Below are positions 1 to 64,000 of a DNA stretch of 64,000 nucleotides, piece by piece (within the stretch, counting starts at the first letter, position 1; every line of letters begins with the position of its first letter). Below the pieces are notes generated by a model. The model worked only from the letters and a program-made list of their open reading frames with translations, did not search any database and had not been told where the DNA came from. The DNA is from Candidatus Levyibacteriota bacterium. Lineage in GTDB: Bacteria > Patescibacteriota > Microgenomatia > Levybacterales > UBA12049. A program made the position numbers and the translations under genes. The stretch lies in assembly GCA_016214555.1 (NCBI GenBank), contig JACROF010000012.1, positions 70,066 to 134,065 of the forward strand, in the 5' to 3' direction.

Positions 1-2
1 GA

Positions 3-278
3 GTGGTAACTACTGAGGTTGATAATGCAATTTGGATGGTAAGGGAGATAACTCAGCTGGGAAGATTTCCAATAAAAGTATATCCGCACCCCATCAGTTT
101 CTTATTCACATACATTCTACCTGTTGCAGCGCTGGTAACTATTCCTTCACATGCACTCATGGGTCTACTAACCCCTGAGGGGATAATAATATCATTAGCT
201 TTTAGTAGCTTGTTATACTTTTCAAGTATATGGTGTTGGAGGAGCGCATTAAAAAAATATGCTAGCGCAAGTAGTTAA
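3..278 (+). CDS. C-terminal fragment (5' truncated by window edge) of a polytopic membrane protein, possibly ABC-2-type transporter permease
   Basis: Open frame runs from the window edge. Translation is hydrophobic helix-rich (FLFTYILPVAALVTIPSHALMGLL...). It is reminiscent of ABC-2 family permease C-termini, but no diagnostic motif is present. Confidence 0.45.
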   Translation: MVTTEVDNAIWMVREITQLGRFPIKVYPHPISFLFTYILPVAALVTIPSHALMGLLTPEGIIISLAFSSLLYFSSIWCWRSALKKYASASS

Positions 279-387
279 CAATTATTGCTACGATGAGGAA
301 AAATTGCCTGCATCATTTGTACTTAAAGCTTAGTGATTTCCCATGTGAGAGTTGTGAAGCGATGTTGGATCTTTTAAGTATTTTATT

Positions 388-768
388 AAGACCAGGAAGA
401 TAGTAAGCCAGATTCTGTTACTCATATAATTGTTACATTTTTATGAGCGATCACAATCTATCTCGCAGTGATGATTATTCTCACTTCGCCTGCCTGTTGG
501 GCAAGGTGCCTTCGTTCTTTGCTGCTCCTGTATACAAGTTGTAGCGCAGCGTTCGGAAGTTGCAGCAGGGAGGATTACCCGTTTCAGACCCACTCGTTTC
601 TGTTGTTCTCAAGTCATGTCGTTTCAAGACCTGTTCCATATATCGCATGTGGGAAAAATATATAGACACTAGCTATTACTAGTCAGAGCTTACACTCCGT
701 CCCTGGTATAACACCTGTCTGGACTTTCCTGTCTTGATCCTCAAGACTAGTGATCCATCTTCCTGGTA
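388..768 (-). ncRNA. rnpB: RNase P RNA (bacterial type A-like)
   Basis: 520-nt intergenic gap with locally elevated GC. Minus-strand reading contains AGGAAAGTCCAG (P4 5' strand consensus GGAAAGTCCGGGC) at 718-729. A GGGTCTGAAACGGGTAA segment resembles the AGGGTGAAANGGTGCGGTAAG P10-P12 junction. An ACAGG..GGC..GAAG element lies near the 3' end. The 5' ACCAGGAAGATGG (752-764) can pair with the 3' CTATCTTCCTGGT (391-403) as a P1 helix. Length ~380 nt. A TTGATC-17-TATAAT promoter lies immediately upstream. Confidence 0.65.
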
Positions 769-773
769 TGTCT

Positions 774-802
774 ATTATAGCACGTTAATACTATAAGATC
801 AA
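774..802 (-). promoter_or_regulatory. sigma70-type promoter for rnpB (TTGATC -17- TATAAT on minus strand)
   Basis: Reverse complement of 774-802 reads ttgatc-ttatagtattaacgtgc-tataat. The -10 ends ~7 nt before the predicted RNase P RNA 5' end. It overlaps the 3' end of the helicase ORF. Confidence 0.45.
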
Positions 803-3714
803 TCCGTTGAGAGGCTGCATATCATTTTGTATTCACAGTTCTTACATAAAATACCTCCATTGCAGAGGAAATTACTATGCTGAATTTCATTTGCTTTTTT
901 GAGTATTGTTTGTTTAGCAAGTTCAAGATCTTCGCTCGTTCTGATAGTAGATATCTTTTTATCCTCCTCTATATAATAAAGACTCAGTAGTACCTCTTCA
1001 GGGAGTTTGTTAAAAATATTATCTCGAACCTGATTAGCAGCTAATGCGTAAAAGGTAAGTTGAAAGTCTTCTCTAGCTTTTTTTTCTGTTGGGATGTTTG
1101 CACCGGTTTTATAATCAATAATTTCAATTTTTCCATCCGATAATTTGTCTATTCTGTCAATTCTACCTCCAATTTTTAACTTTTCTAACCTAAAATTAAA
1201 AGGTTGCTCTATTGCAATGGTGTTGGGGATATCAGCAAGAATTTTTTTAGCGTAATTTTGCAACATAAGATCTGCCTGATTTCGCGCTTTTTCTTCATGG
1301 CCTTTGCTGACATAGCCAGTTTTTATCCAATTTTTGATTAAGAGGTCATGAATAGAATCAGGGTTTATTTTTATACCGCTTTTTATGAGTTGGAAAAAGT
1401 CTCTTAGAGTACTATGTACGCTTATACCGTAGCTAAGCGCAGGAGAGGGAGCGGTTGGGACGTTGAGGATATACTTAAGCTTGTAATGAAGAGGGCATGT
1501 ATCAAAAGTTTGGATCTGTGAGTAGGATAAATAAGTAATTGGGGAGATAGTTGGTTGAGGAATCTCTTCAACAGTTTTTTCATCAACATGATTTGAGTTA
1601 AATAATTCTAAGAGCGACAATTGTTGGCTTGAGTCGATAGTTTTTTGTTTGGAAATAATATTGGCTACATACTCTTCTCCCAGAGCTTCCCCAATAAAAG
1701 GAGAGAGTTTTCTTTCCTTTTTTCCTTCGCCATAATACTTTGCTGCCGTTAGAATGAGCTGGTCTTTTGCCCTAGTCATTGCTACATAAAAAAGCCGTCT
1801 TTCCTCTTGTAGATTCTCATCACCTATTGGCAACACCTCTCTTATTATGTCTGTTGGTACAGGGATTTGTTCTTTTCTGTCTCTGCTTGGAAAGCGTTGT
1901 GTGACAAGATTGGTTACAAAAACTACAGGAAACTCCAGGCCCTTACTTGAATGAACAGTTAAAACATTGACCGCATTGCTTGTCGACCAATCTATCTCAG
2001 CAGCTAAAGGACTTTCTCCTAGTTCCATAGATAACTCAATCCAGTCAACTACGGCAAAAACTGAAGCATCTGTATTATTACTTGCAAATGACTGAAGCTT
2101 GGTAAAGAATTTTGCTACATTTTGTGCTTGATGTTCTGTTTGAGAGGTCTTTGGATCCAAGTAATATCCAAGTAACCCTGAGTCTTCAAAGAAATAATAC
2201 AAGATTTGTCCTGCACTTTCTGTAGACAGTAACTGCAGGTGTTTTTTAAGAATTTCTTCAACGCGTTTTATTTTTTTGAATCCGTCCTCTGTCATGCCAA
2301 TTGCTCCGTTTTGTTCGATAGCTTCTAAAAGGGTACAATTATTTTTTCTGACATAATTGAGAAGTGTTGCAATGTCTCTTGCCTGGATATTGAAAATTGG
2401 CATGGTGAGTACTCTATAAAATGATGCGTTATCGTCATAATTAGCAAGAATTTTTAAGTAAGCAATAAGATCTCTAATTTCGTTTTGCTCGAAAAGATGA
2501 CTAGGTCCTAAGAATTGGCAAGGAATTTTTTCTCGCTCAAGAGCTCTTTGAAATGGGGTTGCATGATTGTTAGCACGAACTAATATAGCAAAATCCTTAT
2601 AAAGGAGGCCATTTTTTTTAACTTCATTTTTAATATATTTTGCTACCGCCTCTGCTTCATCTTCGACTCTAGTCTTGTACAAAAATTCAATTTGCTTACC
2701 TTTTTGAGCTCTAAGAGCTATTAATTTTTTTTCTATTCCTTCTTTTGCCTCAAGCCTGTCTGGGTTGTTATTCTGTATCATTTTGTAAGCTCCATCAAGA
2801 ATGATTTGTGTAGAGCGATAATTTTTATTTAGTGTGACAATTTTTGCTTTCGGGAAATGAGACCTAAATTGAAGCATATTTGATAACGCAGCTCCTCTCC
2901 ATCTGTAAATACTTTGATCATCATCACCAACGACAGTAATATTTTTCTTTTCACCACTAAGAAGAATAGCCATTTCATTTTGGGAATAATTAGTATCTTG
3001 AAATTCGTCAACAAGGATATAGGTAAATTGCTCCTGATATTTACTTAAAATATTTGGGCGTTTACGAAATAGTGTTAATACATTACTAATAAGATCGGAG
3101 AAATCCATTACTCCTGCCTGATTTTTTAAAAATTCGTATTTCTCAAAGGCATATGCAAGCTCGAATGTTTTTTGCACCTCAACCTCTTCGATATCCTCAT
3201 TCGTTTTTAATTTTTCAGCGTATGCTAGATACTGAGTCGGATTAATGTCATCATCTTTTAGTCTACTAAAATGTGAAAGCATTCCTTGGATAAATTTCAT
3301 AGGATTCCCCATAGGTCTAAAGTAGACAAGATCAAAATCAAAAAGAGTTTTTTTCAAAAAAAGGATTGCCTCTGTTTCTGTCATTAATTCGTAAGATGGA
3401 GTAAGTCCGATGTGAATTGCTTCTTGTCTTAAGACTCGATCACAAAAAGCATGAAAAGTTTCTATCCAAAGATTTGTATAGCCATAGGGTAAAATTTCAT
3501 CTATCCTTTTTTCCATTTCGCTTGCAGCTTTTTCTGTAAAGGTAAGAGCAAGGATGTTTGATGCATTAACTTTTTTTTCAAGAATAAGATGTTCTATTCG
3601 TTTTGTAACAACTGTTGTTTTTCCTGTTCCTGCTCCAGCAATAATCATAAGGGGGCCATCACCATGGGTGATTGCTTCTTTTTGTTCTGGATTAAGATTA
3701 ACTAGGTCGGGCAT
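799..3714 (-). CDS. UvrD/PcrA-family ATP-dependent DNA helicase fused to a C-terminal PD-(D/E)XK (Cas4/AddB-like) nuclease domain with a Cys cluster
   Basis: 971 aa. Walker A GAGTGKTT near the N-terminus, and VDEFQDTN (helicase motif II). UvrD motifs run throughout the first ~650 aa. The C-terminus contains ...RIDRID...DYKTG (nuclease core D/E-K) and CNGGILCKNCEYKMIC plus an upstream CPLHYK, a Cas4/AddB-type Fe-S Cys arrangement. Confidence 0.85.
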   Translation of the reverse strand: MPDLVNLNPEQKEAITHGDGPLMIIAGAGTGKTTVVTKRIEHLILEKKVNASNILALTFTEKAASEMEKRIDEILPYGYTNLWIETFHAFCDRVLRQEAIHIGLTPSYELMTETEAILFLKKTLFDFDLVYFRPMGNPMKFIQGMLSHFSRLKDDDINPTQYLAYAEKLKTNEDIEEVEVQKTFELAYAFEKYEFLKNQAGVMDFSDLISNVLTLFRKRPNILSKYQEQFTYILVDEFQDTNYSQNEMAILLSGEKKNITVVGDDDQSIYRWRGAALSNMLQFRSHFPKAKIVTLNKNYRSTQIILDGAYKMIQNNNPDRLEAKEGIEKKLIALRAQKGKQIEFLYKTRVEDEAEAVAKYIKNEVKKNGLLYKDFAILVRANNHATPFQRALEREKIPCQFLGPSHLFEQNEIRDLIAYLKILANYDDNASFYRVLTMPIFNIQARDIATLLNYVRKNNCTLLEAIEQNGAIGMTEDGFKKIKRVEEILKKHLQLLSTESAGQILYYFFEDSGLLGYYLDPKTSQTEHQAQNVAKFFTKLQSFASNNTDASVFAVVDWIELSMELGESPLAAEIDWSTSNAVNVLTVHSSKGLEFPVVFVTNLVTQRFPSRDRKEQIPVPTDIIREVLPIGDENLQEERRLFYVAMTRAKDQLILTAAKYYGEGKKERKLSPFIGEALGEEYVANIISKQKTIDSSQQLSLLELFNSNHVDEKTVEEIPQPTISPITYLSYSQIQTFDTCPLHYKLKYILNVPTAPSPALSYGISVHSTLRDFFQLIKSGIKINPDSIHDLLIKNWIKTGYVSKGHEEKARNQADLMLQNYAKKILADIPNTIAIEQPFNFRLEKLKIGGRIDRIDKLSDGKIEIIDYKTGANIPTEKKAREDFQLTFYALAANQVRDNIFNKLPEEVLLSLYYIEEDKKISTIRTSEDLELAKQTILKKANEIQHSNFLCNGGILCKNCEYKMICSLSTD

Positions 3715-3762
3715 GCAGACTATTCTATCACATGAGCGTTGTTAAGGAAGGTATAAATTGTT

Positions 3763-4512
3763 ATGATTTCCACTATGGCTCAAGAATTAAAAAATATAAC
3801 GACTATTTTTATCAAAAAAGAAAAAGTGGCTCATGAAACCTACTCATTTTATTTTAAAAAACCAGCTAGATTTTCATATGTTGCAGGTCAATGTATGAAG
3901 ATAACTCTTCAGGATGTGAGAGGCGACAATCGAGGCCCTCGAAGATTTTTCACTATTTCCTCCTCGCCATTGGATGAGGAGTTGATGATTACTACAAAAA
4001 TAATTAAAAAACCAAGTATGTTTAAGCAACGCCTTTTTTCTTTAGAACAGGGTAATGAGGTCACAATTTTTGGGCCTATGGGAACATTTTTTCTTCCTGA
4101 TGAAAGCAATCATCCATTAATTTTTTTGGCGGGAGGAATTGGAGTAACCCCTTTTCATAGTATGATTACTTACGCAACTTCAATAAACTACCCAACACAA
4201 ATATATTTATTTGCTTCATTTAGCAGCGTTGAAGAAGCAGTTTTTTACAAAGACTTTGTGCGACTTTCAAAAGAAAACTTGTTTGTAAAAATCATTTACA
4301 CTATAACTCACCCAGGAAAATCTAGGGAGAAGTGGCAAGGAGAGGTGGGGAGGATTTCTCCAGGTATGATAAAGAAGTATATTCCTGAGTTTAAAAATTA
4401 CCATTTATATATTTGTGGTCCTGAAAAAATGGTTGATGAAATGTTTGAAATGATGAAGAGTGTTGAAATCACTCAAGGGAAAATAAGAAAGGAACAGTTC
4501 TCAGGTTATTAA
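3763..4512 (+). CDS. FNR-like FAD/NAD(P)-binding oxidoreductase (ferredoxin-reductase-type domain)
   Basis: 249 aa. RRFFTISSSP (FAD-binding RxYS-like), GGIGVTPF (NAD-binding glycine motif) and C-terminal YICGP, typical of the ferredoxin-NADP reductase family. Confidence 0.7.
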   Translation: MISTMAQELKNITTIFIKKEKVAHETYSFYFKKPARFSYVAGQCMKITLQDVRGDNRGPRRFFTISSSPLDEELMITTKIIKKPSMFKQRLFSLEQGNEVTIFGPMGTFFLPDESNHPLIFLAGGIGVTPFHSMITYATSINYPTQIYLFASFSSVEEAVFYKDFVRLSKENLFVKIIYTITHPGKSREKWQGEVGRISPGMIKKYIPEFKNYHLYICGPEKMVDEMFEMMKSVEITQGKIRKEQFSGY

Positions 4513-4513
4513 T

Positions 4514-5245
4514 ATGAAACTATTATCGTTAAATATTTGGGGAGGTAAAGTGTATCCTGAATTAGCCAAACTTATAAAAAAGCATAAAAGTATTGATATT
4601 TTTTGCCTTCAAGAAGTCTACCATAATGGAATAGTTTTGCGTCCTCATACAAAAGATATGAGAATGGATATTTTCAATGATATTCAAAGAATTCTTAAAA
4701 ACCACCAAGGATTTTTTTCACCAACCGAAGACAGAGAGGAAGGATTAGCAATCTTTATTAAGAAGAATATTTTAATTGCTAAATTAGAAGAGCATTTTGT
4801 ATATAGATGGAAAAACTCTGTCGAAAACTTTGATGCAAGTACGAGGGGAAGATTAATACAGGTTGTCCAGTTTGTTTTTGATAATAATAATTATTCAGTA
4901 GTTAATTTCCATGGATTATGGAACGGATTGGGGAAAGTAGATTCTCCTGAGAGAATAAAGCAGTCAAAAATGATTAGAAATCATATTGAGAAATACATGG
5001 GAAAAGTAATCCTTTGTGGCGACTTTAACTTACTACCTTCTACGCAAAGCATTAAAATTTTACAAGAGAATATGATCAATCTTATTGAGGAATTTAACGT
5101 AACATCAACCCGGAGTGGTTTGTATAAAAAGCCAGAGCGTTTTGCTGACTATATTCTCGTAAGTAAGGACATAAAAATTAAGACTTTTAGAGTTTTTTCA
5201 GACGAAGTATCTGATCATTTACCATTATATCTAGAGTTTGAATAG
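4514..5245 (+). CDS. endonuclease/exonuclease/phosphatase (EEP) family protein
   Basis: 243 aa. N-terminal LSLNIWGG motif and C-terminal SDHLPL motif are characteristic of the EEP fold. Start is 2 nt after the upstream gene stop. Confidence 0.7.
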   Translation: MKLLSLNIWGGKVYPELAKLIKKHKSIDIFCLQEVYHNGIVLRPHTKDMRMDIFNDIQRILKNHQGFFSPTEDREEGLAIFIKKNILIAKLEEHFVYRWKNSVENFDASTRGRLIQVVQFVFDNNNYSVVNFHGLWNGLGKVDSPERIKQSKMIRNHIEKYMGKVILCGDFNLLPSTQSIKILQENMINLIEEFNVTSTRSGLYKKPERFADYILVSKDIKIKTFRVFSDEVSDHLPLYLEFE

Positions 5246-6283
5246 TTACTCGGTAAGTGGTGATTGCTTTACGTTTTCGACAACTTTTTCCTCTAGAGTG
5301 TGGGTGGCAGAAAGTTTATTTCCAATTTGGTTAAATCCTGTTGTAACATTTGCAAATTGTGCTGATGCATTACCTAAGTGTTTTCCTAAAACTCCCATAT
5401 TTTCATTTACTTTGTCATACTCAATTTGAATAGTGCGAAGAAGGCGAAAGACTTCTCTAGACCTTGATTCTATTTTTTTACCTTCAAAAGAAAGAAGTAT
5501 TGTTTGTAGGTGAACATAGAGTGTGCTTGGGGAAACAATATACACTCTTTGCTTTCTTGCATAGTTCATAATCTCTGTAAGATTACACAATTCATAAAAA
5601 ACAGACTCACTAGGAACGTACATTAATGCAAAATCCATTGTTCCCTCATCAGGAACAATATATTTTGTAGAAATTGCATCAATGTGTTTTTTAATGTCTC
5701 GTTGAAATTCTCTATTGAACACATCTTTTTCTTTTGTGTCTTCTGTTTTTATCATTTTTTGATAATTTTCCATAGGAAATTTAGAATCTATAGATAAAAT
5801 TCCCGCATCCGTCTTGATAGCTGCATCAACTTTTTCCCCCGATTTAAATTGATACTGCAGATGGAATGAGTTTTTTGGAAATAATTGTCCTATGAGATCT
5901 TTAAGAATTTCTTCGCCAATATTGCCGCGCATTTTCGGACTTTTTAAAAAATCTTGAAGCTCCTTCATACTTCGTCCAATCTCGCTCATTTGTCCTACTT
6001 CTTTTCCAACGCCAGCAATGACAGTGGCTGCTTTATCAAGTCTATCATTGAGTTGCTTTGAATTTTCCTGAAGGGTTCTTACCATATGAGTGGTGTTTGA
6101 TGATAATGCTGAATGAATTGTTTTATTAGTGCTTTCGAGAGAGACTTGCATGGTTCTTAACCATTCAAGCATTGTCTGATCAGTAGTATTTTTTTGAAGA
6201 GAATCTAATTTTCGGTTGAGGAAAAAAATTATCAATCCAAAGCCAATAAGAAGAATAATTAAAAATGGCAGGATTTCTTGCAT
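5246..6283 (-). CDS. rmuC: DNA recombination protein RmuC
   Basis: 345 aa. N-terminal TM helix, central coiled-coil region, and a C-terminal region with MYVPSESVFYE matching the RmuC family. Confidence 0.75.
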   Translation of the reverse strand: MQEILPFLIILLIGFGLIIFFLNRKLDSLQKNTTDQTMLEWLRTMQVSLESTNKTIHSALSSNTTHMVRTLQENSKQLNDRLDKAATVIAGVGKEVGQMSEIGRSMKELQDFLKSPKMRGNIGEEILKDLIGQLFPKNSFHLQYQFKSGEKVDAAIKTDAGILSIDSKFPMENYQKMIKTEDTKEKDVFNREFQRDIKKHIDAISTKYIVPDEGTMDFALMYVPSESVFYELCNLTEIMNYARKQRVYIVSPSTLYVHLQTILLSFEGKKIESRSREVFRLLRTIQIEYDKVNENMGVLGKHLGNASAQFANVTTGFNQIGNKLSATHTLEEKVVENVKQSPLTE

Positions 6284-6322
6284 ACCGTGCTAGGTATTGT
6301 AGCATATTTACACAAATGAGAC

Positions 6323-7357
6323 CTAATAGTATAGCTGAGGATTTGCGTTAATTTTATCCCAATCAGTTGTTTTAGTAAAAAATCCTGCTGCAGCAATCAT
6401 GGTTCCATTGTCAGTGCATAGAAATGGAGATGGATAAAAAAGTTTTCCTCCTATTTTTTCTATATTGTCACTAAGTGAGTTCCTAAGGTGCTTATTTGCA
6501 GTAACTCCCCCACCCATAACTACAGTATTTATCGAATGCGACGTACATGCTTGTATCGTTTTGCTGACTATGACATCAACAATGGCACTTTGAACGCTGG
6601 CGCAAAGATCAAAAAGAGTCTGATCATTTTTTTTATGAGAAAAATCCCAGCCATTCTTTTTGACAAGATTTAAAACTGCTGTCTTTAAGCCACTAAAGCT
6701 AAAGTCTAAATTCCCAGAGTTGATCATTGGCCGAGGGAGCTTAAAGGCATTTTTATCTCCTTTTTCGGCTAGTTGAGAGATTGTGGGCCCTGCTGGGTAA
6801 GGAAGAGATAAAATTCTTCCTATTTTATCAAAAGCTTCACCAGCTGCGTCGTCTCGCTTTCCTCCAAGAACATTAATCGTATTGTGATTTTTTATTATTG
6901 TAAGATCAGTGTGTCCCCCTGATACAACAAGTCCGATTGCAGGAAGTGTTATGTCGTTATTTCCAATAATATTTACAAGTAAATGTCCATGCATATGATT
7001 AACGGGAATGATAGGGACATTCCAGAGTAAAGAAAGTGTTTTTGCGGTTTCGACTCCTATCAGAAGAGGGCCAATGAGACCTGGGCCATAAGTCACGGCA
7101 ATTGCATCTATTGGTGGTGTAATTCTGTTGGACAATGAAATGTTAAAAGCTTCATTGAGACTTTTTTCTAGGGTTGGGAGTATACACTTTAGCTGTTCGC
7201 GGGATGCAACTTCTGGAATAATCCCACCTGTTTTAGCATGAAATGCAAGTGATGATGCGACAATATTTGACAGGATAGTATATGAGTCGGGTGAAGATCT
7301 TTTGACTATAGCAATTCCTGTTTCATCGCAGGAGGTTTCAATACCAAGAATTGTCAT
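6323..7357 (-). CDS. tsaD: tRNA N6-adenosine threonylcarbamoyltransferase TsaD (Kae1/OSGEP family)
   Basis: 344 aa. N-terminus MTILGIETSCDETGIAIV, metal-binding HMHGH motif, and VSGGHT. This is the canonical TsaD signature. Confidence 0.9.
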   Translation of the reverse strand: MTILGIETSCDETGIAIVKRSSPDSYTILSNIVASSLAFHAKTGGIIPEVASREQLKCILPTLEKSLNEAFNISLSNRITPPIDAIAVTYGPGLIGPLLIGVETAKTLSLLWNVPIIPVNHMHGHLLVNIIGNNDITLPAIGLVVSGGHTDLTIIKNHNTINVLGGKRDDAAGEAFDKIGRILSLPYPAGPTISQLAEKGDKNAFKLPRPMINSGNLDFSFSGLKTAVLNLVKKNGWDFSHKKNDQTLFDLCASVQSAIVDVIVSKTIQACTSHSINTVVMGGGVTANKHLRNSLSDNIEKIGGKLFYPSPFLCTDNGTMIAAAGFFTKTTDWDKINANPQLYY

Positions 7358-7815
7358 AGTGATATTGACACTGTTTGTCCTTCTTTAATATCGTGCTTTT
7401 TAACAGAGCCTGCTTTTAATTCTATTACACGGTTAACTGGAGATGTTGGTTGATAGAAAACTGCTTGAGAGGTCTTCTTCTCATCGAGAGCAGGAATGTT
7501 TTCATAGATAGTTACAATTTTATTATCTTTGATAAAGAGTATATCAAGAGGAAATTTCATTCCTTTCATCCAAAAAGAAGGTGTTGCTGGACTATCAAAT
7601 ACAAAAAGCATGCCTTGCTTTTCGCCAAGTGTTGCTCGTCCCGATAATCCATTCTCCCTTTTTTTTTCAGTATCAGCTACATCAAGTGTAAATGCTATCC
7701 CATTTATCTTTACATCAGTTTTTTTGCCAAAAAAACTATTTTTTGCATTTAATACAAGAAGGCCGGTTGTTAAAATAATGATAAAAATGATAAATGCTAA
7801 TAAATATTTATTCAT
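7354..7815 (-). CDS. DUF192 (COG1430) family protein with N-terminal signal/TM
   Basis: 153 aa. GLSGR...GMLFVF...WMKGMKFPLDILFI matches the DUF192 pattern (GLM..gMLF...M.nt.ipLDiiFi). Confidence 0.6.
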   Translation of the reverse strand: MNKYLLAFIIFIIILTTGLLVLNAKNSFFGKKTDVKINGIAFTLDVADTEKKRENGLSGRATLGEKQGMLFVFDSPATPSFWMKGMKFPLDILFIKDNKIVTIYENIPALDEKKTSQAVFYQPTSPVNRVIELKAGSVKKHDIKEGQTVSISL

Positions 7816-8275
7816 GTTCGACTTTACTTGATGTTGAATAGTTACTTATTCTTTCAATAACTTCAACAACTTTTGCTGTTGCGATAGCTGCTTGCCTTTT
7901 CTTGTGGAAAAGGTAAGGATCTCCTTTTGTAGTAGCGATTATAGCAGGTTTTATAGCTGTTACAAGATTATCATAATCTTGGTTGATAAATGGATAGGGT
8001 AAAAGAATGCATAGATCCGTAATCGATTTTTTCAAAAGGACACTTGCACTTTTTTTTTGATGTTGAATTGGTCTATTTATGCCCTTTTTGTCTTTTATTG
8101 CTTGATCAGACTCTAGTAATACTATAAGAAAATCTCCATATTTTTTTGCTTCTGAAATGAAAGCAAGATGTCCATCATGTAGGAGATCAAAACATCCGCC
8201 GATAAGAACAAGAGACTTGCTTTGAATTGAAGATAGGATTGCTAAAGCTTCTTTAGGAGGTACGGCCTTTTTCAT
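7808..8275 (-). CDS. cytidylyl/adenylyltransferase-like nucleotidyltransferase (RfaE domain II / TagD-like, HxGH motif)
   Basis: 155 aa. GGCFDLLHDGHLAFI contains the (T/C)FDxLHxGH nucleotidyltransferase motif. Confidence 0.65.
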   Translation of the reverse strand: MKKAVPPKEALAILSSIQSKSLVLIGGCFDLLHDGHLAFISEAKKYGDFLIVLLESDQAIKDKKGINRPIQHQKKSASVLLKKSITDLCILLPYPFINQDYDNLVTAIKPAIIATTKGDPYLFHKKRQAAIATAKVVEVIERISNYSTSSKVEHE

Positions 8276-8278
8276 TTA

Positions 8279-9709
8279 TTAAGTTTTTGTTCCTCTTAGA
8301 AAAATAGCTTGCCATGGTTTGTAGGTGGATGAAAATTTCTTTGAAAGTATTTCTTTGCCATTTTTTGTTACTGTATACATGAAATAAACATTTGCTCCAG
8401 GTGCTGAAAAATCGATCTGTTTTGTTTGTCCTACAGGAAGATTTGGATCATCTTGATAAAGTGGCTCAGGAGCTGGGGATTGAGAAAGAATGACGGGTTC
8501 TGATATTGAAGCTACTCTGCCATCTGATGTTCCATATAGCTCAAATGTCAATTGTAGGTTGTCGAGCTCGACATTTGTTTGAATAAGAATATAGTGTCCA
8601 GTATCATTTTTAAATTTTAGATCAACAGTTGGCGTATAGATTGCAGCATCAATTCCAGGTCCTGAATCTTCTTCGTAATAGTGAACTCGATAAGCGTGGG
8701 GATGTCTCTCCGTGATAGTCATTCCGGCATTTAGAAGGGCTCGAAAAAGTGTTGTAGACACTTGGCAGACCCCACCTCCATCTCCAAGCTCTGTTCTTCC
8801 GTTTTGAATAACATATGCTTGTTTGTACCCACTAAGTGAAGAAATATCACCCACCGCTTTGTTGAATGAAAATATTTCATCTGGTTTTATTAAGATGCCA
8901 TTAAGTCGTGAAGCAGCAAGTTGGATATTAAATATACGGTTTGGTATTGACCCCTGGAACAATGATGTCCCAATGCCAATTCTTTGAGTTATACCAAGAT
9001 CATTTGCTTCATTCGTTTCGACTTCAGGCTTGATAGTTCTCACTGGTATTTGTACTTTAACTATAGATCCATTTCGTAGGAGATTAGGAACAACATCTCT
9101 CTCCATTGCTGTCGTAATCTCAGACACATCTACAGACTTGCCTTCTCTTGAGGCTCTAAATTCAGATACCTTTCCGCCTTCGTAGGTAAATCTTGCATTG
9201 ATTGGATCTTGATCTATTTTGTCTTGGAAATCTTTAAGAGTTTTGGTGAAGACAACGCTAGAGTAGCGATATGCTGGAGTAAGGACAACCCCATGGAGGT
9301 ATGATTCAAGGCTTAAATAGATGTCAGAAAAAAAATTTCCGCTTCTTCCAATACTAAAGGCTTGAGATGAAAGTAGATTCTCATCGTAACCTATATCTAA
9401 ATCTTTTGCCGATACTGTAGCGGTTAATGTCGTGGTGCTAAATTCAAGGTATTTTTTACTGATGGAGTCGTTTTTATCTTTGAAAAACAATCTTACTTCA
9501 TCTTGGGATTTCCCACCAAGATCAACATTGTTGATAATGACTCCTGGATAAACTTTGTTTTTATACGTCTGTTTGTAATAGATATAGATAAAGCTGCTAA
9601 AAAAGAAAAAACCAATAAGTGCTCCAAAAGAAAACCAAAATACTGTTCGTAGAACAGCGAAAAGCTTCTTTTTTTTACGCAATAACAATAATGGATTGGG
9701 AATTAGCAT
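8279..9709 (-). CDS. VanW-family protein with N-terminal TM anchor
   Basis: 476 aa. N-terminal hydrophobic helix. GGGVCQVSTTLFRALLNAG matches the conserved VanW core motif. Confidence 0.75.
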   Translation of the reverse strand: MLIPNPLLLLRKKKKLFAVLRTVFWFSFGALIGFFFFSSFIYIYYKQTYKNKVYPGVIINNVDLGGKSQDEVRLFFKDKNDSISKKYLEFSTTTLTATVSAKDLDIGYDENLLSSQAFSIGRSGNFFSDIYLSLESYLHGVVLTPAYRYSSVVFTKTLKDFQDKIDQDPINARFTYEGGKVSEFRASREGKSVDVSEITTAMERDVVPNLLRNGSIVKVQIPVRTIKPEVETNEANDLGITQRIGIGTSLFQGSIPNRIFNIQLAASRLNGILIKPDEIFSFNKAVGDISSLSGYKQAYVIQNGRTELGDGGGVCQVSTTLFRALLNAGMTITERHPHAYRVHYYEEDSGPGIDAAIYTPTVDLKFKNDTGHYILIQTNVELDNLQLTFELYGTSDGRVASISEPVILSQSPAPEPLYQDDPNLPVGQTKQIDFSAPGANVYFMYTVTKNGKEILSKKFSSTYKPWQAIFLRGTKT

Positions 9710-9723
9710 GGGAATGAATTGCT

Positions 9724-11241
9724 ATGACCTATACCAGGTATTATACTATACAGAGGTCTATTATGAATGAAAATGTAATTTTTTCAAAACTATCACCCGG
9801 GGAAAAGCCTTTGCAAGCGATTGCACCACAGCCAGAAGTTCCTGTTTCTAGTCCCCCTCCTAAATCTTCTCTGCCACCTGCCTCCCCGCAGCCTCCTCCT
9901 CCCGCTCAGGTAGCTGCTCCTTCTTTGCCAAAACCCCAACCATCTTCTCCTATTAAAAAGATTGCAAAAATTATAGCAATGTTAGCGATACTACTCATAG
10001 CTATTTTTCTTATTATTAAATTTGTTTTCCCACTTTTCTCTCAGAAGGATAAAGACAAAAAAGTCACTTTAGTCTATTGGGGATTGTTTGAAAATCAGCA
10101 GGTGATGAATTCACTCATTAATGATTTTCATAGAGAAAACCCAAACATCACCATTACCTATGTACAGAAAGACATAAAACAATATAGGCAAAGCCTTATG
10201 ACACAAATTCAAAATGGGAGTGGGCCAGATGTTTTTCGATTTCATAATTCATGGGTTGGGATGATGAAATCATCACTTTCACCTTTAACCTCAGAGGTAA
10301 TAACTCCTGAGGATTTTAAAAATAATTATTTTAATGTAATCCAGCAAGATCTAACAAGAAATGGAGCTCTTTATGGCATTCCGTTAGGACTAGACATACT
10401 TTCTCTTTATGTAAATACTGATCTGCTTGAGGCAGGAGGAGATAATGTGCCGCAGACCTGGGATGAGTTTATTAGGGTTGCAAAAGACCGTCTAGTTAAG
10501 GATAGTGAGGGAAAAATACGAACTGCTGGAGCTGCCATGGGGACATTTGATAACGTATCTCATGCGCCTGACATTATTGCTCTTCTTATGGCACAAAATG
10601 GAACAAATTTTTCAAATTTTTCATCCACCATAGAGAATGCTAGTCAGGCCTTAGAATTTTATACTGCATTTGCGAAAGATGAAGGAAGTGTTTGGGACGA
10701 CACCTTGGATTCATCCACAGTTGCATTTGCGAAAGGTAATTTAGCCATGTACTTTGGCTATTCATGGGATATTTTTATCATTAAGAATCTTAATCCTGAT
10801 TTAAAATTTAGCGTAAATCCTGTCCCCAATCTTCCAGGGAGGAAGCTTGCAATGGCAAGTTATTGGGTCGAAGGAGTTTCAGCAAAAAGTAAAAATCAAC
10901 AAGCAGCCATGAAATTCATGAATTATCTTACAAAAAAAGAGACATTACAAAAATTTTATGCTGAGGCATCAAAAACAAGATTATTTGGCGAGGCTTATCC
11001 AAGAAAGGATCTTGCGCAAAGCCTTTTGTCACAGCAGTATTTGGCATCAATAGTAGAACAGGCTGATTATGCAACATCCTCATATTTTATGAGTGATACC
11101 TATGATGATGGGATAAATTCACAGATGAATATTTATCTTGGTGATGCAGTAAGATCAATTCACAACACTACGTCTCCCCAAACCGCAGTTGAGGCCCTTG
11201 CTCAGGGTGTAAATCAGGTGCTCTCAAAGTATGGGAGATAG
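9724..11241 (+). CDS. ABC transporter extracellular solute-binding protein (family 1) with Pro-rich N-terminal linker and TM anchor
   Basis: 505 aa. Polyproline/PS-rich N-terminus (PPPKSSLPPASPQPPPPAQ), a TM helix, then VTLVYWGLFENQ...ITITYVQ, typical of the SBP_bac_1 fold. Confidence 0.75.
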   Translation: MTYTRYYTIQRSIMNENVIFSKLSPGEKPLQAIAPQPEVPVSSPPPKSSLPPASPQPPPPAQVAAPSLPKPQPSSPIKKIAKIIAMLAILLIAIFLIIKFVFPLFSQKDKDKKVTLVYWGLFENQQVMNSLINDFHRENPNITITYVQKDIKQYRQSLMTQIQNGSGPDVFRFHNSWVGMMKSSLSPLTSEVITPEDFKNNYFNVIQQDLTRNGALYGIPLGLDILSLYVNTDLLEAGGDNVPQTWDEFIRVAKDRLVKDSEGKIRTAGAAMGTFDNVSHAPDIIALLMAQNGTNFSNFSSTIENASQALEFYTAFAKDEGSVWDDTLDSSTVAFAKGNLAMYFGYSWDIFIIKNLNPDLKFSVNPVPNLPGRKLAMASYWVEGVSAKSKNQQAAMKFMNYLTKKETLQKFYAEASKTRLFGEAYPRKDLAQSLLSQQYLASIVEQADYATSSYFMSDTYDDGINSQMNIYLGDAVRSIHNTTSPQTAVEALAQGVNQVLSKYGR

Positions 11242-12106
11242 TGAAAAAGCGATTCTTCGCACCCTTATTTATAGCGATTGCTTCTCTTCTCCGCTTTCAT
11301 ATGAGGAATTATATATATATTTTCATGGCAGCAAAAAAATTACCAAACGTGTTTTTGAGAGATCATTAAAAGATGTTGAAGAATTTATATTAGCAGAAAA
11401 AGGCTTATATACCCTTCGTGGATCAAGGGTTAATATTGAAAAAAGACTGATGCTTGCCTCGGAAAATGAAAGAAAAAACAGAATTGCATTATCGATGGCA
11501 AGACTTTTATCGAGTATCCCAACAATACAATTTATTGGAGTTACAGGCAGTCTTGCTGTAAAAAATGCTTCTGCAGCAGATGATATTGATTTTTTTATCA
11601 TAACTAAGAATCATGCTCTTTATATAACTCGTTTGTTATCGCTTTTTCTTCTTCAGCTATGGGGAAGAAGAAGAAAAAAAATAGAGAGCAACCCAAAGGA
11701 TAAAATTTGCATAAATATGTTTGTTACGATGAGAGGCATTGCAAGCCTTGGTAATGAAAAGAATATCTATAAAGCAAGAGAAATAGCACAAATTAAGCCG
11801 TTATTTGATAGGGATAATACTTATGAGCAATTATTGAAGCAAAATAAGTGGGTTTATACATTTTTACCCAATTTTTTTCCAAAGACAACACCCTATACAA
11901 AAAAGAGTAGTAGTGTGAGTAACATAGTGATGTTTTTTGAAATCCCTGCTAGGGCATTACAAGTGCGCAAATTTAAGTTTGGTAAAAAATCTATGGAAGA
12001 TGATAAGCTTATTTTTTATCCAAAAAGTCGAAATAAATCAATTCAACAATGCTTTTTGAAAAGATTACTATTCTATAGTAAATACTATAGCATAGATTCT
12101 CTTTAG
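11231..12106 (+). CDS. hypothetical protein with Pol-beta-type nucleotidyltransferase fold motif
   Basis: 291 aa. GVTGSLAVKNASAADDIDFFII matches the hG(G/S)...DhDh minimal NTase motif. Overlaps the upstream gene by 11 nt. Confidence 0.5.
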   Translation: MGDSEKAILRTLIYSDCFSSPLSYEELYIYFHGSKKITKRVFERSLKDVEEFILAEKGLYTLRGSRVNIEKRLMLASENERKNRIALSMARLLSSIPTIQFIGVTGSLAVKNASAADDIDFFIITKNHALYITRLLSLFLLQLWGRRRKKIESNPKDKICINMFVTMRGIASLGNEKNIYKAREIAQIKPLFDRDNTYEQLLKQNKWVYTFLPNFFPKTTPYTKKSSSVSNIVMFFEIPARALQVRKFKFGKKSMEDDKLIFYPKSRNKSIQQCFLKRLLFYSKYYSIDSL

Positions 12107-12149
12107 TATTTAGAGTGTAATACACATATATAGGATGAATTGAAAAATA

Positions 12150-12178
12150 TTGACAATTATTTTTATATTCTTTATACT
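12150..12178 (+). promoter_or_regulatory. sigma70-type promoter (TTGACA -17- TATACT) for greA leader
   Basis: ttgaca at 12150-12155, 17-nt spacer, tatact at 12173-12178. This is a perfect -35 and a near-consensus -10. Confidence 0.45.
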
Positions 12179-12195
12179 TTTCTCTGAATTAAGAC

Positions 12196-12233
12196 ATCTC
12201 TCCCAACAAATTACAGGAGAGATTTTCTTTTAT
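12196..12233 (+). terminator. intrinsic terminator-like hairpin plus T-tract inside the greA leader (possible attenuator / short leader RNA)
   Basis: atctctcc-caacaaattaca-ggagagat forms an 8-bp stem, followed by tttcttttat. It lies ~20 nt downstream of the predicted TSS and 10 nt upstream of the greA ATG. Confidence 0.4.
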
Positions 12234-12243
12234 AAATAATATT

Positions 12244-12717
12244 ATGGATAGTAAAAAAATTTATCTTACAAAAAGTGGACTTGAAGATCTGAAAAAAGAA
12301 CATGAAGAGCTTGTTAAGACTAAGCGACCCGAAGTGGTAACAAGAGTTTCTGATGCAAGAAATCAAGGTGATCTCTCTGAGAATGCAGAGTATGTCGCAG
12401 CAAGAGAAGAGTTATCTTTTATTGACGGTAGAATCGATGAGCTCGAAGAGCTTCTTAAGCAGGTATCGCTTATTAATGAAGTTCATGGGGCCAATGCTCA
12501 TTCTGCAATTGAGCTTGGATCTGAAGTTACATTAAAAATTGATGGAAAAAAAGAGATATATAGAGTTGTGGGAGAATGGGAAGCAGATCCTGCAGAGAGA
12601 AAAATTTCCCATGAATCTCCTTTGGGTAAAGCATTGTTGGGAAAGAAGATTGGAGAAAGCGTTGAAGTCTCAGCACCAGCTGGAAAAATTCTTTACACCA
12701 TTGTCTCCATCAGTTAA
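12244..12717 (+). CDS. greA: transcription elongation factor GreA
   Basis: 157 aa. N-terminal coiled-coil with DLSENAEY (acidic tip D-x-x-E) and a C-terminal FKBP-like domain. Canonical GreA. Confidence 0.9.
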   Translation: MDSKKIYLTKSGLEDLKKEHEELVKTKRPEVVTRVSDARNQGDLSENAEYVAAREELSFIDGRIDELEELLKQVSLINEVHGANAHSAIELGSEVTLKIDGKKEIYRVVGEWEADPAERKISHESPLGKALLGKKIGESVEVSAPAGKILYTIVSIS

Positions 12718-12737
12718 TATCCATATACTCATAACAG

Positions 12738-13691
12738 ATGCGTATTCGTGAGTCAGTTCCTCTTTCTGAGATTGTTTATTACCATATCGGTGGAATAGCC
12801 CGATTCGTGATTGAGGTTTATAACCTTGAAGAAATTAGAGAAGCAATTAATTTTCTCAGATCCCACCACGAGGTTAAGATTTATATACTAGGACTTGGGT
12901 CAAACACGCTTTTTCCTGATGATTGCTCAACACTAGGTGTCATCTGGTTAAGAGAATCAGGAGCTATTTCATTTCAAGATGAGAGCATCACTGCTTTTGC
13001 AGGAGAGAGTTTGGACTCGATTATTACATTTTCGCTCAATAATAAACAAGTCGGCCTTGAATGGGCTGGAGGATTACCTAGCACTATCGGTGGTGCAGTA
13101 AGGGGAAATGCAGGAGCATTTGGTTCGGAGATAAAAAACAATGTTATCAGCGTTGATGCAATTGACATGTCTGATTCAAAGCTATTGCTAAAGTCTTACT
13201 CCAAAGATGAATGCGGATTTTCTTACAGGAACAGCTATTTCAAGCAGAATTCTAATCTTTTGATTACCTCAGTAGTTCTTGCCACCAAGAATGCAGATGA
13301 AATTGTGTTAAAAAATGCTAAAAATACTTATCTGAAAAATATTGATTATCGAGCTAATAATCATCCTATAGAATATCCATCGTGTGGATCTGTTTTTAAA
13401 AATATTGTTAAAAAGGAAGAGGTGGAAAAAATTATATCTGTATGGACTGACGTCAAAAGCTTATCAGAAAGCAGGTGGCATAACAAAATATCCATGGGTT
13501 ATGTTATCAATCGTTTAGGTTTTTCTGGGAAAAAAGTTGGAGATGCTATGATTTCACCAAAGCACACAAATTATATTGTGAATTTAGGTCATGCAACAGC
13601 TCAAGATGTTAGAATCCTTATAGACCAAGTTAGGGAGAGTTTTTACCATGTTTTTGGATTTTATCCTGAACCAGAAGTCATCATTTTATAG
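12738..13691 (+). CDS. murB: UDP-N-acetylenolpyruvoylglucosamine reductase MurB
   Basis: 317 aa. YHIGGIARF and LGLGSNTLF FAD-binding motifs, and a C-terminal MurB domain. Confidence 0.85.
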   Translation: MRIRESVPLSEIVYYHIGGIARFVIEVYNLEEIREAINFLRSHHEVKIYILGLGSNTLFPDDCSTLGVIWLRESGAISFQDESITAFAGESLDSIITFSLNNKQVGLEWAGGLPSTIGGAVRGNAGAFGSEIKNNVISVDAIDMSDSKLLLKSYSKDECGFSYRNSYFKQNSNLLITSVVLATKNADEIVLKNAKNTYLKNIDYRANNHPIEYPSCGSVFKNIVKKEEVEKIISVWTDVKSLSESRWHNKISMGYVINRLGFSGKKVGDAMISPKHTNYIVNLGHATAQDVRILIDQVRESFYHVFGFYPEPEVIIL

Positions 13692-13740
13692 CTACAAATA
13701 GCCTCTTATCCAAATTCACTTCCCGTAGTATAATACGCAT

Positions 13741-15264
13741 ATGTTTTGGGCAGATAAAATTGCTAAAGAAATTATTGCGTCAGGAAAACACAAACCATAT
13801 TGGGTAGATGACATGAAGACACCCTCTGGAAGAGTTCATGTTGGTGCATTGCTAGGTGTTGTTATCCATGATCTAGTTTTTAGAGCATTAAAAGATACAG
13901 GCGCTGACGTCGTATATACGTATGTTTTTGAGAATCATGATCCTATGGATGATATACCTTCCTATCTCCCAAGAGAAAAATTTGAAAAATATTTAGGTAT
14001 GCCACTTTTTGCAATCCCTTCCCCTGTTGATGGGTACGAAAACTTTGCGCAGTATTATGCATTGGAATTTAAGCAAGCTTTTAATTCTATCGGTAGCCAT
14101 CCTAAAATTTTATGGACAAAAGATCTTTACACAAGCGGTAAAATGAATAAAAGTATCAAGCTTATTTTAGATAACGCATCAGAGGTCAGAAAAATTTATC
14201 AGGAGATGTACAAGAAGGAGATCGCTGATGACTGGTACCCATTCCAGGTGTTTTGTGAGACTTGTGGAAAGGTTTCAACTACTCGTGTCTATCATTGGGA
14301 CGGAGAAAATGTGCACTATACATGTACAGTAGATGCTGTAGCATGGACTAAAGGTTGTGGATACGAGGGGAAAACTTCTCCCTTTAGTGATGATAAGGGA
14401 ATGAAGGGTAAGATGCCATGGAAAGTAGAGTGGGCAGCAAAATGGCAAGCAATCGGGGTGACTGTTGAGGGAGCTGGAAAAGATCATATGAGCAGAGGGG
14501 GCTCTCATGATCTAGCAAGTCTTATTGCAGAGAGAGTGCTTAATTATCCTGTGCCTTATCCAGTTGGATATGAATTTATGCTTATCGGAGGGAAAAAAAT
14601 GTCATCCTCAAAAGGAAGAGGATTCGCTGCAGCAGATATCGTTACGATTCTTCCCCCAGAGCTTGTTCGTTTTCTGATTGTGAGAATGAATATTCGTCAA
14701 CAAACAAACTTTGATCCAAGTGATGGTGATACAGTACCGCGATTGTTTGATGACTATCAAGAATGCGCGCGCCATTACTTTGAAGATAAGACAGATGACG
14801 AAGCTCGTATCTTTGAGTTGTCACAAGTAGATGGTGTTAAAAAACCACCATCAATCCGTTTTTCTACTCTTGCTCAATGGGTTCAGATGCCCAACATGGA
14901 GTTTGCAATTAAAGATCAAGGACTTGAGGAGTGGGCGCAGTATGCGAGAATTTGGGTTGAGCGTTTTGCATCAGACTCAGAAAGATTTATCATACAAGAA
15001 AATACTCCGTCTGCAGCTAAAGATTTATCTGAGCAGCAAAAGAAGTTTCTTCATGCTGTTGTAGATCTTTTGCATACCACATCAGATGCTGAAAGTTTTC
15101 AGAAAGAAATATATCTAAAGGCAAAGGAGATGGATATTTCTTCAAAAGAGGCATTTAGCTCGATATATATTGCGCTTTTAGGTAAATCTTCAGGACCAAA
15201 GGCAGGGTGGCTTATTTTATCACTTGATAAAGAATTTGTTCAAAAGAGATTTAAGTCTTTATAA
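13741..15264 (+). CDS. lysS: lysyl-tRNA synthetase, class I (archaeal-type LysRS)
   Basis: 507 aa. Class I architecture with GRVHVGALLG (HIGH-like) and a KMSSSKG (KMSKS) motif, plus an internal CxxC...C metal-binding cluster (CETCGKV...HYTCTVD). This is not the class II LysRS. Confidence 0.85.
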   Translation: MFWADKIAKEIIASGKHKPYWVDDMKTPSGRVHVGALLGVVIHDLVFRALKDTGADVVYTYVFENHDPMDDIPSYLPREKFEKYLGMPLFAIPSPVDGYENFAQYYALEFKQAFNSIGSHPKILWTKDLYTSGKMNKSIKLILDNASEVRKIYQEMYKKEIADDWYPFQVFCETCGKVSTTRVYHWDGENVHYTCTVDAVAWTKGCGYEGKTSPFSDDKGMKGKMPWKVEWAAKWQAIGVTVEGAGKDHMSRGGSHDLASLIAERVLNYPVPYPVGYEFMLIGGKKMSSSKGRGFAAADIVTILPPELVRFLIVRMNIRQQTNFDPSDGDTVPRLFDDYQECARHYFEDKTDDEARIFELSQVDGVKKPPSIRFSTLAQWVQMPNMEFAIKDQGLEEWAQYARIWVERFASDSERFIIQENTPSAAKDLSEQQKKFLHAVVDLLHTTSDAESFQKEIYLKAKEMDISSKEAFSSIYIALLGKSSGPKAGWLILSLDKEFVQKRFKSL

Positions 15265-15315
15265 GATTGTCAGCTTGATTACTTCGTGTTATAGTATCAA
15301 TCTATTGTTTTGTAC

Positions 15316-16170
15316 ATGAAGCGAGCGCTATTTATTCTTATCCCATCTTTTGTTTTGGCTCTTGCTATGTTTCTTATTGTTCAGTCGGTTTTTTTCCACG
15401 GAAATGATAAAGGGGCATTACAGGTTACAGCATCTCCTCAAAGCAAAGTCTATCTAAGCGGTAAGTATCTTGGGCAAACACCTCTTTGTAAGTGTAACGC
15501 GAACGATATGCTAAAAATAGGTGAATACACTATAAAAATAGTGCCAATGAGTGGGAAAAGTAGTGAGTTCCAGGAAAAAATAAAGATTTCAAAATCCATT
15601 CTCACTGTTGTCGATCGAAAATTTGGTGAAAATGCTACCTCAGAGGGAAGTGTAATTACGCTCCAGCAGGCATCAGATGGTAAAAGAGAGCTTCTTGTTA
15701 CCTCAATACCTGATAAGGCAGAGGTTTTTCTCGATAATTCCTCATCAGGTTTTACTCCGCTTTTATTAAAAGATGTTACAGAATCAGACCATGAATTACT
15801 TTTAAAAAAAAGTGGTTACTCAGACAAGAAAATAAGAGTCAGGACGCCAAGTGGCTATAGACTTCTTGCAAGGATATATATGGGAATTCATATTGGTGAG
15901 TCGTTAGAATCTTTGGTTTCGCCTACACCAGTAAAAGTGTCCTCACCATCTGCTACACCTACACCACTTCTGCAGCAGATTATTATCCTCCAAACACCGA
16001 CGGGATATTTACGAGTTAGACAGAGTAATAGCGTTTCATCTTCCGAGGTGGGTCGTGTCTTGCCTGGGAAGGTATTTTCTATACTTTCAGAAAAAGAAGG
16101 ATGGTACCAAATATCACTAGATGATGGAATAAAAGGCTGGGTTAGCGGAGATTATGCAAAAAAACAATAA
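15316..16170 (+). CDS. membrane-anchored PEGA-domain / SH3b-domain protein
   Basis: N-terminal TM helix. PEGA-like segments (VTASPQSKVYLSGKYLGQTPL; TSIPDKAEVFLDNSSSGFTPL) and a C-terminal SH3b-like domain (GYLRVRQ...GWYQISLDDGIKGWVSGDY). ATG at 15316; the track's 15310 start is TTG. Confidence 0.6.
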   Translation: MKRALFILIPSFVLALAMFLIVQSVFFHGNDKGALQVTASPQSKVYLSGKYLGQTPLCKCNANDMLKIGEYTIKIVPMSGKSSEFQEKIKISKSILTVVDRKFGENATSEGSVITLQQASDGKRELLVTSIPDKAEVFLDNSSSGFTPLLLKDVTESDHELLLKKSGYSDKKIRVRTPSGYRLLARIYMGIHIGESLESLVSPTPVKVSSPSATPTPLLQQIIILQTPTGYLRVRQSNSVSSSEVGRVLPGKVFSILSEKEGWYQISLDDGIKGWVSGDYAKKQ

Positions 16171-17115
16171 CTAAGCATGGATAACGTAGATAATAACGAT
16201 GACTAGAAATGCCCAAAGCATTACTGTTGCCAAGAGAGGTTTGTCTGAAAGAAGAACTTTTTCAGGACTCTCTCCTTCGTGTTTTTCGTAGATATCTTGG
16301 AGATACCTCATTAATCCATAAACCACTGGAACAATTGTTATCATGAGCCATTTTCTTTGAAGAAATGCAGGCAAATAATCGGGAAAAAAAAGATCATTTG
16401 TTATAAGAGCCCTTCGCGAATTTTCTAAAAATGTAAAGTAAGAATATGAAATAAACGTTGACGTTGCAAAAATTGAAGCATAGACATCCAAAAGTCTTTC
16501 TGAGTAGTGAGAAAGAGTTTTTCTCATGGCAGCAATTTGACTACTAGGGCTTTGTGAAACAAGCGTAAGTTCTGACCTCCTTTTTCCAATAGCTAGAAAT
16601 AGCGAGAGTGAGATTGCAGTAAGCAACAACCATACAGAAATGTGATACGTTGTTAAAAATTCGCCTGCGTAGACGCGAAGGATGTATCCTCCAGCAAGGG
16701 CAAGAATATCAATAACAGCTATGTTCTTGAATATGGCAGAGTAGGAGATCTGAAGTATAAAGTACACAAGCGCAATGATAAAGAAGGCGGGGGAGATAAA
16801 ATAGCTGCTGACTATCGCTGTGGAAGCTAGGATAAGAGCTAATGCAACTGCGGATTGAACAGATATGTCTTTGTTTGCGAGAGGTCTGAATTTTTTAAAA
16901 GGATGAAGTCTATCTTTCTTAACATCGAAAATGTCATTGATTACATAGATTGATGATGAGAGACAACAGAAAATAATAAATCCAAATATAACTGTAGTAA
17001 GAATAGAGGGAATAAATAATTGTCCACCAAATGTTATCGCGGCGAATACTGCAAGGTTTTTAATCCATTGTCTTGGCCTAAGTAGTCTTAGATAATCACG
17101 AGCTATCTTTTTCAT
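16171..17115 (-). CDS. UbiA-family prenyltransferase (decaprenyl-phosphate phosphoribosyltransferase-like)
   Basis: 314 aa, 8-9 TM helices. NDIFDVKKD matches the NDxxDxxxD UbiA active-site motif. RPRQWIKN N-terminal motif is typical of DPPR synthase-like UbiA members. Confidence 0.8.
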   Translation of the reverse strand: MKKIARDYLRLLRPRQWIKNLAVFAAITFGGQLFIPSILTTVIFGFIIFCCLSSSIYVINDIFDVKKDRLHPFKKFRPLANKDISVQSAVALALILASTAIVSSYFISPAFFIIALVYFILQISYSAIFKNIAVIDILALAGGYILRVYAGEFLTTYHISVWLLLTAISLSLFLAIGKRRSELTLVSQSPSSQIAAMRKTLSHYSERLLDVYASIFATSTFISYSYFTFLENSRRALITNDLFFPDYLPAFLQRKWLMITIVPVVYGLMRYLQDIYEKHEGESPEKVLLSDKPLLATVMLWAFLVIVIIYVIHA

Positions 17116-18166
17116 GACTATATCTTACACTAAAGTGTAAGAAAAGTAATGCTCCTCCCACTATCGCAAGTAGGACTAGAAGAGCAAACGGCTTACTTTC
17201 ACTTTTTAACGTGAGTGCAATTGTGCCAACTATAGCAGAGAAGCACCAATAAAACAACGCAATCTGTCTTTGGCTATATCCAAATCTTAGTAAAATATGA
17301 TGAAGATGTTTGTTGTCATGGAGAAAAGGCGACTTCCCTGATAGTATTCTTCTTACAATAGTAAATATGGCGTCAATTATTGGAATCCCCATTACCAAAA
17401 TCGCAGTAGCAAATTTTGCGCTTGATAGAATAGACACCACTGCAAGTAGGAGATACATGCTGGTTGCTCCGTATCCTGGGAATATCTTGGCGGGTGAGAA
17501 ATTAAAAACTAAGAATCCAAGGGCTGCTCCTGCAATGATAAATGAGAGATTTGCGTCAATGAATACATAGTTGTCTACGAAAGGAAAACGAAGACTGAGG
17601 ATGCCAATAACTATTGCAGATATTGCCACGATTCCAGGCATCTGACCATCAATCCCCTTGCTCCAGTTAAGCATATTCATAACCCAAATTATCCAAATTC
17701 CCGCGATAATATCTCCAAGGGTTATGTGAAAAGGAAGAATGGGGATAGTAAGATGAAGAATTCCTCCAAGAGGATGGGTAATAAAGGGTATTGTTACACC
17801 ACTACCTACAACAATCGCTGCGCATAGAATGTTTACTCCAAATCGTAGATAAGGAGAAATGTCTCGCGACTTAGCGTTGTAGTAATCATCAAGCACGCCT
17901 ATGATAAGTGAAAGAAGGCTAGCTAAAAAGATTCCAATAGTCACTTTTGATACTGGGATAAAAAATATGCTAACTAAAAAAATACCTAAAAATAAAGGAA
18001 TCCCTCCGCTTCGAGGAATTATTTTTGTATGAATTATTCCTGGATGTTTGTGAAGCTTAGGGTCATCAACGAGGCCCAGTCGCCTAATAATAGGGATTGA
18101 GAAATACGTAATAATCGCTGTAATAAAGAAAGTTAAAGCAAATGGGAGCAATATGGTAAACGTCAT
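17096..18166 (-). CDS. glycosyltransferase family 4 polyprenyl-phosphate sugar-1-phosphate transferase (MraY/WecA family)
   Basis: 356 aa polytopic membrane protein. NMLNWSKGIDGQ matches NxxNxxDGxDGL of MraY/WecA. Cannot distinguish MraY from WecA from sequence alone; there is no dcw context. Confidence 0.8.
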   Translation of the reverse strand: MTFTILLPFALTFFITAIITYFSIPIIRRLGLVDDPKLHKHPGIIHTKIIPRSGGIPLFLGIFLVSIFFIPVSKVTIGIFLASLLSLIIGVLDDYYNAKSRDISPYLRFGVNILCAAIVVGSGVTIPFITHPLGGILHLTIPILPFHITLGDIIAGIWIIWVMNMLNWSKGIDGQMPGIVAISAIVIGILSLRFPFVDNYVFIDANLSFIIAGAALGFLVFNFSPAKIFPGYGATSMYLLLAVVSILSSAKFATAILVMGIPIIDAIFTIVRRILSGKSPFLHDNKHLHHILLRFGYSQRQIALFYWCFSAIVGTIALTLKSESKPFALLVLLAIVGGALLFLHFSVRYSHEKDSS

Positions 18167-18168
18167 AG

Positions 18169-18540
18169 TTATAAAATAAGCTGAATTGTCTTAAAGACAA
18201 AGATTGTAGTAAGGGTTGACATAAGGAGCGATGACAGGTTAAGCATTCGACCAAGCATCGCAGATCGTTCATAGATAACATGAGTCAATACAATATTTGT
18301 TATTAGATAAATAAAGCTGAATCCTACTGGAATAAGAATTCCAATTTTTGTTACCAATCTTTCTGTTCCCCATGGGAGCTGGTTGAAGATTGGTATAACA
18401 GGAGGAAGGAGTGAGTAGGTAAAGACAATAAACAAGATACTAAGAAATAAAAAAACCGTAGACAGAATTATAGACCACCAAATAGCTTTGTCTAATGAAA
18501 GTTTTTTAATGTAAGTTTTCATAAATATCAGCATTTCCAA
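18169..18540 (-). CDS. small polytopic membrane protein, unknown function
   Basis: 123 aa, 3 predicted TM helices, within the glycosyltransferase cluster. No recognisable motif. Confidence 0.4.
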   Translation of the reverse strand: MEMLIFMKTYIKKLSLDKAIWWSIILSTVFLFLSILFIVFTYSLLPPVIPIFNQLPWGTERLVTKIGILIPVGFSFIYLITNIVLTHVIYERSAMLGRMLNLSSLLMSTLTTIFVFKTIQLIL

Positions 18541-19987
18541 TCTTTAGAACGTGGTTGTAATTATACATAGTCTTAAGCGGTGATGGAACATCGCCGATGT
18601 TTATTATAAATCTTGGCTTCTTCTCATCAATTGCTTTTTGTAGTTGATCTTGGTATTCCTTATTGTTTTCTACATGATAGGCTACAGTGAATTTTGTTGG
18701 CGGAAGAGTTTTGGTAAGGTAGTAAATTTGAGCACTATTTCCCCAGATGAAAAGATCATTTTCTAAAATGTTTTTGGAAGTAAGATAACTAATGATACTT
18801 CGATCCCTAACGGTATTTTTATCAAAAAATGCTTCATATTCATTAACTGATTTTTTTTCAGTAACAAAGGTAATAAAGTTACCATAATAGTCTAAGGTCT
18901 TTTTTATGCTCCAATGCCTAAAATACATAAGAGTAATTACACCAATCAGTAAGAATAAAGCAATAAATTGAGCCTTTTTTGCTTTGTCAGCATAGAAGAT
19001 TGCCCCAACGAGAAGAGAAATACTTGGTAGGAGAACAAGAAGGTAGTGTGTGTAGGGTCGCTGTGAAAAAAAGCTGTTAAATATTGAAAATACTAACCAG
19101 AGCAAAATAAACAAGAGCGGTCGTTGAATTTTTTGCCGATTTAAGAATATGACTATTACTACAATGCCTAATAAAAATAATTTGCTGATTAAAAGTCCTT
19201 GAGGGACAATGAAGACATTGTTGTGTCCAACATATCCAACGGTACTTAGAAATATTGCGGACAAGTAGTCGGATAAAGCATTATTATGTAAAAAGAAAAG
19301 AACACTTATTGCAAAGGGGATTAGGAAGCTTGCAATAAAAGTTATTAAAGGTTTGCTGTATTTAGCGATGGATGTCCACATTTTTTTTATGGAAATATTT
19401 TCTGGAAATATCATAAATAGGATAAAGAGGAAAAACGCTGCAAAATCAAATATGCCTACTATTTTATAGAGGAATGAAATGCCAAGAACTAGTCCTGGGA
19501 GAATTAGTTTTTTAGAGTCAACAGATTTGTTTTTATAGACAAGAAAGCCGGATAAGATTGAAAAGGGAAGCATGAAATTTTCTGCATTTGCTATGTTTCC
19601 TTCAAGTATTGGCAGACCAAATAGGAGGGAAAAAAATGCAGTTGATATCAGTGCTGTATTCTTATGCGGAAATATTTTTCGTGATAAAAAGTAGAGGAAA
19701 AGCACTGAGAGCAAACCATATAAGGTCGACAATAGTCTTACGAGAAATTGATCACCATTGAATATTGCATATGTATAGTATAGGAGTGGTGGTTTGTTGT
19801 CCCAGATCTGTAAATACAATATGCGTCCTTTGTTGAGCGCAAAAGCAATTGCTTCATAGATTCCTTCATCACCATACCAATAAGGTTCAAAAAGCGAGGG
19901 GAGTCTCATGAGAAAAAAAAGAGACAAAATTCCAGTTAATATCCAAAATTGGAGAGATTTTTCCAATGAATGCATGTGTGCTCTCAT
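18506..19987 (-). CDS. GT-C fold glycosyltransferase (ArnT/PMT-like, GT39/GT83 family)
   Basis: 493 aa with >10 TM helices. First extracytoplasmic loop carries YWYGDEGIYEA...DNKPPL, matching the DE/DxD plus dKPPl signature of ArnT/PMT-type lipid-linked-sugar transferases. Confidence 0.75.
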   Translation of the reverse strand: MRAHMHSLEKSLQFWILTGILSLFFLMRLPSLFEPYWYGDEGIYEAIAFALNKGRILYLQIWDNKPPLLYYTYAIFNGDQFLVRLLSTLYGLLSVLFLYFLSRKIFPHKNTALISTAFFSLLFGLPILEGNIANAENFMLPFSILSGFLVYKNKSVDSKKLILPGLVLGISFLYKIVGIFDFAAFFLFILFMIFPENISIKKMWTSIAKYSKPLITFIASFLIPFAISVLFFLHNNALSDYLSAIFLSTVGYVGHNNVFIVPQGLLISKLFLLGIVVIVIFLNRQKIQRPLLFILLWLVFSIFNSFFSQRPYTHYLLVLLPSISLLVGAIFYADKAKKAQFIALFLLIGVITLMYFRHWSIKKTLDYYGNFITFVTEKKSVNEYEAFFDKNTVRDRSIISYLTSKNILENDLFIWGNSAQIYYLTKTLPPTKFTVAYHVENNKEYQDQLQKAIDEKKPRFIINIGDVPSPLKTMYNYNHVLKIGNADIYENLH

Positions 19988-21477
19988 GCCTTTTCCGTAA
20001 CTTTATACTCCATTCGTTTCCCAAGCATGAGTTGAGTATGTGAAATAAGAGCTGGAAGTGCTGACAGAAAAAATCCTACAATTGGCATAAGCAAAAATTC
20101 AAATGGAAAAAAAACTTTTCTTCGTAAAGGAAGCTTGACATTCTCCGGGCGATTCTTGTAGTCAATAAACATCAAAGCAAAAATTGCAAGAATTGTTGAT
20201 GTTAATATGAAGCCTGCAAGACTTGGGAGTTTGTAGCCAAGATTTGTTCTCGTAAATGCAGGATTGATAAATGGCATAATATTTGCAGCGATGGTGATGA
20301 TAAACCAATTTACAGGCCAGAGGAAGTGATCAAGCAAGACATGGTATATCATAACTGTTTTTCTTACAAATGGGACACCCGGTACCGTAAACCACCACTT
20401 AAGAAAGAGGGGATCATCAGATACTCCCCACGACCAGCGTCTTTCTTGATGGTATTTATTTTTTAAGCTATTGATGTATCCGTGAGAAAAAGCAGCATCC
20501 ATTGATGTTTTAAGAAAGATTGGATCAGTCCAAGCCTTGCCTTTTAGTTTAAAAAATGCTTTAAAGAATACTCGATAATCTTCAGGGATAACGTCAGTAT
20601 CCCACCAGCCGATATCTCTAAGCATTTTAATTGAAAGTGAGTAAGTAGATTGGGTAATAAGCCTATCATGCTGAACAAGCATAGATGTCCTCCATAGACT
20701 TCCGAAGAAAGAGAGAATGCGGATTGGAGCTGGAACTTGCCAGATATTATTGTAAAAGACTGTAGCAGACTGCCAGAATTTGTGATATCTATTTGGATCG
20801 GTAACAAATTTATAGGTCAAGTAGGCAAAAAACTGTCTGTCAAACATTGAATCTACATCAACTGAGGAAATTGTTGCAAAATCGACGTCAAGGTTTCCAT
20901 CCACAAAAAGTTTTTGATATGCTTCTTTTCCGGCAAAAGACTCGTTGGAGGATTTCCCTTTTATTTCTCCAGGTGCATCAATATGGTATGTTGCAAAAAG
21001 ACTGCCAAATTTCCCTTTAAATTCACTTATTACAGTCTGGGCTTTTTCTGGAGCTTCTTTCTCTCTTTCCTCCATTGCTAGCACAATATGGAGTCGGCTA
21101 AGCGGTAAGGTCTGTCTTGTAAGATTTTCAACGGTGGATTTCATTTTGGTAACACTTTCTTTATAGCTTGGGATAATGAGGACGTGATGAACCTTGTCGT
21201 AGTTTTCTTGACTACTTGCCATTTGCAGCCAGTTTTTTTTCTCTGCCTCTTTAATTTTCCGTGCTCCTCTATATGCATTGATCACCAAGGAATAAGATTT
21301 GTAAAACCAATACGTATCAAAAAATAGTATAAAATATGCCAAAAGCGTTGGTGCAAATAATGATCCCCAAATAGGAGAAAGAATAACTGTCCAAGAGGCG
21401 AGGCCAGGGAGTAATTCAAGGAATCTTTTTGTTTTGATAGGATAGCGCGTGAATACTTTATTGAAAAAGAGAGTCAT
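19984..21477 (-). CDS. processive family-2 glycosyltransferase (cellulose/chitin-synthase-like, QxxRW motif), membrane-embedded
   Basis: TM helices at both ends and a central cytoplasmic domain with DVDSMFD (DxD), IPEDY (TED-like) and QERRWSWG (QxxRW). Internal Met at 21477 chosen as start to avoid a 62-nt overlap with tatD; the track start is 21543. Confidence 0.7.
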   Translation of the reverse strand: MTLFFNKVFTRYPIKTKRFLELLPGLASWTVILSPIWGSLFAPTLLAYFILFFDTYWFYKSYSLVINAYRGARKIKEAEKKNWLQMASSQENYDKVHHVLIIPSYKESVTKMKSTVENLTRQTLPLSRLHIVLAMEEREKEAPEKAQTVISEFKGKFGSLFATYHIDAPGEIKGKSSNESFAGKEAYQKLFVDGNLDVDFATISSVDVDSMFDRQFFAYLTYKFVTDPNRYHKFWQSATVFYNNIWQVPAPIRILSFFGSLWRTSMLVQHDRLITQSTYSLSIKMLRDIGWWDTDVIPEDYRVFFKAFFKLKGKAWTDPIFLKTSMDAAFSHGYINSLKNKYHQERRWSWGVSDDPLFLKWWFTVPGVPFVRKTVMIYHVLLDHFLWPVNWFIITIAANIMPFINPAFTRTNLGYKLPSLAGFILTSTILAIFALMFIDYKNRPENVKLPLRRKVFFPFEFLLMPIVGFFLSALPALISHTQLMLGKRMEYKVTEKA

Positions 21478-21481
21478 ATTG

Positions 21482-22288
21482 TTAGGAAAGTTTATTAAAT
21501 ATAGTATAGACGTTTTGGGTTGTTTGTTCCACAATGCGATCATAAGAAACTTCTTTAACCCCGCTTAGGAATTTTCCTATTAAAATTACATATTCAGGGA
21601 GATTTCTTTCTCCTCTATGGGGAATAGGGGTTAAGTAGGGGCTGTCTGTCTCGACTACTATCCGGTCAAGAGGGGTAAGTTTTGCCAATTCTTTCAGTTC
21701 AACTGTTTCTTTTGGAGCTAACCCTGGATAAGTGATATTTCCGTCAAAACCTATAAAAAAACCAAGATTTAGTGCTTCTTTAAGCACTTCTTTTGTACCT
21801 GCGAAACAATGAAACATTCCTGGTACGGTTTGTAAAAGATGTTTTTTTTCTTTTAGTATCATTAGTATGTCCTCTCCTGCTAGACGATTATGAATTTGAA
21901 GAGGGAGTTTGAGCTTGTGTGCTAGCTCAATTTGAGTAATAAAAACTTCCTTTTGTATTTTTGGATCAACTATCCCGTTTGATTTATAGCTAAAATAATC
22001 AAGTCCTATTTCTCCAATGCCTATTACTTTACTTTGCTTTGCAATCATTTCAAGGTCATCAATCCAGTTATTGCCGAGTTCAATTTTATCGGCATGGTGA
22101 GGATGAATGCCAACAATTGCAAAAAGTTCAGAGTATTGTTTTGCAAGATCAACGGCCAGCTTACTTGAGTCGAGCTTTGTTCCTGTGTTGATAATTCTTG
22201 TTACGCCTTTTTCTAATGCACTTTTAATGACAGCGTCATAATCAGACGAAAAAGAATGAAAATTTAGATGACAGTGAACATCGATCAT
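21482..22288 (-). CDS. tatD: TatD-family metal-dependent deoxyribonuclease
   Basis: 268 aa. MIDVHCHLNF N-terminus and conserved His/Glu/Asp positions of the TatD TIM-barrel hydrolase. Confidence 0.85.
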   Translation of the reverse strand: MIDVHCHLNFHSFSSDYDAVIKSALEKGVTRIINTGTKLDSSKLAVDLAKQYSELFAIVGIHPHHADKIELGNNWIDDLEMIAKQSKVIGIGEIGLDYFSYKSNGIVDPKIQKEVFITQIELAHKLKLPLQIHNRLAGEDILMILKEKKHLLQTVPGMFHCFAGTKEVLKEALNLGFFIGFDGNITYPGLAPKETVELKELAKLTPLDRIVVETDSPYLTPIPHRGERNLPEYVILIGKFLSGVKEVSYDRIVEQTTQNVYTIFNKLS

Positions 22289-22293
22289 ATTTG

Positions 22294-23712
22294 TTAGACA
22301 ATTCTTGGGAAAAGAGGAGATTGACTCTTAATTTCACCTGAAAATTGTTTGAGAATATTTTTTGAGGTTATAGGAAGAAAGGGTTGAATAGAGAAGGAAA
22401 TCAGTCTAATTTTTTGAATTAAGTCTTTTATTACACTTACTGCTTCTTCCCTTGGTAGGTTCCAAGGTTTTTGTTCATTCAGCAATCTATCTGCTTTAGC
22501 AATTTCTTGCCATTGTGATTCAAGTGCATTATTGAATTGAAATTTCTCCGAAAAGTTAATTACGTCTGGGTCTATTGCTAAGGGTTGATCCTCAAAAATC
22601 AATTTATTGTTCTCGGCTAGCTTGGCAACGCGAGCAACAAGATTACCAAGTCCGTTTGCAAGATCTGAGTTATAAGCCTCAACGAGTTTCTCCTCAGAAA
22701 AGTCTCCGTCTTGGAAGGGAGATATTTTTGCAAGACAATAATAACGAAGCGCATCGGCACCATATTTTTTAATCATATCAAGAGGGTTAATAACATTGCC
22801 AAGCGTCTTGGACATTTTTTGCCCATTGACCGTAAAGTACTCATGGACGAAAAGTTTTTTAGGAAGTTTTAATCCCGCGGACTGGAGAATGGCTGGCCAG
22901 TATACAGCATGAAATCTGATAATCCCCTTCCCTACCACATGAAGATTAGCTGGCCACCATTTGCTATAGGTATCTTCATCATCTCCAAATCCTATTCCTG
23001 ATTGGTAAATATTGAGAGCGTCAAACCAGACATAAATTCGTTGCTCTGGATCACCTGGAACTGGCACACCCCAATTTTTTGCCCTTCTATTGCTTCGTGA
23101 AATACTAAAATCCTCAAGACCTGTTTTAATAAAAGAAGTGACCTCATTTTTTCGAAATTCAGGAACAACTTCGTAGGTATTCGATTCGATAAGCTCAAGA
23201 AGAAAGTCTTGATATTTAGAGAGTTTAAAAAAATAGTTCTCTTCTTCAACTTCTTCCAAGGACTTACCAGGATGCTCAAAGCATTCGCCATTTTCATCTA
23301 GATCACTGCTACTTTTGAATTCTTCACAGCCGACACAGTACAGGCCTTTATAAGATTTTTTATATATGTCACCATTTTTCTCGCAAAGTTCCCAGAGTTT
23401 TTGACTTGCCTTGTGATGGCTCTGATCACTTCCTTTTTGGAATATATCGAAATGAATATTTAATGCATCTGCAAGGTCCTGAAATTCTTTTGCATGTTCA
23501 TCAATAAAGCTTTGGATATCCATCCCTGCTTTTTCAGCAGCTTGAACATTTTTTATCGCATTCTCATCTGATCCACAAAGATAGAACACATCATTGCCAA
23601 GAAGTCTTTGGTAGCGATTGACAACGTCTGACTGGATAAATTCAAGCGCATGGCCAATATGTGGCTGTGCATTTACATAAGGGATGGAATTGGTAATGTA
23701 AAACTTACTCAT
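22294..23712 (-). CDS. metG: methionyl-tRNA synthetase (short form lacking C-terminal tRNA-binding domain)
   Basis: 472 aa. PYVNAQPHIGHALE (HIGH), KMSKTLGN (KMSKS), and zinc knuckle CVGCEEF...CFEHPG. Confidence 0.9.
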   Translation of the reverse strand: MSKFYITNSIPYVNAQPHIGHALEFIQSDVVNRYQRLLGNDVFYLCGSDENAIKNVQAAEKAGMDIQSFIDEHAKEFQDLADALNIHFDIFQKGSDQSHHKASQKLWELCEKNGDIYKKSYKGLYCVGCEEFKSSSDLDENGECFEHPGKSLEEVEEENYFFKLSKYQDFLLELIESNTYEVVPEFRKNEVTSFIKTGLEDFSISRSNRRAKNWGVPVPGDPEQRIYVWFDALNIYQSGIGFGDDEDTYSKWWPANLHVVGKGIIRFHAVYWPAILQSAGLKLPKKLFVHEYFTVNGQKMSKTLGNVINPLDMIKKYGADALRYYCLAKISPFQDGDFSEEKLVEAYNSDLANGLGNLVARVAKLAENNKLIFEDQPLAIDPDVINFSEKFQFNNALESQWQEIAKADRLLNEQKPWNLPREEAVSVIKDLIQKIRLISFSIQPFLPITSKNILKQFSGEIKSQSPLFPRIV

Positions 23713-23756
23713 GGTATCTGGATTGTATCAGAGTAGTTAGCCTCAATCAACTTCAG

Positions 23757-24143
23757 CTATACGGACTTACTGGTGAAAAATAGTTCAAGAGTTAAGAGAA
23801 TGCCAACAAGAAGAATAATAAAGAGTGGATGAGTAAGGTGGAGTACACGAAACAAAAGATAGCAAAGAAGAAAAAGAGCAAAAAATATGCCATGCTTTTT
23901 GCTCTTTAGAAAATATGTTGGAAGAGAATAGCCAGCGATAAGAAGTGGAAGAGGCACTATCCAAAGTGCAGGAATTGAAAAAAAGAAAAAAGTAATCTTG
24001 TCATAAGGCGAGATGGTTATCAGAAAGAAAATGAGCAGGAGAAGAAAGATAATTCCAACAATGAGGTAAAAAATATTTCTTTTTCTCCTTCTCATAGTTG
24101 AAGCATAGAGCTTTTTTCTTACCCACGCAACGCCTCTTGACAA
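23757..24143 (-). CDS. small membrane protein, unknown function
   Basis: 128 aa, 3-4 hydrophobic helices, divergent from hrcA. No motif. Confidence 0.4.
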   Translation of the reverse strand: MSRGVAWVRKKLYASTMRRRKRNIFYLIVGIIFLLLLIFFLITISPYDKITFFFFSIPALWIVPLPLLIAGYSLPTYFLKSKKHGIFFALFLLCYLLFRVLHLTHPLFIILLVGILLTLELFFTSKSV

Positions 24144-24165
24144 AAAATAGCACTCTTGGTATTAT
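24136..24165 (+). promoter_or_regulatory. sigma70-type promoter of hrcA operon (TTGACA -18- TATTAT)
   Basis: ttgaca at 24136-24141 and tattat at 24160-24165. The -10 lies inside the CIRCE spacer, the classic arrangement for HrcA-repressed promoters. Confidence 0.45.
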
Positions 24166-24173
24166 AGTGCTAA
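24147..24173. promoter_or_regulatory. CIRCE inverted-repeat operator (HrcA binding site)
   Basis: aTAGCACTC-ttggtatta-TAGTGCTAA versus consensus TTAGCACTC-N9-GAGTGCTAA: 9-bp arms, 9-nt spacer, one mismatch per arm. Located 10 nt upstream of hrcA. Confidence 0.65.
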
Positions 24174-24182
24174 TTCAAGATT

Positions 24183-24917
24183 ATGCATAACTTGACTCAG
24201 AGACAGATTGAGATTCTCAAAGCAATTATTGAGGATTATATCGAGACAGCAGAGCCAGTTGGTTCTGAGACCCTTGAAAAGAAATACAGCCTAAGTGCTT
24301 CTCCTGCAACGATTCGAAACGAGATGGTTAGACTTTCTGAATTTGGATATCTCAAAAAACCGCATTCGTCAGCAGGACGTGTCCCAACGCCTGAAGGAAT
24401 GAAGTTTTATGTCTCACAGCTCATGAGAGAGAAAGTGCTTTCGACAGTTGAGGAGGTAGCTCTAAAGGAGAAGGTTTGGGACTATCGCGAGAGAATGCAG
24501 CGTTTCCTTAAGGAAGCAACACGATCTCTTGCTGACAAAACAGGTGCTTTAGCTGTGGCAACTTCCCAAGATGGCGATGTCTTTATTTCGGGATATTCAA
24601 ATATTTTGGAGATGCCTGAATTTTTTGACATTGACATTACGAAGACTCTTCTTTCAGCTATTGATGAGTCAGAATATTTATTTAACCTTTGTCAGAAAAT
24701 GACCCAGGAAGGTGATGAGATCAATATACTGATGGGAGAGGATTTAGGTTCACGACTTCAGGGCCCTTATAGTTTTGTTTATACTCATTATGAGACTCCT
24801 ATGCATGGCGCAGGAGAGATTGGAGTAATTGGGCCGGTTCGCTTGAATTATACAGTCGTTGTGCCTACAGTGAGGTATTTTGGAGATCTTATTGAATCAA
24901 TTGCAAAAGGTTGGTAA
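24183..24917 (+). CDS. hrcA: heat-inducible transcription repressor HrcA (short form)
   Basis: 244 aa. N-terminal winged-helix with ILKAIIEDYIETAEPVGSETL...SPATIRNEM, typical of HrcA. CIRCE element upstream. Confidence 0.85.
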   Translation: MHNLTQRQIEILKAIIEDYIETAEPVGSETLEKKYSLSASPATIRNEMVRLSEFGYLKKPHSSAGRVPTPEGMKFYVSQLMREKVLSTVEEVALKEKVWDYRERMQRFLKEATRSLADKTGALAVATSQDGDVFISGYSNILEMPEFFDIDITKTLLSAIDESEYLFNLCQKMTQEGDEINILMGEDLGSRLQGPYSFVYTHYETPMHGAGEIGVIGPVRLNYTVVVPTVRYFGDLIESIAKGW

Positions 24918-24922
24918 AAATT

Positions 24923-25402
24923 ATGTCAGATGGAAAAAGAAATAAGAAACAAGAACAGACAGTTGTAGACAAGTCAGAAGAAGTTGAAGTGATTGAAGGT
25001 CATGCCTTAGAGTGGGAGAATAAGTACAAAAGAGTGCTTGCTGACTATCAGAACCTTGAAAAAAGAGTACGAGATGAAAGATTGGAATTAGTACGATCTT
25101 CAAATAAGGAATTGCTCTTGAAATTTTTGCCTATTTTAGATACAGTATTATTAGCAAAGCAGCACGAGCAAAATCAAAATCTTACAATTATTGAGGATCA
25201 GTTCTTTAGTATTCTCAAACTGGAAGGAGTGATAAAAATTGCTACGGTCGGAGAGCATTTCGACCCCTCAACAATGGAAGTTGTTACATTAACGCAGGGA
25301 CAAGAAGGAATTGTTATACAGGAGGTACGCCCAGGCTATCTGCTATATGATAAATTGCTGCGTCCAGCACAAGTTATAGTAGGCAACGAGGACAAAAAAT
25401 AA
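24923..25402 (+). CDS. grpE: nucleotide exchange factor GrpE
   Basis: Coiled-coil N-terminal region then a C-terminal beta domain. Sits between hrcA and dnaK. ATG at 24923 preferred over the TTG at 24911. Confidence 0.85.
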   Translation: MSDGKRNKKQEQTVVDKSEEVEVIEGHALEWENKYKRVLADYQNLEKRVRDERLELVRSSNKELLLKFLPILDTVLLAKQHEQNQNLTIIEDQFFSILKLEGVIKIATVGEHFDPSTMEVVTLTQGQEGIVIQEVRPGYLLYDKLLRPAQVIVGNEDKK

Positions 25403-25484
25403 AAGTTTAAAGTGTAAAGATAAAAATTAAGATGTATGTTTTTAACTTTTCATTTTTAACTTTTTCTGAGATAGAAAGGAATAT

Positions 25485-27386
25485 ATGGGAAAAATAATTG
25501 GAATTGATTTAGGTACAACAAATTCATGCGTAGCGGTTATGGAAGGTGGCTCACCAAAGGTGATCCATTCTGCGGAAGGCCGCAATGTCATCCCTTCTGT
25601 TGTTGATCCCAAAGCACATGTTGTTGGTGATATCGCAAAGCGTCAAATGGTTTTGAAGCCAAAAGAAACAATTTTTTCTGTCAAGAGATTGATGGGAAAG
25701 AAGTTCAAAGACTCCTCTGTTGCAAATGATATGAAATGGCTTCCATATGCCGTAAAAGCCGGAAGAGATGATATGGCTGTTGTTGAAGTCGATGGTAAAT
25801 CTTATACTCCGCAGGAGATTTCAGCAATGATTTTACAGAAAATAAAATCAGATGCAGAAGCATACCTTGGAGATAAGGTAACTGAGGCAGTTATTACTGT
25901 ACCTGCTTATTTTGACGATAGTCAGCGCCAGGCTACAAAGCAGGCAGGAGAGATTGCTGGTCTTGAGGTAAAACGCATTATCAACGAGCCAACAGCAGCA
26001 GCGCTCGCATATGGATTAGATAAGAAAAATGCACATACTATTGCGGTCTACGATCTAGGTGGAGGAACATTTGATATTTCTATTTTGGAGCTTGGGGATG
26101 GTGTCTATGAGGTAAAATCAACTAATGGAGACACTCATCTTGGAGGAGATGATTTTGATCAGGTAATTATTACTTATTTGGCCGAGGAATTCAAAAAAGA
26201 AAATGCTATCGATTTGAAAAAAGACCCCCAGGCACTTCAGAGATTGAAGGAATCAGCCGAAAAAGCAAAAATAGAACTTTCATCTGCTCAGGAGGCGCAG
26301 ATCAATCAGCCATTTATCACTCAAGGACCAAATGGCCCTCTTCATTTGACGATGACTCTTACAAGAGCAAAGCTTGAGCAGCTCGTCGATGATCTTGTTC
26401 AAAAGACGCTTAAACCCGTTGAGCAGGCAATTAAAGATGCGGGTATAAAAAAGAATGAAGTTGACGAGGTTGTTATGGTTGGTGGAATGACTCGCATGCC
26501 GAAAATTGTCGAAACAGTCTCAAAATTCTTTGAAAAAGAACCAAATAAATCAGTAAATCCTGATGAAGTAGTAGCAATTGGTGCTGCTGTACAGGGAGGC
26601 GTTCTTTCAGGAGATGTTAAGGATGTGCTCCTTCTTGATGTAACTCCTTTGACGCTTGGCATTGAGACAATGGGCTCAGTTTCAACCCCTCTTATAGCAA
26701 GAAATACCACCATTCCTACATCAAAATCTCAAGTATTTTCAACCGCTGCAGATAATCAGACACAGGTAGAGATTAACGTTTTGCAAGGAGAGCGACCTAT
26801 GGCCGCAGACAATAAGTCACTTGGTCGATTTATTCTGGATGGTATTCCTCCAGCTCCTCGTGGTATGCCACAAGTTGAGGTAACATTTGATATTGATGCA
26901 AATGGCATTTTGAATGTCAAAGCTAAAGATAAAGCTACTGGAAAAGAGCAAAGTATTAAGATTACCGGTTCAACTGGGCTTTCAAAAGAGGAAGTTGAGA
27001 GAATGACTAAAGAGGCTGAGCTTCATGCTAAAGAGGATGAAGAGAAGAAAGCGCAGGTTGAAACAAGAAATCAGGCAGACTCTCTTATTTTTACCGCCGA
27101 AAAATCTCTCAAGGATGCAGGGGATAAAGTAAGCGATGATATTAAAAAAGAAGTAGAAGAAAAGATAAAAGCACTTAAAGACATCTTGGATAGTGGATCA
27201 AAGGAGGAACTTGAGACAAAGACTAAAGAGCTTTCAGATCATCTTCAAAAAATTGGTGAAGCTATGTATAAGGATCAAGTTGCATCCACTGAAGCAAATT
27301 CACCAGTGGCAAGCTCAGAGGAGAAGAAAGATGCAAAGGATAGTAATGAGCCTGTTGAAGGTGAGGTAGTCGATGGCCGAAACTAA
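25485..27386 (+). CDS. dnaK: molecular chaperone DnaK (Hsp70)
   Basis: 633 aa. [22 protein letters not shown] and VGGMTRMP Hsp70 signatures. Acidic C-terminal tail. Confidence 0.95.
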
Positions 27387-27810
27387 ACCAGAATTTGTCC
27401 AAGCTCCCTTTCGTATTGTTGAACCTCCCTCAATTGAGGATCCACTCCCTACTGCTGTTCCACCATCTGCTGATATTTTAGCGGGTAGGGTTTTTAGTTC
27501 AGAAGATCAGGCACGATTGACAGAGTTAGAAGAAAAAGTTGAAAGATTATCAAATCAAGGTCAGCCAACAATTGATATTCAGAACGAGATTGCTAGAATA
27601 CGTGGTATAGAGATGCCTTCCATAAAAAGAAAAGAGGGGCCGTTTTTAGAGGATATTATGTCCAGAGAACAAATCGAAGAAAATTTGAGAAATAACCTTC
27701 CTGCTAGTTTTAGCCCACCCCATATAAGAACTGGTCAAGAGGCTAGAGGAGATAGGAGTCCGACATGGAGAGGTCCAAGGCAAAGAGCTGTTTCAAAAAG
27801 AACAAAGTAA
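27373..27810 (+). CDS. hypothetical protein encoded between dnaK and dnaJ (likely disordered, Pro/Arg/Glu-rich)
   Basis: 145 aa ORF filling a 440-nt dnaK-dnaJ gap and overlapping the dnaK stop by 14 nt. No recognisable domain. Compositionally biased. Confidence 0.4.
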
Positions 27811-27826
27811 TATTGCATGAATTACT

Positions 27827-28705
27827 ATGGCACAAGATTATTATTCATTATTAGGAGTTTCTAAATCTTCAAGTGCAGATGAGATTAAAAAAGCCTATCG
27901 TAAATTAGCGCTTCAGTACCACCCCGATCGTAATAAGACTAAAGAGGGGGAGGAAAAATTTAAGGAAATAACCAAAGCCTACGAAGTCCTTTCAGACCCG
28001 CAAAAAAGACAGACCTACGATCAGTACGGATCAGCAGCTTTTGAACAGGGAGGGCCAGGGGCAGGAGGCCCGTTTGGTGGAGGTTTTGGTGGATTTAATC
28101 AGCAAGGTCCTTTTAGTTATACATATTCCAGCAATGGTCAAGGATTTGATTTTGGGGGATTCTCAGATCCATTTGAAATATTTGAACAATTTTTTGGTGG
28201 TGCATCGCCTTTTGGAAGAGGAGAAAGAAGGCAGGTTTATTCTTTGTCGATTAGCTTTATGGAGGCTGTGAAGGGCGCTGAGAAAGAAGTAGAGATAGAC
28301 AAGAAAAAACAAAAAATAAAGATTCCTCCAGGTGTTGATACGGGAACAAGAATGAGGTTTGAAGGTTTTGATATTGTATTTGAAGTAAAGCAAGATAAAA
28401 GATTTCATCGTGAAGGCTCAGATATTATCACTGAGGAAACAATATCTTTTCCTCAAGCAGTTCTTGGTAGCGAGATAAAGGTTGAAACAGTTGAAGGAGA
28501 GGTTACCATCAAGATTCCAGCGGGAACACAGCCTGAGACATTGATACGACTTCGAGAAAAAGGAATCCAAAGACTCCGAAGTTCAAGCAAGGGTGATCAT
28601 TATGTGCGAATTAAGATAGATATCCCTAAAAACATTTCAAAAAAGCAGAGAGAAATTCTTGAGGCTTTTGATTCGGATTCGCAAAATAAAAAGAACTGGT
28701 TTTAG
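27827..28705 (+). CDS. dnaJ: DnaJ-like co-chaperone, type II (J domain + G/F-rich region + C-terminal substrate-binding domains, no zinc finger)
   Basis: 292 aa. J domain with HPD ([13 protein letters not shown]). Gly/Phe-rich linker. No CxxCxGxG repeats. C-terminal DnaJ_C-like region. Confidence 0.8.
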
Positions 28706-28796
28706 CGCATTTTCTGCACAAAGATTTATTTGTAATTTCTATACCAAATTCGTATACTTGAAATACGTGGCGCCTTAGAATTGGTGCTTTATTTCT

Positions 28797-29180
28797 ATGA
28801 AAATTGTCTCTGCTCGACAATGGATTCAAAAATTATCTTATTCGTTATTTTTTGTGGATGTTGCGTATGCTGCCGATCCAGCTTCCTCTTGTGATTCTTC
28901 AGCTGTTATGACACAGCTTGGGTGTCTACCGAAAGATCCTGTACTCTTTGTTAGTAGTTTTTATGGTATTGGACTGAGTATGGTTGGTGGAGTAGCTCTT
29001 CTCTTTATCATTATTGGAGGTTACACAATTCTTACTTCTCGAGGGAATCCAAGTCAAATTAACGCAGGAAAAAGTTATATTTTTTACTCGATTGCTGGCC
29101 TTATTCTTGCAATATTTGGCTATCTCTTTATAGAGATATTTTTGGTTGATCTTCTTCATATACCTGGTCTTGGACACTAA
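28797..29180 (+). CDS. small secreted two-TM protein, VirB2/TrbC pilin-like (hypothesis)
   Basis: 127 aa. Signal peptide ending AYA-ADP. Mature ~100 aa with two hydrophobic helices separated by a short polar loop (TSRGNPSQINAGKS). Size and topology resemble TrbC/VirB2 T-pilin subunits. Stop is 2 nt before the next gene. Confidence 0.5.
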   Translation: MKIVSARQWIQKLSYSLFFVDVAYAADPASSCDSSAVMTQLGCLPKDPVLFVSSFYGIGLSMVGGVALLFIIIGGYTILTSRGNPSQINAGKSYIFYSIAGLILAIFGYLFIEIFLVDLLHIPGLGH

Positions 29181-29181
29181 A

Positions 29182-32100
29182 ATGAAAAAATATTTTTTGT
29201 TCTGCCTTCTTTTTATCGTAGGACTTTTTTTATTTACCACCTCTCAGCAAGCGTATGCTGTTTCGATAGATAGCAAAACTCTTATTGCGGCAGATGCATT
29301 ACCCCAGGATGGATCGTGGATTATTGATCCTGAGGTGACTAGAATCGGCAAAAACGCATCACGATCAGGGCAGTTATTGGATTGGACACTCAAGGATTAC
29401 CAATGGTCAACTGCAGCATCGCAGCAAAGTAGCGATAATCCTCTTGCATCATTTTGGATCATTATTCAGAGAATTGTTTATGCCTTGTTTTTAGTTGTAA
29501 TTCTTATAACGTCATTTATTCTCATTGTAACTAGAGGGAAAAGTCTGTCTGCTAAAAGATTTCTTCCGAGGTTTTTACTCGCAGTAATTCTTGTGACTTT
29601 TTCTTTTTCACTTATTCAATTTATTTATCAATTTGTTGATATTTTACAAGGATTTTTTCTTAACAATTCTCGTGGGCAAATTATTTCATCAAAAGATCTT
29701 TTATTTATAGGCTTTCAGTACACAGACTTTGAAGGACTTCGTCGATTCGGTTCGTCATTTGACGAGTCTGCATTTATGTCGTTGATCCTTGTTAAATTTA
29801 CTGCATTTACTTATTATGTTATGGCTCTTCTCCTTATTTTTAGAAAGATTCTTCTTTGGTTTTTTATAGTTCTCTCTCCCCTTTTCCCAATACTGCTCTT
29901 GTTCTATCCAATGAGGAATACGGGAAAGGTTTGGATCGGTGAGTTTTTTAGATGGGTACTTTACGCACCTCTTTTTGCTATTTTCTTATCGGGCCTTGTA
30001 AGATTGTGGGATTCTCCTTCAGGACTTCCTCTCCTTTTTAATTTTACTGGAGTAAAGCAGGGGGATATGGTATATCCGACTGCGGTAAATATTTTACTTG
30101 GTGGACCTGGGCAAAAAATCGGATTGAACAATAGCGTTAATCTTCCTGATACATTTGCACTTTATGTAGTGTCTCTTATCATGTTGTGGGCAGTTATTAT
30201 TCTGCCATTTATTCTTCTCCAGATTTTTTTAGATCACATGATGGCGTATAATTATCAAAATAATCCTATAACAAAACAAATTACTAATCTTATGGCTTCA
30301 AGGCTTGCGCCGCCCTCAAAGCCACTTGGTCCTCCTCCATCTTCTAATCAACCAGCAGGTCTTGCAAGAAATATTCCCTTTGGTAGGCATTTTGAGGTTC
30401 CATCGTCTGTTGGTGATGCTAAGGAGATTCCAAGAAGTTTTGCACAGCAAAATAAGTCTCAGACAGTAGTGAAGAAAAATGTTGTTACAAAATCCGTAGT
30501 GAATAATCTAGCCAATCTTTCAATTCCAACGATGAGGGATATTGCCAGATATGAAATAGAGAAAAGATCTCATGACACTTCTCGAATTGCAGAAATTGAA
30601 AGAACGAAAAAAACTCTTATTCAGATAGCAAGTCCGACAACTCTTTCTATTTCTAGTGAGCGAGAAAGATATCAGGCTATCAGGGAAAGGTTAAGACTTG
30701 CTTCTCAGAAAGGTGATACTGTTGCCACAAATATACTCCAGGCTGCAAATACATATAATTACTATTCTTCGCAAGACACTTCTTCGACCACGATTAATCA
30801 AGGAGTTAAAAATCTTGCTAATCCAGAGAGAATCCTTTCTACAGTGGAAAAAGAAAAAGTCGAAAAAATAAAAGAGAGAATTATTCAGAATGCTCTTGAG
30901 GGTAACCCTATTGCTAAACAAGTTGCTGCAGGCCTAAGTCAGTTCTCCTCAAGCCAACTTGCAGTTCTCAAACAAATACTTCAGGCATTATCGTCATCAG
31001 CTCTAAATCAGAACTCTTCTAATCAATATGAGTCGCTTCGCGAGCGTCTCGTAACCGCAAGCAATTCTGGGAATACAGTTGCAACTACGTTTATTTCTAC
31101 AATTGAAAAGTCATCTTCTGAGCAAGATGTTAAGAGTTTATTTGAGGCGTTAATTAAAGCTGAAAAAGAAGGAAATCCAATAGCAAAAGAGGTTATGAGC
31201 TCTGTTGATAAAAATGTCTCACAGGTATCCACAGAGAATTTAAAGCAGGTGATTAAAGAAGCTAAAGATAAAAAAGATCCATTAGGGGTAATGATTTTTG
31301 AGATGATGCAAGAATCATCAGTCAAAGAACAAAAAGTTCCCGCCTCAGCGGCAACGAAATTAAAAAGCGGCACTTTTCCTGTTGTTAATAGGATTCAAGA
31401 AGTATCTTTTGATGATTACGAAGCTGTGAAGAAAATGTGGAGGGAAAATTATAAAAATTTGAAGTCTGCTGGATTTAATGGTGATAGTAGAAGAGATGAG
31501 ATCAATAATGATATTTCACATATGCAAGAAACGATTAGCTTACTTTCTTCAGGGAATCAAGAGATGATCGAACAAGGAATGAGACAGGTATCTGATATTC
31601 TGCCATTTCTATTAATTGGAGGATTCTCTCAGACTGAAATTATTACCTATCTTAAGGCAAAATTGGAGGCTGCAAAGTCTACACTTGAAGACTTAACAGC
31701 GAAAGACGATGAAGAAGACACGCTTCTTGCTGCTGAAAAAGCTGTTAAGCACACCTCAAAAACTATGACGATGAGTGCTGAGGCGCCTATTTCTGCAAAG
31801 CAGGTTATTCCTCAAGAGGTTTCAACGGGGTCTGTGCATACGACTCTACTGTCTCCTCCTTTGGCTAGTGGGGCAACATCAATTTTTAATATAGTCAACC
31901 TCCCAATAGTTACCTTGCGAGATATTGTAAGAATTGACCAGAAAAGAGAGACAACAACAGACCAGAAGAGTGAAATCACTATTCTTAAGCAAAATCTTCT
32001 CAATATTGGACATCCTGAGAGGGTAACTTCAGTAGACGAGCGTGAAAAATATAAAACATTGCACACTCAGCTGGTTGAGGAGGATAAGAAAGGAAATCCT

Positions 32101-33150
32101 TCAGCAAAGATTATTATCAATGCAATTAGTGAGCTTGACAACCAAACGTCTGATAGCGAAATTGATAACGCAAATAAGTTTATTTCACTTCTTGGGCAGC
32201 AAATGATTCCAGGTGATAAAAATGAGGATAGGGAAAATGAGATTTCACAATTGATTTTGAGAGAAAGTGCTTCAAATCCTCTAGCTGAATCTCTTCGTGT
32301 GGCTTCACAGCAGTGGTATAACCTTCAGAAAGAAAAAACTAAAGATTTTCTTGAGAAAATTAGCAATCCTTCTCTCCTACCAACAGCCGCTGAGCAGATG
32401 CAGTATACGAAGCTAATGGATAGGATTTCTTTGGCAAGCTCAAACGGAAACAGCGTTGCATCATATGTAGTTAAAGCAATCCGTGAAAAAGATATAGATC
32501 ACGAAATACCTCAAATATATGTAAAAATTGCTGAAGGAGAAAGGAATGGAGATGAGCTTTCAACATATCTCATGAGAACTATCTATAACACAGCCTCACA
32601 TGATACTAAGATAGACGCTGAGTCTATTTTCCAAAAGACAGTATCACAGGGGAGAGATGGCGATCTCTTTGCTTCAAAACTCTTAAAAGAGATTGCAAAA
32701 ATCGCCAAACAATTAGGTAAAAAGACAACGCCTGTCACCTCTTTGCCTCATGCAAATCGAATACAGACTGTTACTCTTGATGATTATGAAGAGGTAAAAA
32801 GAATGTGGGAGGAGAATTATGCATCATTTCTTCTAGATTCTTCAAAATCTTCTGATGAGAAAAAGAGAATAATAGAAAAGGATGTTAATTCATTAACTCT
32901 AGCCATAAACTTGCTTTCATCAACTGATTCTGAGCAGATGAGAAGAGGAATGGATATGGTAAGCGATTTGTTGCCTTTTCTTCTCTTGGGAGGATTTAGT
33001 CAGCCTGAAATTATCGGGTATCTAAAGGCAAAACGTACTGCTGCAGAGTCTGTTTTTAAAAGTGAAAATAGCTTGAATGAGGAATTGGTTAGTAGAAATA
33101 AAAGACAGGAAAATCCAATACAACAGAAAGTTCAAGTCGTCGATGAATGA
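29182..33150 (+). CDS. giant (1322 aa) secreted polytopic membrane protein: N-terminal VirB6/TrbL-like multi-TM domain plus long modular repeat-containing hydrophilic C-terminal region
   Basis: ATG at 29182 (the track's 29146 is TTG). Signal peptide MKKYFLFCLLFIVGLFLFTTSQQAYA, then ~6 TM helices within the first ~370 aa. About 950 aa of hydrophilic sequence follow, with several repeated module types (see repeat features). Confidence 0.8.
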   Translation: MKKYFLFCLLFIVGLFLFTTSQQAYAVSIDSKTLIAADALPQDGSWIIDPEVTRIGKNASRSGQLLDWTLKDYQWSTAASQQSSDNPLASFWIIIQRIVYALFLVVILITSFILIVTRGKSLSAKRFLPRFLLAVILVTFSFSLIQFIYQFVDILQGFFLNNSRGQIISSKDLLFIGFQYTDFEGLRRFGSSFDESAFMSLILVKFTAFTYYVMALLLIFRKILLWFFIVLSPLFPILLLFYPMRNTGKVWIGEFFRWVLYAPLFAIFLSGLVRLWDSPSGLPLLFNFTGVKQGDMVYPTAVNILLGGPGQKIGLNNSVNLPDTFALYVVSLIMLWAVIILPFILLQIFLDHMMAYNYQNNPITKQITNLMASRLAPPSKPLGPPPSSNQPAGLARNIPFGRHFEVPSSVGDAKEIPRSFAQQNKSQTVVKKNVVTKSVVNNLANLSIPTMRDIARYEIEKRSHDTSRIAEIERTKKTLIQIASPTTLSISSERERYQAIRERLRLASQKGDTVATNILQAANTYNYYSSQDTSSTTINQGVKNLANPERILSTVEKEKVEKIKERIIQNALEGNPIAKQVAAGLSQFSSSQLAVLKQILQALSSSALNQNSSNQYESLRERLVTASNSGNTVATTFISTIEKSSSEQDVKSLFEALIKAEKEGNPIAKEVMSSVDKNVSQVSTENLKQVIKEAKDKKDPLGVMIFEMMQESSVKEQKVPASAATKLKSGTFPVVNRIQEVSFDDYEAVKKMWRENYKNLKSAGFNGDSRRDEINNDISHMQETISLLSSGNQEMIEQGMRQVSDILPFLLIGGFSQTEIITYLKAKLEAAKSTLEDLTAKDDEEDTLLAAEKAVKHTSKTMTMSAEAPISAKQVIPQEVSTGSVHTTLLSPPLASGATSIFNIVNLPIVTLRDIVRIDQKRETTTDQKSEITILKQNLLNIGHPERVTSVDEREKYKTLHTQLVEEDKKGNPSAKIIINAISELDNQTSDSEIDNANKFISLLGQQMIPGDKNEDRENEISQLILRESASNPLAESLRVASQQWYNLQKEKTKDFLEKISNPSLLPTAAEQMQYTKLMDRISLASSNGNSVASYVVKAIREKDIDHEIPQIYVKIAEGERNGDELSTYLMRTIYNTASHDTKIDAESIFQKTVSQGRDGDLFASKLLKEIAKIAKQLGKKTTPVTSLPHANRIQTVTLDDYEEVKRMWEENYASFLLDSSKSSDEKKRIIEKDVNSLTLAINLLSSTDSEQMRRGMDMVSDLLPFLLLGGFSQPEIIGYLKAKRTAAESVFKSENSLNEELVSRNKRQENPIQQKVQVVDE
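31381..31695 (+). repeat. intragenic ~105-aa repeat module copy A (RIQEVSFDDYEAVKKMW...LPFLLIGGFSQTEIITYLKAKLEAAKS)
   Basis: Protein-level duplication within the 1322-aa ORF. Copy A is ~40-45% identical to copy B, including DDYE.VK.MW.ENY, LPFLL.GGFSQ.EII.YLKAK and AA.S. Nucleotide level is diverged. Confidence 0.6.
32745..33070 (+). repeat. intragenic ~105-aa repeat module copy B (RIQTVTLDDYEEVKRMW...LPFLLLGGFSQPEIIGYLKAKRTAAES)
   Basis: Paralogous to copy A at 31381-31695. Conserved hydrophobic patch LPFLLxGGFSQ and basic YLKAK motif. Confidence 0.6.
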
Positions 33151-33193
33151 TAAAATACTTGCTCTTTTTTGAAGTATTGTATTAAATAAAAGT

Positions 33194-35866
33194 ATGCTTG
33201 GAAATTTATTTAGTTCTCATAAAGATCCTAAAGAGGAGTTGGTCTCGCCTCAAGAGCAAAATCCAGCAGATACAAGTACTGCTGCTAATACATTGACACA
33301 CATAGAGTCACGAATGGATCCAACGCTTAGGCAAAATGTCTCAGCGCTATCCCATCTTGATTCTCGTACTACGCAAGTTCTTCATCACGCTCAAGAAGAG
33401 ACAAGGCGCATTAAGCAAGCTCAAATACAGCCTGAACAAGTATTGCTAGGACTACTATACGATGAGGAAGTTTTTAAGCTACTTGAAGGTTTTGATGTTG
33501 ATGTTGCAAAGCTTGCCCAGGAAATTCAGAGTAAAGAAGAAGTAGGAAGTTTCCAAGAGCAGCCGATGTTGAGTAGCGCAAGTACTCAGCTATTTGAGCA
33601 GGCATATAGAGACGCAAAAACCAGAAACGCCAGCTTTGTTTCACCAGAGGATCTTTTGGTTGAGATTTGCAATTTATCTATTGATTCCGTAAAGCTCCTA
33701 GTGGAAAAGGGAGTTACTAAACAACATATTTTGGACAAATTATCGTCGTCTACAGAATACACCACGGGTAAAAAATCAGTTCTTGAACAATTCGCCATAG
33801 ATCTCACTGCTGAAGCAAAAGCAGGGAAATTGGATCCAATCGCAGGAAGAGATAGGGAAATTGACAGACTTGTTCACATTTTACTTCGAAGGACAAAAAA
33901 CAACCCAATAATTATTGGTGAAGCTGGAGTCGGTAAAACAGCGATTGTTGAAGGACTTGCACAGGAAATTGTTGCAGGAAGTATACCATCTGACCTTAAA
34001 AACAAAAAAATTTATCAGCTTGATCTTGCATCGCTTGTAGCTGGCGCTAGCCATAGAGGAGAGTTTGAGGAGCGACTAAAAGGGATAATCAATGAAACAA
34101 TTGCGTCACAAGGTCAAATAATCCTTTTTATTGATGAAATACATACCCTCATTGGGGCAGGTGACACTGACGGCGCTTTGGATGCTTCAAACATAATAAA
34201 GCCCCATTTAGCAAGAGGTCATATGCAGATTATTGGAACAACTACCACAGTTGAGTATAGAAAGCATTTTGAGAAAGATAAGGCTTTCGAGCGACGTTTT
34301 CAACCAATCCTTGCTGATGAACCATCTGAAGAGGCTGCTGTTGAAATGCTGAAAGTGTTAAGGCCAAAATATGAGAAATATCATGGTGTGACAATCCCTG
34401 ATGATACTTTGGTAGATGCCGTTAAGTTATCAAAAAAATATATTGGAGAAAGATATCTTCCTGATAAAGCAGTTGATCTTATCGATGAAGCTTCAGCAGA
34501 TGTAAAGCTTGGACGAATTTCTTTTAAGCAGGATGTAAAGGAATCGGGAGAAAACTCAAATGACACACCGCCTCGTTCACAGGCAACAACGGGTAATGAG
34601 GTGGTAAAGTCAGATATTGAGAGAGTTGTGAGCAATTGGACTGGTATTCCAGTTACAAAATTGACTGAAGACGAGAGTCAGAAGCTTCTTAAGCTTGAGG
34701 ATAATATTCATAAAAGACTTATCGACCAGCAAGAAGCAGTCGTTGCGGTATCTGAGGCTGTACGGAGAGGGAGAATTGGGTTAGCTCCGGCAAATAGGCC
34801 AATTGCATCATTTATATTTCTCGGTCCAACAGGCGTTGGCAAAACAGAATTAGCAAAAACGCTTGCCGAGTTACTTTTTGGGCGTGATGATGCTCTTGTG
34901 AGGCTTGATATGAGTGAATATATGGAAAAGCATGAGGTAGCTAAGTTGATTGGGGCTCCTCCAGGATACGTTGGTTATGAAGAAGGAGGTCAGTTGACAG
35001 AGGCGGTTCGGGCAAAGCCATACTCAATAGTTCTACTTGATGAGGTAGAAAAAGCACATCCTGATGTTTTTAATATTCTTTTACAGCTTTTGGAAGATGG
35101 TCGATTAACAGACAATAAAGGTAATACTATTTCGTTCAAAAATACTATTGTTATAGCTACCTCCAATATTGGAAGTTCGCTTATTCAGCAACAGCTTAGT
35201 GAAAAAGGAGAGCCACAATCGCAGGAAGCTTTTACTAAAGAGTTTAGTGATTTGACAACGCTTGTAACAGCAGAGTTAAGAAAGTTTTTTAAGCCAGAAC
35301 TTCTTAACCGATTTGATGACGTGGTGATGTTTAAGCCTTTGAGAAAAGCAGATATGACGCAGATTGCAAAGCTTGGTATCGGAAAAACAGCAAAATTGCT
35401 TGAAGAGCAGGGGTATCATGTTCAGACAACGGATGCTGCGATTGCGCAGCTTGCGCAGGAAGGATACGATCCTGTATATGGAGCAAGGCCGCTTAGAAGG
35501 CTTATCCAGTCATCTATCGAAAATCGAGTAGCTCTTATGATCATAGGGAAGGAATTTATGCCTGGAGATACTATTGTGATTGATTATAACTCGACAAAAG
35601 GAGGTTTTAATTTCTCAAAAGGCGGTGGTCAGAGTGTAGTTGGTCCAGAAAAAAACATCGATAATCGAGACAATAATACTCAACCTCTTGATATGGTTGA
35701 AAAATCTCATCTTCCTGAGTCAGGAACAGGGGAAGCTCAGGCGTTACCTAAGGAGCCTGAGTACGCGCAGCCCAGCTTCAATCCTCCATTCTTGAGTAAT
35801 CAAAATAACAACGTCAATGGTGAGACTTTTGTAAAGAACGAAATCACTTCTGCCTCAAGCAATTAA
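33194..35866 (+). CDS. Hsp100/Clp-family double-AAA+ ATPase (ClpC/ClpA-like architecture, no ClpB M-domain, no recognisable ClpP-docking IGF/IGL loop), Q/N-rich C-terminal tail
   Basis: 890 aa. Two Clp_N repeats. NBD1 Walker A GEAGVGKT and Walker B ILFIDEIH. Only ~45 aa between NBD1 and NBD2. NBD2 Walker A GPTGVGKT, Walker [11 protein letters not shown], sensor ATSNIG and GARPLRR. No G-F/G-L tripeptide after the sensor-1 region. Confidence 0.85.
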
Positions 35867-35937
35867 TAAATACCCTCTAAGGCTGTAAAAGATGCTGGTT
35901 TGAACTTTATTTTATATTCAAGGTATACTAAGTATGT

Positions 35938-36267
35938 ATGTCTGCCCTGTTTTTCTACCCATTTTACGTATTGAGATTTTGGTATGGTGAAGGTCCTGTT
36001 GTTGTACTCAAGCATTTCTATATTTTTAATCGTGTATTTCTTGATTTTTTTTCTGTAAAAATTCTTCTAAAAACCTTTTTTCTTCCTGTAAAAAATGAAT
36101 ATCGCGATGGTTTGGTCGGATTTTCCATTGGAATTGGGATTTTTATGAAAAGCTGTTTACTTATCATTGCAGCATTTTTATTTATGATACTTCTTGTTTT
36201 TGAAGTGGTGATTTTTGGAGGATATATGGCATTTCCTTTGATTACAGTAGGATTGTTGTTGTGGTAA
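35938..36267 (+). CDS. small polytopic membrane protein, unknown function
   Basis: 109 aa, 3 hydrophobic helices. Stop overlaps the start of the following membrane-anchored Clp-like gene, suggesting translational coupling. Confidence 0.4.
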   Translation: MSALFFYPFYVLRFWYGEGPVVVLKHFYIFNRVFLDFFSVKILLKTFFLPVKNEYRDGLVGFSIGIGIFMKSCLLIIAAFLFMILLVFEVVIFGGYMAFPLITVGLLLW

Positions 36268-36269
36268 TT

Positions 36270-38669
36270 ATGGATAGACAACTCGTATCAATATATTTGT
36301 TTTATAGAAGTATAGAAGTAAAATTTATAAGAGTTGCTCTTCCAGTGATTCTTCTGATGTGGATTCCCCTTGTGCTTATTACTAACGAATCCCCTAATGT
36401 TCCCATTGTTATTTTTAATCTTTATCTTATGGGAGAACTTTTTTATCGGTATAAGATTTGTACATTAAGAACAAAAAATACCCTTCTGGATCAGGAAGAT
36501 CCTTATAAGAGTATGTCTTTAGAGGTAGCTTCAGTATTTCAAAATGCTTCATCAACAAAGGAAATATTAAGACGCTTGTTTAGTCATCAACAGGTCATTT
36601 TTGGGTTACAAAGAATGGGTGCTTCTCCGCGAGATGTAGTGAGTATTGAATACGAAGCCAACGTGTTGCTGCTAAGAGCGTCTGAGCTCGCTAAAAAAAT
36701 ACAGGGAACAAAGATTACTCTTATAGATGTGCTCAATTCTTATCTGATTGTCTCAGATGAGAAGACAAATTTCCTTTTACATAAGCGATTAAAAGAGAAT
36801 GACTTGCTGCAGATTTCTGTCTGGGTTAGGAAGATCTATCAATTTGAGGAAAAACCAAGGGAGCTATTTTTTGCAAATTACGGAGGAGGATTGGGGCAAT
36901 GGCTTGTGTCTGGGTGGACCTTGGAAACTAAAAAGTATACACAAGTTTTTCCTCAGAAGGATCTTAATCTTGATGTTTCTATTATTGGCAGAGAAAAAGA
37001 ATATCAGTTATTACAAGAAAGCTTATTAAAACCTGAAAGAAATAATATTCTAATTGTTGGAAAAACAGGGGTAGGCAAAGAGCAGCTGCTTAGAAGGCTG
37101 GCAGAGGATAGTTTTAGTGGAAAACTTGATAAGAATCTTTCATATAAAACAATTCTTGAAGTACTCGTTGGATCACTTGTCGCTGGAGCAAATCAACAAG
37201 GCGATCTTCAGGAGCGTTTAAAAGAAATCATTGAGGAGGTTAGCCATGCAGGCAATGTTATTCTTTATATTCCTGAATTCCAGAACCTTCTTGGCGGGAC
37301 CAGCTTTTCACTTGATCTTTCTGGGGCATTAATGCCATTCCTTCGTGATGGAAAGCTTCCGATTATCGCAAGTGTCACTGACGAAAATTTTAAAAGATAT
37401 ATACAAGGTAAACCTATCTCTGAAATGTTTTCTGATATTCATCTTACGGCTCCCAGTAGTAATCAGGCTGAGCAGATGATAATGGAAAAGATCGTGGAGC
37501 TTGAAAGAAAACATGCAGTAATAATTACTTATCCTGCTGTCAAGACATCGGTGATGTTTGCACAAAAATATTCTGATAGTTCTGAGTTACCAGGAAGTGC
37601 AATTGATCTACTGTCTGATGCAATGAGTAAAAAAGCTTCTGAAGATATTCATGATGCACATAATAAGTTTCGTTTAGTTACTGAGAAAGATATTATTCAT
37701 ACAGTTGAACAGCGAACAAGTATTGCGTTGGATGATCCAACAGAAGAAGAGAGTTCAAGGCTACTTCATCTAGAATCTATTATGCATGAGCGGATCATAG
37801 GTCAAGATCAGGCTATTAAAGCTATTGCAGAATCTCTTCGAAGACTCAGAACAGGGGTTCAGAGTCTAGATAGACCTACCTCCTTTTTGTTCCTGGGCCC
37901 AACAGGTGTTGGTAAAACTGAAGTAGCAAAAGTATTATCAAATATTTATTTTAATGGTGAAGCGAATATGATCCGTCTTGACATGAGCGAGTATGCATCA
38001 ACCGATGGTATTGAGAGATTAATAGGAGCATCTACCAGACAAAACGATCTGAGAGGTGAGTTGACTGAGAAAATCCATGATCATCCAAATTCCCTTGTCC
38101 TTCTTGACGAATTTGAGAAAGCTCATTCGTCGGTGGCAAATCTCTTCCTTCAGATTCTTGATGATGGTAGATTGACCGATGGGAGAGGTAATACTGTTTC
38201 TTTCAGTAACGCGATTATTATCGCAACATCGAATGCTGGAGCAAATTTTATTCACGATGCGATAGAAAAAAATGTATTTCTTGATAGCTCGTTTCAGAAG
38301 CAATTGAGAAGCTTTCTTCAGGCAAATAATATATTCAAGCCAGAATTACTCAACCGCTTTGATGATATTGTTGTTTTTCGGCCACTCTTAAAGGATGATG
38401 TTAGGAAAGTAACAGAAATTTTGTTAAGAGATCTTATAAGTCACATGAAAGAAAAAGACATAACACTCTCCGTTGAGGATATTGCAGTGTCTAAAATAAT
38501 ATCAGAAGGTTATGATAAAGAATATGGAGCAAGACCAATTCGGAGATATATCCAAGACAATCTTGATGATCTTATTGCGAAAGAAATCCTTAATAAATCA
38601 ATTAATAGAGGAGATAGGGTAAGAATTGGCGTCAATCAAATAAATGAGTTTGTTATTTATCGAATTTAG
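36270..38669 (+). CDS. membrane-anchored Hsp100/Clp-like ATPase with degenerate (catalytically dead) first AAA+ domain and intact second AAA+ domain
   Basis: ATG at 36270 (GTG at 36261 in the track). Two N-terminal TM helices, then a Clp_N-like repeat pair. NBD1 Walker A reads VGKTGVGKEQL (canonical T/S replaced by E), Walker B reads ILYIPEF (D replaced by P), and the Arg finger is lost. NBD2 is canonical ([36 protein letters not shown]). Confidence 0.8.
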   Translation: MDRQLVSIYLFYRSIEVKFIRVALPVILLMWIPLVLITNESPNVPIVIFNLYLMGELFYRYKICTLRTKNTLLDQEDPYKSMSLEVASVFQNASSTKEILRRLFSHQQVIFGLQRMGASPRDVVSIEYEANVLLLRASELAKKIQGTKITLIDVLNSYLIVSDEKTNFLLHKRLKENDLLQISVWVRKIYQFEEKPRELFFANYGGGLGQWLVSGWTLETKKYTQVFPQKDLNLDVSIIGREKEYQLLQESLLKPERNNILIVGKTGVGKEQLLRRLAEDSFSGKLDKNLSYKTILEVLVGSLVAGANQQGDLQERLKEIIEEVSHAGNVILYIPEFQNLLGGTSFSLDLSGALMPFLRDGKLPIIASVTDENFKRYIQGKPISEMFSDIHLTAPSSNQAEQMIMEKIVELERKHAVIITYPAVKTSVMFAQKYSDSSELPGSAIDLLSDAMSKKASEDIHDAHNKFRLVTEKDIIHTVEQRTSIALDDPTEEESSRLLHLESIMHERIIGQDQAIKAIAESLRRLRTGVQSLDRPTSFLFLGPTGVGKTEVAKVLSNIYFNGEANMIRLDMSEYASTDGIERLIGASTRQNDLRGELTEKIHDHPNSLVLLDEFEKAHSSVANLFLQILDDGRLTDGRGNTVSFSNAIIIATSNAGANFIHDAIEKNVFLDSSFQKQLRSFLQANNIFKPELLNRFDDIVVFRPLLKDDVRKVTEILLRDLISHMKEKDITLSVEDIAVSKIISEGYDKEYGARPIRRYIQDNLDDLIAKEILNKSINRGDRVRIGVNQINEFVIYRI

Positions 38670-38722
38670 GCAGGTAATTCTTGACAAAGCATCTTTAGGC
38701 TCTTAACCTAAAGATATCTACA

Positions 38723-39877
38723 ATGAAAAAGAGAGCATACAAAAGGAAGCATGTTGTTTTAAAGACAAAACGACATAAAAAATTTCACCATAAAGTTATA
38801 TCTTTTTTTAGGGGAGATGGCGGAATTTATGTAATTTTTATTCTTGCTACCGCAATGGCTGGAGCATTTGCCTTAACAGGTGGTATTCTTCCTCAGCTTA
38901 ATCCTACTCCACCTGCATCAAGCCAAGTTGATATAGATACCGAGTCAGCAAAGCAAAGCAGCGAGAATGCTTTGCAGCTTGTTGACATAAAGCCAAAACC
39001 GACCGAGGTGCCTACGCCTACCAGTGAAATTACTCCCAGTACCTCGCCTAGTATCTCTCCTAGCATCTCGCAGCCTCCTCCTGTTCAGGAATGTTATAAC
39101 AAGACGTTAGTGACTTTGATACTTGATTATTCAAATTCAATGCTAACACCAAATTCAAGTCCAAAATATACTGCTTTAAATTCTGCGCTTGGATCTTTCT
39201 ATACACAATTGAGTGGTTATGCTAATGCTGGCATCGGAGCTCAAGCATTTACTGGAAAAGATTCTGGGAATACACCGCTAGATGGTGTATTTAACCTGTT
39301 GAATTACAAATTAGTAAAGAATGTTTCATCTTCAGATAAGCAAAAAATTACTCAAGTAGATAAAGCTGTTTTAGAAAATAGTAATGGTGGAGGAACCTAC
39401 ATGAGAAATGGGTTTTCCTATACTATTTCCAAATTAGAATCAGCTCCCTCTTCTTTTGCAGGATATAGAAAAGTTGCCATAATTTTTTCTGATGGTATTC
39501 CTGAGGAGACATGGGAAGATAGAGAATCCCACAACGGGGATGCAAATTCTTCTTCAGTTTGCTTAGGGAGTGGTAGATATCAGCAGAGATGTTTTTCAAT
39601 TTATCAAGACCCACGAGTAAATTCAACAAACAGATTACCTGATCTAGTAAAGGGACTAAAAGATATAACAGATAGTGTATACGTCGTTGGTATTTATGAT
39701 AGCAAAAGTGGTGAAGGGCTAGTTTTTAAAGATAATTTGATTAGCCTGTTACAGACGATTGCAGAGAGGAGCACGACCCCATTCTATCAATTTATAGACT
39801 TAAAAGATGATCCAGCGGCGGCATTGCAAAAATTAAATCCAGCTTTTCAAAATATTTTTAAAGACGTTTGTAAGTAA
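38723..39877 (+). CDS. membrane-anchored von Willebrand factor type A (vWA) domain protein with MIDAS motif
   Basis: 384 aa. Highly basic N-terminus (KKRAYKRKHVVLKTKRHKK), one TM helix, a P/S/T-rich linker, then a vWA domain with LILDYSNSM (DxSxS MIDAS) and later AIIFSDGIPEE. Confidence 0.7.
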   Translation: MKKRAYKRKHVVLKTKRHKKFHHKVISFFRGDGGIYVIFILATAMAGAFALTGGILPQLNPTPPASSQVDIDTESAKQSSENALQLVDIKPKPTEVPTPTSEITPSTSPSISPSISQPPPVQECYNKTLVTLILDYSNSMLTPNSSPKYTALNSALGSFYTQLSGYANAGIGAQAFTGKDSGNTPLDGVFNLLNYKLVKNVSSSDKQKITQVDKAVLENSNGGGTYMRNGFSYTISKLESAPSSFAGYRKVAIIFSDGIPEETWEDRESHNGDANSSSVCLGSGRYQQRCFSIYQDPRVNSTNRLPDLVKGLKDITDSVYVVGIYDSKSGEGLVFKDNLISLLQTIAERSTTPFYQFIDLKDDPAAALQKLNPAFQNIFKDVCK

Positions 39878-39976
39878 CAATATATTGTCGGGTGGAGCAC
39901 TCTTTTTTAAATATTAGCCTATATTTTTTGTTCTCTATTGAAGCAGGCACCACAAATCTGGTATACTTACCAGACT

Positions 39977-41137
39977 ATGCCAGCATTACAAAGAAGTGAA
40001 TTTGCTCTAGCGCTTAATCAAGTTGCAACAGAACGAGGAGTTGACGTATCTGTCGTTTTGGAAACGGTTCAAAATGCTATCGTTGCCGCCTATAGAAAAG
40101 ATCATCCAGGAGTTGACGTTGAGGAGTATGCTGCAGAATTAAATCCTAATACTGGTGAAGCAAAAATTTTGCATAACGGAAAAGATGTGACTCCTCCAGG
40201 ATTTGGTCGTATCGCAGCACAAACAGCAAAGCAAGTTATCCTTCAAAAGATTCGCGAAAAAGAAAAGGAAGCGATAATTTCTGATTATAAAGACAAGCTT
40301 GGACAAATTGTAAATGGTACAGTTCTTCGTTTTGCTGGTCCTAATGTTATTGTTGATATTGGTAAAACTGAGGCTATTATGCCTCCCCAAGAGCAAATTC
40401 AGAACGAAAAATATTATCAAAATCAGAGACTTGTAGTTTTTATTAAAGATATTCATGAAGGTACAAAGGGGGAGGAAGTTATTGTTTCGCGCTCGGACAA
40501 CGGATTGCTTGAAGGTCTTTTCAAGCGTGAGGTTCCTGAGGTAGCTCAGGGAAGCGTTGTGATTAGGTCTATCGTTCGTGAGGCAGGCAACAGAGCAAAA
40601 ATTGCTGTTGCTTCATCACAAAGTGGTATTGATCCTGTTGGCAGTTGCGTGGGGCAAAAGGGAGTGCGTGTCCAAGCAATTATTCAAGAAGTTGGTGGAG
40701 TCGAAAAAATCGATATTATTCAATTTCAAGAGGAATCTTCTTCTTATATCGCAGCTGCTTTATCCCCAGCAAAGAATGTTAGAGTTGAGCTTAAGGAGGA
40801 AGAGAAGATTGCTCACGTTTTTGTTCCTCAGGAAGAGCTATCATTGGCAATTGGTAAAGATGGTCAAAATGTAAGATTAGCTTCAAAATTAACAGGCTAT
40901 AGAATCGAAATTCAAGGAACAGAAGGCGCTTCAGCTGAGACAAAGGTTGAGGAAAATATATCAAAAGATGAGCCTAAAAAAGAAGCTGAAACAACAGAAG
41001 AAAATGCAAAAGATGAAAGTGACTCAAATGAGGGTGCATCAGATGAGACTGCTGCTTCCGATGAAGTTTCTGAGGTCACAATTCCTGATGAAGCCCCTGA
41101 AACAGAAAAGACTGAAGAAGTCGTTGAGAAAGAATAA
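39977..41137 (+). CDS. nusA: transcription termination/antitermination factor NusA (with acidic C-terminal tail)
   Basis: N-terminal domain, S1 domain (GQIVNGTVLRF...), two KH domains (GIDPVGSCVGQKGVRVQAI; IGKDGQNVRLASKLTGY). ATG at 39977 chosen; the track start 39938 is TTG. Start is uncertain. Confidence 0.85.
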   Translation: MPALQRSEFALALNQVATERGVDVSVVLETVQNAIVAAYRKDHPGVDVEEYAAELNPNTGEAKILHNGKDVTPPGFGRIAAQTAKQVILQKIREKEKEAIISDYKDKLGQIVNGTVLRFAGPNVIVDIGKTEAIMPPQEQIQNEKYYQNQRLVVFIKDIHEGTKGEEVIVSRSDNGLLEGLFKREVPEVAQGSVVIRSIVREAGNRAKIAVASSQSGIDPVGSCVGQKGVRVQAIIQEVGGVEKIDIIQFQEESSSYIAAALSPAKNVRVELKEEEKIAHVFVPQEELSLAIGKDGQNVRLASKLTGYRIEIQGTEGASAETKVEENISKDEPKKEAETTEENAKDESDSNEGASDETAASDEVSEVTIPDEAPETEKTEEVVEKE

Positions 41138-41188
41138 TATGAATTCTCTGCAACTCTATGTTATGCGAGTAAAAGGAGCTTTAGCTAT

Positions 41189-42640
41189 ATGGCAAATCAA
41201 GCAACATCTCATACAAAATTATTTCCTCCTGTAGTTGCCGTACTTGGTCATGTTGATCATGGCAAAACCACGCTTCTTGACGCAATTAGAGATACCTCAA
41301 TTGCAGAAAGAGAACACGGCGGTATCACTCAAAAAATAGGTGCATCTTCTATAGAGGTAATGCATGAAGGCAGCAAGCGAGCTATTGCATTCATTGATAC
41401 GCCAGGCCATGAGGCTTTTGCTCAGATGAGGAGCCGTGGGGCATACGCAGCTGACATTGGGCTTCTTATTGTTTCATCAGTTGATGGCGTTATGCCTCAA
41501 ACTAGAGAAAGTATTAAAGTTCTCCAAGGCTCAAAAATTCCTTTTATTGTTGTATTAACAAAATCAGATCTTCCTACTAAAAACCCAGAAAAAGTTAAGG
41601 GGCAAGTTCTTCGCGAGGGAGTCATGCTTGAAGGTATGGGTGGGGATGTGCCAGTTATAGAGGTTGCCTCAAAAACAAAAAAGAATATAAAAGAGTTATT
41701 GGATCTTATTCTGCTTGTCCAAGAGCTCAGTAATGCTGATTCATCTACAGTCTCTCCAAGTCATCCTCTTAGAGCTATTGTTATTGAGTCGAGGTTAGAT
41801 CAAAAAGCTGGTCCTCGAGCAACAGTAGTCGTCAAAGATGGGACAATAAAAGTTCGTCAGGATGCTTACTGCGATAATCAACAGTTTAGGATTCGATCTC
41901 TCATGAATGATAATGGCGCTTCACTTCAGGATGCGACAATTGGAGCAGCAGTAGAGATTTTAGGCTTTCTCAATGTGCCTGCAGTGGGTAGCACGATTAC
42001 TGACGTTGTAAATGTTGAAGTAAAGACTGTTCAGGAGCAAATACCAAAGGCCGTGTATTCTCCTGCCGCCGACCAAACTGAATTGCCTGTTATTTTACTT
42101 GCAGACTCCCAAGGGTCACTTGAGGCTATAAAATATTCTCTTCCTGAAAAAGTAAAGTTGTTAGAGCAAAAAACAGGAGAAGTAACTGAGAGCGATATCA
42201 TGCACGCAAAATCAACAGGTGCTCTTGTTATTGGGTTTAATTCAAAAATTAGACCAGATGTCGCAAAGCTAGCAAGAACAGAGAAGGTTTTGTGTAAAAA
42301 CTACACAATAATTTATGAACTGCTTAGTGAGCTTGCGGATGTAATGGAAGGGAAAGCGCTTTCTCTTATTGAGGAGATTTATGGAACGGCAAAAATATTG
42401 GCTAAATTTCCTTTTGAGAAGACTTTTGTACTTGGAATAGGCGTAGTTGATGGTAGAATTGCTCGTGGAGATAAGATCCGCATAGTAAGAGGGGACAATC
42501 TTATTGGAGAAGCCCAGATCAATTCTCTTCGAATAGGGAAAAATCCAATAAATAAAGTTGAAAAAGGTAATGAGGCAGGTATTATTATTACTCCAGAACT
42601 TGACTTTGAAGTAGGAGATATGGTAATATCCCATGAATAA
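41189..42640 (+). CDS. infB: translation initiation factor IF-2 (short form: G domain through C-terminal domains, N-terminal region absent)
   Basis: 483 aa. G1 GHVDHGKTTLLD, G3 DTPGHEAF, G4 TKSD. Shine-Dalgarno-like aaaaggag 11 nt upstream. Position after nusA is conserved. Confidence 0.9.
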   Translation: MANQATSHTKLFPPVVAVLGHVDHGKTTLLDAIRDTSIAEREHGGITQKIGASSIEVMHEGSKRAIAFIDTPGHEAFAQMRSRGAYAADIGLLIVSSVDGVMPQTRESIKVLQGSKIPFIVVLTKSDLPTKNPEKVKGQVLREGVMLEGMGGDVPVIEVASKTKKNIKELLDLILLVQELSNADSSTVSPSHPLRAIVIESRLDQKAGPRATVVVKDGTIKVRQDAYCDNQQFRIRSLMNDNGASLQDATIGAAVEILGFLNVPAVGSTITDVVNVEVKTVQEQIPKAVYSPAADQTELPVILLADSQGSLEAIKYSLPEKVKLLEQKTGEVTESDIMHAKSTGALVIGFNSKIRPDVAKLARTEKVLCKNYTIIYELLSELADVMEGKALSLIEEIYGTAKILAKFPFEKTFVLGIGVVDGRIARGDKIRIVRGDNLIGEAQINSLRIGKNPINKVEKGNEAGIIITPELDFEVGDMVISHE

Positions 42641-42651
42641 TATAGGATATT

Positions 42652-43734
42652 ATGGACAATCAGGCACTTCAAAAAATAAAAGATATTATAGCTGGTAGTC
42701 AGTCAACGGCTATTATTGTTGGGGCAAATCCTTCCATTGATCAAATGGCTGCTGCTCTTTCTTTCTATTTATCTCTTCAGGCTCAAGGTAAAGCTGTAAG
42801 TGTAATATCCCCTACGCAACCAATCGTTGAAGTTTCATCTCTTGTCGGCATTGATAAAGTAGCTACTTCAAATGAATCTGCAGGAGGAGATTTGGTTGTC
42901 TCATTTCCATATAGAGAAGGAGAAATTGAGAAAGTATCCTACACCATAGACAATAACCTACTCAATATTGTAGTTAAGGCTGGTGAGCTTGGTCTTAATT
43001 TTTCTGAGCAGGATGTTGTATTTAAAAGAGGTTCATCCAAGCCAACTCTTGTTATAGCAATTGGTATAACATCACTTCATGATGTTGAATCTAATTTCCC
43101 ACAAGGATCGCTTGGAGACGTTCCAATTATTAATATTGATAATAAGAGAGAAAATGAGGGTTATGGATCAATGATATTAGTCTCTGCAAAATTCTCTTCA
43201 CTCTCAGAGCAGGTTGCTGATCTCATGCTCAATCTTAGTTATGATTTTGATGTTGATGTCGCTCAGAATTTATTGTCAGGTATTACTAATGCTACCAATA
43301 ATTTTCAAAGTCAAACTACATCTTATTTAGCTTTTGAAATAGCATCTATTTTGCTTAAAAAAGGTGCTCAAAGAATGCAAAATTCTCTACAAGCTCAAGC
43401 TGCAGTTCCTCAATCTCGTCCATCATTTGTCCAGGCTCAGTCACAGCAGGTCCAGCCTCTTCCAGCGCAACCTCAGCCACAACAGAGACAAAAAGAAGAG
43501 CGTCAGGATCGTCGGGAGGCTATTAGGGAAGCTCTCAGGGCTCAATCACAGACAAGGCAACATGACCAGAGGACTCAATCTCAAAGACCAGAAAGAGGTT
43601 TTCAGCAGGCTCAAGGGCCAATCTCGCCTCAGCAGGTCCAGCAACCTCAATTACAACCAAAGCAGCAAAATGATCAGAAGCCACCTTCAGATTGGCTAAC
43701 GCCAAAGGTTTATAAAGGGTCATCTTCTGTTTAG
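42652..43734 (+). CDS. DHH-family (NrnA-like) protein with degenerate catalytic motifs and Gln/Pro-rich C-terminal tail
   Basis: 360 aa. N-terminal region aligns in pattern with the NrnA DHH domain, but the canonical D-H-H motif is not evident and the PDxDAxGS region reads PSIDQMAAAL. C-terminal ~110 aa is Q/P/R-rich low complexity. Occupies the post-infB slot where DHH phosphoesterases are often found. Confidence 0.55.
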   Translation: MDNQALQKIKDIIAGSQSTAIIVGANPSIDQMAAALSFYLSLQAQGKAVSVISPTQPIVEVSSLVGIDKVATSNESAGGDLVVSFPYREGEIEKVSYTIDNNLLNIVVKAGELGLNFSEQDVVFKRGSSKPTLVIAIGITSLHDVESNFPQGSLGDVPIINIDNKRENEGYGSMILVSAKFSSLSEQVADLMLNLSYDFDVDVAQNLLSGITNATNNFQSQTTSYLAFEIASILLKKGAQRMQNSLQAQAAVPQSRPSFVQAQSQQVQPLPAQPQPQQRQKEERQDRREAIREALRAQSQTRQHDQRTQSQRPERGFQQAQGPISPQQVQQPQLQPKQQNDQKPPSDWLTPKVYKGSSSV

Positions 43735-43785
43735 TCTACGCAATACAGTTGCCAGACAGTAAGAAACTTGGTATAATACACTCCT

Positions 43786-44055
43786 ATGCCGCTTTCAACA
43801 ATGCAAAAACAAGACATCATCAAGCAATTTCAGACAGTAAATGGAGACACTGGAAGTCCAGAAGTGCAAATTGCTCTTCTTACCCATAGAATCACACGAC
43901 TTGCTGATCATCTTAAGGATCATGCTCATGATGTCCATAGTCGTCGTGGACTTCTCTCAATGATTGCAAAGCGAAGAAGACTTCTTAATTTTTTAGTTAA
44001 AGTTGATAAGAGTCGAGCTTCAGATATTAAGAAGAAGATTGGATTGAAAGACTAA
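43786..44055 (+). CDS. rpsO: 30S ribosomal protein S15
   Basis: 89 aa. LLTHRITRLADHLKDHAHDVHSRRGLLSMIAKRRRLL matches the S15 consensus. Immediately upstream of pnp. Confidence 0.9.
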   Translation: MPLSTMQKQDIIKQFQTVNGDTGSPEVQIALLTHRITRLADHLKDHAHDVHSRRGLLSMIAKRRRLLNFLVKVDKSRASDIKKKIGLKD

Positions 44056-46404
44056 ATGGAAAAAACCTCTGTTAACCTCGAATTTGCAGGTAAAACATTA
44101 TCATTACAGACAGGTCGTCTTGCTCCTCAAGCTACCTCATCGGTTTTAGCTAGGCTTGGCGATACTGTTATTCTTGTGACTGTCGTTGAAGGAAAAATAC
44201 GAGATGATATCGATTACTTTCCTTTGAGTGTTGAGTATACAGAAAAATTGTACGCAGGCGGAAGAATTAAAGGAAGCCGTTGGGTAAAGCGCGAAGGTCG
44301 TCCCACTGATGAGGCAATCCTTATAGGGAGACTTATAGATCGTTCAATCCGTCCTCTCTTTCCTAAAGAGTTTAAAAACGAAGTTCAGGTTGTTGTAACT
44401 GTTCTTTCAGTTGATGGAGAGCATGAGCCAGATATTATTGCACTTAATGCAGTGTCTGCTGCTCTTGCAATATCACCGATTCCATGGAAAGGTCCTATTG
44501 GAGCAATTCGTATGGGCTCAGTCAAAAATGGGGACAAAGTTGAGTATGTATTCAATCCAACAGCTACAGAAGGCCAGTTGTCAGAGCTTGATATCGTTGT
44601 TTCTCAGAGCAGTGATCTTACCCTCATGATTGAAGCAGGGGCGATGCAAGTTCCTGAAGACGTTGTTCAGGGAGCGATCGTTGAGGCTCACAAAGAAACA
44701 AAAAAAATTATTACATTTATCGAGGAGCTTGTTAAAAAAGTTGGCGTTAAAAAACATTCCACTACTCCAAATCCACTCCTTTCAGATGCAGTTGCTCTTA
44801 TAGAAAAGAATTTCAAAAATGAAGTTGCCGCTCTTATTAAAGGTAGAGCAAATAAGGAAGGAAGTGGGAGTGAGACAGATGACCTTCTTTTAAAAATTGT
44901 TGAGCATGATAAGAGTACTAATGATAATACTCAGCTTGATAAAAAGATTTTTGCAAAAGCTCTCGAGCAGGTAATGTTCAAAATTATCCGTCATAACGTC
45001 ATTACTAAAAAAGCACGACCAGATGGACGTAAAATTGATGAAATTAGAAATATTTCAGTTGATGTTGGTGTTCTTCCACGAACTCATGGGTCAGCAATTT
45101 TTGAGAGAGGTCTCACCCAGGCACTTTCAATTGTTACGCTTGGTTCTCCTCGCATGGAGCAATTGATCGAGTCTGCAGAAGGTGAAGAGAGTAAGCGATA
45201 TATCCATCATTACTCAGGCCCACCATATTCTGTGGGTGAGGCTGGTAGAATTGGAACGCCTTCAAGACGAGAAATAGGTCACGGAGCTTTGGCGGAAAGA
45301 GCTTTGTTAGGTGTTATTCCAACACAAGATAAATTTCCTTATACAGTGAGAGTCGTTTCTGAAGTTTTATCTCAAAATGGTTCAAGCTCTATGGCTTCAA
45401 CTTGTGGGTCGACGCTCGCTCTTATGGATGCTGGTGTACCTATTTTGAAACCTGTTGCAGGAATTTCAATTGGCATGATGTCTGATGAAAAAGATTATGT
45501 GCTACTTACAGACATAATTGGCCTTGAGGATTTCTCTGGAGATATGGATTTTAAAGTTGCAGGAACTGATCAGGGTATAACGGCAATTCAGCTTGATGTA
45601 AAAATCCCCGGCCTAACTGATAAGCAGATAAAAGAGATTTTTGATAGGGCACATGATGCTCGGTTGAATATTCTTGAGACTATGCTTAAAGCATTGCCAA
45701 CTTCTCGAGAAAATATATCTGCATTTGCTCCCAAGATTGAACAGCTTCAAATTCCTGTCGAAAAGATTGGTGAACTGATTGGTCCTGGAGGAAAGACTAT
45801 TAAAAATATTATAGCTCAAACTGGTGCAACAGTTGATGTTGAGGATGATGGAACAGTAACTATATCAGGCGTTGAAGCTGAAGCTGTTAAAAAAGCTATT
45901 GAATGGGTTCAGGGGCTTACAAGAGAAGTAATGGTAGGTGAGGTTTTTGAAGGGCCAGTAAAGAGAATTCTCCCTTTTGGAGCATTTGTTGAGATTTTAC
46001 CAGGCAAAGAAGGTATGGTGCATGTTTCAAAGATGGGTGAAGGATTTGTAAATAGTCCTGAGGATATTGTTTCTCTTGGTCAGGTTGTAAAGGTAAAAGT
46101 ATATGAGATCGATGATCAAGGAAGGATAAATTTGACTATGAAGTTTGGCAACGAAGGATCTTCAAGTGAGGGTGGAGAATCTGGTGGAGGGTCAGGTCAG
46201 CGAAGAGCAGCTCAGCCTCAAACAAGATCTTTTGAGAGAAGACCATACGAACCACGACGTGGAAATGAGACTGGTCATTCAAGAGATAGAAGAGATTTTT
46301 CTAGAGGTGATCGCCCACAAGGTAAGCATCCATTGTCACAAATGTTTGAAAGAGAGCGAATGGGAAGTAGACCTCAAGGACCTCGTCGCCGCTCGCATTA
46401 TTAA
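44056..46404 (+). CDS. pnp: polynucleotide phosphorylase (PNPase) with KH, S1 and Arg/Gly-rich C-terminal tail
   Basis: 782 aa. Two RNase PH domains, KH (IGPGGKTIKNI), S1 (GEVFEGPVKRILPFGAFVEI) and an RG-rich tail. Confidence 0.95.
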   Translation: MEKTSVNLEFAGKTLSLQTGRLAPQATSSVLARLGDTVILVTVVEGKIRDDIDYFPLSVEYTEKLYAGGRIKGSRWVKREGRPTDEAILIGRLIDRSIRPLFPKEFKNEVQVVVTVLSVDGEHEPDIIALNAVSAALAISPIPWKGPIGAIRMGSVKNGDKVEYVFNPTATEGQLSELDIVVSQSSDLTLMIEAGAMQVPEDVVQGAIVEAHKETKKIITFIEELVKKVGVKKHSTTPNPLLSDAVALIEKNFKNEVAALIKGRANKEGSGSETDDLLLKIVEHDKSTNDNTQLDKKIFAKALEQVMFKIIRHNVITKKARPDGRKIDEIRNISVDVGVLPRTHGSAIFERGLTQALSIVTLGSPRMEQLIESAEGEESKRYIHHYSGPPYSVGEAGRIGTPSRREIGHGALAERALLGVIPTQDKFPYTVRVVSEVLSQNGSSSMASTCGSTLALMDAGVPILKPVAGISIGMMSDEKDYVLLTDIIGLEDFSGDMDFKVAGTDQGITAIQLDVKIPGLTDKQIKEIFDRAHDARLNILETMLKALPTSRENISAFAPKIEQLQIPVEKIGELIGPGGKTIKNIIAQTGATVDVEDDGTVTISGVEAEAVKKAIEWVQGLTREVMVGEVFEGPVKRILPFGAFVEILPGKEGMVHVSKMGEGFVNSPEDIVSLGQVVKVKVYEIDDQGRINLTMKFGNEGSSSEGGESGGGSGQRRAAQPQTRSFERRPYEPRRGNETGHSRDRRDFSRGDRPQGKHPLSQMFERERMGSRPQGPRRRSHY

Positions 46405-46444
46405 AGCACTTTTGCTTCAAAAGATATTATAGTAAGATAAGAAT

Positions 46445-47572
46445 ATGCCCGATTCAAACCTGCCACCTTTTCCAACTCCAACTTTGTCAAAGGTAATACC
46501 ATCAACAGAATCTGAGTCTCCGGATCAGATACGAAAGCTTGGGGAGAGAGTCGAAAAAGCTCAGCTACCTGATACCTTAAGAGAAAACCTTTTAGAAAGA
46601 GTATCAAGACTCGCACTTTTACGAGCTAGCGCTGGTTTTATGAGTGCGGACTACATTCTTGAATATGAAAAGACTTCAAGTTATATCAACTGGGTAGTCG
46701 GACTACCCTGGCATAAGCAGAGTGTTGATGTTCTTGATCTTGCGAAAGCCAAAGAATCAATGGATAAATATCATTATGGTCTAACTGAGATTAAGAATAG
46801 AATTCTCGATTATTTGGCAACTCTTATTTTGAATATGAGACAACAAAAGCGAGATGTAGTTCAAAGAGCGCCTATTTTATGCCTTGTTGGTTTGGCAGGT
46901 ACAGGGAAAACAACTCTTGCTAAGTCGATTGCTGAAGCGCTTGGTAAAGAATTTGAACGTATACCCTTTGGCGGAATGGCAGATGCTCGGGCTCTGCGTG
47001 GACAATCGAAGGCTTTTCCCGATGCTGAACCCGGATATGTGATAAAGAAATTATTTCATGCACAAATGAACAATCCTGTCATACTTCTTGATGAGTTGGA
47101 TCGTGTGACAGAGTCGTCAAGAGCTGACATTATGGGTGTTCTCGTTGAGCTACTAGACCCTGAGCAGAACTTTGCCTTCACTGATCACTATGTTGATTTT
47201 CCATTCGACCTTTCAAATGTTTTGTTTATTGCAACAGCAAATAATACGAGCAATATCTCAACTGCTGTGTTGGATAGGCTTGAGATTATTCAAATGCCTT
47301 CTTATACTGACGAAGAAAAGACTGTAATTGCAAAACAATATCTTTTTGGAAAGATTCGTTTGGAGGCAGGACTTTCGGAGCAGCAAATGATGGTTGATGA
47401 ATCTGTGTGGCCTGGAATTATTAGGCCACTTGGCTTTGATTCCGGAATTCGTTCTCTTGAGAGAACAATTCAAGGAATGTGCAGAAAGGTAGCTCGGGAG
47501 ATTGTTGAAGGGAAAGTTCAGTCAGCTCGGATTAGTGATGCCAATCTCAAACAATATTTACCAACATGGTAA
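46445..47572 (+). CDS. Lon-derived standalone AAA+ ATPase (Lon helical linker + AAA+ module; no LAN N-domain, no protease domain)
   Basis: 375 aa. LPWHKQSVDVLDLAKAKESMDKYHYGL matches the Lon pre-AAA helix. Walker A GLAGTGKTTLAKSIA. VLVELLDPEQNFAFTDHYVDFPFDLSNVLFIATAN matches the Lon sensor region. The ORF ends where the Lon protease domain would begin, and RNase J starts 10 nt later. Confidence 0.75.
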   Translation: MPDSNLPPFPTPTLSKVIPSTESESPDQIRKLGERVEKAQLPDTLRENLLERVSRLALLRASAGFMSADYILEYEKTSSYINWVVGLPWHKQSVDVLDLAKAKESMDKYHYGLTEIKNRILDYLATLILNMRQQKRDVVQRAPILCLVGLAGTGKTTLAKSIAEALGKEFERIPFGGMADARALRGQSKAFPDAEPGYVIKKLFHAQMNNPVILLDELDRVTESSRADIMGVLVELLDPEQNFAFTDHYVDFPFDLSNVLFIATANNTSNISTAVLDRLEIIQMPSYTDEEKTVIAKQYLFGKIRLEAGLSEQQMMVDESVWPGIIRPLGFDSGIRSLERTIQGMCRKVAREIVEGKVQSARISDANLKQYLPTW

Positions 47573-47581
47573 TGTAATATC

Positions 47582-49300
47582 ATGAAAGATATGCACCAAG
47601 ATCAACAAAAAATACAGAACACTACACAGCCACAATTGTCGGTGATTCCCTTAGGTGGAATTGAGGATGTTACAAAAAATATGTACGTATACGAGTACAA
47701 AAATGAAATTCTTATCGTAGATTGTGGTATTGGCTTTGCGGACGCATCTGCACTAGGAGTTGATCTTTTGCTTCCTGATATTACGTATCTTATTCAAAAT
47801 TGTCTCCCAGCTGATAAGGCTAAAAAGCGTATTGTTGGACTTCTTTTAAGTCACGGTCATGAGGATCATATTGGTGCTCTACCTTTTATATTACCTCAAC
47901 TTCCCAAAATTCCTGTATATGCGACTCCATTTACGGCAGCATTGGCGAATGAAAAGTTGCGTGAATATCAATTGCCTGCAGATATAAAATCTGTTTCATT
48001 TGGTGGTAAGCCGATAAATCTTGGTCCGTTTAGTTTTAATTTTTTATCAGTGACTCATTCTGTCCCAGATACATCACACATTGTTATTAAAACACCGGTT
48101 GGCACCGTCTACCATGGAAGTGATTTTAAAATTGATATGACACCATATGATAATAAGCGGATGGACTTTAAGGGAATAGTTGATGCGGCAAAAGATGGAA
48201 TTCTTATTCATATGACTGACTCTCTTGGGTCAGATAGGCCAGGTCATACGCCTTCCGAGGATGGAATGCAAAAGACGTTTGAAAGACTTATTACAGAATG
48301 TAAAGGGAAATGTATTGTTACTACGTATTCATCAAATGTTTCTCGTCTTAACCAAGTTATTGAGGCAGCTGAAAAAGCAAAAAGAAAGGTTAGTTTTGTT
48401 GGAAGATCACTAGTGAAGGTAACTGATGTGGCAAAAAGACTAGGATATCTTCATGTAGAGGATGGAACTATTATTGATATTAATCAAGCAAAGAGGTATC
48501 ACCCAAGTAAATTAGTGCTTATCGTTGCTGGCAGTCAGGGGCAAGAAAATTCTGCCATGACGAGAATAGCTGAGGGACAACATAGGGATATTAGCCTTTC
48601 TTCTGATGACCTTGTCGTTTTTTCAGCAGAACCGATTCCTGGCAATGAAGAAGCAGTAAATAGCCTTATTGATTCAATAGCAAAAACAGGGGCCCGAGCA
48701 ATTACATCATCTCAGTCAACGCTATTGCATGTCTCTGGCCACGGCTCACAGCAAGATCACCTCATGATGATGTCGCTACTCAAATCAAAATATATTATCC
48801 CAATAAGTGGAAATTACAAACATCTGGTTATGTATAAAGATTTAGCAAAAAAAATGGACTATATAGATAAAAATGTCCTCATTTTAGAAAATGGTCAGGA
48901 AGTTATTTTTACGCAATCTAGCTATCGTTTGGGAAGAAAAATAGCAACCAAAAATGTGTATGTAGATCAGTTATCAGGTGAAGAAGTAGAAGGTTTTGTT
49001 CTTCGTGATAGAGAAAAATTGGCTAAAGACGGAATAATTATTCTTATGGTTGAGATAAATACTACTGATGGTCAATTGATGAATAGGCCAGATATTATCG
49101 CTCGGGGTTTACTTCCAAAAGATATCGAAACACTTCAGAAATCACTTACTATTGAAATGAAAAAACTTTTAGCAAAAAGAAAAGCGAGAGTGACGAATTG
49201 GGTTCATATGAGAAGACAGATTGAAGAAATGGCAAGTAAGCATATTTTTTATAAGCTACGAAGGAGACCGTTGGTTCTGCCAATTGTCATCGAGGTTTAG
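47582..49300 (+). CDS. rnj: ribonuclease J (metallo-beta-lactamase / beta-CASP RNA-degrading nuclease)
   Basis: 572 aa. LSHGHEDHIG (HxHxDH) motif, beta-CASP region and C-terminal domain. Confidence 0.9.
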   Translation: MKDMHQDQQKIQNTTQPQLSVIPLGGIEDVTKNMYVYEYKNEILIVDCGIGFADASALGVDLLLPDITYLIQNCLPADKAKKRIVGLLLSHGHEDHIGALPFILPQLPKIPVYATPFTAALANEKLREYQLPADIKSVSFGGKPINLGPFSFNFLSVTHSVPDTSHIVIKTPVGTVYHGSDFKIDMTPYDNKRMDFKGIVDAAKDGILIHMTDSLGSDRPGHTPSEDGMQKTFERLITECKGKCIVTTYSSNVSRLNQVIEAAEKAKRKVSFVGRSLVKVTDVAKRLGYLHVEDGTIIDINQAKRYHPSKLVLIVAGSQGQENSAMTRIAEGQHRDISLSSDDLVVFSAEPIPGNEEAVNSLIDSIAKTGARAITSSQSTLLHVSGHGSQQDHLMMMSLLKSKYIIPISGNYKHLVMYKDLAKKMDYIDKNVLILENGQEVIFTQSSYRLGRKIATKNVYVDQLSGEEVEGFVLRDREKLAKDGIIILMVEINTTDGQLMNRPDIIARGLLPKDIETLQKSLTIEMKKLLAKRKARVTNWVHMRRQIEEMASKHIFYKLRRRPLVLPIVIEV

Positions 49301-49362
49301 AATTATTATGTGCAAAGTGAGCCTATTTATGATATGCTTTTTGCACTTATAAACTATTGATT

Positions 49363-51495
49363 ATGAAATCTAAAAGAGGATCCTACAGAAAGAAAAGAAC
49401 TAAATTCAAATTAAAGAAAAATACAGTATACACTCTTTTTTCAGTCGGTCTATTTTTGTCTGCGGGTCTTGTAACTTTGTCATTTTTCAATAGCGGATCT
49501 TCGGCGGGAGAGATAAGCGATGCGCTTCACGAACGTTTTGGTGGACTTGATTTTCTTTTCCCTTTCATCTTATTATTCTTTGCTTTTTTCATGCTGCATC
49601 TTAAGAAGTTTTATTTATCAAAGCCAAACGTCTCTTTTGGATTTTTAGTTTTTTTTGTTTCGCTTTTAGGATTAACTAGAAGTGGGTCTCTTGGAAATGG
49701 TATTTTTCAGATTCTTGCAGAAATATTGACTACCATTGGTGCAGATCTTGTGTTTATTGCTGGTTTTGTTATTGGGCTTATCGTCTTTTTTGATACTTCT
49801 GTTGATGATATTATGAAAGGATTCTCTACGCTTTTCGCAAACGCACATAGGCTTTATCCTTCAAATATTTTATCTCGTGGGAATAAGTCGTTACTTGATA
49901 GATCCAAACCAATTACGATAAAAGGCGGACAAAAGGATACTGGAGTCATCAGTAAAGACTCTCATGATCATCAGCCGGTTATTAATAAAAAAGAACCAGA
50001 AGAACTTATCTCAGCAAAGCTTGTCTCAAACGTTATTGGAGATACAGGAAATGGTATTTGGGAATACCCTTCTCTTTCACTGCTTGTAGAATCACCTGGT
50101 TCTAAGGCAGATAGAGGGGATATTAATAAAATTGCAAGGAAGATCGAGGAGACCCTCCAAAGCTTTGGCGTAGAGGCACGAGTTGCTGAGGTCAACTTGG
50201 GGCCTGCTGTTACACAATATGCTTTAGAGCTTGCTCTTGGAACGAAGGTGTCCAAGATTACTTCACTCGCAAATGATTTAGCATTAGCTACAGAAGCTCC
50301 AACAGGACAAATACGTATTGAAGCACCAATACCTGGGAGGAATCTTGTTGGTATTGAGATTCCAAATCGATCGCTTGAAGTTGTTACATTAAGAACCATG
50401 CTTGCCTCAAATGTTATGCAGAAAAGCAAATCAAAGTTAGCTGTATCAATGGGTCTTGATGTCTCAGGATCTCCTATTATCGCAGACATTGGAAAGATGC
50501 CCCATGTTCTTGTTGCTGGTACTACGGGATCAGGAAAATCTGTTTTGGTAAACTCATTTATTACATCACTTCTTTTTAGAGCATCTCCTCAAGAGGTAAA
50601 GTTAATTTTAATTGATCCGAAAAGAGTTGAGTTTACATCCTACAATGGTATTCCCCATCTTCTCACGCCAGTTATTGTTGAGGTGGAAAAAATATTATCA
50701 GCATTAAAATGGGCAATGGGAGAGATGGATAGAAGGTATAAGCTATTTGCAGAAAGAGGAGTTAGAAATATTGAAGGGTACAATGAGCTTTCAGGTTTTC
50801 AAGCTTTACCCTACATTGTTATTATTGTTGACGAATTAGCCGATCTTATGATGTTTGCTCCTGTTGAAGTTGAAGATGCTATTGCAAGGCTTGCGCAAAT
50901 GGCTCGCGCAACAGGAATCCATCTTATTATCGCAACTCAAAGACCATCAGTAAATGTAATTACCGGTCTTATTAAGGCAAATATTCCTTGCAGGATTGCT
51001 TTTAATGTTTCTTCCATGATTGATTCTCGGGTTATCATTGATGGTCCAGGAGCAGAAAAATTACTTGGTCGAGGAGACATGCTTTATGTTCCGCCAGATC
51101 AGGCAAAACCAACTCGAATCCAAGGGGCATTTGTCTCCGATAAAGAGGTAAAAAAACTCGTCGAATTCTTAAAATCAACAAACTATCCAGTTGAATATAC
51201 AGAGGAAGTAATTAATCAGCCTTTGCCATTAAAGGGTAAGGGCGGAGGGGGAATAAATGGATCAGTTGATGGAAAAGACCCCATGTTTGAGGAAGTAGTA
51301 AGACTGGTTTGCCAATTTGATACCGCCTCAGCATCCTTCCTTCAAAGGAAGATGTCGATTGGTTATTCTCGAGCAGCTCGAATTTTAGATCAACTTGAAG
51401 AAGCAGGAATAGTTGGACATGCGGAAGGATCAAAGCCACGTGATGTTCTTGTGAGAAATGCAGAAGAGTATCTGACAAATCTCCAGAAAGAATAG
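49363..51495 (+). CDS. ftsK: DNA translocase FtsK/SpoIIIE (4 N-terminal TM helices, motor domain, C-terminal gamma winged-helix)
   Basis: Walker A GTTGSGKS and Walker B IVIIVDELADLM. Gamma domain SIGYSRAARILDQLEEAGIVG. ATG at 49363; the track start 49357 is TTG. Confidence 0.9.
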   Translation: MKSKRGSYRKKRTKFKLKKNTVYTLFSVGLFLSAGLVTLSFFNSGSSAGEISDALHERFGGLDFLFPFILLFFAFFMLHLKKFYLSKPNVSFGFLVFFVSLLGLTRSGSLGNGIFQILAEILTTIGADLVFIAGFVIGLIVFFDTSVDDIMKGFSTLFANAHRLYPSNILSRGNKSLLDRSKPITIKGGQKDTGVISKDSHDHQPVINKKEPEELISAKLVSNVIGDTGNGIWEYPSLSLLVESPGSKADRGDINKIARKIEETLQSFGVEARVAEVNLGPAVTQYALELALGTKVSKITSLANDLALATEAPTGQIRIEAPIPGRNLVGIEIPNRSLEVVTLRTMLASNVMQKSKSKLAVSMGLDVSGSPIIADIGKMPHVLVAGTTGSGKSVLVNSFITSLLFRASPQEVKLILIDPKRVEFTSYNGIPHLLTPVIVEVEKILSALKWAMGEMDRRYKLFAERGVRNIEGYNELSGFQALPYIVIIVDELADLMMFAPVEVEDAIARLAQMARATGIHLIIATQRPSVNVITGLIKANIPCRIAFNVSSMIDSRVIIDGPGAEKLLGRGDMLYVPPDQAKPTRIQGAFVSDKEVKKLVEFLKSTNYPVEYTEEVINQPLPLKGKGGGGINGSVDGKDPMFEEVVRLVCQFDTASASFLQRKMSIGYSRAARILDQLEEAGIVGHAEGSKPRDVLVRNAEEYLTNLQKE

Positions 51496-51502
51496 GTCTT
51501 CT

Positions 51503-52141
51503 ATGATAGGAATTGGGCAACGCTTAAAAGAAATTCGTATTTCACAAGGCATGAGCTTGGAGGAAGTTTCGGAGGCAACTAAAATTAGAGCTTCATTTCT
51601 TTCTGCAATTGAAAAAGGAGAGTATCGAAAGCTTCCGTCTAGTTCGTACGCGCAGGGTTTTGTTCAGAATTACGCAACATTTTTAGGAATACCAAAAAAA
51701 GAGGCGATGGCACTTTTTAGAAGAGAGTTTGATGAAAAGAAGGTTTATTCAATATTGCCTGAGGGGTTTGTGAAAGAAAAAAAAGTCCATCACAGAAGTA
51801 TTAAGATCCATCAGGCACTTTTTTTGGTACTTTTGTTGCTTATTTTGCTTGGAGGATTTTTATTTTATCAATATAGAGCAGCATTTATTAGTCCTTCTTT
51901 GGTAATATCTGAACCATCATTTTCCGTTACTCAAGAAACAGAAGTAGTAGTTGCAGGAAAGGTGGAGCAAAATAGTATTCTAACAATTAATAACTCCCCT
52001 GTCACAATTAACAAAGATGGTTCGTTTTTAAAAAGAGTGTCAGTATTTTCTGGTAAAAATACTATTCTTATTAAGGCTAAAAATTCTTTTGGAAAAGAAA
52101 CAATTATTTCAAAAGATGTTACAGTTAAATCCTCGCAATAG
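51503..52141 (+). CDS. rodZ: RodZ-like cytoskeleton protein (N-terminal XRE HTH, TM helix, extracytoplasmic C-domain)
   Basis: 212 aa. IGQRLKEIRISQGMSLEEVSEATKIRASFLSAIEKGEY...YAQGFVQNYATFLGI parallels the RodZ N-terminal HTH. Single TM follows. Confidence 0.65.
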   Translation: MIGIGQRLKEIRISQGMSLEEVSEATKIRASFLSAIEKGEYRKLPSSSYAQGFVQNYATFLGIPKKEAMALFRREFDEKKVYSILPEGFVKEKKVHHRSIKIHQALFLVLLLLILLGGFLFYQYRAAFISPSLVISEPSFSVTQETEVVVAGKVEQNSILTINNSPVTINKDGSFLKRVSVFSGKNTILIKAKNSFGKETIISKDVTVKSSQ

Positions 52142-52189
52142 TAAGTTGTGGGTTGACACTAGGCACGTCGTAGAGTAATCTAAGATAAC

Positions 52190-52489
52190 ATGATCGATGT
52201 AGTTCAGCTTATTTTGTTTATCGTTATTGTGACTCTGACAGTCCTCCTTGTGGTGTTGGGAGTTCAGGTGTTTTTTATCCTAAGAGAATTAAGGAAAACA
52301 ATACAAAAAACAAATAATGTTCTTGAGGATACTCGAATAATTACAGAAAGTATTTCAAAGCCAGTTTCATCGCTTTCCTCTCTGTCTCTTGGTATAAAAG
52401 CAAGCTCTATTATGAGTATTGCCAAGCTAATTAAAGGACTTCTTACAAAGGATGAAGAAGGATCTGACAAAAAAAAATCAAAAGAGTAA
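52190..52489 (+). CDS. small membrane-anchored coiled-coil protein, DUF948/YtxG-like (tentative)
   Basis: 99 aa. N-terminal TM then a helical, Lys/Glu-rich region. Pairs with a following YtxH-like ORF. Confidence 0.4.
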   Translation: MIDVVQLILFIVIVTLTVLLVVLGVQVFFILRELRKTIQKTNNVLEDTRIITESISKPVSSLSSLSLGIKASSIMSIAKLIKGLLTKDEEGSDKKKSKE

Positions 52490-52493
52490 TAGT

Positions 52494-52838
52494 ATGGATC
52501 AATCTTCTCGACGCAATAGTTCCCTAAGTGTATTCCTATTTGGTATTTTATTTGGTGTATTTGTCACATTATTGTTTACTACAAAAAAAGGGAAAAGAGT
52601 TCTCAAAGCAATTACTGATGAAGGGGTAGAAAGATTTAGTCGATGGGAGGATATGATATCGGCTGTTGAGCAAGAAATGGACAATGCTAATCTAGATGAT
52701 GATGAGATTGTTGAAGAAAAAATAATACAGCAAGATAACGAAGGTGATAAGCCTGAGTTAATTTCAAGCGATGATGTTAGTCAACCCGATAGAAAAAAGA
52801 GAAGAATATTTAAAGGAATTCGCAGGAAGACAAGCTAG
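52494..52838 (+). CDS. small membrane protein, YtxH-like (tentative)
   Basis: ATG at 52494, 5 nt after the upstream stop (the track start 52452 would overlap). N-terminal TM FLFGILFGVFVTLLF, then a charged helical region. Confidence 0.4.
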   Translation: MDQSSRRNSSLSVFLFGILFGVFVTLLFTTKKGKRVLKAITDEGVERFSRWEDMISAVEQEMDNANLDDDEIVEEKIIQQDNEGDKPELISSDDVSQPDRKKRRIFKGIRRKTS

Positions 52839-53788
52839 TTGCTGAGGCCATATCTTTGTTTGTTTTTTTCATGCTCTTCAATTGTTTCTGCATACCTATT
52901 TATTCCATTTTTATCTGTAATGTAATATAGGTACTGTGTTGTATCGGGATTTGCAGCTGCAATCATCGCTTCTAACCCAGGGTTGCAGATGGGGCTTGGA
53001 GGGAGTCCTGGTTGTAAATAGGTATTGTATGTTGATTTTACAGAACGATATTCTTCAAGCGATATTGGTGACCACCATTTTCCGTCAGAATAACCCTTTG
53101 CATATTGGATTGTAGCGTCAATCTGAAGAGCCATACCAATTTTTAGCCTATTGTGTATAACAGATGAAATAATTGCACGATCACTATCGTGTTTTGCTTC
53201 TCTTTCAATAAGGGAAGCAATAATAATCAGTTGATTTTTTGAGTAGGGTGAATCCTTTTTAAGGATTGAGTTGTATTTAGCATCAAATGTTGAAGTTAAC
53301 AAGTTAATAACGCTATCAATTGTGGCATCTTTGGGAATAAGATAGGTGTCTGGAAAAAGCTCACCTTCATATTTTTTAAGCTCAGAAATCCATGAATCAT
53401 CGTAATTGGTCATCTTATTGCTTAATATTTGAGCAATTTCCTCACTTCTCATACCTTCTGGAATAGTGACCCAGACATCAATTGTTCCTGTAGTTAAGAT
53501 CTCTGCGATTTTCTTGCTATCCATTGAGGGAGAGATGCGAAAATCTCCTGCTTGTATTTTTTTATGAAGACCACTTTGTTGGATGTATATTCTGAAAAAA
53601 AGTGCATTTTTTATTAAGCCTTCTCTTTCAAGATTTTTTGAAATTGTACTAATACCGGATCCTGGTCTAATAACAAACATTTTTTCAGTGTGATCTCTTG
53701 GGTTAACAGGTTTTAGGTTGTTGTTCCAGGTAAAATATCCAACAACTACTAACAGTATAATTATTCCTGGAATAATTTTTTTAAACAT
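52835..53788 (-). CDS. mltG: endolytic murein transglycosylase MltG (YceG family)
   Basis: N-terminal TM, then the YceG-like domain. Start at the internal Met (53788) preferred to limit overlap with the upstream gene; the track start is 53854. Confidence 0.8.
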   Translation of the reverse strand: MFKKIIPGIIILLVVVGYFTWNNNLKPVNPRDHTEKMFVIRPGSGISTISKNLEREGLIKNALFFRIYIQQSGLHKKIQAGDFRISPSMDSKKIAEILTTGTIDVWVTIPEGMRSEEIAQILSNKMTNYDDSWISELKKYEGELFPDTYLIPKDATIDSVINLLTSTFDAKYNSILKKDSPYSKNQLIIIASLIEREAKHDSDRAIISSVIHNRLKIGMALQIDATIQYAKGYSDGKWWSPISLEEYRSVKSTYNTYLQPGLPPSPICNPGLEAMIAAANPDTTQYLYYITDKNGINRYAETIEEHEKNKQRYGLSN

Positions 53789-55055
53789 AGTAAAGAATGG
53801 GAAAGTTTTTTGTAGATTCGATCGCTTCTTTAAGCGCGTGCGGTGTGGTTGCATATAGTGTATAGATTATATCTCCTTTGTGAATTTTTTCACCAATTTT
53901 TTTATCAAGATATATTCCTGCTTTTTTTATAGTTGGTGCACCGAGTATTTTTGCAATTATTGTAGCATTTTTGCTATTAATTTTCTTAACTGTTCCGTTT
54001 GATTTTGCAATAATGTGGTGAGAATGTTTTCCCGGCAATAGTTTTTTGCTGTTTATCGTCCCATCTCCTCCTTGCGCTTTAATAATTTGTTTCATTTTAT
54101 CAAGAGCAGATCCTGAGGATAAAATTGACCTAGCCCATTCATGTCCACCCCCATGATCATTTTTTATTTTTTCTTGAAGTGATTTAGGAGAATCTTCAAG
54201 ACAAAGATTGAGAAGTGATCCCGCTAAATTTAATGCTCTTTCTTCAAGATCAAAAGGTCTATTTGGTTGTTGTTCAAGAACAAGAAGTGATTCTCGACAC
54301 TCAAGGAGTGGTCCAATTCCTCTACCAGATGGTTCGTCAGTTTTATGCATTAAAACTCTAAGTTTAATACCAAATTTTTTTGCAAGATTTTCGAATTTTT
54401 CTTTCAGAATCTCTGCATCTTTTATTCTATGAACTTTCACCATTTCTCCATAAGGAAGGTCAATAACAACATGATTTGATCCGAATGCGATTTTTTTTGC
54501 CATGATCGAGACCAATATTTTATCATAGCTCTCAAAAAGAAGAGGCTCTTCTACTTTGATGATAACGTCATCTGCTGGTGCAATATTAAAACTTCCTCCC
54601 CACACAATACAACCTTTTGTTTTTTTGATAATTTTATAAATTTGTTCCTTAGTAAAATCTACGTTAGCTAACACCTCCATATCATCCGCAGTTCCTCCTG
54701 GTGTAGTAATTGCCCTACTAGAGCTTTTTGGAATTTTAAAACCCGCTGCAGCTACTATTGGCACAACGATCATTGTCGTTCTTGTTCCAGGAACGCCTCC
54801 TATAGAGTGCTTGTCAGCGACTATCCCTGAAAAATGAAGCTTCTCACCCGTCTCGACCATTGCTTTGGTGAGGAAGTAGATTTCCTGTTCAGAAAATCCT
54901 TTTGAATAACCAGATGCAGCAAAATACGTTGTGAGAACATCTCCTAATTTTTCATGAGCAATCTCATCCATGATTGCATAAATTTCTTGATAGTTAAGCT
55001 TCTTTCCGACAAGTTTTTTTTGAATTGCTTGAAGAGCTAATGAGTCATTGTTCAT
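53781..55055 (-). CDS. thymidine/pyrimidine-nucleoside phosphorylase family protein (glycosyltransferase family 3; AMP phosphorylase possible)
   Basis: 424 aa. HSIGGVPG...TTPGGTADDMEVL parallels the TP/PyNP phosphate- and nucleoside-binding regions (KHSTGGVGD...TGGTLDKLE). Confidence 0.8.
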   Translation of the reverse strand: MNNDSLALQAIQKKLVGKKLNYQEIYAIMDEIAHEKLGDVLTTYFAASGYSKGFSEQEIYFLTKAMVETGEKLHFSGIVADKHSIGGVPGTRTTMIVVPIVAAAGFKIPKSSSRAITTPGGTADDMEVLANVDFTKEQIYKIIKKTKGCIVWGGSFNIAPADDVIIKVEEPLLFESYDKILVSIMAKKIAFGSNHVVIDLPYGEMVKVHRIKDAEILKEKFENLAKKFGIKLRVLMHKTDEPSGRGIGPLLECRESLLVLEQQPNRPFDLEERALNLAGSLLNLCLEDSPKSLQEKIKNDHGGGHEWARSILSSGSALDKMKQIIKAQGGDGTINSKKLLPGKHSHHIIAKSNGTVKKINSKNATIIAKILGAPTIKKAGIYLDKKIGEKIHKGDIIYTLYATTPHALKEAIESTKNFPILYYV

Positions 55056-55190
55056 ACGTCAGATCCCTTAATTTGGTTAATAGCCATTTTGATAAGATTT
55101 TTGATAAAAAGTAATAAGAAATAAAAAGTGTTGTTAATTATTCGATAAACCGTTGGCCATATAGACTTAAGATAGGTGGTGAGTTGCTCT

Positions 55191-55925
55191 TTATTCATCG
55201 TTTGGGTGAATTATTTTTGACTTAATAATGAGTCTTTTCCATGTCGTTCCTGGAGGAGTACACGTAACAAGAGTTAAATAATTATTATCATACTGTTGGT
55301 CAAAAAAAGAAGTATCAGTAGGAGTTGTGATTGTAAGATTGTAAATCTTATAATGATAGTCCATATTGTTTACTTTTATGATAATTTCGTCTCCAATCTC
55401 CAACGCATGAGCGTTGGCAAATATTGTTTTGTAATCTCCTTCTTTATAGAATTGAGGTAGAGTTGAGTGACCAAATATTACAGCAGTGCCTTTACTTGGA
55501 GGAACGGCGGTGCCCCCATACTGAACTAAGTGTGTTGATAGGTCATTATCAATGGTAGATACCATTGCGTTAACGATGTGAATTTTTGGAATTGAAATCG
55601 CATAACTGGTAACAGCTGCATCGGTATGTGATGTTTTAATAGAGGGGTACCAGTTTTGTGCGTTTGTGTAATCAATTCCTTTTATAGAATCTGTAGTAGC
55701 TTGAAGCAGAGATTGAAATGATGAGTCGGTTAAGATTGTGTATTTTGGAACAGGCGCTGCTATTTTTTGTGATGCAAAAACAGGCTGGAGATAAATTTGA
55801 AAAAGAATGAGAGGAATAGAAAAATAAATTGCAAATGCTAATCCGACTATACACAAAGTAAGCCCTACAAATCGTAGTAGTTTTCGCAGTAAAAGGGGAT
55901 TTTTTTTCCTATAAATTTTAGTCAT
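55191..55925 (-). CDS. sortase-family transpeptidase
   Basis: 244 aa. N-terminal TM anchor. Conserved His (AVIFGHSTLP), the LTLVTCTP active-site motif (TLxTC), and a downstream Arg. Confidence 0.7.
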   Translation of the reverse strand: MTKIYRKKNPLLLRKLLRFVGLTLCIVGLAFAIYFSIPLILFQIYLQPVFASQKIAAPVPKYTILTDSSFQSLLQATTDSIKGIDYTNAQNWYPSIKTSHTDAAVTSYAISIPKIHIVNAMVSTIDNDLSTHLVQYGGTAVPPSKGTAVIFGHSTLPQFYKEGDYKTIFANAHALEIGDEIIIKVNNMDYHYKIYNLTITTPTDTSFFDQQYDNNYLTLVTCTPPGTTWKRLIIKSKIIHPNDE

Positions 55926-58227
55926 TCGCTTGAGGAGTTATTGTAATATTTTGAGATATTCTCGGAAGAAGTTTTGGTAAGAGAGGTATATTGGGTGATA
56001 GGATAATTTCAGCAGATTCAACCTGAGGAATATCAGATAGATAATTTTCAGCGTTGCTAAATGATTTACCGGCAAGATCTTTTTGAATAGTATTTATATC
56101 AATTTTTGGAAGTAGGCCTGCTTTAATAATTAGTTTTCCTTCGACTTCAGTTGATGAAGTTTTTTTAATGTTTTCCAGTGATGCAGAAATGCCTTTTTCA
56201 GAAATGGCAAGATCTTCTGAGTATCTTCCTTTCAAGGTTGATTCTGCAAGCTTATTTAGGTCATCTTTTGAATACGAGAGAGAGGTGAAAGTAACTGTTC
56301 CTTTGAGGGTAACTTTTTTTGCTTCATCATCTACGTCGTGATCGTATGACTTTTTAGAAATGGTTGTTGCAGTAAAGAAAGGAAGTAGGTCATGATCGTT
56401 TGAAAGTTTTTTTGTGATAGTTTCTGTCGCTTTTTCTTGAAGGGATTTTATAAGATTGGCATCAAGTGAATCAAGATCTTTTTTTGCAACAACGGTGATT
56501 TCTTTTTTAGTACCTCCCGAAAAGGCTGAGTCATTCTTTGCCGCAAGCGTACTTGAAAGTGCGAGTGTGAATTTTGTTCCTGATGGAAGATTAGATGATG
56601 TACCTATCTCTTTTGCCGTAACATTTACTTGAACTGTTCCTGGTTTTGTACCAGAAAATACGTCGCCTGACTGAGATGCAATTGATACTTCTTTATCTGT
56701 TGTGTAAGTAAGATTATTTGATGAAGTAATAACGGTTCCAGCTGGTACCGTTTTTTTATTATCTGAATTGTTGTAAAGCGTTACTGTACCTTTTGCCTTT
56801 TCTCCTACATCTTTCTTTCCTGTTGCATCAGTAGAAACTGATCCATCAAGAGAAGTTTGAACTTCTTCTGCAGAAAGTATTTTTTGTGAGAGATCATTAG
56901 TAGAATCAGTTTGTAATGTTACTTCAGTTGATTCATCAATTCCTCTTGTTTTCATATGGAGAATAACAGTGGCCTTTAATGAGAAGATATAAAGAAGAAT
57001 TACTCCAATAAGTATGATCAGAGCTATTGGGATAAATATCATTTTTTTTCTAAACTGTAGAGAAGGATTTCTAAAAAAAGAAATTTTTTGGATTTTTTCT
57101 AAAAGACTGAATAAAAATAGCATTTTGCTAGTTGAGGGAGTATGGGAAGATGATAGTGATTTCGCTTCATGAGTTTTGCCATGGGGTAAAAAATTGTCCC
57201 CTATAAGAGGCGTATTCTCCGATGGAGTGTTAATATTTCTTTCTACAGTTTGAGGCCTGACTTGTGATATGTCTTGTCCTACAACAAATCCAAAATCATT
57301 GTCCTCATTTTTTATTACGGAAGTTGATGTATCGTCGATATCTTTTTCTCTATCATCCTTAGGATTTTTATCTTCTTCTATGTTTTCTTTCTCTTCTGAT
57401 CTCTTTAGTTTTTTTGATGATGTTTCTTCTTCTCCCTCAAGGGTAATTGGTTTAATATCATTGAACGCATCTAATACTGAGTAATTCATTTGCTCTGCAG
57501 TTCCGTAGACCATTGACTTTGCGTCAAATCCTTCGGGAAGAACGGATATTTGTGGCACATGCAAAAAAGGGATGCTTTTACTCCAATGGTGTGCTATAAA
57601 ATCCTGTGCTAATTCCTCTGCACTTCCGCCATTAAAAACAATAATTCTTGATGGAAGTACATCAGTTGTAAAATGATGGAGAAGTTTGTCTACTGTCAAA
57701 GGTATTGAGTCCTCGATTCGAGAAGTGTGGATCTCAAGAATGTTTCCTGCACGAAAAAGAGTGAGTGTAGCTTGTTGTTTGCCTATTTCCGCTAAGATTG
57801 CAGACAGGGGAGCTCCCTCTTCTTTTGTGAGAAGGTGAGCAATTGCCTCGCTGGTGATCATAAATCCGATAGGTCGAAGCGATAGTGAGTCTGAAAGTTT
57901 TTTAAGGTTTGATAAATATTCTTTTTTAATCTTTTTTTCATCGACCCAACTTTCCTTAACTCCAAATACAGTTTTTTCGGTCTCAACATTTGGTGGTAGA
58001 TTTTCCTCAGCTTTACTGATGGTTTTATCAAGAGTTTCAAGAAGTTCTTCAAATGGTGTGTCCTCAAGATTTCTTGGAAAAGTAGTAGATGCTGTTCCGA
58101 TATATTTTAATTTTCCATCGACTTCTTCTAAGACAACAGCAACAGCTTTTTCATCTCTTAAGAGAAGAGAGAGGATATAATTTGATGTCTCCTTTTTTTG
58201 AAAGATTGAAGGAATTGGCAGCTTCAT
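55918..58227 (-). CDS. large bitopic membrane protein: N-terminal cytoplasmic domain (possibly actin-like FtsA/PilM fold), one TM, C-terminal Ser/Thr-rich extracytoplasmic domain
   Basis: 769 aa. Single TM (IFIPIALIILIGVILLYIF) near residue 400. The N-terminal 270 aa is globular. The C-terminal 350 aa is S/T/K-rich and repetitive. No LPXTG motif. Overlaps the sortase gene start by 8 nt. Confidence 0.6.
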   Translation of the reverse strand: MKLPIPSIFQKKETSNYILSLLLRDEKAVAVVLEEVDGKLKYIGTASTTFPRNLEDTPFEELLETLDKTISKAEENLPPNVETEKTVFGVKESWVDEKKIKKEYLSNLKKLSDSLSLRPIGFMITSEAIAHLLTKEEGAPLSAILAEIGKQQATLTLFRAGNILEIHTSRIEDSIPLTVDKLLHHFTTDVLPSRIIVFNGGSAEELAQDFIAHHWSKSIPFLHVPQISVLPEGFDAKSMVYGTAEQMNYSVLDAFNDIKPITLEGEEETSSKKLKRSEEKENIEEDKNPKDDREKDIDDTSTSVIKNEDNDFGFVVGQDISQVRPQTVERNINTPSENTPLIGDNFLPHGKTHEAKSLSSSHTPSTSKMLFLFSLLEKIQKISFFRNPSLQFRKKMIFIPIALIILIGVILLYIFSLKATVILHMKTRGIDESTEVTLQTDSTNDLSQKILSAEEVQTSLDGSVSTDATGKKDVGEKAKGTVTLYNNSDNKKTVPAGTVITSSNNLTYTTDKEVSIASQSGDVFSGTKPGTVQVNVTAKEIGTSSNLPSGTKFTLALSSTLAAKNDSAFSGGTKKEITVVAKKDLDSLDANLIKSLQEKATETITKKLSNDHDLLPFFTATTISKKSYDHDVDDEAKKVTLKGTVTFTSLSYSKDDLNKLAESTLKGRYSEDLAISEKGISASLENIKKTSSTEVEGKLIIKAGLLPKIDINTIQKDLAGKSFSNAENYLSDIPQVESAEIILSPNIPLLPKLLPRISQNITITPQAND

Positions 58228-58306
58228 AGTAATTTGTTTAGTAAATAATGCATAGTAATAGTTTATAGAAATACCTTAGCTTAAACTATTAGCCATTTAT
58301 CGTTAT

Positions 58307-60181
58307 CTATAAACCAACACTAGCGTAGAGTCTCTTTTGGCCTTTGCCAAGATTCTCCTGCTTTATTATCTTAAATGATTTGAGTTCACCTGTAAAATCG
58401 ACATGTGGACCTCCACAAAATTCTATGGAGTAAGGTTTGTCAGTGCTTCCCTTGACTGGTCCGATAAAGTAAATCTTGGATTTTTCACCATAGGTATCCA
58501 TAAATAGTCCGATGGCACCCATGTCATGCGCCTTTTGAGTGGGGATCATTTCAAAGTGAACCGGAAGATTTTCTTTAATTTTTTCATTGACCATATCCTC
58601 AACCTGGCTAATCTCCTCCTCAGTAAGACGATTATCGTGATTGAAATCGAAGCGCACCCGCTCTGTAGTGATGTTAGAGCCTGTCTGGTGTAGTTGTTTG
58701 CCAAAGATATCTCTGAGCGCCTGATGAAGAAGGTGAGTAGCTGTATGGCCCATGATGGTCTTTTCCGAGTGATCAGCAAGACCACCCTTAAACATGCCTG
58801 AAGATGCTGTTTTTGAAAGCTCTTTATGCTTGTCATATTCTTCCTTGAATTCTTTATAGCTTATTGATTTACCTTGTTGTTTTACTAACTCTTCTGTAAT
58901 TTCAAAAGGGAAACCGTATGTTTGGAATAAGTCGAATGCGATTTTTCCAGTAACTACCTCATTTTTTTCAAGCTCTCTTAGTCCATTTGTTAATGTCTTA
59001 GCAAACCTTTGTAGTTCATCTTCAAGTACAGAAAATACTCTCTTGCGATTTTCTTCATCGTTAAGTTTTTCATCAAGCTCTGCTTCTGTTCTTAAAATTG
59101 AATCAACTATTACAGGAAAATCAGCATCTGGAGTTACATTTCCTTTAAGTTGGTGCATTTTTACAGAAGCTCGCCTAAGGAGTCGACGAAGTATGTAGCC
59201 TTGCTCTTTGTTGGATGGAATTACGCCATCAACCATTAAGAAAGTAGCCGCTTTGAGGTGATCAGCAATAACACGCATATGGGTTTGTGCCTTGTGGTCT
59301 GTGTATGACTTACTAGTTGTTTCTTCAATTGTAGCAATGGTGTTATTGTAGAGATCAGTAGTAAAAATATCAGGGTCGTGATTTTTTGCAGCTGCAAGCC
59401 GTTCTAATCCTCCACCAAAATCAACATTTTTTTGAGGGAGTTCTTTAAATGATCCATCTTCTTGTTTTTGATACTGCATAAAGACAGAATTTCCTATCTC
59501 CAGGAATCGACCACAGTCACAATTGGGGTGGCAATGTTCGCCGTATGCCTCATCGTGAGGAGTTCCAAAGTCATAAAAAACTTCACTATCTGGACCTCCT
59601 GGTTCATTTGTAGGCATATTTTCAGGAATTCCGGATCTACTCCACCAATTCTTTTTAACACCATACGTAAAAATTCGACCTTCCTGTATGCCATTTGTTT
59701 CTGCATTTTCTACAACTGTTGCTTCAATACCTTTTTGGCTAAATAATTCTTTCCAGATTGTGATACTTTCTTCATCGTGGGGAACTGTTTCATCTCCTTC
59801 AAATACAGTCACATACAGTCTAGATGGATTAAGGCCTAGTCCTTTATCGTTGTTAGTTAGGAATTCAAAAAACCATGACAGTTGTTCTTTTTTAAAGTAG
59901 TCCCCAAGACTCCAGTTGCCAATCATGCGAAAAAATGTCGTGTGTCTATTATCACCAACTTCATCAATATCTTGTGATCTTAGACAATTCTGGATATTTA
60001 CTAGCTTATTGCCTGAAGGGTGGGCTTCGCCAAGGAGATAAGGGATTAAAGCCTGCATTCCAGAGCTTGTAAAAAGAGTGGTAGGATCATTTGCTAGAAC
60101 AAGAGGTGAGTTCGCAATTCTTTTATGTCCTTTTTCTTCAAAGAAAGATAGATATCGATCAAGAATTTGTTTCGCTTTCAT
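58307..60181 (-). CDS. alaS: alanyl-tRNA synthetase (catalytic + tRNA-recognition + editing domains; C-terminal C-Ala domain absent)
   Basis: 624 aa. Class II motifs in the N-terminal region, and the editing-domain HTATHLL motif with downstream Cys. Ends shortly after the editing domain. Confidence 0.9.
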   Translation of the reverse strand: MKAKQILDRYLSFFEEKGHKRIANSPLVLANDPTTLFTSSGMQALIPYLLGEAHPSGNKLVNIQNCLRSQDIDEVGDNRHTTFFRMIGNWSLGDYFKKEQLSWFFEFLTNNDKGLGLNPSRLYVTVFEGDETVPHDEESITIWKELFSQKGIEATVVENAETNGIQEGRIFTYGVKKNWWSRSGIPENMPTNEPGGPDSEVFYDFGTPHDEAYGEHCHPNCDCGRFLEIGNSVFMQYQKQEDGSFKELPQKNVDFGGGLERLAAAKNHDPDIFTTDLYNNTIATIEETTSKSYTDHKAQTHMRVIADHLKAATFLMVDGVIPSNKEQGYILRRLLRRASVKMHQLKGNVTPDADFPVIVDSILRTEAELDEKLNDEENRKRVFSVLEDELQRFAKTLTNGLRELEKNEVVTGKIAFDLFQTYGFPFEITEELVKQQGKSISYKEFKEEYDKHKELSKTASSGMFKGGLADHSEKTIMGHTATHLLHQALRDIFGKQLHQTGSNITTERVRFDFNHDNRLTEEEISQVEDMVNEKIKENLPVHFEMIPTQKAHDMGAIGLFMDTYGEKSKIYFIGPVKGSTDKPYSIEFCGGPHVDFTGELKSFKIIKQENLGKGQKRLYASVGL

Positions 60182-60241
60182 CGTGCCTATTATTATACAT
60201 TATCTTCTTGCGTCTTGGAATGTGATTAATTCCTGTGGGGC

Positions 60242-60270
60242 TTGACAGATCGCTAGTCCTATGATATAAC
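60242..60270 (+). promoter_or_regulatory. sigma70-type promoter upstream of rpoB (TTGACA -17- TATAAC)
   Basis: ttgaca at 60242-60247 and tataac at 60265-60270. ~90 nt leader before the rpoB ATG, with an AGGA RBS. Confidence 0.4.
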
Positions 60271-60359
60271 AAGACAAGTAAATCCCAAAGCAGATGCAGG
60301 GGTATCATACCCACTGCGTCTTTTTATCGTTTAAACTGCTGCCCTATAGGAAATTTAAG

Positions 60360-64000
<3,641 letters not shown>

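Follow-up and report, generated by a model that had tools for sequence, protein, structure and literature searches.

Hsp100 proteins are, in textbook terms, soluble threading machines driven by pore-loop tyrosines. A gene from a Candidatus Levyibacteriota bacterium, at positions 36270–38669 of the 64,000-nt stretch of contig analysed here (the window; all coordinates refer to it and all features lie on its forward strand), raises the question of what an Hsp100-like ATPase might do when it carries an N-terminal hydrophobic hairpin, a degenerate first nucleotide-binding domain (NBD1) and a small membrane protein gene directly upstream. A previous sequence-only reading of this gene had described a membrane-anchored Hsp100 with a catalytically dead NBD1 and an intact NBD2, and this core observation is borne out by alignments, an AF2 model and hydropathy. 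Its interpretation fared less evenly, as membrane tethering, a non-catalytic NBD1 and a single active ring hold up, whereas an unfoldase activity, hetero-hexamers with a soluble paralogue and the treatment of the small ORF as incidental are doubtful or unsupported. The reading that we favour, at a little short of an even chance, is that the 109-aa and 799-aa genes of this locus encode a two-subunit, NBD2-driven membrane AAA+ machine that works without canonical threading.

A class-I Hsp100 homologue with an N-terminal hydrophobic hairpin

The mechanical ORF spans 36261–38669 from a GTG start and encodes 799 aa from the ATG at 36270, a product identical to an NCBI MAG protein labelled 'ATP-dependent Clp protease ATP-binding subunit [Candidatus Levybacteria]'. 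Two tandem AAA+ modules and a C-terminal D2-small domain, the criterion for class-I Clp/Hsp100 proteins, are present, with Pfam matches to AAA_2 (6.7e-47) and ClpB_D2-small (5e-21) and, in NBD1, to AAA_lid_9 together with weak AAA matches. The protein aligns over its full length with PDB ClpC and ClpA, and the best Foldseek matches of its AF2 model (pLDDT 87, pTM 0.79) are ClpC, ClpB and ClpA protomers (E = 1e-53). On these matches the product is a homologue of class-I Clp/Hsp100 proteins, with a hydrophobic helical hairpin added at the N terminus. It falls far below the NCBIfam equivalog cut-offs for ClpB (TIGR03346, 426.7 bits vs 1232) and ClpA (TIGR02639, 398 bits vs 993), and reaches 20.6 bits against a cut-off of 27 for Pfam Torsin. 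Alignment to PDB ClpC revealed no counterpart of the M-domain (ClpC residues 415–470), and the ClpP-docking loop [IVL]G[FL] is absent from NBD2, where DAIEKNVFLD lies opposite ClpC KYVGFN and the family has a deletion. No M41 peptidase domain was detected in the protein by Pfam, and no HE[AGSC]GH motif occurs anywhere in the window.

The hairpin (aa 15–63, 36312–36458) is supported by the AF2 model, hydropathy and family conservation, with helices at residues 15–37 and 43–63 (pLDDT about 90). The two N-terminal TM helices of the sequence-only reading stand in part: there is a helical hairpin whose first helix is clearly TM-competent, with a Kyte-Doolittle hydropathy of 2.5 here and a value above 1.6 in 99% of family members. 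The second helix is of marginal hydrophobicity only (1.0 here against a family median of 1.8) and has a positive insertion energy on the Hessa scale. Given this second helix, the anchor could be monotopic rather than a spanning hairpin. K/R-rich segments flank the hairpin on both sides (mean K+R counts of 3.4 on the N-terminal side, 3.4 on the C-terminal side and 0.75 between the two helices), which implies an N-in/C-in topology, and its conserved residues are R21 and an intramembrane Glu in helix 2, E56. Two hydrophobic N-terminal segments were found in nearly all of 23 diverse members, compared with 0 of 87 GYVG-containing Clp proteins used as a control; the tethering proposed earlier is borne out by the hairpin both in the AF2 model and across the family. 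A wrong start, with the TM region belonging to the small upstream ORF, was ruled out, as every orthologue has the hairpin inside its ATPase reading frame, and the small ORF, read in a different frame, is conserved in its own right.

The hairpin is followed by a putative, diverged Clp-N-like helical domain (aa 78–189, 36501–36836), suggested by hhalign against canonical Clp_N (probability 62.6%, E = 7e-5, 85 columns) and by the full-length Foldseek alignment to ClpC; the Pfam Clp_N model gave no detection in 16 family members. A family-specific linker motif, GGGxGxxLxxGWTxETKKYT (aa 205–224, 36882–36941), lies ahead of NBD1 in a region of low AF2 confidence, with G205, G207, W216, T217 and E219 invariant and KKYT the counterpart of the normal pre-NBD1 motif.

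Degenerate NBD1, intact NBD2 and altered pore loops

Motifs were called by residue-level alignment to B. subtilis ClpC (PDB) and to the canonical paralogue in the window. Within NBD1 (36990–37673), this alignment agrees with the motifs read earlier from the sequence: Walker A is GKTGVGKE (aa 264–271, 37059–37082), with Thr replaced by Glu, and Walker B is VILYIPE (aa 330–336, 37257–37277), with Asp replaced by Pro. The reported loss of the Arg finger is also correct, both arginines having given way to E385-M386 in ISEMF (37416–37430). In a family set of at least 117 homologues, the Walker B Pro is found in 116/117, the Walker A Glu in 94/117 and a P-loop Lys or Arg in 117/117, while Arg occupies the first Arg-finger position in 1/117 and the second in 0/117. 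Both the degenerate NBD1 and the TM anchor, whose presence in orthologues had been suggested as a check, are common to the orthologues. Because the substitutions are fixed in at least 117 homologues, we interpret NBD1 as a conserved pseudo-ATPase rather than a product of decay.

NBD2 with its D2-small domain (37674–38666) has a catalytically complete site that is fully canonical for Clp/Hsp100, comprising Walker A GPTGVGKT (37896–37919), Walker B LLDEFEKA (38097–38123), sensor-1 ATSN (38223–38234), the Arg finger LLNRFD (38346–38363) and sensor-2 GARPIRR (38526–38546). With NBD1 non-catalytic and this set complete, only one ring can be active, in agreement with the single-ring-active proposal. 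The earlier statement that NBD2 retains all catalytic motifs holds for the catalytic set but not for the pore loops, where the GYVG of NBD2 and the tyrosine of NBD1 are missing: NQQ replaces KYR in NBD1 (pore-loop-1 segment AGANQQGDLQER, 37182–37217) and NBD2 reads GASTRQNDLRGE, with GYVG deleted (pore loop GASTRQNDLRGELT, 38025–38066). GYVG is found in NBD2 of 0/117 family members, both canonical tyrosines are missing in all 117 and in all 23 distant relatives examined, and across the superfamily the shortened NBD2 loop is polar, acidic or Gly/Ser-rich. Arg fingers are likewise missing from NBD1 in all 23 diverse members, whose NBD2 catalytic motifs are retained; NBD1 Walker motifs range from canonical to degenerate among the distant relatives.

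The absence of both tyrosines argues against conventional threading and makes the previously proposed unfoldase doubtful. The loop that follows Walker B lines the pore in Hsp104/ClpB, and since its NBD1 counterpart (37290–37325) carries a conserved aromatic residue (F/Y in 116/117 family members), some threading is possible. A conventional threading dislocase, that is, an FtsH/Msp1-like extractase without a protease that draws membrane proteins from the bilayer into its central pore by means of substitute pore residues such as this F/Y, would also be in keeping with the intact NBD2 motor, with the heat-shock gene neighbourhood in Levybacteria and with a putative geometry in which the NBD1 entry face would sit at the membrane as in FtsH or Msp1. 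However, this aromatic is kept only in the ring that is unable to hydrolyse ATP, and the loss of the canonical tyrosines and the shortening of the NBD2 loop extend across the whole superfamily; we consider a dislocase unlikely.

A small membrane partner in a variable gene neighbourhood

The 109-aa ORF upstream of the ATPase gene (35938–36267) encodes a small membrane protein modelled as a long helical hairpin (AF2 pLDDT 95.5). Its TAA ends at 36267, 2 nt ahead of the ATPase ATG, so that the overlap reported earlier does not exist with the ATG start. A homologue lies immediately upstream of the ATPase homologue in 81/83 loci, the two exceptions being contig ends, and in 74/80 loci the two genes are separated by −19 to +20 nt from stop to start, 28 of these loci having an ATGA-type 4-nt overlap; such adjacency and tight spacing are at odds with an incidental ORF. 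Invariant residues are W15, P20, N31, T46, F48, P50, K52, E54, Y55, R56, G58, L59, F62, G67, K71 and P100, with E89 conserved in 71/72 sequences and D78 in 56/72, and invariant charged residues occur in the hydrophobic helix. The family, with the motif signature 'FW..E.P ... LLRTFF.P', is tiny: clustering of 1.84 billion proteins at 50% identity gives it only 48 clusters, of which 47 are short and stand-alone and one is a spurious 673-aa repeat, and no fusions were found among these clusters. An apparent fusion of the small protein to the ATPase in one locus (L056) proved to be an artefact of masked N bases. For four of four remote homologues of the small protein, the very next gene encodes a Clp-like protein with two AAA+ modules, and among three further members the partner lies 2 nt upstream in one and one gene away in another, with none found in the third. 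The 109-aa ORF is a real, conserved partner of the membrane ATPase, and the one that is universally conserved; unbiased neighbour clustering gave no further universal neighbour beyond nusA and infB.

The window gene pair has all the traits of the proposed family (hairpin, no NBD1 Arg fingers, Tyr-less rings, intact NBD2 and small partner), the same set recurs in the Levybacteria family and in remote relatives, and at least 116 species-representative genomes match two family-specific motifs. Full-text literature searches turned up neither a TM-anchored class-I Hsp100 nor this family, and nobody appears to have described this family of uncultured bacteria carrying a membrane Hsp100 and its partner.

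The soluble paralogue read in tandem with the membrane gene is indeed present and canonical (890 aa, 33194–35866), with about 34% identity to the membrane protein. It lies within 10 kb in 23/48 loci with enough flank and is absent in 25/48, and where present it is accompanied by a giant membrane protein, as a separate module, in 22/23; it is a neighbour within the clade and not a universal partner. These counts cast doubt on the suggestion that the two paralogues form hetero-hexamers, in which the membrane protein would act as a tethering or regulatory subunit that either places an active unfoldase at the membrane or poisons NBD1 sites. The tandem genes of the window and of the other such loci, the lack of an M-domain in both paralogues and their similar NBD spacing are compatible with mixed rings, and a Glu in place of a trans-acting Arg finger would be expected to affect the site of the neighbouring subunit, but the limited identity of the paralogues and the retention of the small partner in distant subfamilies without an adjacent soluble Clp add to the evidence against, and we regard such rings as improbable.

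Further upstream, a CIRCE operator and promoter precede hrcA-grpE-dnaK-(orf145)-dnaJ (24147–28705). HrcA control of the pair was rejected: in the window and in eight loci CIRCE precedes hrcA alone, and in no case does it lie directly ahead of the small-protein and ATPase genes. Where the gap to dnaJ is short, the pair may be co-transcribed with it; promoter and terminator scans stayed at background level. The dnaK-operon link is clade-specific, with distant members in other contexts, and the 'proteostasis' flavour of the family therefore rests mostly on homology. An anti-phage defence system was also rejected, since PADLOC returned only DolB and PDC-M37B Clp-like matches, which are common to the housekeeping paralogue, and no match for the small protein.

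Some neighbours could instead point to an ATPase that assists in envelope, pilus or secretion processes, acting for example on pilin-like or single-pass proteins and not in general quality control. Pilin-like (N_methyl) genes adjoin the pair in two distant loci (L087 and L090), SecG and an mraZ-ftsI cluster are nearby in distant loci, and a membrane-anchored, weakly VWA-like protein is encoded after the ATPase gene in the window. These neighbours are, however, not conserved across the family, and neither Pfam nor PADLOC identified a known secretion or pilus component; such a role seems very unlikely. A functionless, decaying duplicate of the soluble Hsp100 gene has next to no probability, for although the membrane protein evolves faster than the canonical paralogue (mean pairwise identity in the same 27 genomes of 0.50 for NBD1 and 0.61 for NBD2, against 0.75 and 0.78), at least 117 homologues have an uninterrupted reading frame, the residues substituted in NBD1 are themselves conserved, the NBD2 motifs are invariant and the partner gene is conserved and coupled, a pattern that rules out a pseudogene.

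Proposed machine and its relation to known AAA+ systems

In the two-subunit, NBD2-driven machine that we favour, the large subunit would be tethered to the cytoplasmic membrane by its N-in/C-in hairpin, which probably packs against the small subunit's own helical hairpin, with conserved intramembrane charges on both (E56 in the ATPase; K71, E89 and, mostly, D78 in the partner). With the hairpin in the membrane, the N-domain/NBD1 face of the ring would be turned toward the bilayer. The NBD1 ring would be non-catalytic, although its retained P-loop Lys may still bind nucleotide, and NBD2 would be the sole motor; the retained NBD2 Arg finger implies operation as an oligomeric ring, presumably a hexamer. 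Lacking an M-domain, a ClpP-docking loop and the canonical tyrosine of either pore loop, the complex is expected to be neither a ClpB-type DnaK-coupled disaggregase nor a ClpP-feeding unfoldase. ATP hydrolysis by NBD2 would most likely serve to remodel or release putative clients in the membrane or close to it, or the complex with its own partner, and would involve little if any processive threading, a logic that would be closer to that of Torsin and its membrane cofactors than to that of ClpB/ClpC. This function is a best guess from sequence and predicted structure, and the 'pseudo-ATPase adaptor' also put forward earlier is a possible role.

Comparison with characterised systems places the window protein among Hsp100 relatives with a distinct combination of features. 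It resembles ClpC, ClpA and ClpB/Hsp104 in its two AAA+ modules, ClpB_D2-small domain and, possibly, an N-terminal helical domain of distant Clp_N kinship, and differs from them in the membrane hairpin, degenerate NBD1, Tyr-less pore loops and obligate small membrane partner. FtsH, Msp1/ATAD1 and Bcs1 likewise have an N-terminal TM anchor that turns the substrate-entry face to the bilayer, with two TM helices per subunit in FtsH, as the hairpin here may also provide, but these are classical AAA proteins that form one ring and have aromatic pore loops, whereas the window protein is an Hsp100 double ring without them and also lacks the protease domain of FtsH. In NSF (D2), p97/Cdc48 (D1) and Pex1/6 (D1), one ring is mainly a nucleotide-binding assembly scaffold and the other ring is the motor, a division of labour similar to that proposed here; their inactive ring usually has near-canonical Walker A/B motifs, whereas the window family has GKE, PE and no Arg fingers, and NBD1 substitutions vary between subfamilies of the superfamily. 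The plant SMAX1/SMXL/D53 proteins are also Hsp100-derived with degenerate nucleotide-binding domains, and Pfam NBD_SMAX1 gave weak matches in 3/16 family members, but SMXL proteins are soluble nuclear transcriptional co-repressors of eukaryotes, in contrast to the window protein with its intact NBD2. Plasmodium HSP101 of PTEX is a ClpB-like Hsp100 that acts on a membrane complex (PMC7355975). HSP101 is peripheral, binds a separate pore protein by way of its NBD2 face and needs pore-loop tyrosines, whereas the window protein is anchored at the opposite, N-terminal end and has no such tyrosines.

Torsin, a membrane-associated AAA+ protein of the eukaryotic ER and nuclear envelope, is related to Clp and has no aromatic pore loops; together with LAP1/LULL1 it resembles the window pair in an N-terminal hydrophobic membrane domain, dedicated membrane cofactors and one degenerate AAA-like element (PMC5425593). 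It differs in having a single, luminal AAA+ module with a cofactor-supplied Arg finger, whereas the window protein has two modules and its own NBD2 Arg finger, and its cofactors are AAA-like in fold, whereas the window partner is a small helical hairpin; the likeness is a functional analogy only. A broader claim, that the pair represents an unrecognised class of membrane AAA+ widespread in Patescibacteria, which, with no pore-loop tyrosines and an NBD1 that is dead or dying, would have abandoned threading and would couple NBD2 hydrolysis through the hairpin and an obligate small subunit with buried charges to membrane-complex remodelling, making it a functional equivalent of the Torsin-cofactor system in prokaryotes, is tentative and we would not call it likely.

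A conserved membrane-integral Hsp100 lineage would combine one silenced ring and Tyr-less pore loops with a complete NBD2 site. The membrane anchor, the silenced ring, the lost tyrosines and the intact NBD2 suggest that an Hsp100 scaffold can be put to another use at the membrane, probably one without threading. Among the relatives NBD1 grades from canonical to fully degenerate, a natural series for studies of motor loss in double-ring AAA+ proteins, and the gene pair may offer a bacterial model for the poorly understood Torsin-type action. The 'hypothetical' 109-aa protein gains a partner and a context, and the present labelling of the membrane Hsp100 genes as ClpP-partner subunits in many CPR genomes is a mis-annotation.

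Sequence, fold and membrane anchor of the ATPase

The 799-aa Hsp100-like ATPase encoded at 36270–38669 (+) of the window (the membrane form) is placed by Pfam and NCBIfam among class-I Clp/Hsp100 ATPases, far under every equivalog cut-off (427 bits vs 1232 for ClpB; 398 vs 993 for ClpA), and its first AAA+ module (NBD1) is picked up only by generic AAA models, and weakly. When the protein was aligned with phmmer, residue by residue, to B. subtilis ClpC (PDB 3j3s/3j3t), the sequence-only reading of a degenerate NBD1 joined to a catalytic second module (NBD2) was borne out, and the motifs are not shifted: NBD1 Walker A is GKTGVGKE (GEPGVGKT in ClpC), Walker B is ILYIPE (ILFIDE) and the Arg fingers are lost (SEMF vs ERRF), and Walker A, Walker B, sensor 1, Arg finger and sensor 2 of NBD2 are canonical. 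Further losses were absent from that reading, namely both pore-loop tyrosines (TKYRGEFEDR in ClpC vs ANQQGDLQER in NBD1; GSPPGYVGYDEGGQLT vs GASTRQ--NDLRGELT in NBD2), the M-domain (ClpC residues 415–470) and the ClpP loop (KYVGFN in ClpC). AF2, run on 93 aligned sequences, gave a confident model (pLDDT 87.4, pTM 0.79) whose best Foldseek hits among PDB structures were ClpC, ClpB and ClpA protomers (E down to 1e-53; target-normalised TM-score ~0.85 over the AAA+ core). The N-terminal helical domain, not detected by the Pfam model, is predicted to be a diverged Clp N-domain (hhalign probability 62.6%, E = 7e-5). The membrane form is clearly an Hsp100 derivative. No account of an integral-membrane class-I Hsp100, or of this family, turned up in full-text literature searches; databases give the family's proteins generic ClpA/ClpC-type labels, and NCBIfam, Pfam and PADLOC hold no model specific for it.

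Two N-terminal transmembrane helices had been proposed; a hairpin is indeed predicted by AF2 (helices 15–37 and 43–63), and helix 1 is strongly hydrophobic (Kyte–Doolittle 2.5; >1.6 in 99% of 71 orthologues), but helix 2 is marginal (1.0, family median 1.8), with a Glu at position 56 conserved in 63/72 sequences and a positive apparent insertion energy on the Hessa scale. Lys and Arg flank the hairpin (means of 3.4 before helix 1 and 3.4 after helix 2) and are few in the 6–8-residue loop (0.75), which fits an N-in/C-in hairpin with a cytoplasmic ATPase; the hairpin may instead be monotopic. As a control, two hydrophobic segments in the first 130 residues were found in 0/87 GYVG-containing Clp proteins vs 83/117 family members.

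A search with the N-terminus and NBD1 returned >117 proteins of ~800 aa, which share 34–62% identity over ~100% coverage, hairpin included. The anchor and degenerate NBD1 are thus common to the orthologues, with Walker B Pro in 116/117, Walker A Glu in 94 (Thr or Ser in 17), P-loop Lys in 106 (Arg in the other 11) and Arg at the first Arg-finger position in one and at the second in none. The pore-loop Tyr is missing from both rings in every member, the NBD2 pore-loop consensus is GAPPG(E/Q)GEERGELT, and the NBD2 catalytic residues are invariant (n = 117). Family-specific features are a GGGxGxxLxxGW-T-x-E motif just before NBD1 and, in the loop after NBD1 Walker B, a 2-residue deletion with a conserved F/Y (116/117). 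In 27 genomes carrying both forms, mean pairwise identity was 0.50 (NBD1) and 0.61 (NBD2) for the membrane form vs 0.75 and 0.78 for the soluble Hsp100 paralogue, so the membrane form evolves faster yet under clear constraint: it is clearly a constrained family, not an accident.

The small partner and the gene string

The membrane form lies in a co-oriented + strand gene string from hrcA through infB (24 kb to 43 kb). In the stretch 24137–24173 (+), directly upstream of hrcA (24183–24917), a CIRCE-like operator (24147–24173; inverted repeat ATAGCACTC-N9-TAGTGCTAA, 2 mismatches, chance expectation none) overlaps a sigma-70-like promoter (11/12 match), and CIRCE-like elements also precede hrcA in 8 related loci. 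Then follow grpE, dnaK, a 145-aa ORF without Pfam match (27373–27810, overlapping the dnaK end by 14 nt), dnaJ (ending at 28705, with a terminator-like hairpin at 28769–28788), a 1334-aa membrane protein (29146–33150), the canonical 890-aa soluble paralogue (33194–35866), a 109-aa hydrophobic ORF (35938–36267), the membrane form, a 384-aa protein (38723–39877), nusA and infB, all on the + strand. The mechanical ORF of the membrane form opens at GTG 36261; from ATG 36270 its 799-aa product is identical to the GenBank MAG protein 'ATP-dependent Clp protease ATP-binding subunit [Candidatus Levybacteria bacterium]'. This ATG lies 2 nt past the stop codon (TAA) of the 109-aa ORF, and with it as start the two genes do not show the overlap previously described for them.

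The real partner of the membrane form is this small ORF. Two family-specific peptide patterns led to 116 species-representative genomes, from which 80 loci were fetched, and a small-partner homologue lies directly 5' of the ATPase gene in 81/83 loci; in the other two, the sequence begins <300 nt 5' of that gene. The small-partner stop is ≤20 nt from the ATPase start in 74/80, with a 4-nt overlap in 28. Invariant positions (W15, P20, N31, T46, F48, P50, K52, E54, Y55, R56, G58, L59, F62, G67, K71 and P100) are joined by E89 (71/72 sequences), and the conserved positions include charged residues inside the long hydrophobic helix. An exhaustive HMM search over 1.84 billion representatives returned 48 clusters only, 47 being stand-alone proteins of ~70–150 aa and one a spurious 673-aa repeat protein. 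Unbiased neighbour clustering found no further universal neighbour; dnaJ is ≤10 kb away in 34/48 loci and nusA downstream in 55/59. Matched records are titled Levybacteria, Levyibacteriota, Microgenomates or Patescibacteria, with many 'uncultured Gammaproteobacteria' MAGs; the latter titles, seen among L004–L083 on Patescibacteria-type loci, look like mislabels given the short IF2 and the Levybacteria-like order dnaK operon–pair–nusA.

The 1334-aa protein (N-terminal signal/TM segment, multi-TM region, two long internal repeats that both end in '...DILPFLLIGGFSQxEIIxYLKAK...'; neither Pfam nor PADLOC gives a match) occurs between dnaJ and the paralogue in 22/23 soluble-paralogue loci and in no related locus without it, a co-occurrence that suggests a second, separate module. 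The soluble paralogue, though called canonical, is unusual too: it has ClpA-like spacing without M-domain or recognisable [IVL]G[FL] ClpP-docking loop, a His for Tyr in its NBD1 pore loop (28/29 orthologues), GYVG in NBD2, and N-terminal (~55 aa) and low-complexity C-terminal (~90 aa) extensions. The 384-aa protein (basic N-terminus, one TM helix, Ser/Pro-rich linker, weak VWA-like region, Pfam E = 0.005) is kept in the closest relatives only (9 loci). A 375-aa Lon-type AAA+ module (AAA + Lon_lid, no protease domain) at 46445–47572 (+) has RNase J and FtsK downstream of it, a trio also found near the distant membrane-anchored Clp-like gene of locus L091.

Distant relatives of the pair

The four weakest small-partner profile matches (E from 3.5e-5 to 7e-4) each directly precede a two-AAA+ Clp-like gene (837, 888 and 849 aa, one truncated), and one of these, used as search seed, led to additional subfamilies. 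Three more members were checked: in the first the partner lies 2 nt upstream, in the second a pilin-like gene separates it from the ATPase gene, and the third showed no partner. The partner–ATPase association is judged to be much older than the Levybacteria family. Across 23 tabulated members, the NBD1 Arg fingers, NBD1 pore-loop Tyr and GYVG Tyr are missing in all, NBD2 Walker A/B, Arg finger and sensor 2 are retained in all, and two hydrophobic segments occur at the N-terminus of nearly all; anchor, partner and loss of trans-acting arginines and of tyrosines would therefore form a shared derived set. The Walker A/B motifs of NBD1 vary between canonical (GKT/S with DE) and degenerate versions (GKE/PE, GRK/ND, GGM/DD, others), and their decay looks secondary and progressive. 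Contexts outside Levybacteria differ, with neighbours including SecG, pilin-like genes, mraZ–ftsI and RF1, so that dnaK-operon adjacency is clade-specific and weak functional evidence. Prepilin-type (N_methyl) genes adjoin the Clp-like gene in two unrelated distant loci (L087, 5196–5933; L090, 6127–6996), in L090 between partner and ATPase genes, and the L087 member (2511–5177) carries an N-terminal double CxxCxGxG motif (DnaJ-type zinc-finger signature) ahead of its hydrophobic segment.

Proposed mode of action

Computational analysis of sequences from uncultured organisms establishes how the pair is built, that it is under selection, how its genes are coupled and where it occurs. Since NBD2 keeps its Arg finger, catalysis would take place at subunit interfaces and the ATPase would form a ring, whose N-domain/NBD1 face the anchor would place at the bilayer, a geometry similar to that of FtsH/Msp1 and opposite to that of PTEX HSP101. 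As the P-loop Lys is kept and residues for Mg2+ coordination and trans-activation are lost, NBD1 would probably bind nucleotide without turnover or stay empty, its ring then serving assembly or regulation. Lacking tyrosines, M-domain and ClpP loop, and with a shortened polar/acidic NBD2 loop, the membrane form is unlikely to perform processive threading, DnaK-coupled disaggregation or ClpP delivery.

A true threading dislocase would use substitute pore residues, and we regard it as improbable. Hetero-hexamers with the soluble paralogue, which does lie upstream in tandem as the sequence-only reading noted, are more doubtful still, the paralogue being ≤10 kb upstream in only 23/48 loci with enough flank. 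An envelope or pilus accessory role, recalling the pilin-like neighbours within otherwise differing contexts, merits equally little credence. That the constrained membrane form is a decaying gene can be virtually dismissed. Our tentative preference is that the pair would be a membrane-embedded remodelling machine powered by NBD2, closest in logic among known systems to Torsin with its membrane cofactors, and that its clients may be membrane-embedded or membrane-proximal, or its own partner complex.

Follow-up and report, generated by a model that had tools for sequence, protein, structure and literature searches.

Extracellular adhesin-type vWA domains (integrin I-like domains) are found in the Gram-positive pilus-tip adhesins SpaC, RrgA, GBS104 and PitA and in Mfa5 of P. 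gingivalis, and also in Plasmodium TRAP, the anthrax toxin receptors and the mussel protein PTMP1. These proteins combine the vWA fold with a complete MIDAS and lie outside the cell, where they are held by an LPXTG/sortase signal, a pilin module or a eukaryotic type I anchor; Ig-like stalk domains are a further feature of the group. Other vWA proteins are partners of single-ring MoxR-class ATPases, as in the pairs RavA-ViaA, NorQ-NorD, CbbQ-CbbO and BchI-BchD and in the ternary MoxR-vWA-beta-propeller systems; and BatA and BatB (Rv1481/PRK13685) belong to the MoxR-DUF58-Bat operons of Bacteroides and Leptospira, BatA having both N-terminal and C-terminal membrane segments. In PilB of Streptococcus sanguinis, a vWA domain is grafted on a pilin. 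We found nothing specific in the literature on a vWA-Clp pairing, on membrane-anchored Clp proteins in Patescibacteria, or on vWA adhesins in Microgenomates; the sole Patescibacteria-related mention of vWA that we found concerns host MoxR-vWA sensing systems.

The vWA gene described here lies in a 64-kb window (the whole stretch of DNA that was analysed) and its product is 100% identical to the NCBI entry ‘VWA domain-containing protein [Candidatus Levybacteria bacterium]’. In sequence-profile and structure comparisons, this protein is matched best by the extracellular adhesin-type vWA (integrin I-like) domains. The original prediction of a membrane-tethered vWA protein directly behind a pair of AAA+ genes is confirmed by the exact ORF, whose ATG is the first start past an in-frame stop, by the 53-nt gap that separates it from the upstream gene TM-Clp, and by a hydrophobic helix near its N-terminus (Table 1). 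We propose, with a probability of about 0.6, that it is a lineage-specific surface ligand-binding protein of Levybacteria (Microgenomates/CPR) which operates independently of Clp.

Table 1. Coordinates of the vWA gene, the parts of its product and its neighbours, numbered from the first letter of the window.
Feature	Coordinates	Strand	Basis
ClpB/ClpC-like ATPase, 890 aa (context)	33194..35866	+	domain and PDB matches
mem109 + TM-Clp module (context, separate from the vWA unit)	35938..38669	+	two-gene module upstream, conserved
mem109, 109-aa membrane protein	35938-36267	+	directly upstream of TM-Clp
TM-Clp, membrane-anchored Clp/Hsp100 paralog	36261-38669	+	likely start ATG 36270
Putative sigma-70-like promoter of vWA gene	38681..38709	+	TTGACA 38681-38686, 17-nt spacer, TAACCT 38704-38709, 13 nt before ATG
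vWA gene, membrane-anchored vWA/MIDAS protein	38723..39877	+	complete CDS, 384 aa + stop
Residues 1-34, very basic N-tail, predicted cytoplasmic	38723..38824	+	charge count, alignment
Residues 35-56, sole hydrophobic helix (signal anchor), ends in GGxxP	38825..38890	+	hydropathy, AF2, conservation
Residues 57-96, conserved juxtamembrane segment, predicted extracellular, ‘LQLVDIKxKP’ motif	38891..39010	+	alignment
Residues 97-122, P/T/S-rich linker of variable length	39011..39088	+	alignments
vWA domain, residues 123-384	39089..39874	+	invariant columns, cysteine census, AF2 secondary structure, fold matches
MIDAS D135-Y-S137-N-S139	39125-39139	+	invariant alignment columns
MIDAS T225	39395-39397	+	invariant alignment column
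MIDAS D257	39491-39493	+	invariant alignment column
Terminator-like hairpin GGGTG-GAG-CACTC + T-run	39890..39910	+	13 nt after stop; weak evidence

Scanned on its own, the window protein gave merely a sub-threshold match to VWA in Pfam (17.4 bits against a cut-off of 23.8) and matched no NCBIfam model at E<=1, so that scans at the level of the family were needed. In these, 27/29 members matched VWA_2 (best 1.6e-17) and 18/29 matched VWA (best 7e-17), and PDB vWA domains were matched by the family profile at 3.7e-12. The MIDAS residues D135, S137, S139, T225 and D257 are unchanged in alignments of 29 close and 35 distant relatives; the head otherwise evolves fast (37% pairwise identity), yet this site is invariant. 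Together, the family matches and the invariant MIDAS bear out the vWA assignment of the original prediction. The motif is complete (DxSxS...T...D) and the head would be expected to bind a divalent cation. The modelled fold is of the Rossmann-like alpha/beta type, with six strands flanked by helices, and strand beta4 is followed by a 55-residue insert (residues 263-317) which presumably sits roughly where tip adhesins carry their ‘arms’.

A census of cysteines in the family found Cys124 and Cys280 in 29/29 members and Cys383 in 28/28, with a fourth cysteine at position 290 in 23/29 and at position 265 in the remaining six. Cys124 and Cys383 mark the two ends of the vWA domain, and the first and last cysteines coincide, in a profile alignment, with the terminal cysteines of the extracellular A-domains of PTMP1, which likewise stand at the first and last domain positions. 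Two disulfides probably stabilise the vWA head. A Zn(Cys)4 site was considered instead and rejected; judging from the AF2 fold topology, from which the location of the insert was also taken, Cys124 and Cys383 would lie at the base of the fold and Cys280 and Cys290 near the MIDAS face.

The charges around the single helix are strongly asymmetric throughout the family: the 34 residues before it hold 13 K/R (also the family median) and 4 His with one acidic residue, against 3 K/R and 6 acidic residues in the 40 that follow. Because of these positive-inside charges, the P/T/S-rich linker (block-mean pLDDT of 47-58 in the AF2 model) and the four conserved cysteines, we consider that the vWA head is almost certainly outside the cell, in an N-in/C-out orientation. 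The same charges bear on the N-terminus, for which contact with nucleic acid or with an acidic partner had been suggested; its basic character is real, and can be adequately explained as a membrane-orientation signal. The extreme charge is a trait of the subfamily, absent from distant relatives, and within the tail it is residues 22-34 (‘HHKVISFFRGDGG’) that are conserved, at 72% pairwise identity compared with 30% for residues 1-21.

Conservation within the protein peaks in the hydrophobic segment (79% mean pairwise identity), which AF2 modelled as one continuous 20-residue helix (residues 32-51). The segment includes an invariant MAGAFAL(T/S)GG, within which AFA|L could be an alternative signal-peptidase site, and G53, G54 and P57 hardly vary in the wide family, as seen in an alignment of 35 distant relatives. 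The juxtamembrane segment has 70% pairwise identity, as against 37% for the head; its LQL motif recurs in distant relatives, and AF2 confidence is low across residues 57-96. Conservation of 70-79% across anchor and juxtamembrane segment is far beyond that of a passive tether and suggests some specific partner in the membrane, a point against the reading that we prefer. No paralogs of this module, such as a general sorting signal might have, were found in the window or at any locus compared.

The anchor-stalk-vWA layout recurs in 84 clusters returned at E<=1e-30 by an exhaustive profile search, which form a family without a dedicated Pfam or NCBIfam model. Its N-terminal transmembrane anchor sets the vWA protein apart from the adhesin-type proteins with their sortase, pilin or type I anchors, as do the lack of Ig-like stalk domains and the conserved juxtamembrane ‘GGxxP...LQL’, which has no described counterpart. 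The protein ends in ‘...FKDVCK’ directly after the vWA domain, without further domains, and neither a C-terminal LPXTG-type sorting signal nor a pilin or Ig-like stalk domain was detected in it; a sortase gene does occur in the window, at 55191-55925, unlinked to the vWA gene. It differs from BatA and BatB in having a single, N-terminal helix and in the lack of any MoxR or DUF58 gene in the 64-kb window. The window protein matches none of the BatA-type models, and those models (NF047508, PRK13685) gave only weak matches to a minority of its distant relatives, so we do not place it in that group; we also know of no association of BatA with conserved cysteines or a P/T linker. No PADLOC defence-system model matched the vWA protein, the pilin-like protein, mem109 or the giant membrane protein, and the Clp proteins showed only generic Clp-type similarity to DolB and PDC-M37B.

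The neighbouring ATPases likewise depart from the MoxR pattern. Both are two-ring Clp/Hsp100 proteins (AAA_2, ClpB_D2-small) with ClpC/ClpB as their best PDB matches; bpMoxR is a weak secondary match, and the single-ring MoxR-class ATPase of the described vWA pairs has no equivalent next to the vWA gene. The ClpB/ClpC-like ATPase has two intact ATPase modules besides its Clp_N domain, without an M-domain or a ClpP-docking loop. In TM-Clp, D1 is degenerate (GKE, IPE) and its arginine finger is gone, and pore-loop tyrosines are missing; given the missing tyrosines and the degenerate D1, this protein is unlikely to thread or extract substrates. The ATPase domains have to lie in the cytoplasm; the vWA head, predicted to be outside, would not share a compartment with them, as the partners in MoxR-class pairs do.

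The original prediction also made the vWA protein a working partner of the Clp-type pair, and proposed neighbourhood conservation as its check. In 15/15 relatives that carry the vWA gene, it comes directly after TM-Clp, with 30-95 nt between them; in all 15 loci, however, collinearity extends all the way from the pilin-like gene to PNPase (a block of about 17 kb in the window), which leaves the adjacency without independent weight. Eight divergent TM-Clp loci were set against it, six with orthologs of 39-46% identity and two very distant: no vWA-family homolog was found near TM-Clp at any of the eight, within up to 9 kb on either side (0.36 kb downstream in L016), and ClpB and TM-Clp were separated or unlinked there, and are not a conserved pair. 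The linkage is thus conserved when seen from the vWA side, not from the Clp side, and does not extend across lineages as that of the MoxR-class pairs does. In the divergent loci the position before nusA holds Band_7 and signal peptidase genes, or genes for a secreted Cys-rich protein and a sortase, or a gene for an N-anchored protein that is unrelated, or one for an IS200 transposase; elsewhere it is empty. From these comparisons, the vWA gene sits in a variable slot between the mem109-TM-Clp module and nusA. Its product also has the lowest identities of the block (32-43% excluding the closest genome, compared with 73-88% for NusA).

Scanning the region as a single sequence for promoters/terminators gave no excess over shuffled sequence (47 against 42.2; 8 against 10.9), and conserved promoters were revealed only when intergenic regions were compared across genomes. 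In 9/13 loci a TTGACA box precedes the vWA ATG by 40-47 nt, and in 11/13 by at most 70 nt; in 8 loci a TAnnCT box lies 17 nt after it, the rest of the 30-95-nt intergenic region being unconserved. By this comparison, the vWA gene is predicted to have a conserved TTGACA-N17-TAnnCT promoter of its own, which also distinguishes it from the vWA genes of MoxR-class pairs. The search found no terminator in the gap that separates TM-Clp from the vWA gene, which would permit read-through co-expression; the terminator-like hairpin 3′ of the vWA gene is seen in this genome only.

In the reading that we prefer, the vWA gene would be transcribed from its own promoter and the protein held in the membrane, with its N-terminus inside, by the basic cytoplasmic tail and one transmembrane helix; the 40-residue juxtamembrane segment and the flexible P/T/S linker would raise the vWA domain off the surface, where an acidic residue of some external ligand might be bound by the MIDAS cation, in the manner of integrin I-domains and bacterial pilus-tip adhesins. 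This candidate ligand could belong to a host or neighbouring cell, or could itself be another protein of the envelope. A cytoplasm-facing vWA domain that presents targets to a Clp-type ATPase, as a Clp analogue of MoxR-vWA systems, is by comparison hardly tenable: although the genes are adjacent here and in close relatives, the MIDAS is intact, and the VWA_2 family includes BatA-like MoxR partners, the topology, linker and cysteines place the head outside, the degenerate TM-Clp seems ill-suited to the task, and both the vWA-Clp linkage and the ClpB/TM-Clp pair dissolve outside one collinear clade. Such a ‘Clp-vWA machine’ owes its appearance, as far as sequence can tell, to synteny throughout one clade, and does not stand up to the topology. 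A topologically corrected form of the idea would add the vWA protein, in this clade alone, as an accessory subunit to a membrane complex of mem109 and TM-Clp, docking on the TM-Clp helical hairpin and/or on mem109, with its basic tail touching the Clp_N-like domain and the ATPase controlling display, conformation or turnover of the external head. TM-Clp is membrane-anchored, hence intramembrane or tail contacts would suffice, and the position of the vWA gene at all 15 loci carrying it, the missing terminator, an anchor region twice as conserved as the head and the kept composition of the basic tail are each consistent with this. We nevertheless regard it as unlikely, given that adjacency within a collinear block is uninformative, that the eight divergent mem109-TM-Clp loci lack the vWA gene, that this gene has a putative promoter of its own, that TM-Clp is unlikely to thread or extract substrates, and that the GGxxP/LQL anchor is common to the much wider family, in which the TM-Clp link is absent from all six lineages sampled. 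It is highly unlikely, in our estimation, that the tail-TM-juxtamembrane module plugs into mem109-TM-Clp so that the intact D2 ring of a Torsin-like TM-Clp uses ATP to toggle the MIDAS head from low to high affinity and back, or from exposed to hidden; if true, bacteria would here have an ATP-driven counterpart of integrin inside-out activation, by which an ultra-small episymbiont controls its attachment.

Two further alternatives concern the helix itself. It might serve as the h-region in a long Sec signal peptide, with cleavage at A-F-A|L (after residue 50) releasing a soluble vWA protein that re-attaches via its conserved N-terminal segment; the invariant ‘MAGAFAL’ provides small residues at -3/-1 and a Gly at -4 after an 11-residue hydrophobic core, and a signal peptidase gene occupies the equivalent slot of one locus (L097). 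This, too, we think improbable, as being the most conserved part of the protein would be unusual for a discarded signal peptide, the AxA motif is lost in distant relatives which keep GGxxP, and the AF2 helix runs without a break. Alternatively, ‘xG(D/S)G + hydrophobic helix’ could be a class III prepilin-like signal, or the LQL motif could mediate strand addition, so that the vWA head tops a fibre made from the nearby VirB2-like pilin, in the manner of S. sanguinis PilB or the sortase-pilus tip adhesins. In favour of this are the best structural matches, which are the pilus-tip adhesins SpaC, PitA, GBS104, RrgA and Mfa5; a Gly-rich motif immediately before the hydrophobic helix in most of 35 diverse relatives; and a T4SS_pilin-like gene (28797-29180) located 9.5 kb upstream. 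It is made quite unlikely by the failure of the prepilin N-terminal domain (TIGR02532/N_methyl) to match any of 29 (Pfam) or 35 (NCBIfam) members and by the lack of a C-terminal sortase signal. Moreover, the protein differs from PilB in having no prepilin motif, no Glu at +5 and no pilin globular module, with about 65 residues between helix and vWA domain instead; type IV pilus genes are absent from the 64-kb window; and two loci (L098 and L101) have the pilin-like gene and the giant membrane protein without a vWA gene.

Attachment to other cells is the presumed way of life of CPR/Patescibacteria, of whose surface binding proteins, to our knowledge, very few are known. A part in attachment or envelope assembly is reasonable to propose for a family of small, membrane-anchored MIDAS proteins this widespread, and the recombinant vWA head is directly testable. 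The practical value of our analysis is mostly corrective, in that the vWA gene looks like one for an ordinary surface binding protein and not like part of a new ATPase-vWA machine.

The mem109-TM-Clp pair is the more unusual side finding of the region. Searches with the N-terminal 346 aa of TM-Clp were uninformative, returning mostly fragments and generic Clp N-domains, and the matches listed by a metagenome scan with the TM-Clp alignment were dominated by generic ClpB/ClpC, owing to universal D2 motifs; local hmmsearch on those matches yielded two useful TM-Clp loci, L016 and L017. Clustered at 90% identity, TM-Clp proteins make up about 90 clusters. At all eight divergent loci mem109 lies directly upstream of TM-Clp, and it is this combination of mem109 with a pore-loop-less TM-Clp that is the genuinely conserved, and undescribed, pairing here. 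Comparison across genomes also revealed a conserved TATACT box upstream of mem109.

By profile, fold and MIDAS alike, the product of the vWA gene belongs to the vWA superfamily. The ORF, identical to an NCBI protein named 'VWA domain-containing protein', lies in a chromosomal stretch (GC ~37-40%) of Candidatus Levybacteria (Levyibacteriota; Microgenomates group, Patescibacteria/CPR) in which all the genes around it share one strand. Searched alone, the protein falls short of the Pfam cut-off (E 0.0054, 17.4 bits vs 23.8) and has no NCBIfam match; the domain search is positive at family level, where VWA_2 is matched by 27 of 29 aligned relatives (best 1.6e-17) and VWA by 18 of the 29 (best 7e-17). 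Among solved structures the family profile matches mussel PTMP1 (3.7e-12), CLCA1 (1.7e-6), TRAP (5.8e-6), S. sanguinis PilB (1.6e-5) and RrgA (7.6e-5). An alignment-based AlphaFold2 model (mean pLDDT 77.8, pTM 0.68; mean >85 in most 10-residue blocks of residues 121-384) has the strand and helix order of a vWA domain, and Foldseek returns SpaC, PitA, GBS104, Rpn10, CMG2/ANTXR, NorD, integrin I-domains and vWF A3 at probability 1.0. The MIDAS residues D135, S137, S139, T225 and D257 are invariant in 29 close relatives and in 35 with identities as low as 22%. Thus the original prediction of a membrane-tethered vWA domain with an intact MIDAS is upheld, the sole hydrophobic segment forming the anchor.

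Features of the locus (window positions) and regions of the vWA protein (residues, with mean pairwise identity)
Feature	Position	Strand	Remarks
hrcA, grpE, dnaK, 145-aa ORF, dnaJ		+	first genes of block, in this order
T4SS_pilin-like gene		+	127 aa; PF18895 25 bits, slightly below cut-off
Polytopic (giant) membrane protein gene		+	1334 aa
Pilin-like gene to giant protein gene, leading to ClpB-like gene	28797-33150	+	triad
ClpB/ClpC-like ATPase gene	33194-35866	+	890 aa
mem109	35938-36267	+	109-aa membrane protein
TM-Clp	36261-38669	+	802 aa; second Clp/Hsp100 paralog, N-terminal membrane hairpin
mem109-TM-Clp pair	35938-38669	+	
Slot from TM-Clp to nusA	38670-39937		
vWA promoter boxes	38681-38709		
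Inverted repeat	38693-38713	+	CTTTAGG-N7-CCTAAAG
vWA gene	38723-39877	+	384 aa
nusA extended -10 promoter	39938-39967		TTGAAG-N18-TATACT
nusA start region	39938-39980	+	
nusA, infB, 360-aa protein, rpsO, pnp		+	after vWA gene, in this order
infB (IF2)	41189-42640	+	483 aa
360-aa protein gene	42652-43734	+	
Sortase and 769-aa protein genes	55191-58227	-	
N-tail, first part	residues 1-21		basic; 30%
N-tail, juxtamembrane part	residues 22-34		cytoplasmic; 72%
Hydrophobic segment	residues 35-56		AlphaFold2 helix 32-51; 79%
Conserved segment	residues 57-96		'...QVxIDxDSAKQSSExALQLVDIKxKP'; 70%
Linker	residues 97-122		P/T/S-rich, length variable; 47%
vWA domain	residues 123-384		55-residue insert after strand beta4; 37%

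The charge imbalance around the helix (13 K/R before it; 3 K/R and 6 acidic among the 40 residues that follow it) predicts, under the positive-inside rule, an N-in/C-out orientation; P/T/S linkers are typical of extracytoplasmic stalks. Three cysteines recur throughout the relatives, Cys124 and Cys280 (29/29 each) and Cys383 (28/28), and a fourth is found at position 290 in 23 of 29 and at position 265 in exactly the remaining six. The first and last bracket the vWA domain and match, in the profile alignment, the cysteines at the two ends of the PTMP1 A-domains, which are extracellular; an N-to-C disulfide clasp is characteristic of vWF-type A domains. The simplest reading of this pattern is that the head would carry two disulfides, which would place it in an oxidising location, outside the cell. 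The N-terminal tail (residues 1-34) has 13 K/R, 4 His and 1 acidic residue, and 13 K/R of 34 is also the family median. By the region identities the anchor is about twice as conserved as the head, and the gene as a whole is the least conserved of the block, at 32-43% across relatives (79% in L009, the closest genome) vs 73-88% for NusA, 70-73% for the ClpB-like protein and 47-51% for TM-Clp.

The vWA gene follows TM-Clp, the membrane-anchored Clp/Hsp100 paralog, in all 15 vWA-bearing loci examined (found through six protein look-ups and among seven GTDB species representatives). From the pilin-like gene to PNPase, all of them are collinear with the window for as many of its genes as they include (with Lon-like AAA and RNase J genes downstream in six, and FtsK reached in two), so that adjacency to TM-Clp is no stronger evidence than adjacency to nusA. 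The TM-Clp family, defined by a three-sequence profile, comprises ~90 clusters (681-1360 bits), none with a Clp_N Pfam match, above a sharp fall to ordinary ClpC (<=599 bits). Eight divergent loci were compared: six with members at 39-46% identity (L096-L101) and two very distant ones from a metagenome scan (L016, L017). A homolog of mem109 is directly upstream of TM-Clp in all eight (E 3e-33 to 3e-39 in the six; 6e-7 and 2e-6 in the distant two), and the vWA family, its anchor module and its head have no match at E<=1 within <=9 kb around the gene (0.36 kb downstream in L016). TM-Clp is followed by nusA at once in L096; by Band_7 and signal peptidase S26 in L097, a secreted Cys-rich protein, sortase and large surface proteins in L098, a minus-strand 140-aa ORF in L099, an IS200-type transposase in L100 and an unrelated N-anchored S/P-linker protein plus a minus-strand ORF in L101, each then by nusA; and, in L017, a locus without nusA, by a membrane protein judged MFS-like by eye and by PolX. 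Nor do the ClpB-like gene and TM-Clp form a fixed pair: there is no ClpB-like gene upstream of TM-Clp in L096 or L097, and proteases (S8, M4) or an AddA-like helicase-nuclease separate the two in L098-L101. Hence it is mem109 and TM-Clp that form the conserved module, with the vWA gene filling a variable slot in one clade. Clp-vWA linkage is confined to that collinear clade (15/15, vs 0/8 divergent loci). Across Microgenomates (the window and L096-L101) the slot varies by lineage and may be empty; most of its occupants are envelope- or secretion-related.

We favour, with a probability of about 0.6, a protein that faces outward on a conserved stalk, binds its ligand in a metal-dependent way and is expressed from its own promoter. 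A conserved MIDAS on a fast-diverging surface is what one would expect if the protein served surface recognition or adhesion in an organism presumed dependent on other cells; the protein would work like extracellular adhesin-type vWA/I-domains. The original prediction had made it a partner of the adjoining Clp-type ATPases by analogy with MoxR-vWA systems, from which it differs in the class of the ATPase, in compartment and in the lack of conserved linkage. In both Clp proteins the ATPase domains must lie in the cytoplasm, and TM-Clp begins with a helical hairpin that exposes just ~6 residues on the outside, so that a MIDAS on the predicted outside-facing head could not pass a target to the ATPase. 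With the linkage also limited to one clade, a cytoplasmic MoxR-like partner of a Clp remodeller is disfavoured, and very improbable. Any contact with an ATPase would have to be made via the membrane helix or the 34-residue tail; a corrected form of the idea, in which the protein docks onto mem109/TM-Clp within the membrane, draws on the unexpectedly strong conservation of the anchor, and we consider it unlikely. A cleaved, secreted variant carries similarly little weight, and placement at a filament tip somewhat less again. Among known systems, a sortase-pilus tip adhesin was rejected (the protein has neither sorting signal nor stalk domains), as were a type IV pilin (no prepilin motif) and a BatA-like protein (neither model match nor operon context).

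The vWA family is broad: when 1.84 billion representatives were searched exhaustively with its profile, 4916 proteins matched at E<=1e-3, 349 of them at E<=1e-10 and 84 at E<=1e-30. Diverse members inspected are mostly 300-380 aa and keep the full layout: a short N-tail, a Gly-rich motif, a helix ending GGxxP, ~25 residues and an 'LQL' motif; a linker of variable composition, P/T-rich in many; and a Cys, the vWA domain (invariant MIDAS, SDGxPE and QDP) and a C-terminal Cys. Only the Levybacteria subfamily has the very basic tail. Prepilin N-terminal models were matched by no member scanned, type IV pilus genes are absent from the window, and no paralog of the anchor was found in the window or the fetched loci. 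A literature search found neither a vWA-Clp pairing nor such a vWA family in Patescibacteria; the family is undescribed but structurally conventional.

Intergenic comparison revealed TTGACA-N17-TAnnCT (TAACCT, TACGCT or TACTCT) upstream of the vWA gene in eight loci, amid sequence otherwise not conserved; the TTGACA box lies 40-47 nt before the ATG in 9 of 13 loci and <=70 nt in 11. A perfect 7-bp inverted repeat overlapping the -10 box could serve as an operator or fold into an RNA hairpin at the transcript 5' end. The nusA gene has its own extended -10 promoter (TG before the -10 box), common to relatives and overlapping the mechanical ORF start (TTG 39938); the true start is probably the ATG ~39 nt further downstream ('MPALQRSEF...'). 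A TATACT-like box, with no more than one mismatch, precedes mem109 in most of 16 loci, among them each of the six divergent loci. Each having its own promoter motif, [mem109-TM-Clp], [vWA] and [nusA...] would be separate units, with read-through from TM-Clp into the vWA gene possible, as no terminator was detected between them. A weak hairpin and T-run 3' of the vWA stop occur in this genome only.

The mem109-TM-Clp pair, not the vWA gene, is the most unusual feature of the neighbourhood. In 10 orthologs and 90 family members of TM-Clp, D1 has a Walker A of GxGKE (Thr to Glu), a Walker B of I-P-[E/D] (Asp to Pro) and no arginine finger, D2 is intact (Walker A/B, sensor 1, arginine finger, sensor 2), and neither pore loop has a tyrosine, that of D2 being two residues shorter; among full-length members, 77 of 78 carry a hydrophobic segment at the N-terminus. 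Threading by ClpB/Hsp104 needs pore-loop tyrosines, which makes a canonical unfoldase an unlikely role for TM-Clp. By our own comparison it is like the Torsins, membrane-bound and pore-loop-less. D1 is still intact in L016, and the sole annotation is 'ATP-dependent Clp protease ATP-binding subunit'. The multi-pass mem109, often overlapping TM-Clp, is paired with it in every locus covering its upstream side (L001-L017, L096-L101), the two very distant ones included.

The ClpB-like protein, nearest to ClpC and ClpB structures (E 4e-208), has complete ATPase motifs. The M-domain is missing (~10 residues in place of the ~46 of ClpC), as is the GF loop that docks ClpP, and the D1 pore loop is SHRG, not KYRG, in 10/10 orthologs, so that the protein would be without the usual DnaK/MecA regulatory handle; its gene shares a cluster with hrcA-grpE-dnaK-dnaJ. 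The triad of T4SS_pilin (VirB2-like), giant protein and ClpB-like genes recurs in the divergent Microgenomates loci L098 and L101 (also L099, L100), with no VirB4 nearby in divergent loci. The giant protein, up to ~2000 aa elsewhere, has no Pfam match; its C-terminal part has a clear internal duplication, in which '...NRIQEVSFDDYEAVKKMWRENY...LPFLLIGGFSQTEIITYLKAK' recurs as '...NRIQTVTLDDYEEVKRMWEENY...LPFLLLGGFSQPEIIGYLKAK'.

Downstream, IF2 is short (bacterial IF2 is typically ~700-900 aa), and the 360-aa protein, without a Pfam match, has an N-terminus that looks DHH/NrnA-like by eye and ends in a long low-complexity stretch rich in Q and P; both genes hold their positions in all relatives. 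Beside a sortase gene (244 aa), the 769-aa protein has a weak Baseplate_J-like match (E 3.5e-9) and may either serve as substrate for a sortase or be a surface protein of phage origin. Four public MAG records (GTDB; L009, L011, L012, L015) are titled 'uncultured Gammaproteobacteria bacterium' despite collinearity with the Levybacteria region, and are evidently mislabelled Patescibacteria assemblies.

Follow-up and report, generated by a model that had tools for sequence, protein, structure and literature searches.

A conserved stand-alone Lon-type AAA+ ATPase lacking the N-terminal and protease domains, encoded between pnp and rnj in Microgenomates

The 64-kb stretch of DNA analysed here (the window) carries, within the conserved backbone rpsO-pnp-(gene)-rnj-ftsK, a complete open reading frame for a Lon-type AAA+ ATPase (Table 1). 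A protein identical to its product, P0001, is annotated in the database as 'AAA family ATPase [Candidatus Levybacteria bacterium]'. A consensus scan placed the best sigma-70-like promoter match of the region upstream of rpsO; from there to the end of ftsK, the scans returned no comparable promoter-like site (the next best on the + strand, at 10/12, lies inside the ORF) and no intergenic terminator-like site. Judging from these patterns, the gene is probably co-transcribed with rpsO, pnp, rnj and ftsK. A sequence-only reading of the locus had rnj starting 10 nt downstream in another frame; the closeness stands, and so does the point that no protease domain would fit before rnj, but the gap is 9 nt and the frame is the same. 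Heat-shock control through HrcA and CIRCE was considered and rejected, the sole CIRCE-like site of the window (24147-24173) lying upstream of hrcA and none near the gene. Elsewhere the window encodes two Hsp100 paralogues, in which a simple motif scan detected no IGF-type ClpP-docking loop.

Table 1 Features of the locus, in window coordinates.
Feature	Position	Strand	Remarks
Best sigma-70-like promoter match (11/12, with TG), upstream of rpsO	43749..43777	+	consensus scan only
pnp (PNPase, 782 aa, Arg/Gly-rich C-terminal tail)	44056..46404	+	40 nt upstream of the gene
Stand-alone Lon-type AAA+ ATPase ORF, complete	46445..47572	+	375 aa; ATG start, TAA stop
Residues 1-26, P/S/T-rich N-tail, predicted disordered, in place of the LonA N domain	46445..46522	+	pLDDT <50 for residues 1-23
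Residues 27-86, three-helix bundle (NTD3H, C-terminal part of the LonA HI(CC) domain)	46523..46702	+	aligns to Lon about 247-300
Residues about 114-284, AAA+ large (alpha/beta) subdomain	46784..47296	+	Pfam AAA 145-283; fold match to LonA
Walker A, G149-LAGTGKT-T157 (Lon 356-GPPGVGKTS-364)	46889..46915	+	alignment
Pore loop 1, R185-GQSKAFPDAEP-G197	46997..47035	+	counts, 206 family members vs 50 LonA sequences
Walker B, V212-ILLDE-217 (Lon D423/E424)	47078..47095	+	alignment
Pore loop 2 region, residues 223-232 (ESSRADIMGV)	47111..47140	+	family vs LonA residue counts
Sensor-1 Asn N266 (Lon N473)	47240..47242	+	alignment
Trans-acting arginine finger R278 (Lon R484)	47276..47278	+	alignment
Residues 285-358, Lon-type lid (small alpha-helical subdomain)	47297..47518	+	Pfam Lon_lid 307-357
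Sensor-2 R336 (Lon R542), within the lid	47450-47452	+	alignment
C-terminal strand and tail ...N-x-K-x-[FY]-[LV]-P-x-[WY], then stop	47519..47572	+	end = start of the Lon linker to the P domain
rnj (RNase J, 572 aa; ATG 47582)	47582..49300	+	9 nt downstream of the gene, same frame

Pfam matched the product with AAA and Lon_lid and nothing else; LON_substr_bdg and Lon_C gave no match. The NCBIfam lon profile TIGR00763 aligns residues 23-361 with profile positions 248-572 of 795 at 328.5 bits, below its equivalog cut-off of 608, and NF008053 scores 258.8, below its cut-off of 891. From the profile comparison, the affinity is clearly with Lon and not with ClpX (E = 1e-97 for TIGR00763 vs 6e-4 for the NCBIfam clpX profile). 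A phmmer search of the PDB matched B. subtilis Lon (3m6a, residues 8-338) and E. coli Lon (6u5z, residues 245-579), each with E of about 1e-70. LonA residues from about 246 to 580 are the sole stretch to which the product aligns, and the alignment runs out at its residue 372, opposite E. coli Lon 579. The AF2 model (pLDDT 79) gives TM values of about 0.75-0.80 to LonA and LONP1 chains, and Foldseek matched it to the E. coli Lon 235-584 fragment 6N2I with a TMt of 0.84. [quoted passage not shown] The product starts about 20 residues ahead of the three-helix bundle, whose modelled helices span residues 21-38, 43-63 and 68-86 (as divided in Table 1, the bundle follows a disordered stretch of 26 residues). 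The earlier placement of the ORF start at the Lon long-helix region therefore needs amending: the disordered tail comes first, then the bundle, and the motif LPWHK sits at residues 87-91. The C-terminal Ser-Lys dyad protease domain (Lon_C, PF05362) is likewise missing, from the product, from the window and from 83 related loci. When 40 P (protease) domains and 40 N domains were compared by tblastn with the whole 64-kb window, the best matches reached only E = 0.05-0.08, and P- and N-domain HMMs gave zero matches at E <= 10 in the six-frame ORFs of the window and the 83 related loci (±10 kb around each homologue; about 1.4 Mb). That the P-domain HMM can detect its target was checked on the collected set, where it recovered 112 of the 270 proteins. 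Pfam, TIGR00763, phmmer, the AF2 fold and these negative searches thus bear out the sequence-only reading of a Lon AAA+ module that is complete with its Lon motifs, has neither N domain nor protease, and ends at the ATPase/protease boundary; neither the window nor the related loci hold an adjacent or frameshifted P-domain ORF.

More than 200 homologues, about 345-450 aa in length, make up one protease-less clade, and none of the best 120 database homologues (320-451 aa each) has a P or an N domain. The gene is found in 80 species-level genomes of Levy-, Shapiro-, Gottesman-, Beckwith-, Roizman- and Woesebacteria (Microgenomates), the complete chromosome CP066685.1 being among its carriers, and more distant family members are present in Dojkabacteria. 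The truncated architecture is shared by 83 loci from independent assemblies at 53-90% identity, with the stop codon within 0-4 codons of the common position in all 83. In a neighbour-joining (NJ) tree, all 28 sampled protease-less members fall into one clade with no P-bearing sequence inside, and on the basis of this tree the family is of single origin, with the tandem-AAA Lon proteins as its apparent sister group. Against the closest relative pN is 0.065, and across comparisons it ranges from 0.065 to 0.27 with pS at about 0.72-0.86 (saturated synonymous sites); by this measure, the truncated lon gene is under strong purifying selection.

These data bear on whether the gene is a chaperone-like derivative or a decaying pseudogene, the two options that had been raised at the outset. 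A LonA fragment that scores below the NCBIfam lon cut-off gives the first impression of a decaying gene, or of a full-length lon interrupted by an assembly error or a frameshift. We rejected this explanation as extremely improbable, given equal boundaries in the 83 loci and in more than 200 distinct proteins, the lack of internal stops in the gene and its relatives, conserved catalytic residues, a pN far below the saturated pS, and the absence of a P-domain remnant from every downstream frame, with rnj starting so soon. Because the pseudogene option is refuted, the chaperone-like branch is the supported one, with a predicted activity.

We transferred residue numbers from Lon to the family following PMC7239648. 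As read from this alignment, the residues for ATP binding, hydrolysis and inter-subunit coupling are all kept: K155, D216/E217, N266, R278 and R336 (Lon K362, D423/E424, N473, R484 and R542) are each at least 90% conserved in the 206 family members, and at Walker A the family shares with Lon the conserved positions G149, G152, G154, K155 and T156. Fifty positions reach 90% conservation or more in the family as well as in LonA, every catalytic residue among them. Of the pre-sensor-1 (PS1) beta-hairpin, which is coupled to the NTD3H and to pore loop 1, the residues Y249 and D251 are conserved in the family (Lon Y456 and E458, hence a conservative E-to-D change), as are their NTD3H partners Y80 and W83 (Lon Y294 and W297). 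The arginine partners of the PS1 hairpin, Lon R395/R396, are replaced by S188 and K/R189.

The pore loops, by comparison with Lon, are remodelled. In pore loop 1, where the roles of Lon Y398/I399 and R395/R396 have been described (PMC7239648), the Lon pattern RGHRRTY(398)V/IGAMPG becomes RGQS[RK]A-x-PDAEPG; x, the equivalent of Y398, is F or Y in 146 of the 206 members (71%) and L, R, H, S, N or E in the rest. Relative to Lon, the changes are R395 to S, a relaxed Y398, I399 to P, G400 to D and M/L to E, with Pro replacing the hydrophobic partner (Lon I/V399) in 80% of the family. The invariant aromatic-hydrophobic pair (Lon Y398-I/V399) that characterizes a processive polypeptide translocase of the Lon/Clp type is thus not a feature of the family, which has instead an acidic pore-loop motif, [R/K]-A-[F/Y/other]-P-D-A-E-P-G. 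In pore loop 2, the Lon pattern R-G-D-P-x-S-A is replaced by a family-conserved R-x-D-I-M-G-V. Since the neighbours P192 (80%), D193 (94%), E195 (98%), P196 and G197 are kept while the aromatic varies, the pattern looks like specialisation rather than decay.

Lon passes for the archetype of an ATPase and a protease in a single chain, and a Lon classification paper (PMC9569914) states that all Lons contain both an ATPase and a protease domain. LonA (endopeptidase La; MEROPS S16; TIGR00763; E. coli, Y. pestis and B. subtilis Lon, human LONP1) is about 36-44% identical to the product over LonA residues about 246-580. Common to both are the three-helix bundle of the NTD, an HCLR-clade AAA+ module that includes the PS1 beta-hairpin, the Lon lid and all nucleotide-site residues. 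Of the two, LonA alone has the LON/PUA-like substrate-binding domain with its long coiled-coil helix, and LonA alone has the Ser-Lys protease domain; the family differs further by its two remodelled pore loops. Nearly the same boundaries are found in E. coli Lon 235-584 (6N2I), obtained by limited proteolysis and comprising the C-terminal HI(CC) part and the full AAA+ module; this fragment binds ADP, and its crystal packing is that of an open helical hexamer (PMC6722904). That protein is a laboratory fragment of a protease, whereas the family is a natural conserved gene product with diverged pore loops and a disordered N-tail.

Like the family, with its predicted ring, ClpX and HslU are HCLR-clade proteins with a single AAA+ ring and are encoded apart from a peptidase. 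They, however, have dedicated peptidases and elements for docking on them (the IGF loop, the HslU C-tail), whereas for the family neither a partner nor a docking element came to light, no peptidase being adjacent in the 64-kb window or within the ±10 kb read around homologues. Some remodelling by ClpX is independent of ClpP. In yeast, Pim1 that is proteolytically dead continues to support membrane-complex assembly, which shows that a Lon ATPase can act as a chaperone, and LonC has lost ATPase activity and kept proteolysis, so that Lon lineages can lose one of their two activities. LonC is the mirror image of the family; both it and inactive Lon/Pim1 retain the protease-domain fold, whereas the family keeps the ATPase module and has no protease domain.

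On balance, we favour, with moderate confidence, the view that the gene encodes a working stand-alone AAA+ motor derived from LonA by ancient domain loss, one that forms a ring and remodels proteins at the expense of ATP. The ancestor shared by Microgenomates and Dojkabacteria (Patescibacteria/CPR) would have had a LonA that lost its N-terminal substrate-binding and Ser-Lys protease domains; what was left is the three-helix bundle of the NTD, followed by the AAA+ large subdomain and the Lon lid. Because a conserved trans arginine finger makes sense only in an oligomer, we infer assembly into a Lon-like ring. ATP would be used to engage, remodel or unfold a restricted set of clients through the modified axial channel, and the clients would not be degraded by the motor itself, which may act as a chaperone or unfoldase in the manner of ClpX without ClpP or of proteolytically dead Lon/Pim1. 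The E. coli 235-584 fragment (PDB 6N2I) provides a precedent for such a fragment folding and packing as a hexameric spiral (PMC6722904). Two points speak against this view. One is the loss of the strictly conserved pore-loop tyrosine in 29% of the members, where R, H, S or L takes its place; among processive polypeptide translocases this is unusual. The other concerns the ring: the hexamer of canonical Lon owes a large part of its stability to the P-domain ring, and stable closed rings may therefore be out of reach for a P-less protein. In its crystals, the E. coli fragment itself is arranged as an open helical array (PMC6722904).

The complete set of translocation-coupling elements would also suit a two-component (split) protease, whose motor docks on a peptidase encoded elsewhere, either a stand-alone S16 or an unrelated one, in the style of ClpX-ClpP or HslU-HslV. 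We regard this as possible, though rather unlikely. The conserved, mostly aromatic C-terminal tail, ...[FY]-[LV]-P-x-[WY], lies exactly at the former P-domain junction and might be the docking element, but the terminal aromatic is missing from an entire Levybacteria subclade ending in ...FLPT, ...FLPL or ...FLTT. Genes for the M16 and M23 peptidases flank the distant member P0147; this is a single distant locus, however, and M16 genes belong to the ancient backbone of the pnp region, as in the B. subtilis gene order. In the two Hsp100 paralogues the simple motif scan detected no IGF-type loop; the organism may therefore have few cytosolic ATP-dependent proteases, which fits a split enzyme. Split genes usually stay adjacent, and against this stands the absence of a Lon P domain from ±10 kb at 83 loci and from the 64-kb window. 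The relaxed pore-loop aromatic is also unexpected for a motor that feeds a peptidase processively.

The genomic context raises another explanation, an accessory role in RNA decay: co-expressed with PNPase and RNase J, the protein would remodel these enzymes, basic disordered tails or ribonucleoprotein substrates, or bind nucleic acid directly. The Lon lid domain is able to bind nucleic acid. The order pnp-(gene)-rnj is preserved in nearly all of the 80 Microgenomates loci, with rnj as the immediate downstream neighbour in 47 of 67 loci and pnp as the immediate upstream neighbour in 46 of 65; the short gaps and the lack of an intergenic terminator-like site in the window point the same way, as does the pairing of an acidic pore loop 1 (D193, E195) with the Arg/Gly-rich PNPase tail, 40-90 aa long in genomes that carry the gene. 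We nevertheless consider such a role improbable. About 30% of loci have unrelated genes (UDG, HD-domain and others) lying between the three. Linkage is lost in distant members, P0147 having neither pnp nor rnj nearby and P0155 no rnj, and the acidic pore speaks against direct threading of nucleic acid. Moreover, the co-linearity may be inherited rather than functional, because the rpsO-pnp...rnj...ftsK order is an ancient backbone found in Firmicutes too. Two loci, L070 and L036, have inserts between the gene and rnj that we judged by eye from their translations to be UDG-family-like, HD-domain-like and Cys-rich unknown proteins, with no peptidase among them. A part in anti-phage defence was rejected, the PADLOC matches being weak and of the generic AAA kind (best DolB, E = 2e-9, 35 bits) and the context housekeeping.

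A further proposal, which we regard as rather unlikely, is that the protein is a protease-free AAA+ remodeller with an acidic channel for basic disordered tails (e.g. the PNPase Arg/Gly tail) or for ribonucleoprotein clients, so that an unfoldase would be linked to the RNA-decay operon, or else that it is the first natural 'split Lon', docking on a peptidase encoded elsewhere. Were either true, calls of 'Lon protease' as present in Microgenomates and Dojkabacteria would be wrong, and these lineages may wholly lack a cytosolic Lon-type protease. Annotation already calls for caution: the JGI name for the family is 'ATP-dependent Lon protease', and orthology calls from AAA+-based profiles may do likewise, so that inventories of CPR proteostasis may therefore overstate proteolytic capacity. 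The full-text literature that we found on protease-less Lon and on proteases of CPR, Patescibacteria and Microgenomates does not describe the family, and two papers on Patescibacteria mention neither Lon nor proteases. A Lon motor conserved without its protease across a whole class would be a natural experiment on chaperone or unfoldase activity, on ring stability without the P-domain ring and on the role of the pore-loop tyrosine. At about 350 aa, it also offers a small and well-defined biochemical entry point to the proteins of uncultivated ultra-small bacteria.

Outside the conserved core, the family is variable. Eight distant members (P0159, P0158, P0147, P0138, P0146, P0153, P0144 and P0142) match Pfam AAA and Lon_lid only; their extensions have no Pfam match, and thus no domain fusion among them hints at a function. 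The hairpin between helices 2 and 3 of the NTD3H is longer than in Lon by 3-8 residues; an 8-residue insertion here was dropped as a defining signature, since distant members have only 3 residues. The N-tail (residues 1-26) is unconserved and variable in length, and P0125 has in its place a Q-rich extension that reaches up to 300 aa.

The Lon-type gene encodes a protein in which Pfam matched only the AAA core (residues 145-283) and the Lon-specific lid (residues 307-357), and neither the Lon N-terminal substrate-binding domain (N domain) nor the Lon_C Ser-Lys protease domain (P domain). With TIGR00763, the NCBIfam 'lon' equivalog, residues 23-361 aligned to profile positions 248-572 of 795, and the score of 328.5 bits fell far short of the cut-off of 608 bits, in keeping with a partial protein. 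Among solved structures, the protein aligned end to end with LonA residues ~246-580 (E ~1e-70), e.g. residues 8-338 of B. subtilis 3m6a and 245-579 of E. coli 6u5z. An AlphaFold2 model built with 76 family sequences as input (mean pLDDT 79, pTM 0.72) shows a disordered tail (residues 1-23), helices at 21-38, 43-63, and 68-86, an alpha/beta domain, and a helical lid; Foldseek matched it to LonA and LONP1 chains with TM 0.75-0.80 and to the E. coli Lon 235-584 fragment (6N2I) with a target-normalised TM of 0.84. [quoted passage not shown] Pfam, TIGR00763, and the structure alignments agree with the anatomy given in the sequence-only reading, an AAA+ module devoid of N and protease domains, but the ORF begins upstream of the LPWHK segment (residues 87-91) and not where that reading started it. 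Likewise, the RNase J gene rnj, the next gene downstream, had been placed 10 nt away in another frame; it actually starts 9 nt after the stop codon in the same frame (TAA TGT AAT ATC ATG), so that read-through would fuse the two proteins. The gap differs in relatives, e.g. 19 nt at the related locus L001, and the shared frame is probably a coincidence.

Probes for the missing P and N domains came from 40 full-length Lon proteins, of which we took the last 195 and the first 235 residues, respectively. The tblastn check for a downstream Lon protease domain, suggested by the sequence-only reading, returned none in the whole 64-kb window: the best E values for either domain were 0.05-0.08, from short matches dispersed over unrelated genes at chance level. 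HMMs of both domains gave zero matches at E <= 10 among 14,122 six-frame ORFs (~1.4 Mb in total) from the window and 83 related loci; as a positive control, the P-domain HMM, built from the same 40 proteins, recognised 112 of 270 proteins. A split or frameshifted protease domain is absent from the neighbourhood of the gene in the 64-kb window and, within +/-10 kb of the homologues, in these 83 loci. The protein might instead feed a peptidase encoded elsewhere in the genome, which we consider possible but rather doubtful.

A search of a 5.8-billion-protein database retrieved 7,569 matches, the best 120 of which (68-100% identity, 320-451 aa each) carry AAA and Lon_lid domains only, without a single P or N domain by HMM. 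The best matches are named 'AAA family ATPase' at NCBI (Candidatus Levybacteria, Patescibacteria) and 'ATP-dependent Lon protease' at JGI. The latter label, in JGI/IMG, is carried by the protease-less members P0023, P0024, P0047, P0051, and others, and CPR protease inventories that trust such labels would go astray. Scanning one genome for each GTDB species revealed 314 stretches encoding a relative; the best 80 of these (53-90% identity) belong to Levy-, Shapiro-, Gottesman-, Beckwith-, Roizman-, and Woesebacteria and other Microgenomates, and include the closed chromosome CP066685.1. Orthologues share the truncation: in 83 of 83 loci the frame ends 0-4 codons from the position of the window's stop codon, most have a C-terminal tail of the form N-x-K-x-[FY]-[LV]-P-x-[WY], and one Levybacteria subclade ends 1 or 2 residues earlier. 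An exhaustive search of representatives extended the protease-less set to more distant members sharing 43-57% identity (P0122, P0125, P0130, P0138, P0142-P0148, P0153, P0155, P0158, P0159, P0168, and P0205), some from Dojkabacteria, again with AAA and Lon_lid only. Two close relatives at 57% identity, P0122 (453 aa) and P0125 (669 aa), bear low-complexity, extremely Gln/Pro-rich N-terminal extensions of 100-300 aa before the three-helix bundle.

In a rough neighbour-joining tree without support values, built on 334 columns of the core shared by 147 sequences, the 28 sampled protease-less members all formed one clade with no protease-bearing sequence within, indicating a single ancient loss. 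Compared with the closest relatives, pN is low (0.065 against locus L004, up to 0.27) while pS is saturated (0.72-0.86), which points to strong purifying selection. A decaying pseudogene, one option of the sequence-only reading, or an artefact can be rejected, given this selection, the boundaries kept in 83 loci, the conserved family, and the lack of a nearby P domain.

Across 206 distinct members of the family and 50 canonical LonA sequences, fifty positions carry an identical residue that is conserved to at least 90% in each set. Mapped onto Lon with the Y. pestis cryo-EM paper (PMC7239648), they include Walker A (G149-x2-G-x-GKT; Lon 356-364), Walker B (D216/E217; D423/E424), sensor-1 (N266; N473), the trans-acting arginine finger (R278; R484), sensor-2 (R336; R542), the PS1-hairpin tyrosine (Y249; Y456), and its partners in the three-helix bundle (Y80/W83; Y294/W297). 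Since these catalytic and coupling residues are conserved, the apparatus for ATP hydrolysis and inter-subunit coupling appears intact, and the trans-acting arginine finger suggests that the protein works as an oligomer.

The elements that contact substrate in Lon are altered, and the new versions are themselves conserved. Pore loop 1 changes from R-G-H-R-R-T-Y398-[VI]-G-A-[ML]-P-G in Lon to R-G-Q-S-[RK]-A-x-P-D-A-E-P-G; its tyrosine, present in 50 of 50 Lon sequences, gives way to L, R, H, S, N, or E in all but 146 of the 206 family members, which have F or Y, and the position is flanked by newly conserved P (80%), D (94%), and E (98%). Pore loop 2 changes from R-G-D-P-x-S-A to R-x-D-I-M-G-V. 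In the three-helix bundle, the hairpin joining helices 2 and 3, a lining element of the entry pore in Lon, exceeds its Lon counterpart by 3-8 residues. We read the axial channel as probably specialised rather than decayed, serving fewer or other clients, possibly basic polypeptides.

Judging from these sequence comparisons, the protein is an ATPase module derived from Lon, conserved and under selection, that retains every catalytic and coupling residue but has neither a protease nor an N domain, and its channel is remodelled. It would assemble into a Lon-like hexameric ring or spiral that, powered by ATP, grips certain client proteins and remodels or unfolds them but does not degrade them. Its closest counterpart is a laboratory fragment, E. 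coli Lon 235-584, which binds ADP and packs in crystals as an open helical hexamer (PMC6722904). A non-proteolytic role, proposed earlier as a 'chaperone-like Lon derivative', is supported in outline, with the activity itself inferred. If the protein is a remodeller, its functional parallels are ClpX without ClpP and proteolytically dead Lon/Pim1; LonC is its mirror image, having kept the protease and lost ATPase activity.

Lacking the P and N domains and scoring under the equivalog cut-off, the protein does not qualify as a Lon protease on the features that define that family; it belongs to the Lon branch of the HCLR-clade AAA+ ATPases, and its family is a clade-wide domain-loss derivative of LonA. 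According to a recent Lon classification paper (PMC9569914), all Lons possess ATPase and protease domains. In full-text literature searches, neither a naturally occurring protease-less Lon nor this CPR family turned up, and the family's database entries carry generic or misleading names. A protease-less Lon would surprise AAA+ protease researchers, although it represents a variation in domain architecture whose function is inferred, rather than a new mechanism.

Four Lon relatives of 1,075-1,675 aa (P0121, P0123, P0124, and P0127) match the query in 2 or 3 separate stretches, as tandem Lon-type AAA+ modules, an architecture that looked unusual. A C-terminal protease domain was seen by eye in P0121, from 'Candidatus Dependentiae', and by P-domain HMM label in P0124; P0123 and P0127 also match this HMM. 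In the rough tree, relatives of the tandem-AAA proteins, P0124 among them, branch as sister to the protease-less clade.

The window reads hrcA-(grpE)-dnaK-dnaJ ... two Hsp100 paralogues ... nusA-infB-(360-aa unknown)-rpsO-pnp-Lon-type gene-rnj-ftsK-(RodZ-like HTH), and the order from nusA to the HTH gene is the same in almost all 80 Microgenomates loci. The Lon-type gene is directly followed by rnj in 47 of the 67 loci with enough sequence and directly preceded by pnp in 46 of 65; elsewhere unrelated genes are inserted (judged by eye on their translations, a UDG-family protein, an HD-domain protein, and Cys-rich unknowns) and the order is unchanged. Among more distant members, the P0155 locus has rpsO-pnp upstream (with insertions) and ftsK-RodZ downstream but no rnj, and the P0147 gene is flanked by M16 and M23 peptidase genes. 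In consensus scans, the best promoter-like site lies just upstream of rpsO, with no intergenic terminator-like site from there to the end of ftsK, a layout consistent with co-transcription of the rpsO-to-ftsK genes.

This setting could make the protein an accessory of the PNPase/RNase J machinery. The 3' end of pnp encodes a C-terminal extension of ~90 aa that is Arg- and Gly-rich and looks disordered, and basic PNPase tails of 40-90 aa also occur in sampled related Microgenomates loci; speculatively, such a tail would suit an acidic pore. However, Bacillus has a similar rpsO-pnp...rnjB...ftsK order, so the linkage is weak evidence that the gene is functionally tied to RNA decay; we regard it as mostly inherited backbone, and the accessory role as improbable.

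Positions of features in the window
Feature	Position	Strand	Remark
ORF, no Pfam match	19984-21543	-	
CIRCE-like inverted repeat	24147-24173		ATAGCACTC-N9-TAGTGCTAA, 2 mismatches to consensus
hrcA	24183		
dnaK	25485		
dnaJ	27827		
ORF, no Pfam match	29146-33150	+	
First Hsp100/Clp paralogue	33194-35866	+	890 aa
Second Hsp100/Clp paralogue	36261-38669	+	802 aa
ORF, no Pfam match	38723-39877	+	
ORF, no Pfam match	42652-43734	+	
Promoter-like site	43749-43777		11/12
pnp	44056-46404		3' end of the gene: 46100-46404
Lon-type gene	46445-47572	+	375 aa, ATG to TAA (47570-47572)
rnj ATG	47582		
Baseplate_J-like ORF	55191-58227	-	769 aa

The window's sole CIRCE-like operator, with none expected by chance, precedes hrcA by 10 nt; after hrcA come a probable grpE, then dnaK and dnaJ. 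Of the tandem Hsp100 paralogues, the first contains Clp_N plus two full sets of Walker A/B motifs, and no IGF-type ClpP-docking loop turned up in it in a simple motif scan; the second has Walker A/B in its second module only, so its D1 looks degenerate. Of the large ORFs without a Pfam match listed above, the 360-aa one (42652-43734) is kept between infB and rpsO, the usual place of rbfA and truB, in nearly all related loci, and the 1,334-aa one (29146-33150) lies between dnaJ and the Clp genes. The Baseplate_J-like ORF (weak match, E = 3.5e-9) adjoins a sortase gene, an odd pairing for a housekeeping region.
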